From contig OX597823.1 of assembly GCA_951406725.2 (NCBI GenBank), positions 92,318,001 through 92,382,000 on the forward strand: 64,000 bases of DNA, given 5' to 3'. The number at the start of each line of letters is the position of its first letter. Within the stretch, counting starts at the first letter, position 1. Below are positions 1 through 64,000 of the stretch, in pieces. Source of the stretch: Octopus vulgaris. Lineage: Eukaryota. The notes under the pieces were generated by a model. That model was given only the letters and a program-made list of their open reading frames with translations. It ran no database searches and had not been told where the DNA came from. Position numbers and translations under genes: made by a program.

Positions 1-126
1 TATTGGACCTTTCAGCGACTACGATGCTGCAGCTGCTGCTATTATTGGTGATAGAAAAGATAACAGCGATGAGTAGTTTCAGAATGAATGAGCGTTAGAG
101 AAAACATTAATATATAAGGAACATTT

Positions 127-464
<338 letters not shown>

Positions 465-660
465 TGGAAAATCATTTCGTAATTTACTTGATTCATTTTC
501 ACCATATGTCTTAATTAGTGCCTTTATGTCGGTGGTAATTAATTTAAGTAGTTGGTGGATTTAGCTGAGAGGGTTGGTGTCTCCTATTAGAAGTTTTGTA
601 GAAATAATTCACTGTTAATATTACTTTTCACAAAAGCAACCATCTGGAAGAATCTTTACT

Positions 661-840
661 ATGCTTAGCGGCATTTCGTTCGTTTTTAAGTTCGGAGTTC
701 AAACTCCGCCGAGGTCTCTCTTACTTTTCATCATTTCTAGGTCGATAAAATTATACTAGCTGAATACTGGGGTCGATATAGTCAACTGATACGCTTCCCC
801 GAATTTCCTGGCTTTGAACCAAAACTGGGAATCAATATTT
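661..840 (+). mobile_element. tRNA-derived SINE family A, 5'-truncated
   Basis: B-box GGAGTTCAAACTCC followed by a degenerate CTTTCATCCTTTCGGGGTCGATAAAA core shared with many copies in the window. Confidence 0.75.
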
Positions 841-1667
841 CTCTTCACTCTCAACAGTTTTTAATACCCATATTTACTACCAAAGCAAACTTCAAACTGG
901 AGTAAAGTAACATTCATTTATTTATATATAGTGGTACCTGAGAGCAAGAACATTGCCATTCAGGCCTGCATTAATCTAACAGTAATATATTTCTTCAGCC
1001 ACTCTTAGTAATGTGATTCGCTATGGACACGATATTAGATAAATAACGATATTCGGTTTAATGTTATTATTACAGCGATACTTTACTAAAAGTAACTGCT
1101 TACCATACATTGCAGTGACAAATCAAATACTTGCACATATTTCTAGTTTTATTAGCTTAGCTACAACTAACAGCACATATTTTAACCCTTTTTATTCGCG
1201 CTTTCATGATAATTGATCGTAAATAAACACCTAACATGAGAAAGCTGCAATGAAGGACACTGAATCACAACTCATGGATTATAGTAGACATTCGTTATGG
1301 CAAACATATGTATTTTATACATTGTAGACAATGATATTTTCCATAAGATTTCTACTAATGCTTCTGCCAGTGTCTCTGTATGCTAGTGTTTAAATATTTT
1401 CATATACATGATATGGAGAGAGAAGGAGTGAAGGCTGTAGGAGCTGTCTTATTGCACTCAGTCACTATGAAGCGAACATAATGCTAGAGAAGATCGATAA
1501 ATGAAGGAAACATTGAATTATTGACAGGATTTGACATATTTCATTATGGATCCTGTGCAGTTATGTCAACTCTCTGCATCCATATTACATCCGGTTAACT
1601 TGCTGTAATTGGCACCGTGTTATGTCATGAAGGAGGATGTTGGAGAAAGTGAAAGTAAAAGGAAGAA

Positions 1668-1740
1668 AGAGAGAGAGAGATGAGAGAATGAGAGAGAGGT
1701 CATAGAGAGAGAGAGAGAGGACATAGAGAGAGAGAGAGAG
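1668..1740. repeat. (GA)n microsatellite
   Basis: Direct repeat run. Confidence 0.95.
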
Positions 1741-2207
1741 TTAAAAGTGAAGACCGGTCAAGAACCACATTACAGGACATATATAAAACTACGTATGTAT
1801 ATGTGAAATGTGTGTATACATTTGTTGGTATATCTTGGCATGTGTGTATATGTGTTTCTATGTAGCTGCGCGTTTATGCGTAGGTAATATCAGTGTGCGA
1901 TTATGTATGTCAGTAAATCTACCCGAAATGTTGGAACATTAAGGCTATTAACGAAACATGGTGTGACGTATAACACAAGCCGTTGTCTGTGTATGTCATA
2001 TTTAATACGAGGGATTCTTGATATAAAGTACAGATAAACTGAGAATAAGCGAAGGAAGTGTTGAGAATATTTATATTATGAGTAAAATATGTGTAAATAT
2101 GTGTAAAATATTATGTGTAAAGAATGTGTAGGAAACATATAGGGAAGGTGTACTTGAGAAGGCATATGTAATTTTCTGAACTGAATGTCTTTCGCTTTGT
2201 GTAATAT

Positions 2208-2324
<117 letters not shown>

Positions 2325-2414
2325 TGTAAGTATGTATTGTGTATATATATATATTTCGTTTTTGGATTTGGTTTGCAAGATTTTTTATGCGAGTTCGTGT
2401 GTTGAAGCCTATTC

Positions 2415-2613
2415 TGTTGTGTCTGGGGAGAGTAATTCTCTTTTGGTACCTTATAATTTAACACACCCACCGGTAAAAACTATTGATGAGTTTGCAAAAC
2501 GCAACGAAAATTTTAGAAAATAAAAAAATAAAAAAGAAATAAGTGGAAATTTTACCGGGGGCTGTGTTAGATTATAAGGCACCAAAATAGAATGATTCTC
2601 TCCAGACACAACA
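2415..2613. mobile_element. Short fold-back element with ~64-bp inverted arms and an HHR-like motif in the spacer
   Basis: 2415-2478 is the approximate reverse complement of 2550-2613. Confidence 0.75.
2480..2516 (+). ncRNA. Minimal type I hammerhead-like motif (U3 variant)
   Basis: CTA-TTGATGA-GTTTGC aaaac GCAAC-GAAA-AT-TT-TAG: stem I CTA/TAG, bulged stem II, palindromic AATT stem III. Confidence 0.5.
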
Positions 2614-2863
2614 CTATATATATAAGAAATTTTGGTATCCAGAAACCTCAAACCTTTCTTCTAAACACTTGCACAAACTTCCTTCCAAGAACTTCATTTA
2701 CATCAGTATTTCTCAACCATTCTTTGACTGTGCACCGCTTTGATTCCTATTTTACTGGGGGTGTGGTCCCTTCTCAATGCTTAAAAAATCCTGTTATCAA
2801 GGTTACAGACAATGATTAAGATGCACGCTTACCTGTGTGGTAAGAAACTGAAAGTAGCTCGTC

Positions 2864-2929
<66 letters not shown>

Positions 2930-2956
2930 TTATATTTATTTATTTTCATTTGTACA

Positions 2957-3150
2957 CTTTTATTTGTTTCAGTCATTTGACTGCGGCTATGATGGAGCAC
3001 TGCCTTTAGTCGAACAAATCTCTGTAAGCTTAGTACTCATTATATCGGTCTCTTTTACCGAACCACGAAGTTACCAGGACAGAGACACCAAAAATCTATT
3101 GTCGAGTGACGTTGAGTGGACAAACACAGGTACATACATACATTCATACA

Positions 3151-3192
<42 letters not shown>

Positions 3193-3356
3193 CGATGGGC
3201 TTCTTTCAGTTTCCGTCTACTAAACCCACTCCAAAGGCTGTGATGGGCCCGAGGCTACAGTAGAAAACTCTCGCCGAAGGAGCTACTTAGTGGGACTGAA
3301 CCCGGAACCACGATGTTGGTTAGCAAGCTACATACTACACAGCCACTCCTGCGCCT
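2957..3356 (-). mobile_element. tRNA-derived SINE family C with internal microsatellite
   Basis: Minus-strand head AGGCGCAGGAGTGGCTGTGTAGT...GGGTTCAGTCCC; homologous to 33690-34005 and 57432-57785. Confidence 0.8.
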
Positions 3357-3364
3357 ATACATAT

Positions 3365-3461
<97 letters not shown>

Positions 3462-3462
3462 C

Positions 3463-3493
<31 letters not shown>

Positions 3494-3509
3494 TATATAT
3501 TCATGAATG

Positions 3510-3716
3510 TGTGTCTTTGTCTCTGTTTGTCCCCAATCTCGGTGCTGGTGTTTTGTGCTTGTAACATAGCGTTTCAATAAAAGAGACCGATAGATTAAGT
3601 ACCAGGCTAAAAGAGAAAATATTATATGTAGTGTGGTCGATTCGTTCGATTTGAAATTCTTGAAGGCCATGCCGTAGCATGGCTGCAGTCTAATACTGAA
3701 AGGAGTAAACTGTAAA
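3510..3716 (+). mobile_element. SINE family C, 3' half
   Basis: AAGAGACCGATAGATTAAGTACCAGGCT...GCATGGCTGCAGTC is the reverse complement of the 2957-3130 segment. Confidence 0.65.
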
Positions 3717-3819
3717 AGAGAATATTTTCATAATTAAATATTAAGATAAGATTTGTATTAAAAATTAAGATATTTCGTATAATGTAGGAGCAGATCCAGT
3801 TTATTAGACATAAATTTTT

Positions 3820-3890
3820 ACAACAAAATCTTATAAAGACCCCGCCATCAGGGGTCATCTGAATGACGGTTAAGAACCACTGATCTAGAT
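3820..3890. mobile_element. hAT/Charlie-like MITE end (single TIR)
   Basis: GGTTAAGAACCACTG (3868-3882; reverse complement CAGTGGTTCTTAACC) followed by ATCTAGAT, matching the NTCTAGAN Charlie-type target; other end not found. Confidence 0.5.
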
Positions 3891-4541
3891 GTTTGCTACA
3901 AATATAAAGCCATATATGGCCAATCGGAGGATAAACTGCACTGATTTCTTATTTGATGGTGCGTGGAATTGTTTAGAGACAAATAAAGTAGAAAAAAACT
4001 TCTTCGTATTGAGTTTCAAAATATCCATCAAAAATTACGCTATAACACTCTTAATACATTTATACACCGTATTGATGCCATAAATCTCGTTCTTCCGTTC
4101 TTTCGTAGACGAAAACAGTAATACTATTAGTATCGATATCACGCACCCATTAAAATCAATTACTTTGTCATAGTAATTGCTTTCATAGATAAGAAACCTT
4201 AGTAGTGTGACTTTCACTCATCTCTACTGGTTGGTTTGGTAAACAACATTCAAGTGAGAGGTCATGGCCAGATGCGACGTTCATTGTTGTGTTATCCACC
4301 AGAAACTTTTTAGCTTACCGACATCACAATTGGAACCGAAATAACATTCGGAATATACACACATGAAGTGTTCTATTTAGAAATAATAAGTAGCTAATAT
4401 TTTACACACACACACACACACACACATACACACAAGTGTGTGTGGGTATGTGTGTATATGTAATATACGTATATATATATGCATGTATATATATATATGT
4501 ATATATATATATGTATGTATATATATGTATATATATGTATC

Positions 4542-4594
<53 letters not shown>

Positions 4595-4599
4595 CTATC

Positions 4600-4772
4600 T
4601 ACACACATTTTTCTCTTTTGTTTCTCACCTTGTTTTTTTCTGTGCCCCTTTCTGTAGAAGAGCGTAGGCTCGAAACGTAAAAGACTTTTCTATTCCTAAG
4701 CGTTATACTAATACATCTGTTTGTTTTGTACACCACCTGTCTTCGTCTTTTTTTTTTCGTAAACTCTCCCTA
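4600..4772 (+). mobile_element. Penelope pLTR-like non-coding repeat carrying an HHR motif
   Basis: Near-identical copy at 54390-54552; more distant relatives at 48690-48900, 49680-49900 and 54660-54830. Confidence 0.7.
4648..4683 (+). ncRNA. Minimal hammerhead-like motif (A6U core variant)
   Basis: CTTT-CTGTAGAA-GAGC gtag GCTC-GAAA-CG-TA-AAAG. Confidence 0.6.
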
Positions 4773-5310
4773 TATATAACTATCATTATATATGTGTGTG
4801 TGTGTGAGTGTGTTTGTGTGTATGTATGTGTGTTTGTGTATGTGTTTGTGTGTGTATGAAATGAGATTCAAACACATTTTCTGTCAAATAAATAGGAGTG
4901 GTGAGCAGATTAACATTTTCTCTCACTTTCATTCGGTAAATACTAAAATTTACGTACCATTAGGTATTACTAGTTAAGTACCAAGTATATTGATGCACCA
5001 TAACAAGAGTCGCAAAAATAAAATTAACTGAACGCCTCACTTACTTCTTCGCTCTTTCTACACATCCTAAATTTTGAACTAAGATACAAATAATATATTA
5101 GAATCAAAGATAATGCATGAGAATGTTGTGAGTAATGTCCAATAATGTACTTGATTTACGCATCACTGAATAATTTAAGATGTAATAATATCACGTGTGA
5201 TATAGAAGTAAAATGTTTTTTTTCCAAGTGCTCTCTCTCTCCCTCTATATATATATATAAATATATATATATATACATATATTAGAAGTTTTGGAGATGA
5301 TGTACACACA

Positions 5311-5361
<51 letters not shown>

Positions 5362-5415
5362 TAGAAGGGTTGGAGACGATGTACAGGTATTTTATACATT
5401 CTTTCAGATACAAAA

Positions 5416-5458
<43 letters not shown>

Positions 5459-5700
5459 GCTCTCTCTCACTTTCTCCCCATTCATCACCCTCTTGTACTA
5501 TCTCATATCGCTCCCCAACACTACACACTCAATAACACTATAAAAATGGTCACATTTTTTCACAAGAACTTAGTTCAATTTGAAAACTCCACTAGAATGG
5601 GCGATATATGATGTATAAAAACATGTAATATACAAATAAATATCTGTAAATAAAAAACCATCCGAATTTCTGAGTACCTCATTTCTTCTAATATATATAT

Positions 5701-5745
<45 letters not shown>

Positions 5746-5761
5746 TGTATGTATATGTATA

Positions 5762-5804
<43 letters not shown>

Positions 5805-6887
5805 GAATATATATATATATATGAGGAGTAATTCGGGGAAGAGTTTGGAGTCGCAAACAAAGATTGTCACTAATCTGCATCCTGTACGCTTAGCGGCGGG
5901 AAATTGTTGTATTTTACAATGCTCGTTCGCACATTGGTAAATTGGATCATTGACGGTTTCGATGAGCCTATTTCTTTTAATGCGAGAAATTCAGTACAAA
6001 TTTTACGATTAATTATTATCACCAATAACCACATATATCGTGCATTGGGTTAACTGTCACCTTGTCGAATGCATAATATTGGTTTTTGCCAAGACCTTGC
6101 AAGCAAGTTTTATCGAGTAGCTAGAATATTAGCATCTGTTTAAACGTTAAATTTCATTAAGAAAATGAAATTTATAGAAAGTGTAAAAATATGAGGAAAG
6201 TTTTAAAATCCGATCGTAAATACAATATATGAAATAGAAGAATAAGTACATGTGCGTTAATTATTAAAATATATTTCGCTTCATGAAGAAATTAGCAGCG
6301 TGTTTCGAAATATTTCAGTTATTTGTCTACAGTTCATTATTTTCTACCATGGCTGTCAAATGATCAAATGATTACCATACTTGCAACAATAAAATTTTAA
6401 TGTTTGTTTTAACTGATTAGACAAATGAATAATTAATAAAATATGACCAGGAAATGAGAGTTGGAAAATGTAACACCAAAAGCTAGCAACATTAGTGAGA
6501 TTACAGTGATTTGTGAATAGTGCGAATATTTATTGCTATCATCTTCATCATCACAATTGGAATTTGTTTATTTAATGCCAACTATAGACCCATTACCATT
6601 AATACATCATTGCAATTAATGCCTTACAGCATTTTGTCGCTTCTATCCATGTGCTGTGTATTTAGGATTGCTGTGTTTTTCTTTAGAAATTTATTTAAAC
6701 GAAATTTATGAAATAAATTAACAGTTACACACAGATTGTTTTATATGTGCCTCGTCATGATGTCACTAACAAAATCTCTGTGAAATATTGAGTGAAATAA
6801 TATTTATATTATCTAAATTCTGTGAATAGAATCACTTATTTATCGTCCAGTACTATTACAATTTTCATCAATAAGAAGTAATATAAA

Positions 6888-7106
6888 TATTGGCTTCATC
6901 TTTTGGCACAAGGCCAGCAACGTTGAGGGAGAGGGTAAGTCAATTAAATCAACCCCAGAGCTGAACTGGGACTTTTTTTATCGATTCCGCAAAGATGAAA
7001 GGTAAAGCCAATATCAGAGGAATTTGAACTGAGAACGTGAAAATGGACGAAATGACGCTAAGCATTCAGGTCCGGCATGCTAACGATTCTGCCATCTCAC
7101 CGCCTT
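6888..7106 (-). mobile_element. SINE family A monomer
   Basis: Reverse complement of GGCGGTGAGATGGCAGAATCGTTAGC...GTTCAAATTCC core and tail B. Confidence 0.85.
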
Positions 7107-7764
7107 AAATAATATAAATATTATTATCTGAAATAGAAAATGCCTAATAATTTTAACGTATTTGTAATAAAAAAAAAACAAAAAAAAACAAGCAAACGTA
7201 CCTTAGAATGTGTTTTATGGAATTGAGAGGAGAGGAAATAAATCGCATCGTGTTCGGTGATGAAAATTTCACAGATGAATGATTTTCTTTCTTTTCCTGC
7301 AAATCAACCGCTTTCACATTTGTAGTATAAAACATTGTTACAAAATAGAACGAGATGTCTACTATGGATGAAACTTTTAGATCTTCTAGATGCATCTGCC
7401 TCTCTCATTATCCTGATTTTTTTTTATGTTTCCCTGACACATAAATCACCAATCGCTACCTCAAACCTTAACATAGCAGAACTGAAAAACCCTTTGAAAT
7501 TCCGTTCCTACTTCCATCCATAAACTGATAAAACTTTATGATTAGCATAAACACATTGATGTCATCGTTATGGAATATGATCCAAGTTATATGATTGTTG
7601 TACTCTTTCATCAGAAGACCTAATAGGGACAGGAGACAATAATTCTAGATGTAAACTGGATCGAGGGAAGCGTTTTGACACAATAACGAACGACCAGCGA
7701 CATTATAACGTGGCCTTACAAGACTGTACAAAGTTGATTAGCTCCGCATCTAAAATTGTTTCAA

Positions 7765-8341
7765 ATCCTAGCACAATGTCTGCAATCATTCAGTGGGAGG
7801 GAGTTAGTCTTGACTTACACGGTACTTGACTGGTACTTTATTTTATCGATTGTCTAGAGGACGATTGGTAATGTTCACCTCGAGGGTCTTTGAACTCAGT
7901 AAATGTAAATTACTGGAAGAAATACCTATTTCTTTACTACTCACAAGGGGCTAAACACAGAGAGGACAAACAAATATAGACAAACGGATTAAGTCGATTA
8001 CATCGACCCCAGTGCGTAACTGGTACATAATTTATCGACCCCGAAAGGATGAAAGGCAAAGTCAACCTCGGCGGAATTTGAACTCAGAAAGTTACGGCAG
8101 ACGAAATACCTATTTCTTTACTACCCACAAGGGGCTAAACACAGAGGGGACAAACAAGGACAGACAAAGGGATTAAGTCGATTACATCGACCCAATGCGT
8201 AAATAGTACTTATTCAATCTACCCCGAAAAGATGAAAGGCAAAGTCCACCTCCGCGGAATTTGAACTCAGAACGTAAAGGCAGACGAAATACAGCTAAGC
8301 ATTTCGCCCGGCGTGCTAACGTTTCTGTCAGTTCGCCGCCT
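7765..8341 (-). mobile_element. SINE family A trimer
   Basis: Head at 8341; GAAATACCTATTTC junctions at 8103-8116 and 7919-7932, period 184 bp. Confidence 0.85.
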
Positions 8342-8447
8342 TAAAAACCGTTTAGTATTTTGACTAACAAGTTAACAGACCCGCCAGCACTTTTCAGTTC
8401 TATCTCTAAAACAAAATATAATTAGCATAGTGTTTTTGTAGTCATGG

Positions 8448-8815
8448 TACTCCGTCGGTTACGACGACGAGGGTTCCAGTTGAACCGATCAACGGAAGAT
8501 CCTGCTCGTTAAATTATCGTACAAGTGGCTGGGCGCTCTATAGACCCGTGTACCCTTAACGTAGCTCTCGGGGAGATTCAGTGCGACGCAGAATGTGATA
8601 AGGCTGGTCCTTTGAAATGCAGGTACTAGTGAAACAGGAAGAAAGAGTAAGAGAAGGTTGTGGTGAAAGAATACAGTAGGGTTAGACACCAACCACTGCC
8701 GAAACTCGTGGAACATTAGGTGTTTTTCACACAATAAACAATCACAACGCCCAGTCTGAGAATCGAAACCGCGATCCTTCGACTGTGAGTTCGCTGCCTT
8801 AACCACTAGGCCATA
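8448..8815 (-). mobile_element. tRNA-derived SINE family B (tRNA-Arg-like head, possibly octopus OR type)
   Basis: Homologous end to end with 35432-35819 and 39491-39865; A-box TAGTGGTTAAG and B-box GGTTTCGATTC on the minus strand. Confidence 0.85.
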
Positions 8816-9019
8816 GGACGCTTTTTTAATATAAATAAATTTAACAAAAAACTGGTGAATGACTCGATAAGTTTTATCCAGTGCTTAGCTATTAAACATT
8901 TGAAAGAACAATGGAGAGAACGACTTTGAATGTTTCGATTTGATAGCCTCCCAAGTGTTTCAAATCACTTATAGCTCATTTTTTGTTAAAGTATAAGACA
9001 CGCACACACACACACACAC

Positions 9020-9057
<38 letters not shown>

Positions 9058-9389
9058 TCACTGCAAACAGCAAATATCCAAGATTTGTCATTGGAAGAGT
9101 ACTTATACAGAACAGCACTTAACATGTTCTTCCCACTCATACCATCTGTTGTCAGATTAGCTCGGGTTTACTGGATTATTGCAGCCGTCCAGCTTACAGT
9201 ATTTAATTCCCGAACGTGTAAAGGGATTGCTAACATAAAGGTTATGTATTACCATATATTTATAGCTTGTTTTTCGCTTGGACTTCCTACACAGGCTTAA
9301 ATGTAGAGGCATAGCTATTTATGTGTGTCCTGCGTGCCCTATGATCTGTAGGTGTTTATATGTGAATATGTTTGTCGAATCAAAGTGCT

Positions 9390-9406
9390 ATAACAATAAT
9401 AATGAA

Positions 9407-9466
<60 letters not shown>

Positions 9467-9701
9467 TAATAATGATGATGATGATGATAATAAAAACAAT
9501 AATAATAAATAACTATATATATATATATATATATATATGCATGTATCTATACACACATGTATGCACAGGTAGACAGATATACATAAATGGGTAAATCTAT
9601 GGATATATAGGTAACAACACCCACACGCATTCACACACATACACCCACACCCACACTTACCCCACATATATATGCGTGTAGTTTTTGGTATAGGTACATA
9701 A

Positions 9702-9737
<36 letters not shown>

Positions 9738-9783
9738 CATACGCATAAATATATATATATACATTCTATATATATATATATAT

Positions 9784-9836
<53 letters not shown>

Positions 9837-9971
9837 TTACATACATATACAGAGAGAGAGAGAGAGAGTGAGAGCGAAAGAGAGATGCGAATAGTATGAA
9901 TGAAGGAGTTACATATATTAAAGATTGATATGTATATGAATGAAGGAGTTACATATATTAAAGATTGATAT

Positions 9972-10065
<94 letters not shown>

Positions 10066-10090
10066 GAGAGGAAGAGAGAGAGACAGACAG
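9390..10090. repeat. Compound microsatellite block (AAT, TA, GA) including a 40-bp tandem duplication at ~9895-9975
   Basis: Direct repeats; TATGAATGAAGGAGTTACATATATTAAAGATTGATATGTA x2. Confidence 0.9.
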
Positions 10091-10431
10091 AAACACATCT
10101 TTCTCTATTATCGGAACAAAAAAGCACTCGGAAAAAAGTGTTCTGTCCATTTATATATGCCAAAACATTCTCAATATATTCATTATAACTTTATCGTTTC
10201 AAATGCGATACAAAGAAACCTGATTGTAACATAAACCTTTACATATAGATCTGTAAAATAGAAACCATCTTTAATCTATCTGCCGATTTTTAAGGTATCA
10301 CGCTGTAATGACATGTCCTGTTTTCCAGTTCTTTTCTTGTTTACGTATTTCATGGTTTTGCACCGTTGGTGACGTGCTGTACCCGTAGATGCACGTGTGT
10401 ATGTATATATATATATACATATATATATACA

Positions 10432-10516
10432 CACTCCATCGGTCACGACGACGAGGGTTCAAGCTGATAAGATCAGCGGAACAGCTTGCTCGTGAAATTT
10501 ACGTGCCAAGTGGCTG
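10432..10516 (-). mobile_element. SINE family B 3' fragment
   Basis: CACTCCATCGGTCACGACGACGAGGGTTC...GCTCGTGAAATT matches the ends of the other copies. Confidence 0.75.
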
Positions 10517-10519
10517 AAG

Positions 10520-11190
10520 AATGAGAAAGTCTCTCCGCTGTGTCGCATCTCCGATAGAGTAGATGAAACCATTGCCTATATCACGAAGGAATACCCTAGA
10601 CTTGCCCAAAATCCTTACAAGCTGTGGTGACACGACCAGGTAGCAGAAGTGCTACACTGGAGTCTGTGCAAAAAGTGCGGGCTAGAGAGAGGCACAAACC
10701 GTAAAGAGTGGCAGAGTTGGAGACTAGCAAAATATTCTGGGATTTCCCAATCCAAACAGATCAGGTGCTAGAGTATAACAGAGCGGACCAAGTGCTGGTA
10801 GACAAGGTGCACCACATATGCTATATAGGTGACGTTGCATGCTCCTTTCACTTAGGAATAGTCAAGAAGGAAGTTTAAAAGATTGGTAGATACAACACTT
10901 TTAAGTAGGAAATACCCCGGCTATGGAAAATGGAGATAGTGCCAATTATTATTGGGGTCTTGAGGACAGTATTAGAAGGCATCAGGAGGAATATAAAGGA
11001 AATTGAAATAGAGTGCTCAGTAGAACTCTTAGAAAAGGTTTGCCTCCTTGGCACGGCCAGAATTACCAGGAAAGTATTAGATAATTGCAAAGAACGAATA
11101 GCATGGTACCGTCGGCTGCATGCAGTAAGCCAGCTACGCATGGAAGACTCCAAGAGCTCCAACAAAACAACAAAACCTGTGACAAAAAGA

Positions 11191-11192
<2 letters not shown>
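10520..11192 (+). mobile_element. Decayed 3' end (RLE domain) of an R4/Dong-type non-LTR retrotransposon
   Basis: Translatable SPLCRI, HDQVAEVLHW, ILWDFPIQTD and VPIIIGVLRTV...KVCLLGTARITRKVL with stops; ends in (AAT)n at ~11193. Confidence 0.85.
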
Positions 11193-11255
<63 letters not shown>

Positions 11256-12219
11256 TAATAATAATAATGAGGAGGAGGAGGAGGAGGAGGAGGATGACGA
11301 GTGCATATCGAAAGCAGGAGAAAAGTAAAGAACAAAACATGCACAAGGACATGTAGAAGCATTACGCAACAGTGAACTACACAATCAATTCTACGTGGCC
11401 AAAACTGAAGTTGCTGGGGAACACGGGTGAAGCTGATTGAAGGTGGGATCACCGAAAACAAAGAAAACAGAATGAGAGCACAATACCGGTGGCACAATAC
11501 CAAGCTCCGCCTACAAACTGGAGGCTGAACTTTAGCAGTGAGCAAGGGTCTTCATATCTGAATCTGTAACAGAGTTGACGAAGCCAATGCCTATATCGTG
11601 AACAAATGCTCTCCATTTTCTAAGAACCAATGTAATATTGTTACGACTATCCTCCTACAGGGCCGGGACAGCAGGATTTCTTGAGACATCTGTTGGTTTT
11701 CCTAGAAACGTCGGGCACTTTCGTGTTATAGTCACGTTTGAACTATGTGGGGATAGGAGAGTGAAGATAGCAGATAGGAGAGTGGGGGATAAAAGGCCTG
11801 CAAAGCTGTTCAAGCCTTTCCAACTGTCTGACAGGTATCAAGTGGATTTCTTGGATGTGCCAATGTGCCAATGTGCACTGGGACGAATCGCAGCGCGTCA
11901 TGCAGGTCGTATCTAGACAGGATATTCAGTAGACCAGCAGATAAAGGTAGTATAAGTTGTCTACTTTTCAAACTGATCGGCTACACAGATCACAAATTTG
12001 TGGTCGACCGAGATAGTCTTAAATGTCAGGACCCGGTTAATGAGAGCTAAACACAACACTCCCGGCGTGGCAAGCTTGCAGAGGCCGGATTAGATAATTT
12101 ATATTTCAAGATCTTTATATTTGCTCAGTTTTTGGTAGGTGTTGACAGATACGTTTATATCGATTGGGATAATCGATATAATCAATGAGGAATCATGATT
12201 ATTATTATTGTTATTATTA

Positions 12220-12286
<67 letters not shown>

Positions 12287-12349
12287 CCTTACTGCTATGG
12301 AATACGATGTTCTTTGGTGGTTGGGGTGGGCGCTACTCATTTTGTCCTT

Positions 12350-12495
12350 CAAGTGGGACTTATTTTATCGGCCCCAAACTGATGAAAGGTAAAGTGGACC
12401 TCGGCCGAATTAGAACTCAGAACGTAAAGAGGGTTGAAATGCTGCTAAGACGTTTGTCTGGCGTGCTAACATCCCAGTCGCTTTGCAGCCCTAAG
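12350..12495 (-). mobile_element. SINE family A fragment
   Basis: GATGAAAGGTAAAGTGGACCTCGGCCGAATTAGAACTCAGAACG core. Confidence 0.75.
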
Positions 12496-12498
12496 AGT

Positions 12499-12593
<95 letters not shown>

Positions 12594-12594
12594 G

Positions 12595-13168
12595 ATGCCC
12601 TGATGCAGTACATGCCCTGATGCAGTACCAGGCAGTGGTTCTCATGGCTTCTGATCTTAACTGATTGGAAGTGTTATCATGTACATTGTTTTGTCTTGGT
12701 GTAAAAGATGGGCTACAGCAAATATTCTGCTCAATACCACAGATTTGCTTGTCAGTTGTTTGACCTTAACCAGTGGAGCATGTCCCTTAGTGGCTGACGA
12801 TATGTGCATCTCTGATCACGAGCAGAAGTAGTGGGGGAGCATCATGGTCATGTGTTGAGAGGGATTCTTTGGGGTTTGAATAATTCACCTTTGGAAACAT
12901 GGGTGGTTCTTTCAACATCCTTAAACAATCCTTATTCAGGGACCTTTTGAGCGGGATGGGCTACTCAACCTGAAGAAAATTCTAACTGGGCCCCACCTGC
13001 AATGTCATGTGCTGTTTATCTTGATATGAGATCACCATGTCGCGCACATATGGTTGTGATGCATGTGCCTGGTGTACCTTTATCAGACGGGTAGTCATGA
13101 TGGGTATATTGAGCTTCGTATATTTTACCCCAGTGTCACTTTGATGGCATGCACTGCTCTCTCACTCA
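12595..13168 (+). mobile_element. Unclassified ~575-bp non-coding insertion in (AAT)n
   Basis: Higher-GC complex block with sharp boundaries, (AAT)n on both sides, and a 17-bp tandem duplication ATGCCCTGATGCAGTAC at its left end; strand assigned only by analogy to the Dong copies. Confidence 0.5.
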
Positions 13169-13196
13169 ATAATAATAGTAATAATAATAATAATCA

Positions 13197-13416
13197 GAAT
13201 CCTTTCTATTACAGGCACAATGCCTGAAATTTTGGGAGTAGGGATTCGTCAATTACATCGACCCCAAAATTTTACTGGTACTGGTACTTAATCTATCGAC
13301 CTTGCGTTGATGAAAGGCAAAGTCGATCCGGCCGAATTAGAATGTAGCACGTAAAGACAAAATACCGCTAAGAATTTTGTCTGGCGTGCTAACCAGCCTA
13401 GCAGTTCTCAGCCCTA
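13197..13416 (-). mobile_element. SINE family A monomer
   Basis: Family A core and tail B on the minus strand. Confidence 0.75.
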
Positions 13417-13724
13417 AGAGCATGAATAATAATGATAATAATAATTCAGGGAAATCTCATACTTTGTCAGTGAAATTTATCGCGGGAATAGTAGCAGGTT
13501 GAACAAACCCTAATGCCAGCCATAAATGGCATTTAATTTATTAATCCCGGAATAATCAATGTCAAAGTGTGAACTAACAGTATTTAATCTTATAAGATGA
13601 TGTATAATTAATCGTTCCACCGTAGCACCGTGGAACCAAAGGCATTAATTACTCTCCATATTTAAAGAAGGCCACAATGGTTCGACGAAGAAACCGAATT
13701 CTTGTAACAGATCATTTAATTATA

Positions 13725-14345
13725 TTGGTTTCGTATTTTGACACAAGGCCAGTAATTTCGAAAGGAGGAGTAATTTGATTAAATCGACCCCACTGCTCAA
13801 CTGGCATTTATTTTATGGACCCTGAAAGGAGGAAAGGTAATGTCGGCCTCGGCGGAGTTTGAACTCGGAACGGAAATTCGGACGAAATGCCGTTAAGTTT
13901 TTTGTTCAACACGCTAGCGATTCTGTCAACTCGCTGTATTGATTTCAAATTCTGGCACAAGGCCAGCAATTTCGGGAGACAGTAAGTTGATTACATTGAC
14001 CCCAGTGTTCCACTGGTACTTATTTTATCGACTGCGAAAGGATGAAAAGGAAAGTCAACATTGACAGAAGTTGAACCCAGAACGCGAAGATCGACAAAAT
14101 ACCTATTTCTTTACTACCCACAAGGGGCTAAACACAGAGAGGAAAAACAAGGACAGACAAACGGATTAAGTCGATTATATCGACCCCAGTGAATAACTGG
14201 TCCTTAATTTATCGACCCCGAAAGGATGAAAGGCAAAGTCGTCCTCGGCGGAATTTGAACTCAGAACTTAGCGGCAAACTAAAGATTGACAAAATACTGC
14301 TAACCATTTCGCCCGGCGTGCTAACGATTCTGCCAGCTCGCTACT
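13725..14345 (-). mobile_element. SINE family A: monomer plus dimer
   Basis: Three family A cores; dimer junction at ~14097-14110. Confidence 0.85.
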
Positions 14346-15150
14346 TTAACTGTCATCGATACATTCCTGACATTTTTGTTCTGTTCCAAAGGGAGTTATA
14401 TGAGGTATCATCGATCAAATTTGAACCAGAGACGAAGGAAAAGTAACCAAAGGCCAACAAAGACATTATACATGAGCGTATATATGTTTATATGAACAAT
14501 AACACACACACTCTAATTATTAGTGGGAAATTCCTTTTAATTTTAGATACAAAAAGATTATTGTAACTTATATTGTACTTTAAGAATCAACGCTAACCAG
14601 TGGTGATTTCTCCGTAGATTAAACAAGTGAACCGTCGTAGTCGATTTTCAAATGTTATTGGAAACTCATTAGAGGAAACTACATCAATTCGATCTTTCCC
14701 AGGGATCCGGCATCCAATCTGTTTATATACTCAACAAATACAGGAGTTATAGAGAAGTGGTGCCACTAATTTGCATAAGGTTATCGTCAACACTTTACTT
14801 GAAATAAGAGGGTCTTGTCAACTGGGATCTCAGTCCTTACATTATCAGTTTATGTCATAATCAATGTAATCTCAGTATAAATTTAACTGTTTCCTCGGAG
14901 ACTGAAAAAAAGATCAATTACCTTAATTCATCGGAACAATCAGAACAGCGGTAATCCAAGCATTAACGTAACCATCGGATCAATGAATTAAACAAAATTA
15001 CCAGCTCTTGTTTATAGAAATCAGCAAACAGGTTTTGGGCTGATTCATTCTGATGTTTGCCAAACTGCTAATAATTCGTGGGATGCTTCCGGACCAACGA
15101 AAATCCCGGCAATAATGCTTCTATTTATTTTTAATATATTCTGGCAGAGT

Positions 15151-15955
15151 AAGGCAGCGAGCTGGCAGCGTCGTTAGCACGCCGGGCAAAATGCTTAGTG
15201 GTATTTCGTTTGCCGTTACGTTCTGAGTTCAAATTCCGCCGAGGTCGACTTTGCCTTTCATATTTTTGGGGTCGATTAAATAAGTACCAGTTGCGCACTG
15301 TGGTTGATGTAATCGACTTAATCCGTTTGCCTTTCCTTGTTTGTTCTCTCTGTGTTTAGCCGCTTGTGGGTAGTAAAGAAATAGGTATTTCGTCTGCTGT
15401 TATGTTCTGAGTTCAAATTCTGCCGAGGTCGAATTCGCCTTTCATCATATCGGGGTCGATTAAATAAGTACTATTTTCGCACTGAGTCGATGTAATCGAC
15501 TTAATCCCTTTGTCTGTCTTTGTTTGTCCCCTCTATGTTTAGCCCCTTGTGGGTAGTAAAGAAATAACTAATTTCTGGCAGATTTATCGTGCCGGGAAAA
15601 ATGCTTAGCGACATTTCGTCTGTCTTAACGTTAAGAGTTCAAGTTTCGCTCACGTTGACTTTGCCTTTCATCCTTTCTGGGTGGATAAAATAAGTACCAG
15701 TTACGCACAGGGGTCAATGTAGTCGACTTAACCCTTCCACCAATATTACTAGCGTTGTAAAAAATTTCAAATCAATTTATTCTGGCAGATTAAGACGGCG
15801 CACTGGAAGAATCCTTGGAATGCCGTGGAAAATATTAAGCGGCGCTCCGTCAGTCTTTATTTTCTGAATTCGAATTCGGCCGAGATCGATTTTGCCTTTT
15901 ATCCCTGCGGGGAGATAGAAATAGATTCCAGTTGAACAATGGGGTTGATGTAATT
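15151..15955 (+). mobile_element. SINE family A array (dimer plus two further units)
   Basis: Head AAGGCAGCGAGCTGGCAGCGTCGTTAGCACGCCGGG, B-box GAGTTCAAATTCC, junction GAAATAGGTATTTC at 15378-15391; central domain resembles the Meta/MESC SINE domain. Confidence 0.88.
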
Positions 15956-16034
15956 CGAACCGGAATATCTCATCTCTGTGCGTTTTCGTCATCGGAGAAT
16001 TTTTATAATTTCTAACTTAGTCAAATATCTAATA

Positions 16035-16225
16035 CATTCTATATTTAAGAGATGAGGAATTATGTACATTATTTACATTTGACGGATATTTGCCTTCGTC
16101 TTGTTTGCTGTTAACACATGGTTTCGGCTGATATACCCTCCAGCCTTCATCAGGTGACTTGGTAGTGTTTCGAACTTGGGTTCTCATCCCTAAGGCTTTT
16201 CTTTCGATGTTGTTATTATTATCGA
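16035..16225 (-). mobile_element. Penelope pLTR-like repeat with HHR (left copy of an inverted pair)
   Basis: Reverse-complement homologue at 20742-20890. Confidence 0.75.
16115..16156 (-). ncRNA. Minimal type I hammerhead motif, PLE type, with a mutated stem III/cleavage site
   Basis: CAC-CTGATGAA-GGCTG gagggtatat CAGCC-GAAA-CCAT-GTG. Confidence 0.7.
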
Positions 16226-16239
16226 TTCCAAGTAATGAC

Positions 16240-16320
<81 letters not shown>

Positions 16321-18082
16321 AAGAAGAAGAAAAAGAAGCTGCGCTACGAACAATGTTTACGTGCAGAGAATCCTAAACTGATAGATCCTTCTCTTAATGT
16401 AAGAGTCGAAGCCCGTCATGCTTCAATGTCAACAAAACAAACTACAAACCGCGATGGTCGGCGAGCGGATTACAAAAGACCACGTACCCGAAAATTGAAC
16501 CAAAGTCTGATTGAAAAATCATCTACTGGATCAAATCTTCCCGACACACAGGAGCTGGACGTACCCCACAACTGGAATATTCCAACAGATGGCCATCCAT
16601 GCTCGTCACCAAACACTCAAAAGAAAAAGAAGGAAAGATGGACTAGGGAAGATAATAAAGAAGTTCTTGTGGCCTTCTACCATGCCATATATTTCCCCAC
16701 AGATAAATCGAACACAATAAAACCTACATAAACTGGAGACAGAAGACCCTACATAGAAGCAAGACCCTACATAGACAGTAACAAACTTGCCAACGACAGA
16801 AGAAATATTATAAAAAAAATTACTGACTGAAGTAGAGATTGATAAAATTAGACAAGCAGTACAGATAGAATGAACGAAGCTGCAGCTAAAGAAGATAATA
16901 CAGAGGAAATAATTATAGACCAGCCCAGAGTTGATAAAAACGAAATAAGGATTGAAAGAGTTAGTATAAGTGATATGCAAAGTGAAATACTCCCTGAACC
17001 AAACATAAACACTAAGACAGATGAACATCAAATAGATGAAGAAAGTCACACAAATATTGACCCGACAGAACTGCATGAGCTAAAAAATCAAATTATGATT
17101 GAATGCCTGAAAATTAAAGAAACCAGTATGGATGAACGTGATACACTCCCTAAAATCCGCAACTCTAACCAAAACGTGAAAATAATTGGTAAAATCCGGC
17201 TTGCACTTAAGGATATAATTTCAGCTAATGATGTTGATATCACAGATCTCAACCACCTATACTATGCATCCGCGAAAATCTCAGCGATCCTATGTGGTAA
17301 AAAGATTAGAAAACAGCAACATTTCCACAAAAAGCCTCCTTGGCAAGAGCGTTTGCAACAACAAATTAAACTATTTAGATCTAACATTGAATATTTGAAA
17401 AACCTTAAGGTTCATATGACTACCAAACCTACAAAAACCCCAAAACTAATGAAAAAATATAATATGAAAACTATACTTGATATTGATGCCACCATAGAAA
17501 CCATCAAGCAAAAGGTATCTGCTAAAGCTGCCCGCATAGCGAGGTATTAAAAGCGTATTAGATTCTTCAGGGACAACAACATGTTCAAAAATAACCCCAA
17601 AATTTTTTACAGGAACATAGGAAAAACACCAGTTACCTTAAAGTCTGTACCATCAAAAGAAGAAGTGCAGGGATTTTGGAATAAAATTTGGGCAGAAGAA
17701 TAAACACACAGCGAAAAGGCCCTCTGGATTGATAGGATATCTAAAGAACTGGACTCCTTAGAAGAGCAAAAGTGGGAGGGTGTCAAGGTAGAAGATATAA
17801 GATCTGCTCTCACGAGGTCAAGCAAATGGAAGTCTCCAGGAAAGGATATAATCCCTAACTTCTTGTTGAATGCCTTCCCAGAGGGCCATGAACTGCTAAC
17901 AGAACTTTACAATGATGTTTTGCAACACCCTAGTAGGATGCCTCCTTGGCTAGTTAATGGCTTAACATTCCTGCTTCCAAAAAGTGAAGAAGCAAATGAA
18001 CCAAAAACTATAGACCCATAACCTGGTTAACAACTATGTATAAAACACTAACATCTGCCCTAACGGAATATACCTATAGTTT

Positions 18083-19201
18083 TTGACAGACAGCAGCATA
18101 TTCCCTAATGAACAGAAAGGATGTAAACCTGGATCCTACGGTTGTAAAGATCAACTACTCATTAATAAGATGATCTTAGAAGATTGTCACAAACGACACA
18201 AAAACTTATCAATAGCCTGGATAGACTATAAAAAGGCTTTTGATAGCCTACCACATAGCTGGATTAAGAAATGCCTAGAAATGTATAAGATAGCACCTAC
18301 ACTGCGAAACTTTTTGTCTGTAAGTATGAGATCATGGAGAACCACACTAACTTTGAACAGTGACAATGAATCTCTAAATGCTGGTGATGTAAAAACTTCA
18401 TGTGGCATTTTCCAGGGTGACTCACTATCACCACTCCTCTTCTGTTTAGCCTTAATACCTCTCTCAAAACTGCTCAATGACGCACAGTACGGATATAAAA
18501 TGTTTGATAAAAATATAAATCATCTCATTTACATGGATGATTTAAAGCTCTTTGCAAAAATTGACCAACAACTCAAGGGCATACTAGCGATTGTCAAACA
18601 ATTCAGTGATGACATCAGAATGCAATTTGGCCTCGATAGGTGTACAAAAGCTACCTTTATCAAAAGAAAAATGACAGAAACATCTAACGTTAACCTTGAC
18701 CAGCAGAATGTCATAAAAGAATTAGACCCAGCGGAGAACTACAAGTATCTAGGGGTAATTGAAGGAGACGGAATAAGGTATTCAGTGATGAAGGAAAGGG
18801 TCAGGAGAGAATGTTATCGAAGAGTAAGAGCAATACTCATGACAGAGCTGAATGCGAGAAACAGGATCGAAGCGATCAATGCATTAGCCATACCAGTCGT
18901 GACTTATAGTTTCAATATCGTTAACTGGTCAATTACTGAAATATGTAATCTTGACAGAAAAATAAGAAAACTGTTGACAATGCATAGAATGCACCACCCT
19001 AAGGCAGATACAGAACGACTTTATCTGCCAAGAAAAGAGGGAGGCCGTGGACTTTTACAACTGGCAATAACAATGAAGATTGCTACAATTCGCCTAGACA
19101 CCTACCTGAAAAACTCTGAGGACTGGATGTTAAAACTTGTCTCAAAACATGAAAACAAGAAAGCATCATACTCAGTAATAAACAGGCAAATGAATATCTA
19201 A
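18083..19201 (+). pseudogene. Reverse transcriptase segment of the R4/Dong element
   Basis: [58 protein letters not shown]. Confidence 0.95.
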
Positions 19202-19309
19202 GTGAATTCCGAATAGAACAAATTTCGGAATTAGAGATAGACATACAAGAAACAGGCACAGAAAAAGTTAAGCGCATGAAAACCCGTGCTAAATCTGCGG
19301 CCTTAGATA

Positions 19310-20044
19310 TTGATAAATGATAAATGGCAAGAAAAACCTCTCTATGGCAAATACTCAAAGAGAGCGAATAATGCAGATGTTGACAAAGCCCTGACCCATC
19401 AATGGCTAATGGCCTCTGGCTTAAAATCTGAAACAGAAGGGTTTATCATAGCAGCTCACGATCAATGCCTACCAACGAGAAACTACCAGGCCAACATATT
19501 AAAGATCGGCAGTAGACCAACGTGTCGTGTATGCCAGCAACAAAATCAAACCATTGATCATGTGGTCTCCAAGTGCAGTCTTCTAGCGCCTACAGAGTAT
19601 CTCAACAGGCATGATAGAGCTGCACAATATATTCACTGGGTAATCTGCAAAAACCTGGATTTGCCCCATGAAAAAAACTGGTGGGAACACAAACCACCCC
19701 CAGTGCTTGAAAATGACCACATCTCACTCCTCTGGAACTTCACCATTCAAACTGACAGAAAGATAGATGCAAATAAGCCAGACATCATATTGAAAGACTT
19801 CAAACAAAGAACATGCCTCCTCATTGATATGACTGTCCCAATCGATATAAACGTATCTGTCAAAACCTACCAAAAACTGAGCAAATATAAAGATCTTGAA
19901 ATAGAAATCAGTAAAATGTGTAAGCTGAAGACTAAAACAATACCTGTTGTCATAGGTGCCCTGGGAATGATAGCAAAAGGGGCTGATTTCTACCTAACTC
20001 AGATACCAGTAAACCCCAAAATGGCAGAAATACTTTCTATGTAA
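19310..20044 (+). pseudogene. CCHC zinc knuckle plus restriction-like endonuclease segment
   Basis: CRVC-x8-H-x4-C, RHD, KPDIILKD, IDMTVP, KLSKYKDL, IPVVIGALG; the terminal TAHIL motif seen at 36950 appears deleted. Confidence 0.93.
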
Positions 20045-20194
20045 TCTCAAGGTTTAAAACAAACATTATTTTTTAGACATCCACTAGTACAACACAAAAA
20101 ACAACAAAATATATGGCACACTAGGCATAACAACAACGTGAACTTCCAACCTGTTGTCTCTTGAGGTCTCTGAGTGAGACTTGGATCCAATTTA

Positions 20195-20585
20195 TCTTTA
20201 TATATAAAAGTGAAGTTGTGTGTCTGTCTCCTACGATTTATATTCCTAACTACTCCCACATTTTGCGGTGCAGTTTAACCAAAACCGGGTATCTTATAGT
20301 CGTGATTCATATCGAGCCCTTCTAGGTATTAGCGCACGTCTACGATGAGTCTACGATTAAAAAAAAAATACCATCATTTTTCACCATTTCAATGTATTTT
20401 TTGCTATTATATAAGGGAAGTAACTCTCTAGAAATGTATTATTAAATCTCAGAACGTAAAAAGCTACAGTAACACCCCCCTTTGTGGTTAGCCATATTGA
20501 GATGGCTATTATACGTTACATCTCTAAATATGCTTATATAGTTATTTCCCTTAGAAACCCGAGCAACGCCGGGCGATACTGCTAG
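20195..20585 (+). mobile_element. Non-autonomous Helitron (391 bp) inserted in the Dong 3' UTR
   Basis: 5' TC, 3' CTAG, subterminal hairpin CCCGAGCaacGCCGGG (20558-20573), inserted between A and T with no TSD; empty-site equivalent at ~37131-37174. Confidence 0.88.
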
Positions 20586-20610
20586 TGCAAATATAAAGCA
20601 AAAGTCAAAC

Positions 20611-20704
<94 letters not shown>

Positions 20705-20741
20705 AACAACAACAACAACAACAACAAGAATAACAACAACA

Positions 20742-20890
20742 ATTCGAAAAATACCTTAGGAATGAGAACCCAGGTTCGAAATTTCCCCCAAAAAACTTGA
20801 AGGTTGGAGGGTATATCAGCCGAAACTTTGTGTTAACAAGATACATTTGTTAAGACAAATACCCGTAAAATGTAAATAATGTAAATAATG
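20742..20890 (+). mobile_element. Penelope pLTR-like repeat (right copy of the inverted pair) with decayed HHR
   Basis: CCTTAGGAATGAGAACCCAGGTTCGAAA...TGAAGGTTGGAGGGTATATCAGCCGAAACTTTGTG. Confidence 0.72.
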
Positions 20891-21765
20891 TGGATAATAT
20901 CTTTTGAAAGCCGGGACCAAATCGATTATATTGACTTTAGCACTTCGCAGATGGAACCAGGCGTTGACATCAGTATGATTTGAAATCTGCGCGAAAAGAG
21001 ATGAAACAAATATTGTAAAATAATTTTGTCCGAGGTTCCAACGATTCCGGCACTCCACACTCATAATGTTGTCTCAAACGTGTTAATTTGGTAACATCTA
21101 ACATCATACATGACTTTTTAGTAAACTGTAGTAACCCTTTCTACTACGATAGGAAGAGGGCCCGAAATTTGAAGGGAAAGTTATGTCGGTCCCATTAATC
21201 CCACTGACATATGAAAAGATGAAAGGCGAAATCGAGCCGAGTGGTATTTGAACTAAGAACTTACAAACGGACGAAAAGCCACTTTATTAGGAATGTGCCA
21301 TAATGAAACAAAATATTGCTTCAATAATACCTTTTTATAGGTGCCGCGGAAGTGAAAAGATGAAGGGATTTTATTGTTACTCGAACTCACATCAGAAACA
21401 ACCGCAATAAATATGAGTTGGCATTTTGTTCTAACAATCTAATACTTTTGCCGATCCACTAAGCTCCGTTTATATAACAAAAATAAAATAACAAATGCAA
21501 CAGTAACGAAAACCAAAAAAATTGGCAGCAAATTATAAAAATATGTCTTCTTATAGACTAATTCACCTCTTATATTGCTACAAAACACGCAATAAATACA
21601 ATGATATAAAACTAATATTATATAAAACATCAAAACCAAAACATAATTGAAAAAATATATATGTAATGCTAAGTAATATTTTTCTCTGGTCTCTCTCCAA
21701 GATTCCTGCATCAAAACAAGAGCGAATCTAAATGAATATTGTGTAATACATTGTTTTATGAAGGG

Positions 21766-22960
<1,195 letters not shown>

Positions 22961-23410
22961 TCGTATTATATTATATTGCAGAGACAGTGACATAGATCGT
23001 AAACAGTTGCACACATGGTTAGAAAAAATAATAGCATGGTAGCATGCCGTGATTCAGAACAACAGACGTACAAAAACCGCGCATATACAGAGACATCCAC
23101 TTACACATACTACCAATGTTGGACCGTTTATATAGACATAGTTATTATGCATAATAAAAAATTAAATGGAAAAGGTTGTAAAATAACTTATATTTCTACA
23201 TGTACATTTTCTTATAATGGTAACCACAAGACATTATTTTTGATCAATTACCCTCAATATAAAAGACTTGCGGAAATGGAGGAGAAAAGGGCAGAGATGG
23301 GGCAAGTGGAAGGTTTTAGGAGGGATGTTAAAATCTGGAATAGTGATTTTATCAGTAAGAGAAAATCAATACAATGAAGCAATAAACTATTGATCTGCTT
23401 TCATTTGCAT

Positions 23411-24118
<708 letters not shown>

Positions 24119-24433
24119 CTAACTAGCTAACTAGCCATCTATCTTCTCTCATTTCCTACGCTGTTGTCACTCCTCTATGTACACACACACACTCATGCAC
24201 AAAAACACTGAGGCACACACACTTACGCGCACACAGACATACATATATAAAATATAATATATAATGTATTGAGATACTAGGGACATACCATAATGTCAGA
24301 AAAACTCTGAGGACTTTTTTTTCTAGTATATATATCCAGTGAAGTTTTACTATAGCGTGGTATATTATCGTGTTCTATTTCCAGTAAATATTGATACATT
24401 GTTGTACCACTATCCTATACATAAATGCATACA

Positions 24434-24465
<32 letters not shown>

Positions 24466-24564
24466 CATATACATATACATATATATATATATGCATATAC
24501 ATAAATTTTAACAGAATGAGACAAAAATCCCAGCCTGTGAAAGATTTCAGAACATTTATAAAGA

Positions 24565-24612
24565 GGTTTTACAGCTGTTTCCGGAATATTTTACATATCC
24601 CTTCACCGGATT
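24565..24612 (-). ncRNA. Degenerate hammerhead-like motif
   Basis: CCGGTGAAG-GGATAT gtaaa ATATTCC-G-GAAA-CAGCTG-TA; palindromic stem III ACAGCTGT. Confidence 0.45.
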
Positions 24613-24834
24613 CGGGGTGAAAAAAAGGTGAAGCAATAGTTATTCTAGATAAGGTATGAAATAGAGAGTGAAGTGGTGGAATGAAAATAGACGTGACATA
24701 TGCAGGGATATTGAATATGCAGTTCCATTATTTAGGCAGAATGGTATACATATACACACATACATATACACTCACAGACACAGACACAGACGCACACACA
24801 CTTATATATATATATATAATATATATGATATATG

Positions 24835-24924
<90 letters not shown>

Positions 24925-25211
24925 CATATATGTGTGTGTGTATTTATATATTTATGTATGCATATACGTATCTATATATTTATGATACACATATTAACTT
25001 ATATGTTCATGTGTGTATGTGTGTCTTTCTGTGATGATATTGGTATTTTTGATGAGGAAACCTTGACAATTATTGACAAGAAAACAGTTAAATAATAATG
25101 GTATACAAGAACCCTACCCACTCAAAATAAAAAAAATAAACAATGAATATAAAAATACAAGAAATAACATCTATTTTCGCCCCCAATACCGATCATTACA
25201 TTCCTAATAAT

Positions 25212-25212
<1 letters not shown>

Positions 25213-25276
<64 letters not shown>

Positions 25277-25335
25277 TGATAATAATAATAATAATAATGA
25301 TTATAATAAAAATAATAATAATAATAATGATAATT
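25213..25335. repeat. (AAT)n microsatellite
   Basis: Direct repeat run. Confidence 0.95.
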
Positions 25336-25945
25336 AAAATGACAATAATAATATTTTATTAATAGTAATATTATCATTAACATCATTATTATTATTGTTG
25401 TAGTTGCTATTATGTTTTTACTCATATACTTATATTTTTATTGTTAATATTTTCCACTTCGATTTTCAGAAACCAAATAATATTGTTAACGCATTTTTTT
25501 TTTATTTATATATACATACATACATACATACATACATACATACACACAACAAACATACACAATATATATATTGTTGGTCTGAAATTTCATTTGTCGATAT
25601 TGAATATGTATTTATTCATCTGTTTTGTTTTGAAATACATCTTTGTGAAATATTATTCGCTTGTATATTTAGTGCTTTCTTAATCATCTTCTGTACATCA
25701 TTATGGCATTATTGACACATCGAGTCAATAACAGGAAAAGCGAGATATCGAGAGAGATGGCGAGAAGAACGTAACTGCGTGTGTGTGTGACTCTGTGTAC
25801 ACATTAATATACATATATTTATAAATAGATACGTACATATATATGTATATATACATGCGTACATACATATATATATATGTGTGTGTGTGTGTGTATACAG
25901 AAATAGATCTAGGTATATATAAATTAATGTGTACATATATATATT

Positions 25946-26007
<62 letters not shown>

Positions 26008-27518
26008 CAAACACACACATACATATATATATATGTGTGTGTGTGTACATATAAAAACAAGTTTAAAATAATGGTTTTTACGAATAATTCCTTTATTAGA
26101 GCAAATGTGGCTTACAGTTGTTTCCAGTAAACATTATAGTTGCATTACTGATAGGTTTACTCAAATGCTCTATTGATCACTTGAGGTAAATTGAACGATC
26201 TAAGAAAATTAATGCTGCTTTCGTCAAAGACACTGCTGGTTTCAAGAAGCAGATCATAGGAAGAATGGCTATTGTGGGTGGAATGTAAGAGGAAATATGG
26301 GTAAGTTCAATTAGAATAAAAAACAGGGGATGACAGGTTGTAAACACACACACACACATATGCACACAACGAGTGTCTTTCAGTTCGTATCTACCGAAAT
26401 CACTCTCAAGTCATTTGTTGTTCCGGAGATATAGCAGAAAACACACTATCAAATTGCCGCCCAGTTGCACTGAATCCGATGGTACATGGTAGCAATACGA
26501 GCGCTTAACTGTACAGCCTGATTGTGATGAAATTTTAATGTAAATAACATTACGGGCGATGATTTTTTTTTATTTTTGAGATATATGTAGATATGTTGGT
26601 CGTGTAAACCCTATTAATGTTATTACTGTTGATGTATCATTTATCACAGATTTTTCCTGACCGAACAGACTTATAATCAAACCAGTTTGAGCATTTGACA
26701 TCCCTTTTCTGTTGTCAGGTACAGTACTTCGTTATCCGGGATCTCAACTGATTTATTATCGTTTGCAGTTCCGTGTGTATGACCGAATGCGCTTCTGCGT
26801 TTGTGCATAGTTATATAACGAGAAATATTGCTAACAGTAGAGTGGCGACGATGGCTGAGGCGAACGAGAGAGATATGACAAAATGTTTGATTTTTTTTCT
26901 AATTTTCAACCAAAGTAATTAGATGTCCAGCTGATTAACCTAATCAGTTTAGAGTGGAATGTTAATGAAAACATCAGTCATCTGTTTCACTGATTAGTGT
27001 TATTGGCTCTACTAATTGACTCTGAGAAAGTTGAAACAGGCAAATAAATTGATATGTTGGCCCTATATACACCTAAGGGAATGTACAGTAACAATTTTCG
27101 ACACGTTTACGCTCATGCAACCCTCTGATAATTATCGCTGCTTGATGTCACGTATGAGACCTCACATTAAATACGTAACCCTAATCTCTATCTTAACCCT
27201 CTTCAATCTTGCTCCTTCGTTACATTTTGTCTTCAGGGGTCAACCGACATTATTTACATCAGAATATGAACTGCATCAGAATTCTCTGTCAGCGGTGGGG
27301 GACTGCAAATCATGATATGAAACTAATATCGGAATTTAATTCGTGGATGCTACAAGGAAAGTTTGTCGACTGGTTACATCATTGGTTCCCAATATTTTCA
27401 TAATAGCTCCCAGGAGTGGATCCCAAACCGTTTATTTAAATAAAATTTCCTACAGCCCAATTTAAATATGCTTAACATTATATTTACATACATAATACAT
27501 ACTATATATATACATACA

Positions 27519-27592
<74 letters not shown>

Positions 27593-27614
27593 AATATATA
27601 TATATATACATAAA

Positions 27615-27650
<36 letters not shown>

Positions 27651-27657
27651 TATATAT

Positions 27658-27789
27658 TATGTGACAATTAGTCGGTTGCCATAATAAAACTCAGAGTATC
27701 GGATGTCGGGGCGGAATTCTGCTTCGGCATCTCCGCATCGACATCTGAAACTCTGAGTTTTACTATGCCAACCGACTAATTATCACATA
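27658..27789. mobile_element. ~130-bp near-perfect hairpin (MITE-like, TA-flanked)
   Basis: 27658-27715 pairs with 27732-27789; the loop contains TGC-TTCG-GCA. Confidence 0.8.
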
Positions 27790-27872
27790 TCATAGTATAG
27801 ATAAATTCCTCTATTTGCATAATTTCGAGATCTCATTCATTCTTTTGTTGTCATATTATTATTATTATTATC

Positions 27873-27927
<55 letters not shown>

Positions 27928-27929
27928 TC

Positions 27930-27986
<57 letters not shown>

Positions 27987-28949
27987 TATATATATATGAA
28001 ATTTTGAATTTAGGTCAGGGCCCCCCAGTACTACCTTTGCGACCCCAGGGTGAGAAATAGGGGAACAGTATTTCATTAAATACAAGTAGATTTTAAAGCT
28101 TATTTCTACAGATTTTCTATAGAATACGGGGCCAGTACTGAAGCTTACGTTTCGTATTCTATTACGTTTATGTACACAAACGATCGAAAATATAAAAATA
28201 GTTAATGGATGTTTATGCTTATTTCAAGAGTTATTGCACTTTTATCAGTACTAAATATAATCCGTTAACTTTCCACGAACCCATTGCTTGAATGGCCACT
28301 ACATTTAGCGATTTAAATCTATTGGATACACCAAGTTGCATATTACACACATTCTTGGAAGATGGTAGGTAAATAAATGATTTATATCTAATTAAATCTG
28401 TTTATAAAATCTATACATCCTTCTCTAAAAACAAATAAACAAGGTAGTAATTAAAGGACAACCATAATCGCCGATTATGTGTGAAGACCACTTAATTAAT
28501 GACTCTGTTATGCTGGCAATGAAGTTACCAAGGAGTGAGATAACCTGGAAAAGTCTACTCCATGCAACTCATCGACGTAAAATTTCTGTACTTCAGATGT
28601 ATTCTGAAAATAGAATTTCGTACGATGAATATTGTTTGTGATAAAGTTTCATGTTATGAACTGGGGGAAAATTTGCCCTAGCATAACACTTGAGTAACAT
28701 AAATTTATCTTTTAACAAATGGTTTCCGGTGTTTTGGTAATGATGCCAATACGGCTACTAATGTAACCTCCTTTAAGCTTATAACGCTTACACCTTATCA
28801 CCTTTCGAAGTTTAAACGTTTACAATAAACGAACACGCTACAACTATTAAAATGTATCGAAGAAAGTTCACAATGTAACTGTAGGAAGATGGTAGGTAAA
28901 TATACAAATTGTATAATACTGAGTGTTGGGATAATTTCGTCTTTTATCG

Positions 28950-29550
28950 GGAAGAGCTTGATATATAAGTGGAGCATAAAGATTGAATTCTAGTTGGGGA
29001 GAAATTAGCTGACATGGATCACGGAAACTATCAAAGGTTGTAAGACATGACATGGACAATTGCAAAGGACTTGTGCTCTCTGGGCCTCTAACAGCGTAGG
29101 CCTACACATAAAGATCTGCTGACAATTCTTTATGCTATTTAGACAAGGAAGAACATCATAGATTCGGTAGGAAGTTAGATGTGTCCCACCAAAGATGCTT
29201 AAAAATATCCTGAGAACGTACTGGCAAGTCTGTATAATCAACTGAAATAATCTAAGGAGAGCTAACACAAGACCACTTCACAAAATTATCAGAGAACGAT
29301 GATTAAAACAAGCAAGTCACATCTTTCAGCTATCAAAGGAATGCCTTCTCAAACAACTTTCAAATGGACACATCTGGAGGAAAAAATGGAAGACAAGAAG
29401 ACAGAAAACTACATGGCACAGAATATTCATAACCGACACGAGAAAGACCAATATAAAATAGCCGAATGTAAATATACCTGTTGACAGCAAAAATCCTTAG
29501 AGTGAATTTTTTTGTCCATTGAGCTCTAGCGCAGAAGAGGGGACTGAGTT
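28950..29550 (+). mobile_element. Decayed RTE-clade LINE 3' region
   Basis: LADMDH (LxDLDYADD-like), SVGLHI, LKNILRTYW, LRRANTRPLHKIIRERxL, QKTTWHR. Confidence 0.6.
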
Positions 29551-30659
29551 TACAACTAATTCTCATACATTGAATATCATATTGTCGCTCTTTTGTTCTC
29601 TGATATTTTTTACTCTCCAATAGATTTTCCAAACTTTCATCCTTTGCTGGCTGCAGCTTCTATACCGTGACGTGCAGATATATGGAACTAATTTACAAGC
29701 ATTTGTAAAGAAAAGCCATGCAAGAATAATTATCAGCAGATATTCTACGACCTATTTTGCATGAGAGTTTAAACTTCATTCTCTTTCCATGCACCGGGAT
29801 AGATCAAGTACAATTATATTCACGCATATTCCAAATATGAAGCGATACACATTTTAATTTTAAAAACCAGCGCCCCATAAATTACTGTCACAAGACATTC
29901 TAGTTTACATTTTACGAATCCAGATATTTTTGAAGCTTTGACAGATTACTCGAGTGCACATCCTTAGTCTACTAAACTCAATCTATGCAGCAACTTAATC
30001 ACACATACGAACGGAAAAGTTGCTTCGCTTCGAATCACGCTTTATGAGAGTTTAACCGAAGAATTCTGTCATATTCGTTCTACTTTTCCCCTGACAGCAA
30101 AATTACAAGTTCTAATTATATGAGTTGCAAAATGACCCAGTAACAGGATACAAATATGTTTGATCAAATAATTGTCATGTCAAATGGGCTAATAATAATT
30201 TTAAAGTTGCACCGAGAATGATACTTAATAATTACTCGACCTGTTCTTTTTTTTTTGTCATGTAACTTAAAATATCAAATTATGTTTAATTTAATATTCG
30301 TCACAGTTCCATTTAAGAATAATAGCCCGCAATTCAAGGAAAAAACATATCTATTGATTACACGTACATATGAAAACTATAAAGCTATTAATATTACAAC
30401 AATTGTTTGAAAAAAATGTAATTACTCTCGTTGTTTTCAGACTATCACAAAAGTGAGAGTGTATGCACACAAGTGCATATACATACACACTGCCAGACAG
30501 CAAAAGAGAGTCATGCATTCAGAATCATATACATACGCACACATTCGTGCAAACACGCGGTTCTGACGACATTTAAGAAGCATTCAGGTAAATTCTACCA
30601 TGTATTAACGAAGATATTTTACTATCTTCGATTTCGATTGAAAATTCAATTAGTTACAT

Positions 30660-31180
30660 CATATACATAAACACACACACACACACACATACACACACAT
30701 ACATATATATATATACACATACATATAGACACACATATATATATGTGTTTATATATATATATATTTAAAGGCACGCACGCACACGCACGCACGCGCACAC
30801 GCACGCACGCGCACACACAGACACGCACACAAATATATATGTGCAAAGATATATGTGTGTGTGTATGTGTGTATGCATATATCTGCACACACACAGATAC
30901 ACACACACATATATATATATATGCATACACATATATGTATATAAGTATAAAATATAATATACATATATGCATACGTACATAAATATATGCATACATATTT
31001 GCTTATATATATGTGTATACATACGTACGTACGTATATATGCATGTATGCATGTATGCGTATATATGTATATATATATATATGCATGTATGCGTATATAT
31101 GTGTGTGTGTGTATGTGTGTGTGTGTGCATGAATGTGCGTATGCATGTGTATATATATTTGTATGTATGTATATGTACAA
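30660..31180. repeat. Degenerate (CA)/(TA)/(CATA) microsatellite block
   Basis: Low-complexity alternating purine-pyrimidine sequence. Confidence 0.92.
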
Positions 31181-31809
31181 CGTCTGCGATATTTTCCGAA
31201 CAAAACTGAATATTGCAAAATAATGAAGAAAAAAGAAGACATAAATAAAGAATAAATGAATAAAAAAACATAAAAGCAAAGACCGAAATTACTTATCACG
31301 CAAAGAAAATATTCCAAGTGTTTTATTTAATTAACGGAATAACATGTGAAAATGAAAATAGCGAAATAAATTGATAACAACACCGCATACAATATACAAT
31401 ATGAACGACTGATATTTTGCGCATGAATATGTCTACACGACCGTGGTAAGAAAATTTAACTATATTACCAAAAGTATATAACAATAAACACACATACCCA
31501 TATTCGTGTGTGTGTATATATTTATGATGACTGTAGACTGAACATGAAATATGATGTATTATTGCGTGTATCAACTCTCTTGGCACATAATTTCGACATG
31601 AATATTTCTCAACGATTACAAACTAAACGTCAGTTTGAATTCTGTATTCAATATAAATTACTTGATAGAATTGCCAAATTATACAGGGTGTCACTAGGCA
31701 AGAACTTGGTAGAAAGGCGAATTGAAGATAGTTTCAAATCCTTGCCAATTTGGAAAGAACCTATAACTCAAAGTAAACGCTGATGAGAATAACAGATAAA
31801 TGAATATAT

Positions 31810-32605
31810 TGTCTACTCTACGCACAAGGCCCGAAATATTTGGGGAGGCAGGGAAGTCGATTAGATCGACCCCAGTACGCAACTGGTACTTAATATATCG
31901 ACCTCGAAAGAATGAAACTCAAAGACGACCTCGGCGGAATTTGAACTCAGAACATACAGACGAAATACCTATTTCTTTATTACCCACAAGGTGCTAAACA
32001 TAGAGGGGATAAACAAGGACAGACATAGGTATTAAGTCGATTAGATCGACCCCAATGTGTAACTGGTACTTAATTTATCGACCTCGAAAGAATGAAACGC
32101 AAAGACGACCTCGGCGGAATTTGAACTCAGAACATAAAGACAGACGAAATGACGCTAAGCATTTCGCCCGGTGTGCTAACGTTTCTCCCAACTCGTCGCC
32201 TTAAAAGATAAATTAATATACTTTTCTACTCTGGGCGGAAGGCCCTAAATATTTGGAGAGGGAGTGATTCGATTAGATCAACCTCAGTACGCGTAACTGG
32301 TACTTATTTAATTGACCCCGAAAGATGAAAAGTAAAGTCAACCTCGGCGGAATTTGAACTCAGATCGTAGCGGCAGACGAAATACCTATTTCTTTACTAC
32401 CCACAGAGAGGACAAACAAGGAAAGACAAATGGATTAAGTCTATTATATCGACCTCAGTGCGTAGCTGGTAGTTATTTAAGTAACCCCGAAAGGATGAAA
32501 AGCAAAGTAAACCTCGGTAGAAGTTGAACTCAGAACGTAGCGGTAGACGAAATACCGCTAAGCATTTCGCCAGGCATGCCAAAGTTTCTACCAGCTCGCC
32601 GCCTT
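31810..32605 (-). mobile_element. Two tandem SINE family A dimers
   Basis: Heads at ~32201 and ~32605; junctions at 31962-31975 and 32379-32392. Confidence 0.87.
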
Positions 32606-33069
32606 AAAAGATAAATAAATATAGTCGCAGTTATGTCTGTGTAGTTACGAAGCTCCCTTTGCAATGATATAGCTTCGGGTCCAATCTTATTGCACAGTAC
32701 TTTGAATGAAGTGACTTTCAATATATCTGCGTGTAGATTATTATATTGTGAGTAATGTGGTCAACGGAAAATTTGTAGAAGAGCGTCACACATACCTCCA
32801 TGCGAGTACACACACTCACACATGAGTGCATATAGCTACATCGGTCAGACTATCGGATGTTACACATCTCTGGTCATATGGCTCTTCTTCGCATTGTTTT
32901 AGCTTTCAATTGATGCCAACCCGCTGGCTGAGTGAGCAAGCTATAAGTTTTACTAAAGGAAACGCCAGGCCATCGTTGTGTTATGCATCTGCAGCGGAGT
33001 GTTATGGAGCAATGACAAGTAGTGAAGAACATAAAACACCGCTGTCCTGAGAATGGAACAGCGATCGCA

Positions 33070-33375
33070 GTTTATTGAGCGAAAAAACACCTAAAGCTCC
33101 ACGATGCTCCGGCAGAGGGTGGTGGCGACACCTGTTGTACTCTTTCGCTCCAACTTTCTCTTACTCTTTCTTCCTCTTTCTTGTCCCCGACTTCCTATGC
33201 AACCGCTGAGCCTGGATGCGCATTTATCCATCCATCGATGCTCTCGGTGTCGGGGGTTGACCTGCTTTCTCTTCTGCGGGTCTTAAGAATAGCAAAGGAC
33301 CACGTTTCGGACTTCTCCCATCTTGCGAGCTCTGGGACGAAGACCGTTCGCTCAACAGCAACAGCAACAGCAACA
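33070..33375 (+). mobile_element. SINE family B body with an alternative 3' tail ending in (CAACAG)n
   Basis: GTTTATTGAGCGAAAAAACACCTAAAGCTCCACG...ACTCTTTCTTCCT matches family B, then diverges. Confidence 0.6.
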
Positions 33376-33556
33376 GGGATCGCAAGGTCGTTATCGCAAC
33401 ACCCTAACAAGGTTATACCCCTACATATATGCACACAGACACACACACACACACACACACAATTTCTATATGCAAGTGTGCGTTTTGGTGTTTGTGTTTG
33501 TCCCACCACTGCTTGAGGTCCGATTTGGGTTTGTTTGCATCCTTGCAACGGAGCAG

Positions 33557-33589
<33 letters not shown>

Positions 33590-33590
33590 T

Positions 33591-33625
<35 letters not shown>

Positions 33626-33689
33626 GATAAATTAATAGATACAACTGAGTGGGCAAACAATAATATGAGACACTGCATAGTGCTTTTTT

Positions 33690-34005
33690 ATATTTTGATA
33701 AGCCTAGTAATTATTCTATCAGTTTCTTCTTGTGAAACCAATAAGTTATGGGGATGTAAATAAACGAACACCAGTTGTGAAGCAGTGATGAGGGAGAAAC
33801 ACAAAGACACACACATAGACTTACATATATTCATACATATACATACAATTGATTTCTTTCTGTTTCTGTCTACAAAATCCACTGTCAAGGCTTTGGTTGG
33901 TCTGAGGCTATAGCAGAAGACATGCCAAGTTACCACAGAGTGGGACTGAACTGAGGATCATGGGTTTTGGAACCAAGTTTGTTACCACACAACCTCACCT
34001 GCACC
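33690..34005 (-). mobile_element. SINE family C
   Basis: CAAGGCTTTGGTTGGTCTGAGGCTATAGCAGAAGAC...GTGGGACTGAAC homologous to 3190-3356. Confidence 0.75.
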
Positions 34006-34241
34006 TATGCATATATGTGTGTGTGTGCGTGTGTGTGCGTTCATGGGTGGATCGGTGTGTGTGTGTGTGCGTATGGGTGTATATATGTATGCATGTATAT
34101 ATATGTATATATATGTGTACATATTACATGTACATCTATATATACATATACATGCATATCTATAGAAATACGTCTATACATATACATGTATACATATACA
34201 GCTATACATATACATGTATACACATACATCTGTTTATATAT

Positions 34242-34312
<71 letters not shown>

Positions 34313-34373
34313 CATCCATATACATACAATAGGGAAATGTTTTTGTTTCACTTTTAACACGTAATACTGAAAT

Positions 34374-34708
34374 AGTGGAGAAGATGTCATATTGCTGTGG
34401 GCTCGCCCTAGGCTAGAAGTTAAACACTTTTTTGCCCATGAAACTAAATGGACCTTAAGTAAGGCATGTGTAAAATTTGAATGAAATTGGATGTGTATTT
34501 TTCAAGTGTTAGGGATTCATAATGGAGAAGATATGATATTGTTATGGGATCGCCCTAGGCAAGAAGTTAATTCTTTTTGTCCATGACACTCCTTGGACCC
34601 TAAGTAAGGCATGTGTAGAATTTGAATGAAATTGGTTGTATAGTTCTCAAGTTTTAGGGATTCACACAGACAGACAGACACACATTCTCTGTTTTATATA
34701 TATATAGA
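34374..34708 (-). mobile_element. 5' part of a non-autonomous Helitron-like element with a ~147-bp internal tandem repeat x2
   Basis: Minus-strand start A|TCTATATATATATAAAACAGAGAATGTGTGTCTGTCTG resembles the 20195 Helitron start; repeat units at ~34389 and ~34536. Confidence 0.65.
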
Positions 34709-35431
34709 TTAATATTATAACATTAATATTATTTTAATAAATTCTTCATTATTTTAAAAATTAATTGAAAGAAAGACATTGTTTTTCAACACTGATATAG
34801 TAGCAGAAATCTTTCAACGGTATACATTTTGATATGACTATATTGTTTTGTAAATCCATGCTTCTAAATGTTGCTTGCTTCCCTAACTTTCGAATGATTA
34901 GAACGTTAATACACGTTTTCATTCTTTGAAGCTTTAGTTTTGTTTCTCATTGTTTTAAATTTGACGGAATTGTAATCTAAATTTTCAGTTTTGTATGTTG
35001 ATATAATTTGTTGATATAATTTGATTTCGAAATTGTATCCAAAATATTTTCAAATTAGATTGATAATAGAGAACAAAAGTGAGTTTCGAACAAGTTAGAC
35101 GGATAATTTTTTCTGCACCTATGTATTTAATGCTACTTTTATTTTGAAATTATAACGTTAACGTCTGGGCAAAATGAAGTTTGAAGATATGTCTAGAATA
35201 GAAAAACGTATGAATTTTGTATATAATTATGTCTGACATTAGTTTATTGGTGATGCCTGGGGTGTAACATCTTTTTGGTTTTATCATAAACTATATCATT
35301 TTAATCAACATGAATCTGATTTAGGCAGAAAAAGATTCAAACCTGGACAGCTGAATTCAACATATTTAATCCTCTAAACCGGCCGCTGGGAAAAAAAGCA
35401 ACTAGACAATATGTTTATGCAAAAACTCATC

Positions 35432-35819
35432 GGAAGCACTCCGTCAGTTACGACGATGAGGGTTCCGGTTGATCCGAATCAACGGAACAACCTGCTCGTG
35501 AAATTAACGTGTAAGTGGCTGAGCACTCCACAGACACGTGCAACCTTAACGTAGTTCTCGGGGATATTCAGCGTGACACAGAGAGTGACAAGGCCGGCCC
35601 CTTGAAATACAGGTACAACAGAAACAGGAAGTAAGTGTTAGAGAAAGTTGTGGTGAAAGAGTACAGCAGGGATCACCACCATCCCCTGCCGGAGCCTCGT
35701 GGAGCCTTTTAGGTGTTTTCCCTCAATAAACACTCACAACGCCCGGTCTGGGAATCGAAACTGCGATCCTATGACCGCGAGTCCGCTGCCCTAACCACTG
35801 GGTCATTGCGCCTCCACAG
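35432..35819 (-). mobile_element. Full-length SINE family B with 13-bp TSD
   Basis: GCAAAAACTCATC at 35419-35431 and 35820-35832. Confidence 0.92.
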
Positions 35820-36771
35820 GCAAAAACTCATCAGTTAATGGTTAAAATAGTTAAAATGACTCATAATAAGTACGTACTGAGTTATTATGTTTTAGCTGAG
35901 ATTAAGACAAAATCACAGAGAAAACTTTTACGATCAGAAAATATTGTCTGACATTTAGCCTCAGTGCTGTATATTTTATATTCCTCATTTGATGGAGTAA
36001 TATTTCAATTTCCTGCAACGGAATTTTCTTCTAAGTACTGTAGCTTTGTTCACTTTCCACATGGTCAATCACTGCAAAATGTATCACACGATCACGCCAC
36101 TGGTTCGAACTTAAAAATACGGTTCCGTCAAGTACAAATATAATTATAGTTGGTATTGATAATATAAGCACTTTCATTGCAGAAAGATTCTGCAATTGGA
36201 GAAGAGCCAGTGTTAATAACTTTTTCATTGAAAATGCTTTGTGTGTAGACTTAGCAGAGATTACTGGAAACTTTAACAAAGTTTTAAGAAACGCTACTGC
36301 AGCACATTTATTACTGAAGTATTAAGTTCTTTCATAGGAAGTCCAATGTTCTGGTTCGTTCAAACAGAGTTTTATGTAAGTACTATGCAGACACTGTTCA
36401 CATGTACCTGCATATGCACGTGTTAATATGTGCGTATATATGTGTTTATGTATGTGTTCTCAAAATACAAATATATCGAAAGAGAGATAATCCGAATGTA
36501 GATCTTGAAAACAGAAACAATCCCTATACTAATTTATGCATTATCTGTGATTAAAAACATATAAACAAATAGATAACCGACCGAAACACTACAACTTACG
36601 AATGCATACAGCATGCAGAAAATAGCACTACTAGGCGCCGCACACATTCTACACAAGGCACGTTCAATACAGTGGAAAGAACAGGACCAAAACAGACCAC
36701 AGCAGATACCAAATGTACATAAAACTGTGCTCAGTAGTGCAATGAAGGCACGCTATAAAAATAACTCTACT

Positions 36772-36797
36772 GAATAATAATAATAATAATAATAGTA

Positions 36798-36880
<83 letters not shown>

Positions 36881-36893
36881 TATAATAATAATG

Positions 36894-36948
<55 letters not shown>
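36772..36948. repeat. (AAT)n microsatellite
   Basis: Direct repeat run. Confidence 0.97.
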
Positions 36949-36949
<1 letters not shown>

Positions 36950-36951
<2 letters not shown>

Positions 36952-37175
36952 ACTGCTCATATCCTACATACTATCTATGTAATCTCAAGTTTTAAAACAA
37001 ACACATAATTTTCTTATGGTCTCTTAAACATTCTCTAGAACAACATTATGTACAAAACCAAATATATGGCTCCCTAGGCATAACACCAACATGAACTTCC
37101 AACTTGTTGTCTCTTCACGTCTCTGGGTGAGACTTGGAGCCAACTTGTACAAATGTAAAGCAAAAGTCAAACATA
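36950..37175 (+). mobile_element. 5'-truncated 3' end of the same Dong family as 16338-20612
   Basis: TAHIL codons, then a 3' UTR aligning with 20035-20194 plus 20586-20612. Confidence 0.85.
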
Positions 37176-37998
37176 AAATGCCACTAAGCTTTTTGTGCGG
37201 AGTGCTCAGGATTCTACAGCTAGCAGCCTTTATAACAGCAACAACAATAACTAGCAGTACCCGCGGAAATTCCACGGTAAATATGAGGTCTATTTTGGTG
37301 CTTGAAATTTTACATAAAACCATAAAAATCAGTGTTCCCTTATATATTGTATGTTCTGCGTTATATAAATTTAAAAGGCACTTCCCAGTTCTTCTGAATG
37401 AGAGTGTAATTGATGGCGCATGACTTTCCGTCTCTCTCAAAAGTTCAGAGATTCATTCGCAAAGCTGAATCCTAATGGCTACAAAATCATTCATATGAAT
37501 GGTATTGAAATTTCCCTCCCCCCATATCTTTACAGTTTAATATTCTTACAGTTTTTTTATTTTTTTTTTACTTTCTTGAACGCGTTCTCATTTATGTTGT
37601 AAATACTCACAATTCATATCTTTGAATCATATTTTCCGTTCTACAAACTGATGTTCGCCTGCTTGTTCCAGTGATTCAGTCATCTGCTACTCTTTACGTC
37701 ACTGACTCCACCGCCTCATTCTTTCGCTTCTTAGCTTACATCAGCTGTCATCCATATTTTATACTCAAATATGAATTTCCAAGCGAACAAACGACAAATA
37801 ATTGCACTTAAACGCGTGCGTTAATTGACAGGTGCTAGAAAATAATCTACTTTAATTAAAAGCATACACTTAGTACTCCTCACTCACCACCACCACCACC
37901 ACCACCACCACCACTACCAACAACACAACCACCATCATCATCATCATCATCATCATCATCACCACTACCACTATCACTAAAACCACTACCATCACAAT

Positions 37999-38228
37999 TA
38001 TTTCTTTACTGCCCACGAGGGGCTACACAGAGTGGACAAACAAGGACAGACAAACGAATTAAGTCGATTATATCGACCCCAGTGCGTAACTGGTACTTAT
38101 TTAATCGACCCCGAAAGGATGAAAGGCAAAGTCGACCTCGGCGGAATTGGAACTCAGAACGTAGCGGCGGACGAAATACCGCAAAGCATTTCCCCCGGCG
38201 TGCTAACTTTTCTGCCAGCTCGCCGCCT
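37999..38228 (-). mobile_element. SINE family A monomer (tail A)
   Basis: Well-preserved head, core and tail. Confidence 0.9.
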
Positions 38229-38424
38229 TTACTACCATCATAATAGTTCTCAGCAACCATGCTCAAAGCAAGAATATATCATTTCATTTCAATTCAGTTT
38301 TTTGCTTATATATACTGTTTTCGGCTGTCAATACGAAGTTCGAATGATTTTTTTTTTTTAATAATAATAACATCCACGTCTATTTCTCCTTCATTGAAAA
38401 ATCTGTTTAATGTTATTATCATTA

Positions 38425-38900
38425 TTTTTTACTTTTACTCTGCATGTTTGTCACAATCACTTGCCGGGACACGCCCAGCGTACTAGGGTGAGTGAAGGAT
38501 GCGAGATGTTACAGTATGACTGAAGACTTGAGGAGGGTAAGTATCAGGGGCAGTAGCAAACCATCTTCATGAAATACAGCACAGATATTGAAAATGATAG
38601 GTTTTATTATAAGGATGTGGACAGTGATTGTCAGTACAATCTTTTGGATTTCTCTGAGACATGGTTCTCCTGGGATATTATCTAGATGTTTCTGACATGC
38701 CTTTCTTATCATACCTAGGGCACTCACAATAACAGGAACAGTTCTCGTTTTAAGATGCCACATCTTTTGTATTTCAATTTTCAGGTCGTTATATTTACTC
38801 AAATTAGCAAATTTCTTTACTGCTATATTTTTATCGGTGGAAACACTTATATCTATTAGTGTACAAGTATTTTCTTCCCTGTCTTTAATTATTATCATTG
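38425..38900 (-). mobile_element. R4/Dong-type RLE 3' fragment
   Basis: CTLIDISV, LSKYNDLKIEIQKMW, VPVIVSALG, EIQKIVL. Confidence 0.85.
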
Positions 38901-39490
38901 TCCCTTCTCCCGTCCATTCATCGATGTATGTATCTATAAAGATAGTTAAATAGATCGACAGAGAGAAAATATATAAATTTAGGTGGAGTTTCGGATCAGG
39001 ACGCCTATATAAGTTGGATCTTTCTCCGTGCTGAGATTTTCTCCCATTTCTTTCCCCCACAGTCTTTGAAATGATGATGTGTGCGTGGGTGGAGGCTTCA
39101 TTTTAAGAAAAAAATCTTGAACATTCATGATTTTAAAATAATTTTCTCACCTCCCCACTCACCCCATCTCCGAACCGATATTGGCCAATTCATTTGGCAC
39201 TCCTTTCTTAAAAAAACCTCGAGGGAAGCCTTTTCGATAAAAACAAAAATTGTAAATACTTTCAGACAGAAAGGTGTGTGATTTAAGAGAGATTTGGCTG
39301 TTGTTTCAAGCACATCCCACAAGCACTGTCTTCTTTGTTTTTCTTTGTTTTGGTACTCTGAAATGTATTGATGATTTTTACTATTCATCTCACCATAAAC
39401 ACATTTATGCTCTTAAGAAAATGTTGAACATTTATGCTATTTTCAACCCTAATCCCTCCTCCCATCGTTTCTGTTTATCATTTAAAAGTA

Positions 39491-39865
39491 ATGGAGGCGC
39501 AATTAGGGTTAGGGCAGTGGATTCGCGGTCGTAGGATCGAGTTTTAGATTCCCAAACCGGGCGTTGTGAGTGTTTATTGAACGAAAACACCCAAGGCTCC
39601 CCGATCTCCGACAGGGGTGGGGTGGCGAACCCTGCTGTACAATTTCACAAAAACTATCTCTCACTGTTTCTTCCTGTTTCTGTTGTACCTGTATTTCAAA
39701 GGGCCAGCCTTATCACACTCTGTGTCACGCTGAATCTGCCCGAGAACTACGTTAAGGGAAGACGTGTCTGTGGATTACTCAGCCACTTGCACATTAATTT
39801 CACAAGCAGGCAGTTCCGTTGATCGTATCAACTGGTACCCTCGTTGTCGCAATCGACGGAGTGCC
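39491..39865 (+). mobile_element. SINE family B
   Basis: TGGAGGCGCAAT...GGTTAGGGCAGTGGATTCGCGGTCG head through the GACGGAGTG end. Confidence 0.87.
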
Positions 39866-40785
39866 ACTACCATTTAGATATACTGGAGAGACTGAGGAAG
39901 TCATTGCTGGAATTTGTCGACAGTGATTTAAAAAAAATATGTACTTTTATTCTATTATTTGTTTCAGTCATCTGGCTGCGGCCATGCTGGACCACCACCT
40001 TGGTATGCAAGAGATAATTTATTTTTATAGCATTCTTTGGCATTAGCAAATGTGTCTTTTTACTGACACTCACGACGTCGCTTATTTCGAGGTATAAAAA
40101 TTTAAATTACAATATTTTTGTTATTGAAATCCCAGTAATGGACCACCGGTGTGTTACTTCCATATCATCCTTCCATAAACTGTGTTTATGGGTAGAAAAC
40201 TATTAAAAAGAGATATGTAAGAGTGACAAAGAAACGAAAGCTCTCGCCGTAAGATGTGCCAGAAACAACAGTCAAACATCCCTTTAATCTCACACCTTAT
40301 ATTTTAAATTTGATTGTTTTTCTTTTTTTACGGAAAAGACTTCTCTCATTGTTTTTTAAGTACGTAGTACTTCCAAAATTGGGCAAAATAGATCCTGAGA
40401 GTGAGGATGCAGTGAGATGTGTGGGAAAAAATCATAAACTGTCAAACATTGGATCACATGAAAAAATACCCACTTACCGACATTCTGAAGGCCGTGGTCA
40501 GAAGAGAAGTTGAAAGAAATCCTTGTCAAGACAAAGAAAATTCAACTTAAGTGGGTGTCCTGATTCGAAACTCTGTTCAACTATTGAATATCAGAATATT
40601 ATTTTTTTGAGAGTAATCATAATATATGATGTTTAGAATTCCTCTATGCTAAATACTTCATCTCTCTATCTCTATCTCTCTCACATCGTAAGCATTCCTC
40701 TCTTTCTCTCTCTCTCTCTTCACCTTTCACTTGAACTAATAACGTGTCAGCTTCATGCAGCGTCGAGCAGAAATACCACCACTCA

Positions 40786-41182
40786 AGGCGGTGAGCAGGC
40801 AGCGTCGTTAGCACGCCGAGTGAGATGCTTTGCTGTATTTCGTCTGCCGTTACGTTCTGAGTTCAAATTCCTCCCATGTCGATTTTGCTTTTCATCCTTT
40901 CGGGGTCGATTAAATAAGTACCAGTTAGGCACTGCTGTCGATATAATCAACTTAATCCGTTTGTTTGTCCTTGTTTGTCCTCTGTGTTTAGCCCCTTGTG
41001 GGTAGTAAAGAAATAGGTATTTTGTCTGCCGCTACGTTCTGAGTTCAAATTGCACCGAGGTCGACTTTGCCTTTCATCTTTTCGGGGTCGATAAATTAAG
41101 TACCAATTGCCTACTAGGGTTGATGTGATCGACTAGTCCTCTTCCCACAAATTTCAGGCATTGTGCCTTTAGTAGAAAGGAT
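40786..41182 (+). mobile_element. SINE family A dimer (tail A then tail B)
   Basis: Junction GAAATAGGTATTT at ~41010. Confidence 0.87.
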
Positions 41183-41210
41183 GATAATAATAATAATAAT
41201 TATTATTATT

Positions 41211-42318
41211 GTTTTACTTCAGAGAAAGTTCGGTCTAGTTTGTTCTGGTAGGTTCTGTGAGAGCGGACAGCAGCCTGCTGTCAGCAGTCTCACACGGTCT
41301 CTTCCTGTACATTATATACTTTGATACTTGGTTGTTAATTATCATTGGAGACATTCAACATTCAAGTACCAGTCTCAATATCCAGCTGTTCGTAGCAGAG
41401 CCGATTATGGAGGCTTGCTTTTCACTCATGTCAATTAAATTTTTTTTGACATATTTCTCTAACTTGGTTGTTAGTGCTCGGTGTGCCCCTACAAAAACTA
41501 GAATGACAGACATTCTCCTCATAGTTCAGATTCTCTGCAATTTCGTCTTTTATTAGTCTGTACTTTTTAATATTTTCTTGTTTTTGTCAATTATGCCTGC
41601 ATCTTAAAGTGTTGCAATATCTGTGATCTTGGTTTACTTTTTTCCCCCTTTATCTACCACAACAATATCTGGTCTCCGAGGATTGATTATGGAGTGACAA
41701 TGGATTGTAAAATCCCACAGTTTCTTATGCTCCTTATTGTCGGCGACTTTTTCTGTTTCATTTTCGTACTATTTCCGTGCTCTGTTCGGGCCGTACTTTT
41801 CATATAGCCTCCAGTGGTGAACTTAGTCACGTTATCGTGCCTCTTTTTAAAGTGCCGTTGGACCGGTTTGCTACAACCACTCACAATATGAGAGATTGTT
41901 TTGTTTCTGCTGCCACACATCCTGCAAAGGGGCGATTCGCTACTCTTATCTATTTGGAACTTGGCGCACTTAGTTCTGAGATCTTGTTCCTGGGAGCTGG
42001 GTATCAATACCTCAATGCACCCTTCCAGTTGACTTTTCTTAGCCATCTCCAAGGTGTGATCTTGTCAATTTCTCTGAGGTATTGCCCGTAGAGTGACTTC
42101 CTTTTCCAGTTGTTGACTTCTTGTTTCTTAAATGTTTGTGAATTCAGCACGTTTTTCGGTAAATATTGTATTGTTAATTCTAACAAAGATTCACTCTGCT
42201 GTGTCATGCACCATCCCAGATTGTTCTTCGCATTGACAACACATATCTTGCATACTATGAGACCTATTCTCCCCATGTTTCTAGGCACATACAATATGTC
42301 AATATCGCTTTAGATTAG
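41211..42318 (-). mobile_element. Decayed R4/Dong-type 3' fragment
   Basis: YVPRNMGRIGL, WKRKSLYGQYLRE, QEQDLRT, SPLCRMCGSRNKTISHIVSGC, KRHDNV; ATT runs at both ends. Confidence 0.85.
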
Positions 42319-43397
42319 CATTATTATTATTATCGTCGTCGTCGTTGTCGTTGTCGTTGTTGTTGCTGTTGTTGTTGTTATTGTTGTCATCATCATATAC
42401 AATAGTGCTGTAATGAAGCAACACCTTATTCACAATATCCTCTTTCATTCCATCGTATATGTTGGTATATACTTTGCGATATTGAAGGGCGCCTAGTGAG
42501 ATTTTTGAAATTAGTGCATACGTGTATTAACATATATTTACGTGTTTGTGTGTATGGGTACACACATGCACACACACACAAACGCATTGGCTCTCAAAGT
42601 TCTTACCTGACACGCTATATAGCACCTCGAAGTGAATACCAGCATATCATGGAACGAGTGAATGCCGTGAATAAAGCGCAGCTCTACCGCTGCCTTATTA
42701 AGCAAACATGTGAGATACACACTCGTAACAACTGAATGACGAATGACAAATGGAAAGCAAACACTTCTTATTATATTTAAATTGCTTACGTATGAGACGA
42801 GTCTTCAATTATCCATGTATACAATTGTCATTATATTATATAATGTAAAATATAATTACTAACATTTACGTCGAAATAACATTAATTTTATGGAATGAAT
42901 ATTGCTGTTGACATTTAAGAAGCATGAATCAATCTCTCCAGGGTTTATAGCTGCTAATAATACTTCTTTTGTATGCTCGCTTCTGACCAGCTGAGTCTTA
43001 ACCTTGTAGAACTGATGCCGATGGCAGTTATAAGGAATTTGAAATTTTGTTCTATTAAGTTTTTACTATTGTGAAGAAGTTTTTAACCACCATGGAGACA
43101 TTCGTGAGCCTGGTATATGCCAGTACAGTTCATTGTGAAAGTTTATTGCTAAAAAGAAAACTAAAAGTCCATTCCTTTCTAAATATGTACATATATATAT
43201 TACAAAATGATTAAATGGTATCTCTGATACGGTGTAAAACCTGAGTAGCAACCCAGGTTTTCGTTACTGTAATGTATACGATAATCATTACATAATGAAG
43301 GTTATTAGACGTATTGATTTTTATAGAATCGCTTTTTCAAGGTGATGACATTGTTTTGCTAAAGGTGTTGCTGTGATTGTTTGAAAACTAACGCTTT

Positions 43398-44000
43398 GAT
43401 TTCAAATTTTTACACAAGCCCTATAGTTTCGAGGAGAGGGAATAAGTCGATTACATCGACCCCAGTGTTCAACTGGTACTTATTTCATCGAATCCAAATA
43501 ATAAAATGCGATACCGACCTCAGTGGGATTTGAACTCAAAATATAAGTTGGATGAAATGCTGAAACGATTCTGCCAATTTGTAGTCTTTTGTTTTATTCA
43601 ATATGAAATGGCTGGAAGGCGGCGAGCTGGCAGAATCGTTAGCACGCCGGGCGAAATGTGTAGCCGTATTTCATCTGTATTTACTTTCTGTGTTCAAATT
43701 CCGCCGAAGTCGACTTTGCCTTTCATCCTTTCGGGGTCGGTTAAATAAGTACCAGTTACTGGGGTCGATATAATCGACTTAATCCGTTTGTCTGTCTTTG
43801 TTTGTCCTCTCTGTGTTTAGCCCCTTGTGGGTAGTAAAGAAATATGTATTTCATCTCTCTTTATTTCAAATTCCGCCGAGTCAACGTTGCGTTTCATCCT
43901 TCCAGGTCGATAACATAAGTACCAGTCGCGTAATGTGGTTGATGTAGTCGACTGGCCCACTCTCCAAAAATTTCGGGCCTTGTGCCTAGAGTAGAAGAGA
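43398..44000. mobile_element. SINE family A: minus monomer (43398-43580) head-to-head with a plus dimer (43618-44000)
   Basis: Family A cores on opposite strands. Confidence 0.8.
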
Positions 44001-44558
44001 ATATGAAATGATTGGATGGTTGGAAATTATTTGTAGCCTTCAGTTGTTCCTGCTGGGAAATCCAAACAGAATATGTAATGAATCCTATTCTTAATAGGAC
44101 AATATGGACAAAGTACCTGACGACTCATCACCAACGAAGCTCCCAGGAATAATGGGCTGAGAAACTGGATGGACGGAGAGTTTCACAATATCTAAAACCT
44201 TCTTCGGTCGAAGTTGATGTGCATGCGTATAAATATCTTTGGTCCCGGGTATGATTCCGAGTAAGTTTGTCAGTTATCCACGCATGCGTGTCTCACTTCT
44301 CCAGGGACAAGGTTGTCAACGCATGCAGGTACATCTTGGCACCAGGCATTGCTGTTAGAATGTGAAGACACAGAGCGTATAATTAATAGGCATTTCTATC
44401 ATTTTCACCGATCTACCGTCCCGGTTTGGTAATTCTTTATAAAGCTCAAAATTATGAAACACGAAGGTGGCTTCGGCAGGATTTGAACCAACAGCGCACA
44501 ATCAGAAACTGCAGCCTTATTCAAATTGTAAGGAATTCAACACTGTGCAATTTATAGA

Positions 44559-44622
<64 letters not shown>

Positions 44623-44760
44623 TCATGCTAATATCGTATAAAGAATGCGAAGCCATGCCAAGAGGGAAATTGATCATGTTCGTGATATTGACGACGATAA
44701 CGAGGGGGAGTGGAAGACACAGTTGTTGAAGATGATAAAATTGATGACGCCTATAGCGGA

Positions 44761-44990
<230 letters not shown>

Positions 44991-45904
44991 TTATTAATGA
45001 TATTGCGTTGACACTATCATGATGACAGTGAACTTTAAAATAGATATTCATGATAAATGATGCTTAAATGCCTAAAGTTATAAAACTATAAAATTCCCCA
45101 TTTGTAGTTATAATACATATGAGCAAGCGTACTTTATGTACGAGATGACATACAATAATAACATACACGGCAGAACAATCTTTGATTAAAAGTACCTCGC
45201 ACCATCGCCAGCTCCATTCCACATCTTACCCTCCGCTTCTCATGACCCACAAACATACTTGTCATTTGTTGCCGATATTCGCATTTAATTCATATTTATG
45301 CTGCCCACACGTAACCTGCCGATGCTTGTAAACCATCCTTCCTATCAGCACCACGTCAGGAAATATAACAATGCCGAACGATAGATTACATTTTAGTTGT
45401 TTTCTGTATTCAAATGTATACAGTGAGTAAATTGCCTTCCATTTGAATTAATCGCTGTTGGATTATGTTTAGATCCATCTAGGTCAAAATTGTTTCAGCC
45501 GTTAGGTGACAAATTAATCTGATATTATAAATATCCTTGTATATCAATATAAACACCGCCTTATCGTTTGAAATAAAAGAAAATTCCTAAACCTAGTTCT
45601 AGGCCAAACCAAAGTAGAGGTCTTAACTACTACCGGGAAAGAGGAATATACAATTTGAAATGTAAATTTGCTGTTTTGCAAGATAACTTACGATAAAAAC
45701 TAACAGGTAGTAAAAAATATCATACGATTTAATTATACACAAGTAATATAATTTTGAAATAAATTTTTTTTCCTCCTCCCCCCCACCTCCCTTTCATCCT
45801 CTTCCTCCTCCTCTTCCTCTTCCTCCTCCTCTTCCTCCTCCTCCACTTCCTCATTGTTATTATTATTAGTACAGTTATTATTATTACTTTTACTATTATT
45901 GTTA

Positions 45905-45962
<58 letters not shown>

Positions 45963-45964
45963 CA

Positions 45965-46051
<87 letters not shown>

Positions 46052-46052
<1 letters not shown>

Positions 46053-48423
46053 GTGATGAAATCTCAAAGTTTATTTTGCTGGGTATAATGGAAAGTGATA
46101 GCTGTCCACAGCCAGCAGACTCAGGTGACACTTGTTTTACTGATCATACTTCAAGAACTCTACGAAGAATTCTTGCAGTTCCGAGCAACGCTGATTTTTG
46201 CAAGTATTCTACCTTCACACTTGCACCGATCTTTTTCAGCCATGATGGTAGTTGAGTGCTGATATTTCAATTACATCAATTCCTACTGTTATCATGTCTA
46301 CTCTCCTCATTGCCCTCAACTTTTGTATTTCCCACTGCAATACATCATAGTTGCTTATTTGGTCTTCTTTCCCATTGATCCTATTGTCAGTAAATCATGC
46401 TATGTCGATCATCATGCGTGTTCTTTCGTTTTTATTCACCTCAACAATATCCAGTTTCCGATCTCTTCTCAAATGATCGCATTGGATCATTGCATCCCAC
46501 AGGTTTTGCAGTTCTTATTCTCGGTGACTCCTTTCTGGGATTTGATCATACCTCGTCTTTGTTCTTTGTAGGCTAAGATTTCCACAGAGTTCCCAATGGA
46601 TCATTCTTACCACATTGTCATGGCGTCTCTTTGTTATGTCGCACGTTCGGATGCCTTCCACTCAACTCGACCCCACTCTACTCTTCTCTCCCTCAGCTGT
46701 GCTCTCTTCTCTACTCTCACTACTACTCAACTGTTCTGTCGACTGCTACTCTTGACGTCTAGACTTCTCCCTCTATATCTACGTATTGGACTAGTCTACT
46801 TCATCGTCTGGGGGCGTCAACACAACACTTTTATATTCGCGGTGTGTCAATTACGGGCATTCGCTGACGATATGCCATACCGTTTCACCCCTCTCACTAC
46901 ACATTCTGCATTTGTCACTGTCAGTAGTGTTATCGATTCTGCACTTCATATAATTGGTCCTTAACGCTTGTTCTTGAGCTGCGCATGAGCGCTTCTATTT
47001 TTATCTTTCTCATCCATAGCAATCGGTCCTTTGCATCCCTTTTGGCGTTCACATTTCAGGTAATGTGACCGCACAGTTTTCCTTCTATACTTTTTCTTTT
47101 TTGTATTCATTTCTTGTTCAAATTTTTCTTTCATTACACAATTTTCAGTTCTAATGACTACGACCTTCTTCCTAGATCTCGAAAATGGCTCTACGGCCAT
47201 CTAAGATGTTTTCCTCAGCTTCGATACACTTCTGATAACTGATCAAGTCCTGGACAAGTACAGTCTAGCGGTGTCATTCTTAGGGTGGACGGCTCTGTGT
47301 ACTCTCAACATTTTTCTGGTCTTGGTTTCTATTTTCGTCACTCCTCTCGTTTGCTATTTTATAATCCCCGCTCCATACCGAAATGATGCTATCGGCGCCG
47401 TATTAACTGCTTGAATTTTATTCCATCGAGTCAATTTTGAGCGCAACACCAACTTCAGTCTTCGAAAACACTCCATCCTCACTGGTTCTTTCATTTCCTT
47501 CTGCGTTCTCTCGTTGAACTCTAGTACCACCACGCTATTTGTAACCTTCAGTCTCAATATGGAGGTACATGCGCTTTTGAGATTTTTCCTTCACTTGCTA
47601 CTCCAGGTTCATTTTCCTATGTACCAATGTCAGGTGTATTATGCAGAGAACTAAAAGCAACGGTGATAATCTATCACCCTGGAAAATCCCTCTTCCGATG
47701 CCCCGGGTGCTCAAGCCATTTCCGAGAGATGTCAGTTCAATTTTACACCTCACCATACTTCTGTTTAGGAAACATGTTACATTCCTCCCATTTCCAAACA
47801 GATCTAAGCCCTCGGTGGTCCACAAATGTGGAATCATATCATAAGCTTTACGATAGTCAATCCATGCCAGATTTGTTCTTCGTTAACAATCTTGCATAAC
47901 CCTTTTGTCTGTCAATAATTGATCTTTGCTATCTCGGCATCTCCCGCTACAGTCTTTTTGTTTCGTCGTTCCCAAGAAATTTATGAAGTTCTGCAATTCC
48001 TCCTATCAGTAACTTCCACATTAATGGGAAGGAAGAAATTGGTCTGTAATTGTCAGCAGCATTTCCCTTTGATGCATCCACAAAACTGTTCGTCCTTTTG
48101 TCAACCAGCCCGTAGTATTCTCTCCATTGATCAATGTATCAAATTGCTCTACGATCAGTTTATGGCAACTACTGAACATTTTTTATCGCAAATCCCTGTA
48201 CAACGTCAAGTCCTGTGGTTTTCCAATTGCTTATCTTTTTACTTATATTTCTGATACTGCCTTCTGTGAAATGGAGATCCTCTTGCTGGGGATAAGAAGC
48301 TGCTTGTTTCAGACTGCAGAGCCATTCAGCTGCACCTATCATCAGCATCAGGAATTAATCTTTCACGGTTCTTGATAAAACCGTTTTTGGTGGGTTCTAA
48401 ACAGTTTGATTTGTTGGTATTGC

Positions 48424-48424
<1 letters not shown>
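46052..48424 (-). mobile_element. Decayed R4/Dong-type element (RT plus RLE)
   Basis: [61 protein letters not shown]; (ATT)n on both sides. Confidence 0.87.
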
Positions 48425-48522
<98 letters not shown>

Positions 48523-48613
48523 TGTAGTAGTAGTAGTAGAAGTATTGATCAAGCATCGTAGAATACAGTATATGGAGCAGCTTTTTTCCGAACACTTATG
48601 TTTTGAGTTATAG

Positions 48614-48678
<65 letters not shown>

Positions 48679-49389
48679 TATAGATATATAATCCCAATAA
48701 ACGAAGAAAAATCACAAGAAGAAAAAATAACAACACAAGACGAGGACGTTGTACAAAGTATTAAAAGACATTCAGGAAAGGAAAGAAAGTTGGTTTTATA
48801 TTTCGAGCAAATTTCTTTTTCAGGAACAGGAGACAGGGGAATGTCCAAGAGAAAAAGAAGAGGGGGCATAAAAATCGCCAACAATCTACATGTACTTAGA
48901 TTTTGAAAGGAGAATGGATGAAGAAAGAATTCTTCCTAAGACAGGAGAGTATAAGAGAAAGAGGCATCTCTGTGTATGTGTATATATGTGCGCGCGTAAA
49001 AATTGGTCTGTAATTGTCAGCAGCATTTCCCTTTGATGCATCCACAAAACTGTTCGTCCTTTTGTCAACCAGCCCGTAGTATTCTCTCCATTGATCAATG
49101 TATCAAATTGCGTGTGTGTATCAGTTTATGGCAACTACTGAACATTTTTTATCGCAAATCCCTGTACAACGTCAAGTCCTGTGGTTTTCCAATTGCTTAT
49201 CTTTTTACTTATATTTCTGATACTGCCTTCTGTGAAATGGAGATCCTCTTGCTGGGGATAAGAAGCTGCTTGTTTCAGACTGCAGAGCCATTCAGCTGCA
49301 CCTATCATCAGCATCAGGAATTAATCTTTCACGGTTCTTGATAAAACCGTTTTTGGTGGGTTCTAAACAGTTTGATTTGTTGGTATTGC

Positions 49390-49431
<42 letters not shown>

Positions 49432-49456
49432 TTATTATTATTATTATTATTATTAT

Positions 49457-49508
<52 letters not shown>

Positions 49509-49595
49509 TGTAGTAGTAGTAGAAGTATTGATCAAGCATCGTAGAATACAGTATATGGAGCAGCTTTTTTCCGAACACTTATGTTTTGAGTTATA

Positions 49596-49678
<83 letters not shown>

Positions 49679-50005
49679 ATAATCCCAATAAACGAAGAAA
49701 AATCACAAGAAGAAAAAATAACAACACAAGACGAGGACGTTGAAAAATATTAAAAGACATAATCAGATAAGGAAAGAAAGTTAATGGTTTAACAATATAC
49801 AATTTCGAGCAAATATAAGGATCTTATACGATTCAGGAACAGGAGACAGGGGAATGTCCAAGAGAAAAAGAAGAGGGGGCATAAAAATCGCCAACAATCT
49901 ACATGTACTTAGATTTTGAAAGGAGAATGGATGAAGAAAGAATTCTTCCTAAGACAGGAGAGTATAAGAGAAAGAGGCATCTCTGTGTATGTGTATATAT
50001 GTGCG
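48036..50005. repeat. ~960-bp tandem duplication (possible assembly artefact)
   Basis: 48036-48997 is repeated at ~48999-50005; differences are clustered indels and microsatellite length. Confidence 0.85.
48690..48900 (-). mobile_element. Penelope pLTR-like repeat with decayed HHR (duplicated at 49680-49900)
   Basis: Minus strand CTGAAAAAGAAATTTGCTCGAAATATAAAACC at ~48792-48825; related to the 4600 and 54660 repeats. Confidence 0.5.
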
Positions 50006-51455
50006 CGCGTGAGCGCGTGTTTCTGTGTGTGTGTAATAGCATGTGAGTGTGTATGCGTGTGGCTGTAACTGAGTGCGTGTTTGTATATGCGGGCGTTGGT
50101 AACTGTGTGTGTGGGTGCTTTGTGTGTGTGTTATTAACTGTTTATATGTGTTTGTGTGAGTGAACTTCGTGTCTGTTAATGTTGCAGGAAGTATCCAGTT
50201 GCTATGGTAACAGAAGTGGTGATCTTTCATGTAGTTCCGTGTTTCTTTACATGTCCGTTGATAGGATGGTCAGTAAAAAGCTTTTTGACTAACAATGTGA
50301 AGGGTGGTGTGTATGTATGTGTATGTTGGGTGTGTGTGTGTGCGTGTATGTGCGTGAGTGTGTGTGTTTGTATATATGTGTGTATGGGGTTATAAATTGG
50401 ATTGTATATGTGGAGGTATATGTGCGTGCCTGTGTGTGTGTCCGTGTATGTGCCTGTGTGTATGTGCGTGTGTGTACACACATGTGCAATCGATTAAACG
50501 GGCGCTGTATGGGCAGTTTGGACGAGGGTGGATGGGCATCCTCAATATACATATACATACATACATACATACATATATGTGCGCATATATTGTGCGTGTT
50601 GTGTGTGTGCGTGCTGTGTTTGAGAGTGTGCATATGTGTGCGTGTATGTGCGTAAGTGTGTGTGAGTGTTTGTATATGTGTGTGTATGGTGTTATAAACG
50701 GGATTGTATATTTGGAGGTATATGTGCCTCCCATTTGTGTATGTGCGTGTGTGTATGCACATGTATATGTAATTATGTGCGTGTATGTACGAGTGTGCGT
50801 GTGTGTGTGTTATGTATGTGTATGTTGTGTGTGTGCGCGCATGTATGCGTGTGTGGTGTGTGCGTGGTGTGTTTGAGAGTGTGTATATATGTGTCCGCGT
50901 GTGTATGTGTACGTGTGTGTATGTGCATATGTGTATGTGTGTGTGGGGGGATTATATGCGCGTTCTTGTACGTATGTGTGTGTATGTGCGTGTACGTGCG
51001 TGTACGCGCACGTGTGTGTATGCGTGTGTGTATTAGTGCGTGCGTGTATGTACGTGTTTGTATGTGTGTGCATGTATATGTGTGTTGTGTGCGTGTGTGC
51101 GTGCGCGTATGTAAGTGTGTATGTATGTATGCGCGTGTGTGTATATATATATATATATATAAATAAAATAAAATAAAGTAAAATAAGATTGATAAAAATA
51201 ATAGAGAAACAAGGAAAAATAAGAATAAAAAATAGAAAATGCTTAAAAGATGATGAAAAATAAATAAAAATAATAGATACAAGATAAAAGATATAAATTA
51301 ATGGGATAAATTAACAATTAATACAATTATTGAATGAAATATAAGGATCAAATATACGATTACACCTGGAAAAATGCGATAAAGAAATGAAAAACAACAA
51401 ATAAAAGTGTAAAAAAGTGAGTGAATTAATATAAGATACGATAAACTGTTACTTT

Positions 51456-52145
51456 TTAAGGGAGTGTAGAGACAGTCATTGAGAGGAGAGGGTTGTGCTG
51501 AGTGCGAAAGGAGTTTGCGTTTGTAGACTGAAAATGTAACGCTGTTCCAGGCGGAGTTGTGTGTGTGGATCCATAGCACAGGGTGACGCTGAAGATGGAG
51601 ATATTAGAGGTGGAGTGGTTGGCCAAGTGGAAATGATGGGCGACGGGGGTGTCTGTACGTAGCCGAACATCTTGTAGATGCTCGGTCACCCGGTAGGCCA
51701 CCTGGCGGCCAGTCTGACAAACGTAGAGTTTGTTGCAGCGATTACATCTAATGCAATACATAAGCCTGGAAGAAATGCAGGACAAGGACTTTCGAATGTG
51801 GAGGGTGTGCTGGTTGGTTCCAGTAAGGGAGGTGGTGTTGGTGATGAAAGGGCAGTTGTGGCGGCGGGATCTAGAGCAAAGGAAGGATCCGGGTGGGGCT
51901 GGGATGAAAGCAGCGAAAGTGTTAAGGACCAGTAGACAGGGTTGGTTTTTGGAAAATGGGGTGGGGGTGGTACGACGGAAAGCTCCCAGAATCCTCCGAC
52001 GAGGAGTATGGTGGACGGGTGGAAAAGGAGGGAAAATTGGGTGCGGTTGGTGGATGGGTGTTGGGAAGGGGAAAGGGAGGTGGTGCAATCGATTAAACGG
52101 GCGCTGGCAAGGGCAGTTTGGACGAGGGTGGATGGGCATCCTCAA
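51456..52145 (-). mobile_element. Penelope-like element 3' remnant: GIY-YIG endonuclease pseudogene
   Basis: CSRSRRHNC, LMYCIRCNRCNKLYVCQTGR, RVTEH, PVAHHF, frameshifted LRLEQRYIFSLQT. Confidence 0.88.
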
Positions 52146-52233
52146 TATACATATACATACATACATACATACATACATAATACATACATACATACATATA
52201 TATATATATATCTTATATATATCTTATATATAT

Positions 52234-52280
<47 letters not shown>

Positions 52281-52344
52281 TATATATATATATATCTTAA
52301 AAATATTGTTTAAATATTTCTGATTATATTTTAGATATTTCAGT

Positions 52345-52407
52345 CATCTGAAGATTGACTGTAACTCGAACTTTTACGAATTGGACAGCCATGAAACGAT
52401 CGTAGTG
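52345..52407 (+). ncRNA. Hammerhead-like motif with long stem II
   Basis: CAT-CTGAAGA-TTGACTGT...ACAGCCAT-GAAA-CGATCG-TA-GTG; palindromic stem III ACGATCGT. Confidence 0.5.
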
Positions 52408-52534
52408 TTATACCCATTATCTTTTTTTAATAATTTTGATATATATTTAAAATAATATAAATTAATTAATCTTATGCATTGGCTTAAGTTTTTCATTGTA
52501 TGATTTGCCTAATAGTGGTTTTATCTCTAATTAA

Positions 52535-52592
<58 letters not shown>

Positions 52593-53466
52593 AAAACACC
52601 CTGAAGATTGCGATAGTCACGAAATTACAAATAATATTTGAAAACATATTCTCTTTCTGTACAGACCGGTGCCAAAATAAACCATAGTACGATGGGTGGG
52701 GATCCCTGATCTATATTAATTTCTATGAAAATCAAATTTTCTGTCAGTTGTAGAACACAAACTTTTGCGATAAAGAAAGGAAGTGTGTCACGCGCATGAC
52801 TTTTGTATATGGTAAAAAAAAAAAACCAAGAAAACAGAAGGAAAAATGTAGTTTGTTGTTCCGAAAATCATCAAAAATAATTGACGTGTAATAGTCAGTC
52901 TGGAAATATCTAAGAAAATAGATATTCTAAAATGCACGTAGAGATCTGTAACTGATGAAACGTTGACATGGATGTACCATATAAAGAATCTAGTTTTTCA
53001 CGTCGTCATTTATTTATCAAACTGCAAATCTTGTTGGAAATTCTCGCAGTTTCTAATTCAAGGCAAAGGTGATTCACTGCACAAGTGATTGATCACATGA
53101 CTGATGGATGACATAGGTTATTGATGAGATGCGACAAACTTTCCAGAGATGAGTATAAAAGGATTGAAAAGATTTTTCTCTCTTTGTTTGCTTCTTTTTC
53201 TTTTTTTGTTTGTTTCAAATATGGAAATTGTTTCTGCTAAGTGATCTGCTGATATATGTTGCAGTCTTAGCATTGTACATTTTCATTCATAACAGTTCAT
53301 AACTTCTGCAAACATCATGATAGATTAAAGCAATATTTTAGACATCACCTCAATAGTTTTTGTTGAGGGACGTACGTGTCATGCCGATTTTATTTTACAT
53401 ACATGTTCACATACATGCACACAAACTCATACATATATATACAAACGTACATATATACACACACAT

Positions 53467-53502
<36 letters not shown>

Positions 53503-53522
53503 GTATATGTATATATGTATAC

Positions 53523-53573
<51 letters not shown>

Positions 53574-54389
53574 TGTAGAATGTAGTACAGACGTGTATAC
53601 AGCTACTCAAATGTGTACACATATACCTCACCACTATTTATGCGCATACATATACACATGTTTCCATTTTATTGTTTCTGTACTCATACAAAGTGATGCA
53701 TATTTAAAAACATACACGTTTATACGTGTATATATACACATAAATATATTCAGTATGTGTGTGGTTGTGGTTGTATATTATTAAGTGTATATCTGTGTAT
53801 GTATAAATATGCGGTACAAATACGTTGGACGGGTAAGTGATATAACCATATGGCACACAGTGGCACGCTACTCAGCAATATGTATTTTGATATACGTACT
53901 TACATGCTAATATATACACACATATATGCAGGTATATAAGGACGTAAGCTCGTGTGATTGGGTTTCTTTCGCTTTGTAAGCTGAGAAGAAAAGCATTCGT
54001 TAGTAGAATATTGCGTACATACATACATGTATACACACATACACACACACACACACACATATACAAACAAACAAATATATACATATACATACATAATGCA
54101 TACACAAATGCATACATACATCATACATACATAAACACACATACATTCATACATACACAAACATAGATACAAACAAACATACATACATACATGCATACAT
54201 GCATACATACATACATACATTCATATATACGTATAGGGAAACGCACATAACACGCATATACTTACGCAGTAAATGTATCTCATTTTCTATCAATCAATCT
54301 ATATATCAATCTATCTATCGGTCTGTCTGTCTGTCTGTTTCTTTCTTCCTCTCTCTCTCTCCCTTTGACATGATAGATCGGTAAACATT

Positions 54390-54552
54390 ATACACATTTT
54401 TTTCTCTCCTTGTTTTCTGTGTCCCTTTCTGTAGAAGAGCGCAGGCTCGAAACGTAAAAGACTTTTTTCTATTCCTGAGAGTTATACTAATACATATGTT
54501 TGTTTTGTACACCACTTGTCTTCGTCTTTTGTTTTTTTCGTGAACTCTCCCT
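54390..54552 (+). mobile_element. pLTR-like repeat, second copy of the 4600 family, with HHR motif at 54425-54460
   Basis: CTTT-CTGTAGAA-GAGC gcag GCTC-GAAA-CG-TA-AAAG. Confidence 0.72.
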
Positions 54553-54659
54553 ATATATATATATTTATCTATCCATCTAATACACACACACACACACACA
54601 CACAACAAACGTATATATGTGGTTAATTCAACAAACAAACAATTCAATCAACACCAACA

Positions 54660-54830
54660 CAATGAAGGCAAAAATCAACAGACGTGAGGAGGTGTGCAGG
54701 AATTATATTAGTTTCACACTCGGTGAAAGGAGAGAGTTTTTAAAATTTCGAACATGGCTCTTCGTCGGGTAGGAGAATGGGAAAAGTTCAAGGAAGGAAA
54801 ATCGCCGACGGTTCACGTGTGGTTACATTT
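54660..54830 (-). mobile_element. pLTR-like repeat with decayed HHR
   Basis: Minus strand CCGACGAA-GAGC cat GTTC-GAAA; AAAATCGCC(G/A)AC shared with ~48870. Confidence 0.5.
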
Positions 54831-55661
54831 CGGAATGAAAATATGATTTAAGCTTTCTGCGACAGTGGAACACGGTTAACTAAATTGTCCAGTTAGTAAT
54901 ACTGAAATCAGAGTGAGTTTTTATTCTCTCATTGTGATTGGTAGAATTTATAAATCCGAATTAGAATGCCAGTTAAATTCGGTGCATTAGCAACAATTTA
55001 TTTAGCTTTCTCTTGTATCGAATAAGCTGGAAGAATGTAAACGCTGCGCATTGCACCCTGCATATTTAGTCGATGCTTAATCTGATCGATTAAACTGCCA
55101 GAAGCACTGAAAAAGCTACTCTCTTCAAAGCCAAAACCGTTTTATATGAACTGATAATGGGGTAGCAGTCTTACATGCAATCACTGCTCCATTTTATCGC
55201 CCCGTCTCCGCGTCTCTTACAAGGGGGAGCATCTTCATCAGATGTTCTTATCTTAATGACAGCTAGTAGTTATATGTATCTTCTGAAGAGAAAAAATTTA
55301 CCTTAATCTGCGATGTCGTTAAGTGCACCTTAATTACAAGCAGAAAGCAGAAATACTATTACCAGATATTTCAAAGAAAACGAATATCTGATAAAACCGT
55401 AGAGAATTATATGCTTTTGACCATTGCAGGAATTTAAATGAAGTAAATCTTTATTATATGAAATAAATCAAATATGCTTTATGTTCAGACTCACACAAAT
55501 ATTCAAACACTGTATAAATACATACGCACCTATGCACAAGTACACACATAAGCATATTTACATACAGACACTTACATAAATACATAAGTACTTATATACC
55601 CCTGCAAATATGTATGTATATATATGAATGCATACATACATATATATATATATACAGAGAA

Positions 55662-55697
<36 letters not shown>

Positions 55698-55700
55698 TGG

Positions 55701-55972
55701 TTGTATAATGTCAACTTAACGTGACAGTCCCGTAAAGGGAAATACCTCACCGCTATTTAGCCCTAGGAAGCATCGACGCTTCCTGTCGGCCTTGACACGT
55801 TTCCTGTGTTCTTACATATTTACGAAGGGGAGACAAACACCCCCAACAGCTAGGCCTGCATCTAGAGACATGTCTAGAGTAGCAAGGCCTGCTAGCTGAA
55901 GATATTTGTCTAGACTTCGTAAATATATATATATATTTTCAGTGAAGTTTATTCACTGATCACCAAAATCAG

Positions 55973-56025
<53 letters not shown>

Positions 56026-56171
56026 AGATACCTTTGCTCATATAATACAGTAAATGAATTGATTGCATCGCAATCCTTAACATTTATGTATTAACTTTGT
56101 TGGGTACTTCACTAGCAGTATATTGGATATATGTTATCCCATGGAGGGTTGCATTTACAACCCCTATCTCA

Positions 56172-56206
<35 letters not shown>

Positions 56207-56265
56207 CGAAGTCTCGACAAATAAATCCAGCTAGCAGGCCTTGCTACTCTAGACCGATGATACAA
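55701..56265. mobile_element. Sister family of the 59641 element: copy at 55701-55926 plus an inverted partial copy at 56200-56265
   Basis: GCTATTTAGCCCTAGGA...GACACGTTTCCTGTG...TATTTACGAAGGG aligns to 59695-59775; 56200-56253 is the reverse complement of 55873-55926. Confidence 0.65.
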
Positions 56266-56323
56266 CCACTCTATCGCTCCACCACCGCACATATCTGTAT
56301 GAAATATTTAGAAATTTAATATT

Positions 56324-56370
<47 letters not shown>

Positions 56371-56419
56371 GTAATATAATAAGAGTAAATAATAGTTTTA
56401 ATAGTTTTTAAAAACATCA

Positions 56420-56470
56420 ACAATTATCTACGGGTAGATTTCGGCATGTAAATATAGCCATTAACGGTAG
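56420..56470 (-). ncRNA. Degenerate hammerhead-like motif
   Basis: CCGTTAAT-GGC tatatttacat GCC-GAAA-TCTAC cc GTAGA-TA; 5' core decayed. Confidence 0.35.
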
Positions 56471-57431
56471 GAACTTTTGTAAAAAAGTTCAATATATATT
56501 TTTTGTATATAAATAAAAGAGGCAGCCAAGAGGTTGCTTAGCCGCATACCGGAAATTTAGAAATAGCAGTCAAAGACTGTTTATTTCTGTTTTCTACAAA
56601 TGAGACGACATATCCCTGTAATTCACATATGCAAAACATAAGGAAAAAATTACGAAAGCAAAGTCTAAGGGTTATTTGCGAACGCGTTTCTGGATTAGAA
56701 GTAAATCTTCATATCCTTCATCAACGTAACTCTCCACTTAGATTGATTTCACAAATGCTATACCTACCTCTACCTCCCGAGCTAGCGTCGTCGGAATAGT
56801 GGAAGACAGTTAGCATAGGCCAAATCTATATAGACGATTGAATTCGCATTTTCCTCCAAAATGTTACTCATATTATATTTACTCTTTTGCTCTTATTTAT
56901 TTACTCTTATTATATTACTAATAATGAAATTTTCACTCCCTTATGACAATCCATAGTTCTATCTCTTAGGAACTATATTTGTAATACGCATAGTAAAATA
57001 CGTCTAACATAAGGGTTGTCCACATAGTGGTCACCCCTCTCATCTGTATATAATGCAGTTTACTGAACGTTCAGATTTTATATGCTAGACCACTGGTGTT
57101 AAATAGATGTTAATTTAATTGATATCCAATTTCTACCTCTCATTTTAAAGTTATATATATATATATATATTTCTTAAACAAAAATATCATTTACTGTGAC
57201 ATTGAATTTTCGGTCAGCTTACACCATCGCCAGACTTCGAAGTCACTATTCGATAATAGTGTTCTTTAAGAATAATAAATCTGTACTCTTCAAAATATTG
57301 AGTAAACCTTCGGTGAAATGGTTTTTATTATAACTGGACACACACACACACGTACAAACACACACACGCACACAAACACGCACACACACACACACGCGCA
57401 CACACACACACTCATACACACACACATATAT

Positions 57432-57785
57432 TCTTTTACTTGATTTAGTCATTTGCCATACTGGAGCACGGCCTCTTGTGGAACAAATCGAAGCCAGGAT
57501 TTATTCTTTGTAAGCCTAATATGTATTTTATCTGTCTCTTTTGCTGAACTGTTACCTTACGGGGACGTAAACATACCAGCATCGGTTGTCAAGGATGGTG
57601 GGAGAACAAACACAGACACACAAATACATAGATATATATACGACGGACATCTTTCAATTTCCGTCTACCAACTTCACTCACAAGGCTTTGGTCGGCCCGA
57701 GGTTATAGCAGAAGACGGTTGCACAAGATGCCACGTAGTAGTGCTGAACCGGGAACTATGTGGTTGGTAAGCAAGATTCTTACCA
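57432..57785 (-). mobile_element. SINE family C
   Basis: Homologous to 2957-3356. Confidence 0.8.
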
Positions 57786-57804
57786 GAGAGAGAGTGAGAG
57801 AGGG

Positions 57805-57858
<54 letters not shown>

Positions 57859-57899
57859 AGCGAGCGAGCGAGAGAGATATATATTTTGAGTCCGTGTGT

Positions 57900-58560
57900 T
57901 GAAGCCGATGGAGTTATATGACCGAAAAGACATTTTTGCTATTTGGAAAACGACTGGATCCTTATAGTAAATTTTTATTGTAAATATTACGTTCTGCCTC
58001 TTAGTTTTCGTTTTTTGACCCACTGTAATTGTGGAAAATATGTAAAACGCCTGTTATTCTTTCTTGTTGCAGTTAGAAATTTATATTTACGTTCTATTTA
58101 TGTTGATTAAAGTGTCTATTCCACCTAGTTCCACCTTCGCTACCATGAATATGACATGCACGTTCCCAGTTCTTGCTACAAACTTATAAAAAAATGGTCC
58201 CTGTTTAACGAACTATTTCTCTCTTTGGATGCAATGATATATTTATTTTGGCGAAGCAACTTTTTTCATTTGGATGAAGGAATTTCATTGTCTTTCTCTA
58301 TTGAAACGGACGCTAAGATAATTTCACCGAATACAAATGATGGCAATTTACACCAAATCACGAAAATAAAACTGTTTGCAGTAAGGAAGAATATAATTTA
58401 TTTAAGGGCCTTAAATTCGATATAGAGGGATCTAGGGAAAACCCATGTAAACATCTACAAGAATATCAAATGTTATTTTGTATGCCAACGTATTTGTATA
58501 ACATATTTGCTTAGATAATTGCATTTCTCCAAAACATCTTCTTCAGAATATACAGAAGAG
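57900..58560 (-). mobile_element. Possible highly decayed L1/Tx1-type LINE fragment
   Basis: Minus-strand YMGFP (YLGxP-like) followed by WERAC...EGG motifs; weak. Confidence 0.3.
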
Positions 58561-59760
58561 GCGCTAGCGATGACTGTAAATAGCGGTTATGGTAATCGAA
58601 TGTTGTATATTTTATTGTGCTGTGTGGGGAAAGGATAAATGGTAGACAAGATGAATGTAACTACTCGATATTCCCGTAAGCCTTTATTAAATGTTTACAT
58701 ATAGTTTTTTGGTGGTTTATAAATTAATAATTATAGGGAGGTAGATTATGATAGCATGTTATTTTTGTGAAGTGCAAATGATAGGAGAGTGAACGCAGCA
58801 TTGCGGGAAGAGAGGTTGGCGTGATCTTTCATAGAAACCATATTTTATGTTGAATGCAAGCGTCGAGTGTCTCGCATTTCAGCTGTGTTTAGTTACGTCG
58901 TGGGATAAGGCATTCTTGTGTATTTATAGATGCATATAGGGAAAATTATATGAAAATATTAACATATAATTTACTAACACACACACACAAACACACTGGC
59001 ACACACTCACGCATGCACGCACACAGATGTACACACATACACAGATATACAGGGTGCTATGTGTAAACTGTCACCATTTCCATCATTAATTCCGCGCTTT
59101 CGCGTTGTTTGCTTTTGATTTTGTCGACTACACAGTATAGTAAGGTCAGATGGGCACCGGAAGCTCCCATACGAACATTTGAGAGTGTTTGAGTGAGAAT
59201 CTGAGGATAGTGCGGAGGATTCGGAAAGAGTTGGATGCGATTGCAAAGGTATGGCAGCTTGAAAAAACTCACTCTAATCGTTCTAATAAAAAAAGAAACT
59301 AGTTGGTGAGATCCAGGCCAACGATCCCTCCAAGTCAATCAGATCCAGTGCCAGGGACATGGGACTGTTTGAGTTTCTTGTTTCATGCAGGCAGTGCATA
59401 AAGCCATTCAGTATTCCTCGTACAAGATGAGAAGGTACCAATTATATCCCATGCCATCAAAGAGCATAATAAAGACCGTACTACGAAGCTTTTGAACAAA
59501 CTGAAGCATCTCTTCGAACCGAACATGCTTTGGTTATTCTCGGACGATAAAATTTTCTGCTAGGATCAGATGGTAAACACACAGAACAACGTCTGGCTTG
59601 CCGTCTCCACAAAACTTTTACCGGGAATGATAAAAATAAATGTAAAGTATAAAAGCCATCTCAATATGGCTAACCACAAGGGGGCGGTACTGTAGCTTTT
59701 TAGCCCCAGGAGATCATTGTCATCAGATGGCTTTAGACACACTTTCTGTGCCCTTAAAGT

Positions 59761-59891
59761 ATTTGCAAAGGGAGGCCATCCCTTTCTCGTAAGCCTGAGT
59801 GATACGCACCGGACCGGTTTCGAGATTATTGTCTCTTATCAACGGGCGGTAATCACCAGGTCACGATGAAAGACAAGGCCTGCTTGCAAAT
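59761..59891 (-). ncRNA. Type I hammerhead ribozyme candidate (U3-A8 core, GUC site) on a long stem I
   Basis: CGCCCG-TTGATAA-GAGA caataa TCTC-GAAA-CCGG-TC-CGGTGCG; predicted cleavage between 59812 and 59811. Confidence 0.75.
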
Positions 59892-60049
59892 ATATAAGAG
59901 TTTTTCTAGTGACGTCTGCCACTTATTTCGAAAAATTGACTGCAATCATTATTAAATTTCAGAAGGAGATGTCAACAATAACCGCTCGAGCGGTTAGCGG
60001 TTACTGTTTACATCTCCTTCTCCAGACGTCACTAGAAAAACTCCTATAT

Positions 60050-60180
60050 ATTTGCAAGCTGGCCTTGTCTTTCATCGTGACCTGGTGATTACCGCCCGTC
60101 GATAAGAGACAATAATCTCGAAACCGTTCCGGTGCGTATCACTCAGGCTTACGAGAAAGGGATGGCCTCCCTTTGCAAAT
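60050..60180 (+). ncRNA. Second hammerhead copy (U4C and a stem III mismatch)
   Basis: CGCCCG-TCGATAA-GAGA caataa TCTC-GAAA-CCGT-TC-CGGTGCG. Confidence 0.65.
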
Positions 60181-61749
60181 ACTTTAAGGGCACAGAAACT
60201 GTGTCTAAAGCCATCTGGAGACGATGATCTCCTGGAGCTAAAAAGCTACAGTAACACCCCACCTCCTTTGTGGTTAGCCATATTGAGATGGCTTTTATAC
60301 TTTACATTGTCGAGCGGTTACTGTTTACATCCCGTTCTGAGATTTGATAAAAATAAAGCATCAAGTTAACATCATGGTGTTTGGTGTGATCACTAGTGAT
60401 GGTAATATTATGCCTCCATTCATCTTCCCAGAGATTCAACACAGAGGCCTACATCAGGCCTGGAAAAGGCAGTGCTGCCATGGTTCAAGAAGGTGGTTGC
60501 TGGAAGAAACTATGTCTGGTAACAAGACTCTGCACTATGCTACACATGCATGAACAACCAGTGATGGCTCTCAGACAATTTCCGCGATCACATCACCCCT
60601 TACATTTGGTCACCTAACACCCCAGACTGCAATCCTCTTATCTATTATGTGTGGGACGCTGTTGCGTGAGGGACCAACAAATCTCTTTGTGGCTGTGGTT
60701 AAAGCCAATGGCGATTTTATTGAATATAGTTACTCTTTAGTATTTCAAGATTTTTTTCTGTAATTTTGGTAAATATATCTGTTAAAATGAGATGTCACCG
60801 TTATTTTCGCTTTTGTTTAATTTAGACGACAGTTTATTCACCGCACCCCGTATATAAACTAAGATATATTAATTTTCCTGTCCATAAATAATTTCGTTTT
60901 CATACCCGAAATCTCCCAGTATCTACCCGCCATCTTCCCTCTTTGATTCATTTTTCTTCAGTACTGATAATCGAAACTTCAAAGAAACCTTTACTTTTCA
61001 TTTGACCATTAAACTACCACAGTTACAGCTCTTTCCCTTCGTACCTTGTTGAAATTTTGCCACTTTTGGCCTATACACAACAAACACTCGCACAGACACA
61101 CACACGCGCGCGCATGCATACTATACGCATATGTATGTACATGTCTAAATATGAATATATATATATATGCGTTTATGTATGTATATATATATATGTAAAT
61201 AGATAGATAGATAGATAGATAAATAGATTAATAGATAGACAGAAAGAGTTGTGTTTATGTGAGCATGGCGTGTGTGTATATATACATATACAGATATGCA
61301 TATGTATTTATATATGTGGTTGATTTTTGTAATATGCCGACATGTTCATGTAGTTACATTTGCATGGAGTTGTGCGCATTTGCCATTCAATCCTTCATAG
61401 ATGTGATGTAAGGGAAGACATCGGCAACAGAAAGTGAATCCAGATATCAACTCGCTATTTATTACTCGCAGTTTTGGACAATGAATGTCACACTTTCCTT
61501 AATATAAATGTAGATAAATATTGTAATGTTACCTATTTTGTTTGTGGTAATAACAACCTATTCTGACTCCTATATGGATCCCCATCATTATTTCTATTTA
61601 TACTTACTCTGTGACGAATAACAAAGCAATAGATTTTCAAACATAAAATTATCTTAAACTTAGCGCAGGGGTTTCGAAATAAATCACCCCTTCTCAATAT
61701 CGTTTGAGTTCTATTTATTCAGTTTTTCATTGATTCCTGAAGAAATCTT

Positions 61750-62200
61750 TTCCTTTCACACAACTGCAAGTTTTGGAAGATATCTCTTAATTCATTCAAA
61801 TTTGAAATAAACCTCATTGCTAATAAAACCCGATGCATTTATATTAACGTCGTTCATCCGTTTGTGTAGATTTATCTGCGTACGGATAACTTTTGAGTAT
61901 ATTATTTCGGATGTCAAGACAACTCCCAGGAGAAACTTGGCAAGTATAATTTATAATAATCGCAGATGGGATCACACCAGATTTTATGGAAACTGTGTAA
62001 AATACTTTCCAAACCGATTGTTCTGGATCTTTAGGAATTGCTTCACTAATCTAAGACTGGATTATACCAGATCATCGTTGTTTTGATTGTATTCAAATAT
62101 AGCTAATGCGTTGCAAGCAACCTGGTATTTACTTCAATCTGGAAATGCATCATTGCCTCTAATTGCCCATTTTTATCACTCAACAACATTGATAGAGAAG
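61750..62200 (-). mobile_element. Possible decayed CR1/L2-type LINE fragment
   Basis: Minus-strand NLVxSHL (LVRSHLEY-like) and an upstream WA...F motif; weak. Confidence 0.25.
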
Positions 62201-62328
62201 CAAATACATTCGTAATCCTGTCGGCTTTTTTTTTGGGGGGGGGTAATCAATTAAAAACAAAAAGAACAACTTGCTCATTCAGGAGGGAACTAGATAAAAT
62301 AAGTGACCATGCGATGGGGATTGGAAGA

Positions 62329-62360
62329 TCTAACGTTTCGGGCAGAGTTCTTCATCAGGG
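62329..62360 (-). ncRNA. Minimal hammerhead motif with intact core and decayed stems
   Basis: CC-CTGATGAA-GAAC tct GCCC-GAAA-CG-TT-AG. Confidence 0.55.
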
Positions 62361-62699
62361 ACAATTTGACTGGGCTGCATTTAATGGGAATGTTACAATC
62401 TCTAATCTAAAAAAAAAATGTAACTGATAATGGACAGAAGTCTACGGTAGTTTCATCCATGAACACAAAGTGGTAGGCAAGAGAAATGCTCGTCAACACC
62501 AGTCTGTTTGGAATTTGTTTTATTGCTTAAAGTTGTAGGCGGCAAAATGAATTTACCAGAAATGCAATTAGTTTTATGTAAGTATATTGTGATTGTGTTC
62601 TAAAATTTATATATGATTTTGAAGTCATTCTCGTACGAAATGTCAAGTCGAAATTTGGCTTGTTGTTAGATAATTTCAGGATTTGATTATGAAAATACT

Positions 62700-63230
62700 G
62701 AACAGGAACTTGGAAAATCGGTTGATAATTATGTTGATCTTCTCCTGACAGTGGAGGATGTAATTATATCGCTGCCTAGGGAATTAGGGAGATGATGTAG
62801 ATATCAGAGTCGTAGACAACTATATCAGATCCAAAATAGAAGTTATCTAAACAGGAACCTGGCAGAATATATATTTTATTTCATTCTGATCCTCATAATT
62901 AAAGGAAGAACACACGGAATATCATTATATATACGTTGGAAATATACTCAATGTTTCGCCGTAAACCGTAGGAATGCAAAATAAACATTCAAGGTAAGAG
63001 CTGTAGTTTAGTAAATAATCATAAATAATTCTTGAATAATGATGTCAATAGCATAAATGTGGAGACTGGTACATCGTCAAAAGCTATTTCCTTTTAATTT
63101 ACGATGTCATACGGTACATTTTTATGGTTACAACAACCTACTCGTATTTCCACTATGCAGATTATAGGCAGGTGTATATGGAACCAGACATACCTGCATC
63201 TGCAGTTTCGATCGGGGTCTTTCAACCAGC
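62700..63230 (+). mobile_element. Possible decayed piggyBac-type transposase N-terminal fragment
   Basis: EDVIISLP...DDVD and GTF...GYNNLL...DIPASAVS loosely resemble piggyBac motifs; weak. Confidence 0.2.
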
Positions 63231-63247
63231 TTTCCTCGAAACTTGCC

Positions 63248-63258
63248 GATCTATCTAC

Positions 63259-63306
<48 letters not shown>

Positions 63307-63852
63307 TTATCTGTATATATATCAATATATGTGTGCGTGTGTCTGTGTGTGTTTGTGTGTGTGTGTGTATACACAGGGATACCTCTAGTACGAGTTTAAT
63401 TCTTTCCATGACCGAGCCCGTCTTACGATTTATTCGTTTTACAAATCAATTTCCCGCCTTGAATTTAACTAAAATATTATTAATCCGTTCCCTACCCCAC
63501 CAAAAAAAAAAAAAAATTAAAAATAATTTTTGATGGGCTTTAAAACAGAAAAAGTGTACTTACATGTAAAATCACAATTTTAAAACAAGGGAATGCAAAA
63601 GAAATATGTAAACTAGCTTTATTAACTGAATTACCTTAAATATGAGATTTGTGTGCTCGAATTTCAAGACAGAAATTCGCACGATCTCGGCTCGTACAGC
63701 AAATTACTTGTACAATGGAGCACTCGTACTGCGAGGTTGTACTGTATATATTGTGTGTGTGTACGTGTGTTTTTGTGTGTAGATAAATAGAAAGATAGAC
63801 AGACAGACATATATAGATAGACAGACAGACATATATAGATAGACAGACAGAC

Positions 63853-63945
<93 letters not shown>
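63248..63945. repeat. (CTAT)n, (GT)n, (TA)n and (GATA)n microsatellite blocks
   Basis: Direct repeats at 63248-63370 and 63780-63945. Confidence 0.9.
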
Positions 63946-63946
<1 letters not shown>

Positions 63947-64000
63947 AGTTAATCCAAACAAGAAAGCACAAATAAAAACACAACAACGCGAGGACGCGGA

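Follow-up and report, generated by a model that had tools for sequence, protein, structure and literature searches.

The 64,000-nt window of the Octopus vulgaris genome (GCA_951406725.2, contig OX597823.1) very probably carries one insertion of a non-coding hammerhead repeat, i.e. a likely non-LTR retrozyme, the copying of which would have relied on reverse transcriptase (RT) and GIY-YIG endonuclease supplied in trans by a Penelope-like element (PLE). The repeat unit is a 358-bp monomer, and its first-pass annotation as a non-autonomous hammerhead retroelement family akin to PLEs and non-LTR retrozymes was supported. In the literature searched, no published description was found of an octopus or cephalopod hammerhead or retrozyme family of such kind, nor of a non-autonomous Penelope with tail, inversion and hammerhead. 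The family is new but of a known type, because U3-A8 hammerheads, retrozymes and the layout of the insertion have all been published; its more novel companion is a site-specific LINE. The insertion locus comprises the following features, in window coordinates.

59300–60700, plus strand: host, a decayed transposase-like repeat split by the insert, with the frame continuing across the site
59628–59640, plus strand: left copy of the target site duplication (TSD), 13 bp, last 2 bases shared with the element end; single in host-repeat paralog L239
59639–59989, minus strand: inverted whole monomer, unit positions 287–358 then 1–286, with the short end and without tail
59751–59900, minus strand: extended stem I rod of 49 pairs plus bulges, bearing the hammerhead
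59812–59842, minus strand: intact type I hammerhead core
59851–59870, minus strand: LINE insertion site of other copies, empty in the window, left arm
59980–59995, no strand: head-to-head junction, a perfect 16-bp palindrome; both arms begin at unit position 287
59988–60021, plus strand: direct first partial unit (positions 287–316, with a 7-bp duplication), then a 41-bp deletion of 317–358
60023–60308, plus strand: direct unit, positions 1–286
60071–60090, plus strand: LINE target site, empty in the window, right arm; TATA-like run 24–31 nt upstream
60099–60129, plus strand: damaged hammerhead, U4-to-C at 60100 and stem III G-to-T at 60127
60309–60350, plus strand: Penelope-type tail, unit positions 287–328, 42 bp, at the right end only
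60345–60357, plus strand: right copy of the TSD

The 704-bp insert (59641–60344) is flanked on both sides by an exact 13-bp direct repeat, TGATAAAAATAAA, at 59628–59640 and 60345–60357, as the first-pass annotation had stated. The paralog L239 of the host repeat represents the empty site, in which the 13-mer occurs once and the two flank matches overlap by exactly 13 bp. Since L239 runs through the empty site with a single 13-mer, the repeat is a true TSD. The last 6 bases of the tail overlap the right TSD, with 5 of 6 matching. No sequence joining the flanks without the insert was found at the orthologous site of other samples; two junction-crossing contigs with fewer than 31 element letters were not counted.

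The inverted arms align at 59681–59918/60023–60260 (95% identity) and at 59639–59682/60265–60308 (98%), with 12 mismatches over 280 aligned positions. The two inverted arms of about 280 bp described earlier were thus recovered at 95–98% identity, but the left arm is longer, being the whole monomer, and the direct side has the 41-bp deletion and the 42-bp tail. No ORF of at least 120 amino acids was found across the insert. The host repeat, which may be Tc1/mariner by its translated motif, gave no Pfam match with its two short pieces. A tie to the large LINE at 16–20 kb of the window was considered and rejected; nearby is only a short unit piece, which lies within another repeat.

The left-arm hammerhead is encoded by the minus strand, whereby the earlier strand assignment was corrected, and its core is intact: UUGAUAA/GAAA/UC with a 4-bp stem II and a self-complementary ACCGGU stem III. 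U3 is at 59842, A8 at 59837 and C17 at 59812, with the predicted cut at 59812/59811, i.e. exactly where the first-pass annotation had placed the cleavage site. The right copy lies on the plus strand and has the two mutations listed above. Rfam Hammerhead_HH9 matched both arms, but below the gathering score of 52: the left arm at 59789–59860 (minus strand) with 32.5 bits and an E-value of 1.3e-5, and the right arm at 60081–60152 (plus strand) with 24.6 bits and an E-value of 0.0045. The rod of about 50 bp claimed for each arm was found in both when folded outward from the centre (z -6.6 in both, reached by 0/200 shuffles). Its terminal hairpin consists of four pairs, and the rod numbers 49 pairs if the core is kept open. 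Stems I and II are formed and stem I is open-ended, as in type I hammerheads.

As the two copies are on opposite strands, each transcript of the window contains only one hammerhead, and in the predicted fold a read-through transcript forms one long double-stranded stem with the hammerhead buried. The locus is likely inert, because the intact ribozyme has no same-strand partner and the read-through duplex buries the core, and it is in this model likely a dead insertion product.

Copies of the unit were sought in the genome assembly (2.8 Gb, 227 contigs, many microsatellites), where a single-arm query gave 1811 first-look candidates, of which 40 were scored. At locus L015, units are arranged head to tail as 177–358/1–358/1–332 with a period of 358 bp, and sister family B contains a 357-bp tandem. 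Tandem loci with consecutive complete hammerheads were L015 and L098, the window locus not being among them, and the first 100 of the 200 pattern matches included five same-strand hammerhead pairs at a spacing of 357–362 bp. Tandems were mostly partial, and no long arrays were seen. Genome-wide, a 33-base core pattern had 36 exact matches and a 24-base unit-junction motif 78, with no match for the reversed control in either case; at 4–10% divergence these exact-match counts suggest hundreds of copies in the genome. The unit is a non-coding 358-bp monomer with one type I hammerhead and falls within the size range of non-LTR retrozymes (150–450 bp). As a circle, the monomer has a highly paired fold (z -2.4 to -6.6, four units).

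The claimed youth of the family holds moderately, as the best copies deviate from the majority base by a median of 4%, and the window arms show the divergence given above. Contigs of four sequencing runs, taken to be RNA only by guess, cover the unit; the high contig depth over unit positions 177–290 is due to sister families and to a fragment captured in another repeat. One short reading frame in the tail, of which three families have similar versions, was regarded as a side effect of hairpin conservation.

The mode of insertion was deduced from 59 distinct loci (90 less duplicates) obtained in the arm and core-pattern searches. The 3′ ends were at unit positions 280–290 in 25 loci, at 325–342 in 28 and elsewhere in 6, several of the last because of later insertion; the two end sites, at about 285 and about 332, lie some 48 nt apart. 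An inverted 5′ piece of varying length was present in 24 of the loci and lacking in 35, i.e. the inversion is an optional by-product, and the earlier label of fold-back element is not supported for the family. When the end classes of the inverted and direct copies were compared in the 24 loci, 20 were opposite, none were the same and 4 were unclassed. A second set of 40 loci, collected with the junction 24-mer and including a few repeats of earlier loci, gave 10 opposite and 1 same, which makes 30 of 31 classed loci with opposite ends in the two sets together. TSDs were 8–16 bp long where readable and located in AT-rich DNA, 5′ ends were ragged, and (TA)n terminated 14 of the 59 loci.

PLE insertions are described as consisting of a partial tandem, an inverted 5′-truncated copy and a tail of 30–40 bp at one end (Craig et al. 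2021, PMC8557442), and at AT-rich sites the Anolis PLE enzyme cleaves each of the two strands, with two internal RNA start sites bounding the tail (Frangieh et al. 2024, PMC11167929). The opposite-end pattern of the octopus loci is the Penelope ‘tail’ signature, with the tail at one end, partial tandems and inversions, and with a tail of 42–50 nt in unit copies, slightly above the published length. On the basis of the opposite ends together with the published PLE layout and start sites, each nicked strand would prime at a different start site.

In the proposed cycle, a tandem locus would yield a transcript exceeding one unit in length, two hammerheads would exchange their stem I strands and base-pair through the palindromic stem III, and the monomer would be cut out and might be circularised. 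A Penelope protein would nick the two strands of the target with a stagger of about 13 bp, reverse transcription would start from the two nicks at the internal sites at about 285 and about 332, and the outcome would be a direct copy with tail and an inverted copy without tail, head to head. The template of the window copy was a multimer or a circle, because its direct side is longer than one unit, and the locus fits either. That opposite ends are the rule for a non-coding unit of 358 bp represents direct insertion-level evidence for Penelope enzymes copying retrozymes. A preprint argued such copying only from co-occurrence and homology, and derives animal retrozymes from Penelope pLTRs (Li, Clavereau and Pollet 2026, bioRxiv 10.64898/2026.07.22.740005). 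The unit would also provide a very small substrate for study of the two-start-site mechanism.

Evidence on the function of the hammerhead was obtained from its sister families. A loose core pattern gave 200 matches genome-wide (reversed control 0) and uncovered families B, C, D, A′ and F, which are about 65–85% or less identical to the unit and differ in their rod sequences. For covariation analysis, 25 chosen copies from five groups were compared with the structure taken from the window's own copy, family C being left out because it was too divergent to align. In this set, 84.9% of cells pair (slid controls 37–48%) and 24 of 56 pairs were changed on both sides, which 0/500 shuffles reached, with counts inflated by the relatedness of the copies; one of the five covariation measures, further pair types, was not above shuffles (365/500). 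RNAalifold returned 34 pairs, 12 of them with two-sided change.

The 3-8 pair was described in the first-pass annotation as a covarying U3-A8. Within the unit's own family (A), it is fixed: all 36 matches to the core pattern were U3-A8 though C3 and G8 were permitted, and U3 and A8 were each present in 61 of 61 family A copies. It covaries only against the sister families, the 25 copies having U-A in 21, C-G in 3 and U-G in 1, with U-A in families A, B and C, C-G in A′ and D, and F having G8 and a C3. Besides the 3-8 pair, covariation between the sister families extends to stem II, the rod and the stem III palindrome. As claimed, the U3-A8 core escapes CUGANGA searches, and 12 loci bearing related motifs had no Rfam match at gathering score.

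Stem III is too short for the monomer, in support of the earlier proposal that it is formable only in a dimer. Its palindrome was perfect in 86 of 111 cores and occurred as seven sequences of 6 or 8 nt. Among junction-selected family A copies, 42 of 49 parsed cores were palindromic (ACCGGT in 17, ACTAGT in 17, and ACCGCGGT in 8), and 38 of 60 uninterrupted copies passed all core tests. For the natural tandem at L015, the swapped dimer fold was predicted at -234.7 vs -231.2 kcal/mol for two monomer rods, an advantage of only 3.5, whereas the family B tandem, with its 5′ end missing, gave the opposite direction (dimer -184.7, monomer rods -193.2). Dimeric Penelope hammerheads were reportedly described by Lunse et al. 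in 2016. The sequence patterns support putative selection for a dimer-cleaving hammerhead in master copies. The seven palindromes and the U-A/C-G flips constitute a natural experiment for the dimer model, which predicts which families cleave each other: ACCGGU units mixed with ACUAGU or ACCGCGGU units are predicted not to cleave, and matched units to cleave.

It is conceivable, if unlikely, that the repeat is mobilised by Penelope while the hammerhead does not cut in the cycle, so that the fold would serve as a protein-binding or packaging structure and the copies would stem from linear tandem transcripts. The insertion ends map to the tail and not to C17, which speaks for such a reading, as do publications in which the Anolis hammerhead depended on protein while insertion did not depend on the hammerhead, hammerhead mutants being without effect on insertion in vitro and no reads ending at the cut site (PMC11167929), and in which 8 of 9 Xenopus retrozyme dimers were uncleaved in vitro (bioRxiv 10.64898/2026.07.22.740005). 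However, the 3-8 pair, GAAA and U16.1-C17 are kept while the stems change, the seven palindromes fill stem III, and mussel retrozymes of the same size (350–390 nt) cleave and accumulate as circles (Cervera and de la Pena 2020, PMC7229834). A retrozyme whose hammerhead cuts is the reading preferred here.

An autonomous partner was sought with three protein queries in the genome, in 30 longer stretches, and with blastn and nhmmer. No autonomous element sharing the pLTR of the unit was found in 109 loci of four Penelope-like families, the genome having further families; a sister-family copy was located in only 2 of the 109 loci, each time beside a microsatellite. An RT plus GIY-YIG ORF is absent from the unit, and none was found joined to it. 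Of the young autonomous PLE families, which include intact elements, one has a frame of 1008 codons, family E is represented by a 3986-bp partial tandem with an 850-codon RT and GIY-YIG-like frame and two 3′ ends, and a third family has a minimal U3-A8 motif. The hammerhead of family E is U3-A8 with ACCGGU in stem III as in the unit; the family was not named the partner, because it has no pLTR sequence in common with the unit and sits almost only in (TA)n.

That the copies are mere 3′ fragments (pLTRs) of an autonomous PLE yet to be found, and not a self-standing element, is very unlikely, even though layout, tail and hammerhead are as in pLTRs and 24 of 57 Xenopus retrozyme families are homologous to annotated elements, nearly all of them PLEs (bioRxiv 10.64898/2026.07.22.740005). 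The unit sequence is the pLTR in 0/109 of the Penelope-type loci, the 60 bases upstream of the junction were own tail, inverted piece or flank in 74 copies, and near-two-unit tandems of 357–358 bp exist. The weakest explanation, in which long terminal inverted repeats (TIRs) mark a MITE or fold-back DNA transposon and the hammerhead is a passenger or there by chance, would fit the window copy alone with its 280-bp inverted arms and TSD, but is extremely improbable and in effect excluded by the ragged 5′ ends and the variable TSDs (8–16 bp), with 35 of 59 loci lacking the inverted piece, piece lengths varying and the structure covarying on one strand; the fixed TIR ends and TSD length, which the first-pass annotation had named as evidence against itself, were not seen.

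The retrozyme, as preferred above, was compared with known systems. Like metazoan non-LTR retrozymes, it has a non-coding monomer (350–390 bp in those elements), one type I hammerhead, short tandems and TSDs longer than 4 bp (PMC7229834; bioRxiv 10.64898/2026.07.22.740005), the monomer is highly self-paired, and PLEs reside in the same genome. The unit differs from the retrozymes as described there in that its core is U3-A8 and caps a rod of about 49 bp, in its mostly partial tandems, and in that the Penelope tail and inversion appear directly on a non-coding unit. With endonuclease-bearing PLE insertions it shares the partial tandem, the inverted 5′-truncated copy, the tail at one end, AT-rich or (TA)n targets and a hammerhead upstream of the tail (PMC8557442, PMC11167929), whereas the unit is without ORF and its tail measures 42–50 nt.

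The hammerhead motif itself is not new, because U3-A8 in Penelope hammerheads and opposite-strand pairs 100–700 bp apart have been known since 2014 (Cervera and de la Pena, PMC4209133). There, minimal PLE hammerheads including Schistosoma Cercyon likewise combine U3-A8 and opposite-strand pairs with a palindromic stem III and a dimer model, but have a stem I of 4–5 bp and a stem II of 7–8 bp, whereas stem I of the unit is long and stem II is 4 bp; a series of 6- and 8-nt stem III palindromes inside one genome is a further difference from those hammerheads (PMC4209133).

Several unit copies break at positions 49–68, where an element of 5.3 kb is inserted, whose ORF1 has a zinc knuckle and whose ORF2 is of the APE-RT type (Pfam RVT_1, Exo_endo_phos, zf-RVT and zf-CCHC). 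This LINE sits within the 5′ strand of stem I, a short way upstream of the ribozyme core. Among 28 distinct 5′ junctions, judged by eye, 25 were at the site in retrozyme families or their duplicated target, 1 was in other DNA and 2 belonged to a sister subfamily. The 3′-end pattern of the LINE, which misses LINEs with G at the last pattern position, had 54 matches genome-wide. Sorted by eye, 32 of them were in families A, A′, D or F, while the single different target of the sister subfamily accounted for 17, and 5 were elsewhere. At the 23 loci with both LINE ends, a 14–22-bp duplication with at most 2 mismatches was found in 21, including two 5′-truncated copies, the distance from the LINE end to the hammerhead core was 28 nt in 21 and 35 nt in 2, and a TATA run preceded the duplication by 24–31 nt in 17.

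The LINE is putatively Tx1-like as judged from its APE and RT domains, its zinc-knuckle ORF1 and its site-specific insertion with TSD. In Kojima (2015, PMC4494074), target-specific Tx1-clade LINEs include Tx1 in Tx1D, Keno in U2 and Tx1-Mar in Mariner-N4_AMi, and the octopus LINE resembles the clade in APE and RT, zinc-knuckle ORF1, one fixed repeat site, a 14–22-bp duplication, tandem stacking and a non-autonomous derivative. Its target, a hammerhead retrozyme entered 28 nt before the core, differs from those described there (PMC4494074). No report of a retrozyme as target of Tx1 or other target-specific elements was found in the literature searched. With stem I of a ribozyme as its target, the LINE would add a new class to the known targets of sequence-specific retrotransposons and would allow target switching to be tested.

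More tentatively, and with doubt prevailing, a three-tier chain of parasites may be considered, in which PLEs mobilise dimer-cleaving retrozymes and Tx1-like LINEs track these, borrowing a promoter at the 5′ end and the hammerhead for the 3′ cut, with site choice by position or RNA structure more than by DNA sequence. The LINE would thereby land about 25–30 nt past the TATA-like run and 28 nt before the core in six diverged families, the targets differing. Within this chain, the retrozymes are targeted by the LINE, and the borrowing of promoter and hammerhead is a proposal.

The sister LINE subfamily stacks in 5276-bp tandems, and its target gave no Rfam match at gathering score. A more distant subfamily is inserted in family C at a nearby position. 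In addition, a 1.65-kb non-autonomous derivative with ORF1 only was identified at the same site as the LINE, and the LINE or its derivative was present in 10 of the 74 junction-bearing copies examined out of 78.

One variant base at the centre of the window insert (59961-60021) occurs both in the inverted arm and in the first piece of direct orientation. It is absent from the terminal tail, and the upstream sequences listed for the 74 genomic copies containing the unit junction did not show it. The shared base reflects either the same template unit for both pieces or a later homogenisation of the central hairpin.

Copies of the retrozyme families A (the family of the window insert), A', D and F were in turn occupied by a 5.3-kb APE-type LINE, inserted at unit positions 49-68 with a 14-22-bp duplication, and a distant subfamily of this LINE was hosted by family C (L284). 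The same target site was also occupied by a 1.65-kb non-autonomous LINE derivative, the sole frame of which was ORF1-like and 28% identical to ORF1 of the APE-type LINE. A sister LINE subfamily formed head-to-tail stacks with a period of 5276 bp and a short duplicated target at every junction; no Rfam family reached its gathering score on this target repeat. The locations, in stretches (L) or contigs (G000:C) of the same genome, were:

L231:1199-6471; L288; L290-L310; example G000:C1:68120698-68125970: APE-type LINE in retrozyme
L234:1254-2901; L235; L236; L330; L048: 1.65-kb non-autonomous derivative
G000:C5:29178950-29211000; C9:59204170-59252000; C27:38302860-38314281: stacked sister LINE subfamily

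Hammerheads were also associated with Penelope-like elements of the genome, a fragment of which lies in the window:

51456-52223, minus strand: GIY-YIG endonuclease fragment of a Penelope-like element

Among the relatives of this fragment was a young family (L181-L183) in which the 1008-codon frames were intact and a small hammerhead of a different kind lay upstream of the ORF. Another Penelope-like family, abundant, young, autonomous and located in (TA)n (L221:369-4380; L201-L230), had a U3-A8 hammerhead with ACCGGU as stem III, and two 3' ends ca. 42 nt apart. A third Penelope-like family (L122-L150) had, ca. 600 bp past the ORF, a minimal U3-A8 motif in which stem III was an AT-rich palindrome and the cut position was occupied by U. 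One Penelope-like coding region was interrupted by a retrozyme copy with a 10-bp duplication (L046:1467-1829).

Elsewhere in the window, a further retroelement was identified:

16132-20044: broken LINE with reverse transcriptase (Pfam RVT_1, E-value 3e-21)

Its C-terminal restriction-like endonuclease region is presumably R4/Dong-like, and the element is unrelated to the retrozyme insert. At 20410-20560, a short inverted-end repeat contained a captured retrozyme mini-insertion, which had a short duplication of its own and was composed of unit positions 311-329 in inverted and 215-283 in direct orientation. The depth of this captured piece in sequencing runs was very high, and the piece has therefore been amplified by its carrier repeat.

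Follow-up and report, generated by a model that had tools for sequence, protein, structure and literature searches.

Does a head-to-head pair of short non-coding units, one of which runs past its own start, record the reverse transcription of a circular RNA or of a linear template longer than one unit? The question is raised by an insertion in a 64,000-nucleotide stretch of Octopus vulgaris DNA (contig OX597823.1, positions 92,318,001 to 92,382,000; hereafter the 64-kb window, to which all coordinates refer). A preliminary description of this locus had read terminal redundancy and circular permutation as signs of a circular or multimeric RNA template, copied with a fold-back or a template switch in the manner proposed for retrozymes and inverted Penelope pLTRs.

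Anatomy of the insertion

The segment 59641-60344 (704 bp) is a real, retroelement-type insertion, and the observation that drew attention to it is confirmed. It consists of a head-to-head inverted pair of a non-coding unit of ~350 nt. The left arm (59641-59989, minus strand), read from the centre outward, is a single 349-nt unit that stops at an end point termed E1 and carries no tail. Alignment of the arms places the right arm at 59986-60306 (plus strand), likewise up to E1, with a 41-nt deletion, a 7-nt duplication and a 6-nt insertion; it is followed by a one-sided tail of 38 nt (60307-60344, plus strand), which repeats the head of the unit and leads from E1 to a second end point, E2. The 41-nt segment (59920-59960, minus strand) is present in the left head and missing from the right one, while the 7-nt duplication (at 59989-60002) and the 6-nt insertion are found in the right arm only. 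The full length of the unit is 352 nt, and 352 - 41 + 6 gives the period of 317 nt that separates the repeats of the right arm. Both heads begin 3 nt past E1, and the left arm (349 of 352 nt) amounts to one unit within 3 nt. Across 306 aligned columns the arms show 291 matches and 15 substitutions; 13 of the 15 lie outside the head, and the large differences between the arms cluster near the centre. The GC content of the unit is 43-46% (0.43 for the 349-nt left arm). A TATATA box, legible on both strands and possibly part of a promoter, lies at 59891-59896 and has a twin at 60045-60050.

The same alignment recovers the left unit of 347 nt from the centre to 59641, together with its extra 41-nt segment, as had been described. 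The direct repeat reported at 59996 and 60313 is present at a spacing of 317 nt; it is 26 nt long (59996-60021 versus 60313-60338) and identical at 24 of 26 positions. The right unit does pass its own start, extending 38 nt beyond the end point of the left arm, with 35 of those nucleotides repeating the start of the unit. These 38 extra nucleotides have no partner at the left end, which departs from the symmetric terminal inverted repeats of a MITE or foldback element. At the junction (59979-59996) the units meet in a perfect 18-bp palindrome, the longest non-microsatellite palindrome among the 28 listed, and the arms overlap there by the 4-nt palindrome TCGA (59986-59989). Since the 18-bp palindrome is simply the centre of a long inverted repeat, it adds no independent support to any mechanism.

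Target site and host transposon

The insertion is bordered on both sides by a target-site duplication (TSD) of 13 bp (59628-59640 and 60345-60357, both plus strand), of which 12 positions are A or T. The two copies match exactly (13/13), and this 13-mer occurs just twice in the 64-kb window. When the insert and one TSD copy are removed, the reading frame of the host continues across the empty site; at both of its ends the insert overlaps the target by 1-2 nt. The host is a decayed DNA transposon (59045-60855, plus strand) with terminal inverted repeats of ~28 bp that align at 23 of 28 positions. From its motifs we take it to be probably Tc1/mariner-like; comparison of its transposase pieces with Pfam and PDB returned no relevant match and lends that label no support.

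Head and tail of the unit

The redundancy at the outer end is longer than first reported, as 30 of the 35 positions of 60310-60344 are shared with the left head (59989-59955). Chance similarity is an insufficient source for the 26-nt direct repeat, the best pair of 26-mers reaching at most 19/26 in all 200 of 200 shuffled sequences against the 24/26 observed. The differences within the repeat are informative. Between the tail and the right head, 2 of 26 positions differ, and at both of these sites the left head carries the letter of the right head; relative to the left head, the tail differs at 5 of 35 positions. Furthermore, the tail continues into the 41-nt segment that the head of its own arm lacks, the first bases of this segment reappearing at the end of the tail. 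Divergence between head and tail (5/35) exceeds that between the arms (13/280) with a Fisher p of 0.037, which is a modest excess and a post hoc comparison.

Since the two heads agree with each other against the tail at two sites, a single monomeric circle is unlikely as the direct template. The pattern points to head and tail having been separate, already diverged repeats of a linear source, and a linear partial-tandem or multimeric template is favoured on these comparisons. The terminal redundancy itself is largely better explained as the known 'tail', or 34-bp repeat, of Penelope-like elements (PLEs) and is not by itself evidence of circular RNA. Circular permutation had been deduced, is not visible in the sequence itself and finds no support: both loci of this family in the window end at the same two fixed points (n = 2), and the two sites at which the tail departs from both heads speak further against it. 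The preliminary description had named fixed ends shared by all copies as part of what would tell against its proposal, and the same two 3' ends are used at these two loci (n = 2).

Other copies and relatives in the window

The second of these loci is a short copy at 20437-20521 (BLAST E 3e-22, 91% identity), in which an inverted tail end (20437-20456) is joined to the last 65 nt of the unit up to E1 (20457-20521). It terminates at E1 on one side and 7 nt beyond E2 on the other, in the same inverted layout as the main insert. It agrees with the tail at 12 of 12 positions and with the left head at 17 of 20, and covers one of the two sites at which head and tail consistently differ. Its flanks hold a candidate 12-bp duplication (10/12 matches), for which the window offers no empty site for comparison. 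This copy constitutes weaker evidence on account of the imperfect candidate duplication and of its position inside a non-autonomous Helitron-like element (~20195-20588, with a TC start, a hairpin and a CTAG end).

A distant relative occupies 55697-56300 and is ~60% similar over 158 nt of the 3' half of the unit (alignment score 78, where 300 shuffles gave no more than 55.5; the top of 1006 tiles after the second copy). It too is arranged head-to-head, with both arms reaching the same end motif; the right arm alone continues, into an AC-rich extension that does not recur near its heads. Its hammerhead region is apparently deleted, with possible remnants of stem I and of the core boxes. A third head-to-head pair (16059-16220, minus strand, and 20729-20889, plus strand; 78% identical) bears a minimal PLE-type hammerhead, with an intact core on the left and a damaged one on the right, and brackets a LINE at ~16340-20190; no clear TSD was seen around it.

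Within the 64-kb window, the family of the main insert has no pair of hammerheads on the same strand, each strand holding one motif. The head-to-tail tandem with at least two same-strand hammerheads that characterises retrozymes is thus not found at this locus, where the right arm amounts to a ~1.1-mer. A search of prokaryotic genome contigs for one 25-mer of the family returned 0 matches.

Hammerhead motifs and RNA folding

Each arm contains a type I hammerhead. The left motif (59789-59860, minus strand; predicted cut after 59812) is supported by an Rfam match to Hammerhead_HH9 (32.5 bits, with E values of 3.4e-6 over the region and 2.7e-4 over the window), by a descriptor scan and by folding. 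It has a U3-A8 core (UUGAUAA), a 4-bp stem II with a 6-nt loop, a long bulged stem I, and a stem III of 1 bp closed by a palindromic CCGG loop. The right motif (60081-60152, plus strand; predicted cut after 60129) scores 24.6 bits (E 0.0012), and the HH9 match is full-length in both arms. Neither score reaches the gathering score of this family (RF02275, 52 bits), and at the gathering score Rfam has no match anywhere in the 64-kb window. The scan of the whole window by E-value gave mostly microsatellite and miRNA noise among the best 150 of 230 matches, and the other Rfam matches in the insert (WsnRNA46 and others) were taken as by-products of the hairpin. The descriptor scan returned five hits in the window, namely the two arm copies with a 4-bp stem II and three with a 2-bp stem II that were treated as chance; it is not exhaustive, having missed the minimal motif at 16.1 kb.

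In the right hammerhead, core position 4 is a C and loop III is no longer palindromic; on these features it is probably inactive. The self-duplex of loop III is calculated at -8.3 kcal/mol in the left copy versus -0.3 kcal/mol in the right; by this model the palindromic hexamer of the left stem III can self-pair, as dimeric cleavage requires. The predicted cuts fall in mid-unit, 171 and 177 nt upstream of E1. Since the DNA ends lie away from the ribozyme cut sites, the template would have been uncleaved or re-ligated.

Folded as single arms, the unit is strongly self-paired and the hammerhead is free to form. The left arm folds with z from -5.1 to -6.5 and five single-arm folds with z from -4.6 to -5.4, while 22 of 24 control windows have z above -2; one control window (43401), which holds an inverted repeat, is stronger than the arms (z -7.2). 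Stem II pair probabilities are 0.83-0.99 in single-arm folds. A transcript of the whole insert, on the other hand, is predicted to fold as one long hairpin of ~300 bp in which neither hammerhead forms (pair probabilities 0.00), and a locus whose read-through hairpin unfolds both hammerheads would be unable to release a monomer. With hammerheads on opposite strands and a hairpin that unfolds both, the locus 59641-60344 is probably a dead, old repeat copy. Circularising the left arm in silico leaves its predicted structure unchanged and brings no gain, and neither arm folds better as a circle.

Coding content and the search for an autonomous partner

The 704-bp insert contains no RT/GIY-YIG ORF and is therefore not an autonomous EN+ PLE. 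The longest open frame noted in it (60106-60366, plus strand; 87 codons, no ATG) begins at stem II of the hammerhead and is open in the left arm too. A remnant ORF, starting at stem II as in Poseidon, was considered and rejected: the frame lacks an ATG, is frameshifted in the relative at 55697-56300 and, over the 80 codons searched, found no homologs among longer proteins. It has no Pfam match.

No PLE ORF was found in the rest of the window, as none of 148 open frames (of 187 candidates outside the 16.1-20.1 kb LINE) had a Pfam match, and simple GIY-YIG and PLE-RT patterns matched nowhere across it. The element at ~16340-20190 (plus strand) is a broken non-LTR retrotransposon with RVT_1 and zf-RVT domains, situated within a (TAA)n(GAA)n microsatellite, and fragments of it recur at 12097-12197 and 36968-37146. 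By its layout it is presumably R4/Dong-like. Among the 120 matches listed for the RT, the one that carries an organism name comes from a coral (61% identity). The RT gene at 16.3-20.2 kb, which adjoins the second copy, was considered as the PLE partner and rejected on its RVT_1 and zf-RVT domains and R4/Dong-like character, which are not those of a PLE.

Other repeats are plentiful in the window. Decayed RT-like sequences, detected by tblastn with homologs of the LINE RT, lie near 10, 36, 38, 41-42 and 46-49 kb. A head-to-tail duplication of ~1 kb (48036-48997 and 49000-50010) is 93% identical. Moreover, a very abundant SINE-like family with an internally repeated module of ~180 bp is found at 7906-8343, 13722-14349, 15150-15954, 31790-32623, 40785-41213 and 43396-44007.

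Comparison with Penelope-like elements and retrozymes

Rotifer Penelope copies carry an inverted pLTR overlapping a direct one. Their junctions are palindromic, a 31-bp tail may be present, the TATA box reads in both directions, and the TSDs measure 8-10 bp (PMC3846280). PLEs in general possess a tail of 30-40 bp, often at one end only (PMC8557442), and there are reports of Penelope copies bounded at both ends by a 34-37-bp repeat in direct orientation (PMC2377424). In vitro work traced the PLE tail to the interval separating two internal RT start sites and showed cutting and extension of both strands at AT-rich DNA; the RNA used predominantly as substrate is uncleaved, and the hammerhead need not cut (PMC11167929). 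With the inverted-pLTR insertions of EN+ PLEs (Pen2a_Av and Pen2_Av of Adineta vaga, Drosophila Penelope with its 34-bp repeat, and Poseidon of Anolis carolinensis) the insert shares a head-to-head inverted copy at the 5' end that overlaps at a palindromic junction, a tail in the 30-40-nt range at one end only (38 nt), a TSD in AT-rich DNA and a two-way TATA-like box. Also shared are a type I hammerhead in the terminal repeat, upstream of the tail, and the repetition of the tail at both ends of the unit. It differs in the absence of an RT/GIY-YIG ORF, in its TSD (13 bp versus 8-10 bp in the rotifer examples) and in its hammerhead, which is full-size with a long stem I and not minimal.

Metazoan retrozymes are built of tandem units of 150-450 bp whose type I hammerheads are canonical; they form circles, and their use of PLE enzymes has been proposed (PMC7229834). 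Proposals that they are PLE-mobilised and pLTR-derived (PMC7229834; bioRxiv 10.64898/2026.07.22.740005) are accompanied by pair-wise similarity of retrozymes and pLTRs in Xenopus (bioRxiv 10.64898/2026.07.22.740005). The insert resembles the non-LTR retrozymes of Acropora, Mytilus (350-390 bp), axolotl (HHR_Amex1, 330 bp) and Xenopus (REP4) in its non-coding unit of ~350 nt, within the 150-450-bp range, its GC below 50%, its high self-pairing, a type I hammerhead of canonical proportions, a 1-bp stem III, a palindromic tetraloop and a TSD longer than 4 bp. However, its copies are inverted and not tandem, there is no same-strand hammerhead pair, and the core is U3-A8. This pair is a covariant of C3-G8 reported in Schistosoma PLE hammerheads (PMC4209133). 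The hammerheads of the Schistosoma PLE Cercyon show the same core covariation as the insert, and pairs of motifs on opposite strands, 100-700 bp apart, were noted in the Schistosoma genome (PMC4209133); there, U3-A8 occurs among minimal hammerheads, whereas here it belongs to an HH9-like full fold. The same report suggested a circular template for PLEs (PMC4209133). A repeat survey of Octopus vulgaris lists many Penelope-like families and, in the passages searched, makes no mention of ribozymes (PMC13282606).

Origin of the insertion

The best reading of the unit is a pLTR-derived or retrozyme-like mini-element that bears a hammerhead and is mobilised in trans by a PLE. In its complete form, to which we assign a probability of roughly 0.7, PLE enzymes used a linear partial-tandem or multimeric RNA as template for a non-autonomous unit of ~350 nt, the RT starting at E1 and E2 and the copies being joined at TCGA. 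We infer the enzyme, the template form and the order of events as follows. Transcription of a source locus, arranged as tail'-body-tail or as a tandem array, would yield RNA that exceeds one unit and stays uncleaved. An endonuclease-bearing PLE would supply the RT/GIY-YIG protein, which would nick both strands of AT-rich DNA 13 bp apart, and reverse transcription would begin at two fixed internal sites, E1 and E2, 38-45 nt apart and one per insertion end. The copies would then join at TCGA, just past the upstream E1, via annealing or fold-back, and repair would leave the copies head-to-head, tailed on one side and bordered by a TSD.

This scenario is favoured by the TSD, 13 bp long and exact, and by a host frame that stays open once the insert is removed. 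The published layout of PLE insertions and the RT start sites mapped in vitro match the anatomy of the locus, and the ends of the second copy, the layout of 55697-56300 and the head/tail differences count in its favour as well. Against it stand the lack of an autonomous partner in the window, the restriction to two loci with a second TSD of only 10/12, the modest head/tail excess (p 0.037, post hoc), and hammerhead proportions that are of the canonical retrozyme type, unlike the minimal form described for metazoan pLTRs (PMC4209133). The proposed kinship with Penelope pLTRs and retrozymes is supported, as is a junction formed by fold-back or template switching. As for a circular or multimeric template, one part finds support, namely a template longer than one unit or circular, since each arm reads across the cleavage site of the hammerhead and contains sequence lying upstream of the TATA-like box. 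Its single monomeric form is the part that fares poorly.

That form nevertheless deserves weighing. A monomeric circular retrozyme RNA of ~352 nt, on which the RT made a single circuit from E1 to give the left arm and a little over one circuit from E2 to give the right, would neatly explain a left arm of 349 of 352 nt and two heads that both begin 3 nt after E1, which is the best argument for a circle and a point against a linear template. Unit size, a GC of 43-46% and a self-pairing z of about -5 match circle-forming metazoan retrozymes, as do the 1-bp stem III and palindromic tetraloop (PMC7229834); a circular template for copies exceeding one unit has been proposed (PMC4209133; PMC7229834), and fixed start sites on a circle would likewise yield fixed ends. 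On a circle, however, head and tail would be the same nucleotides, yet the tail departs from both heads at the same two sites and enters a 41-nt segment missing from the head of its own arm, with the second copy agreeing with the tail. The folds gain nothing from circularity, and the window holds no same-strand hammerhead pair of the family; we therefore regard a monomeric circle as unlikely.

Two further explanations may be set beside these. An already inverted master might propagate by self-priming, whereby a transcript from the two-way TATA box of one arm crosses the junction into and through the other arm, and its cDNA folds back on its inverted end and copies itself, passing on the head-to-head form; such a process, with bidirectional pLTR promoters, has been proposed for the inverted junctions of PLEs (PMC3846280). 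The symmetric TATATA boxes, the concentration of large arm differences near the centre and a start ~25-30 nt downstream of 59891, which would lie close to the border of the 41-nt segment (59920), are in keeping with it. With 13 of 15 substitutions outside the head, however, the bodies could count as near-identical copies only if all 13 were acquired after insertion, and the model alone leaves the one-sided tail unexplained. Self-priming, which is partly compatible with PLE-mediated copying of a linear RNA, is on balance quite improbable. Poorer still are the prospects of an element moving at the DNA level (a MITE or foldback transposon, a DIRS-like element, or a fragment captured by a Helitron), which we consider very improbable. 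A long inverted repeat with a TSD, and a second copy inside a Helitron-like element, would suit such an origin, but the asymmetric ends, with 38 nt of tail on one side, and the hammerhead in each arm do not; the main copy lacks Helitron ends, and its TSD is exact at 13 bp. DIRS elements and Helitrons are not known to make a TSD.

Significance

Given that the tandem arrangement of retrozymes is missing at this locus and that it contains no ORF, it is filed as a non-autonomous PLE-type insertion with a retrozyme-like unit. In the openly available papers searched, no description was found of a unit with a full-size hammerhead and the whole PLE signature, each ingredient having been published. On an unlikely but instructive reading, this family would be a genuine retrozyme that forms circles and carries a full-size U3-A8 hammerhead. 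Its copies would then preserve the trace of a circle reverse transcribed by a PLE from two fixed starts, the RT having halted after exactly one round, as in the left arm (349 of 352 nt). If so, mapping the ends of copies would directly test, at the level of the genome, the proposed but as yet unshown route from retrozyme circle through PLE reverse transcription to insertion, and the PLE tail would act as a cis signal of a non-autonomous RNA. Comparison of head and tail within each copy offers a cheap discriminator between circular and linear templates.

So far, the borrowing of Penelope-like machinery by retrozymes has been argued from co-occurrence and pLTR similarity (PMC7229834; bioRxiv 10.64898/2026.07.22.740005). 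The combination of a retrozyme-sized unit, a full-size hammerhead and a complete PLE insertion signature at one locus lends modest, insertion-level support to the proposed partnership between retrozymes and PLEs.
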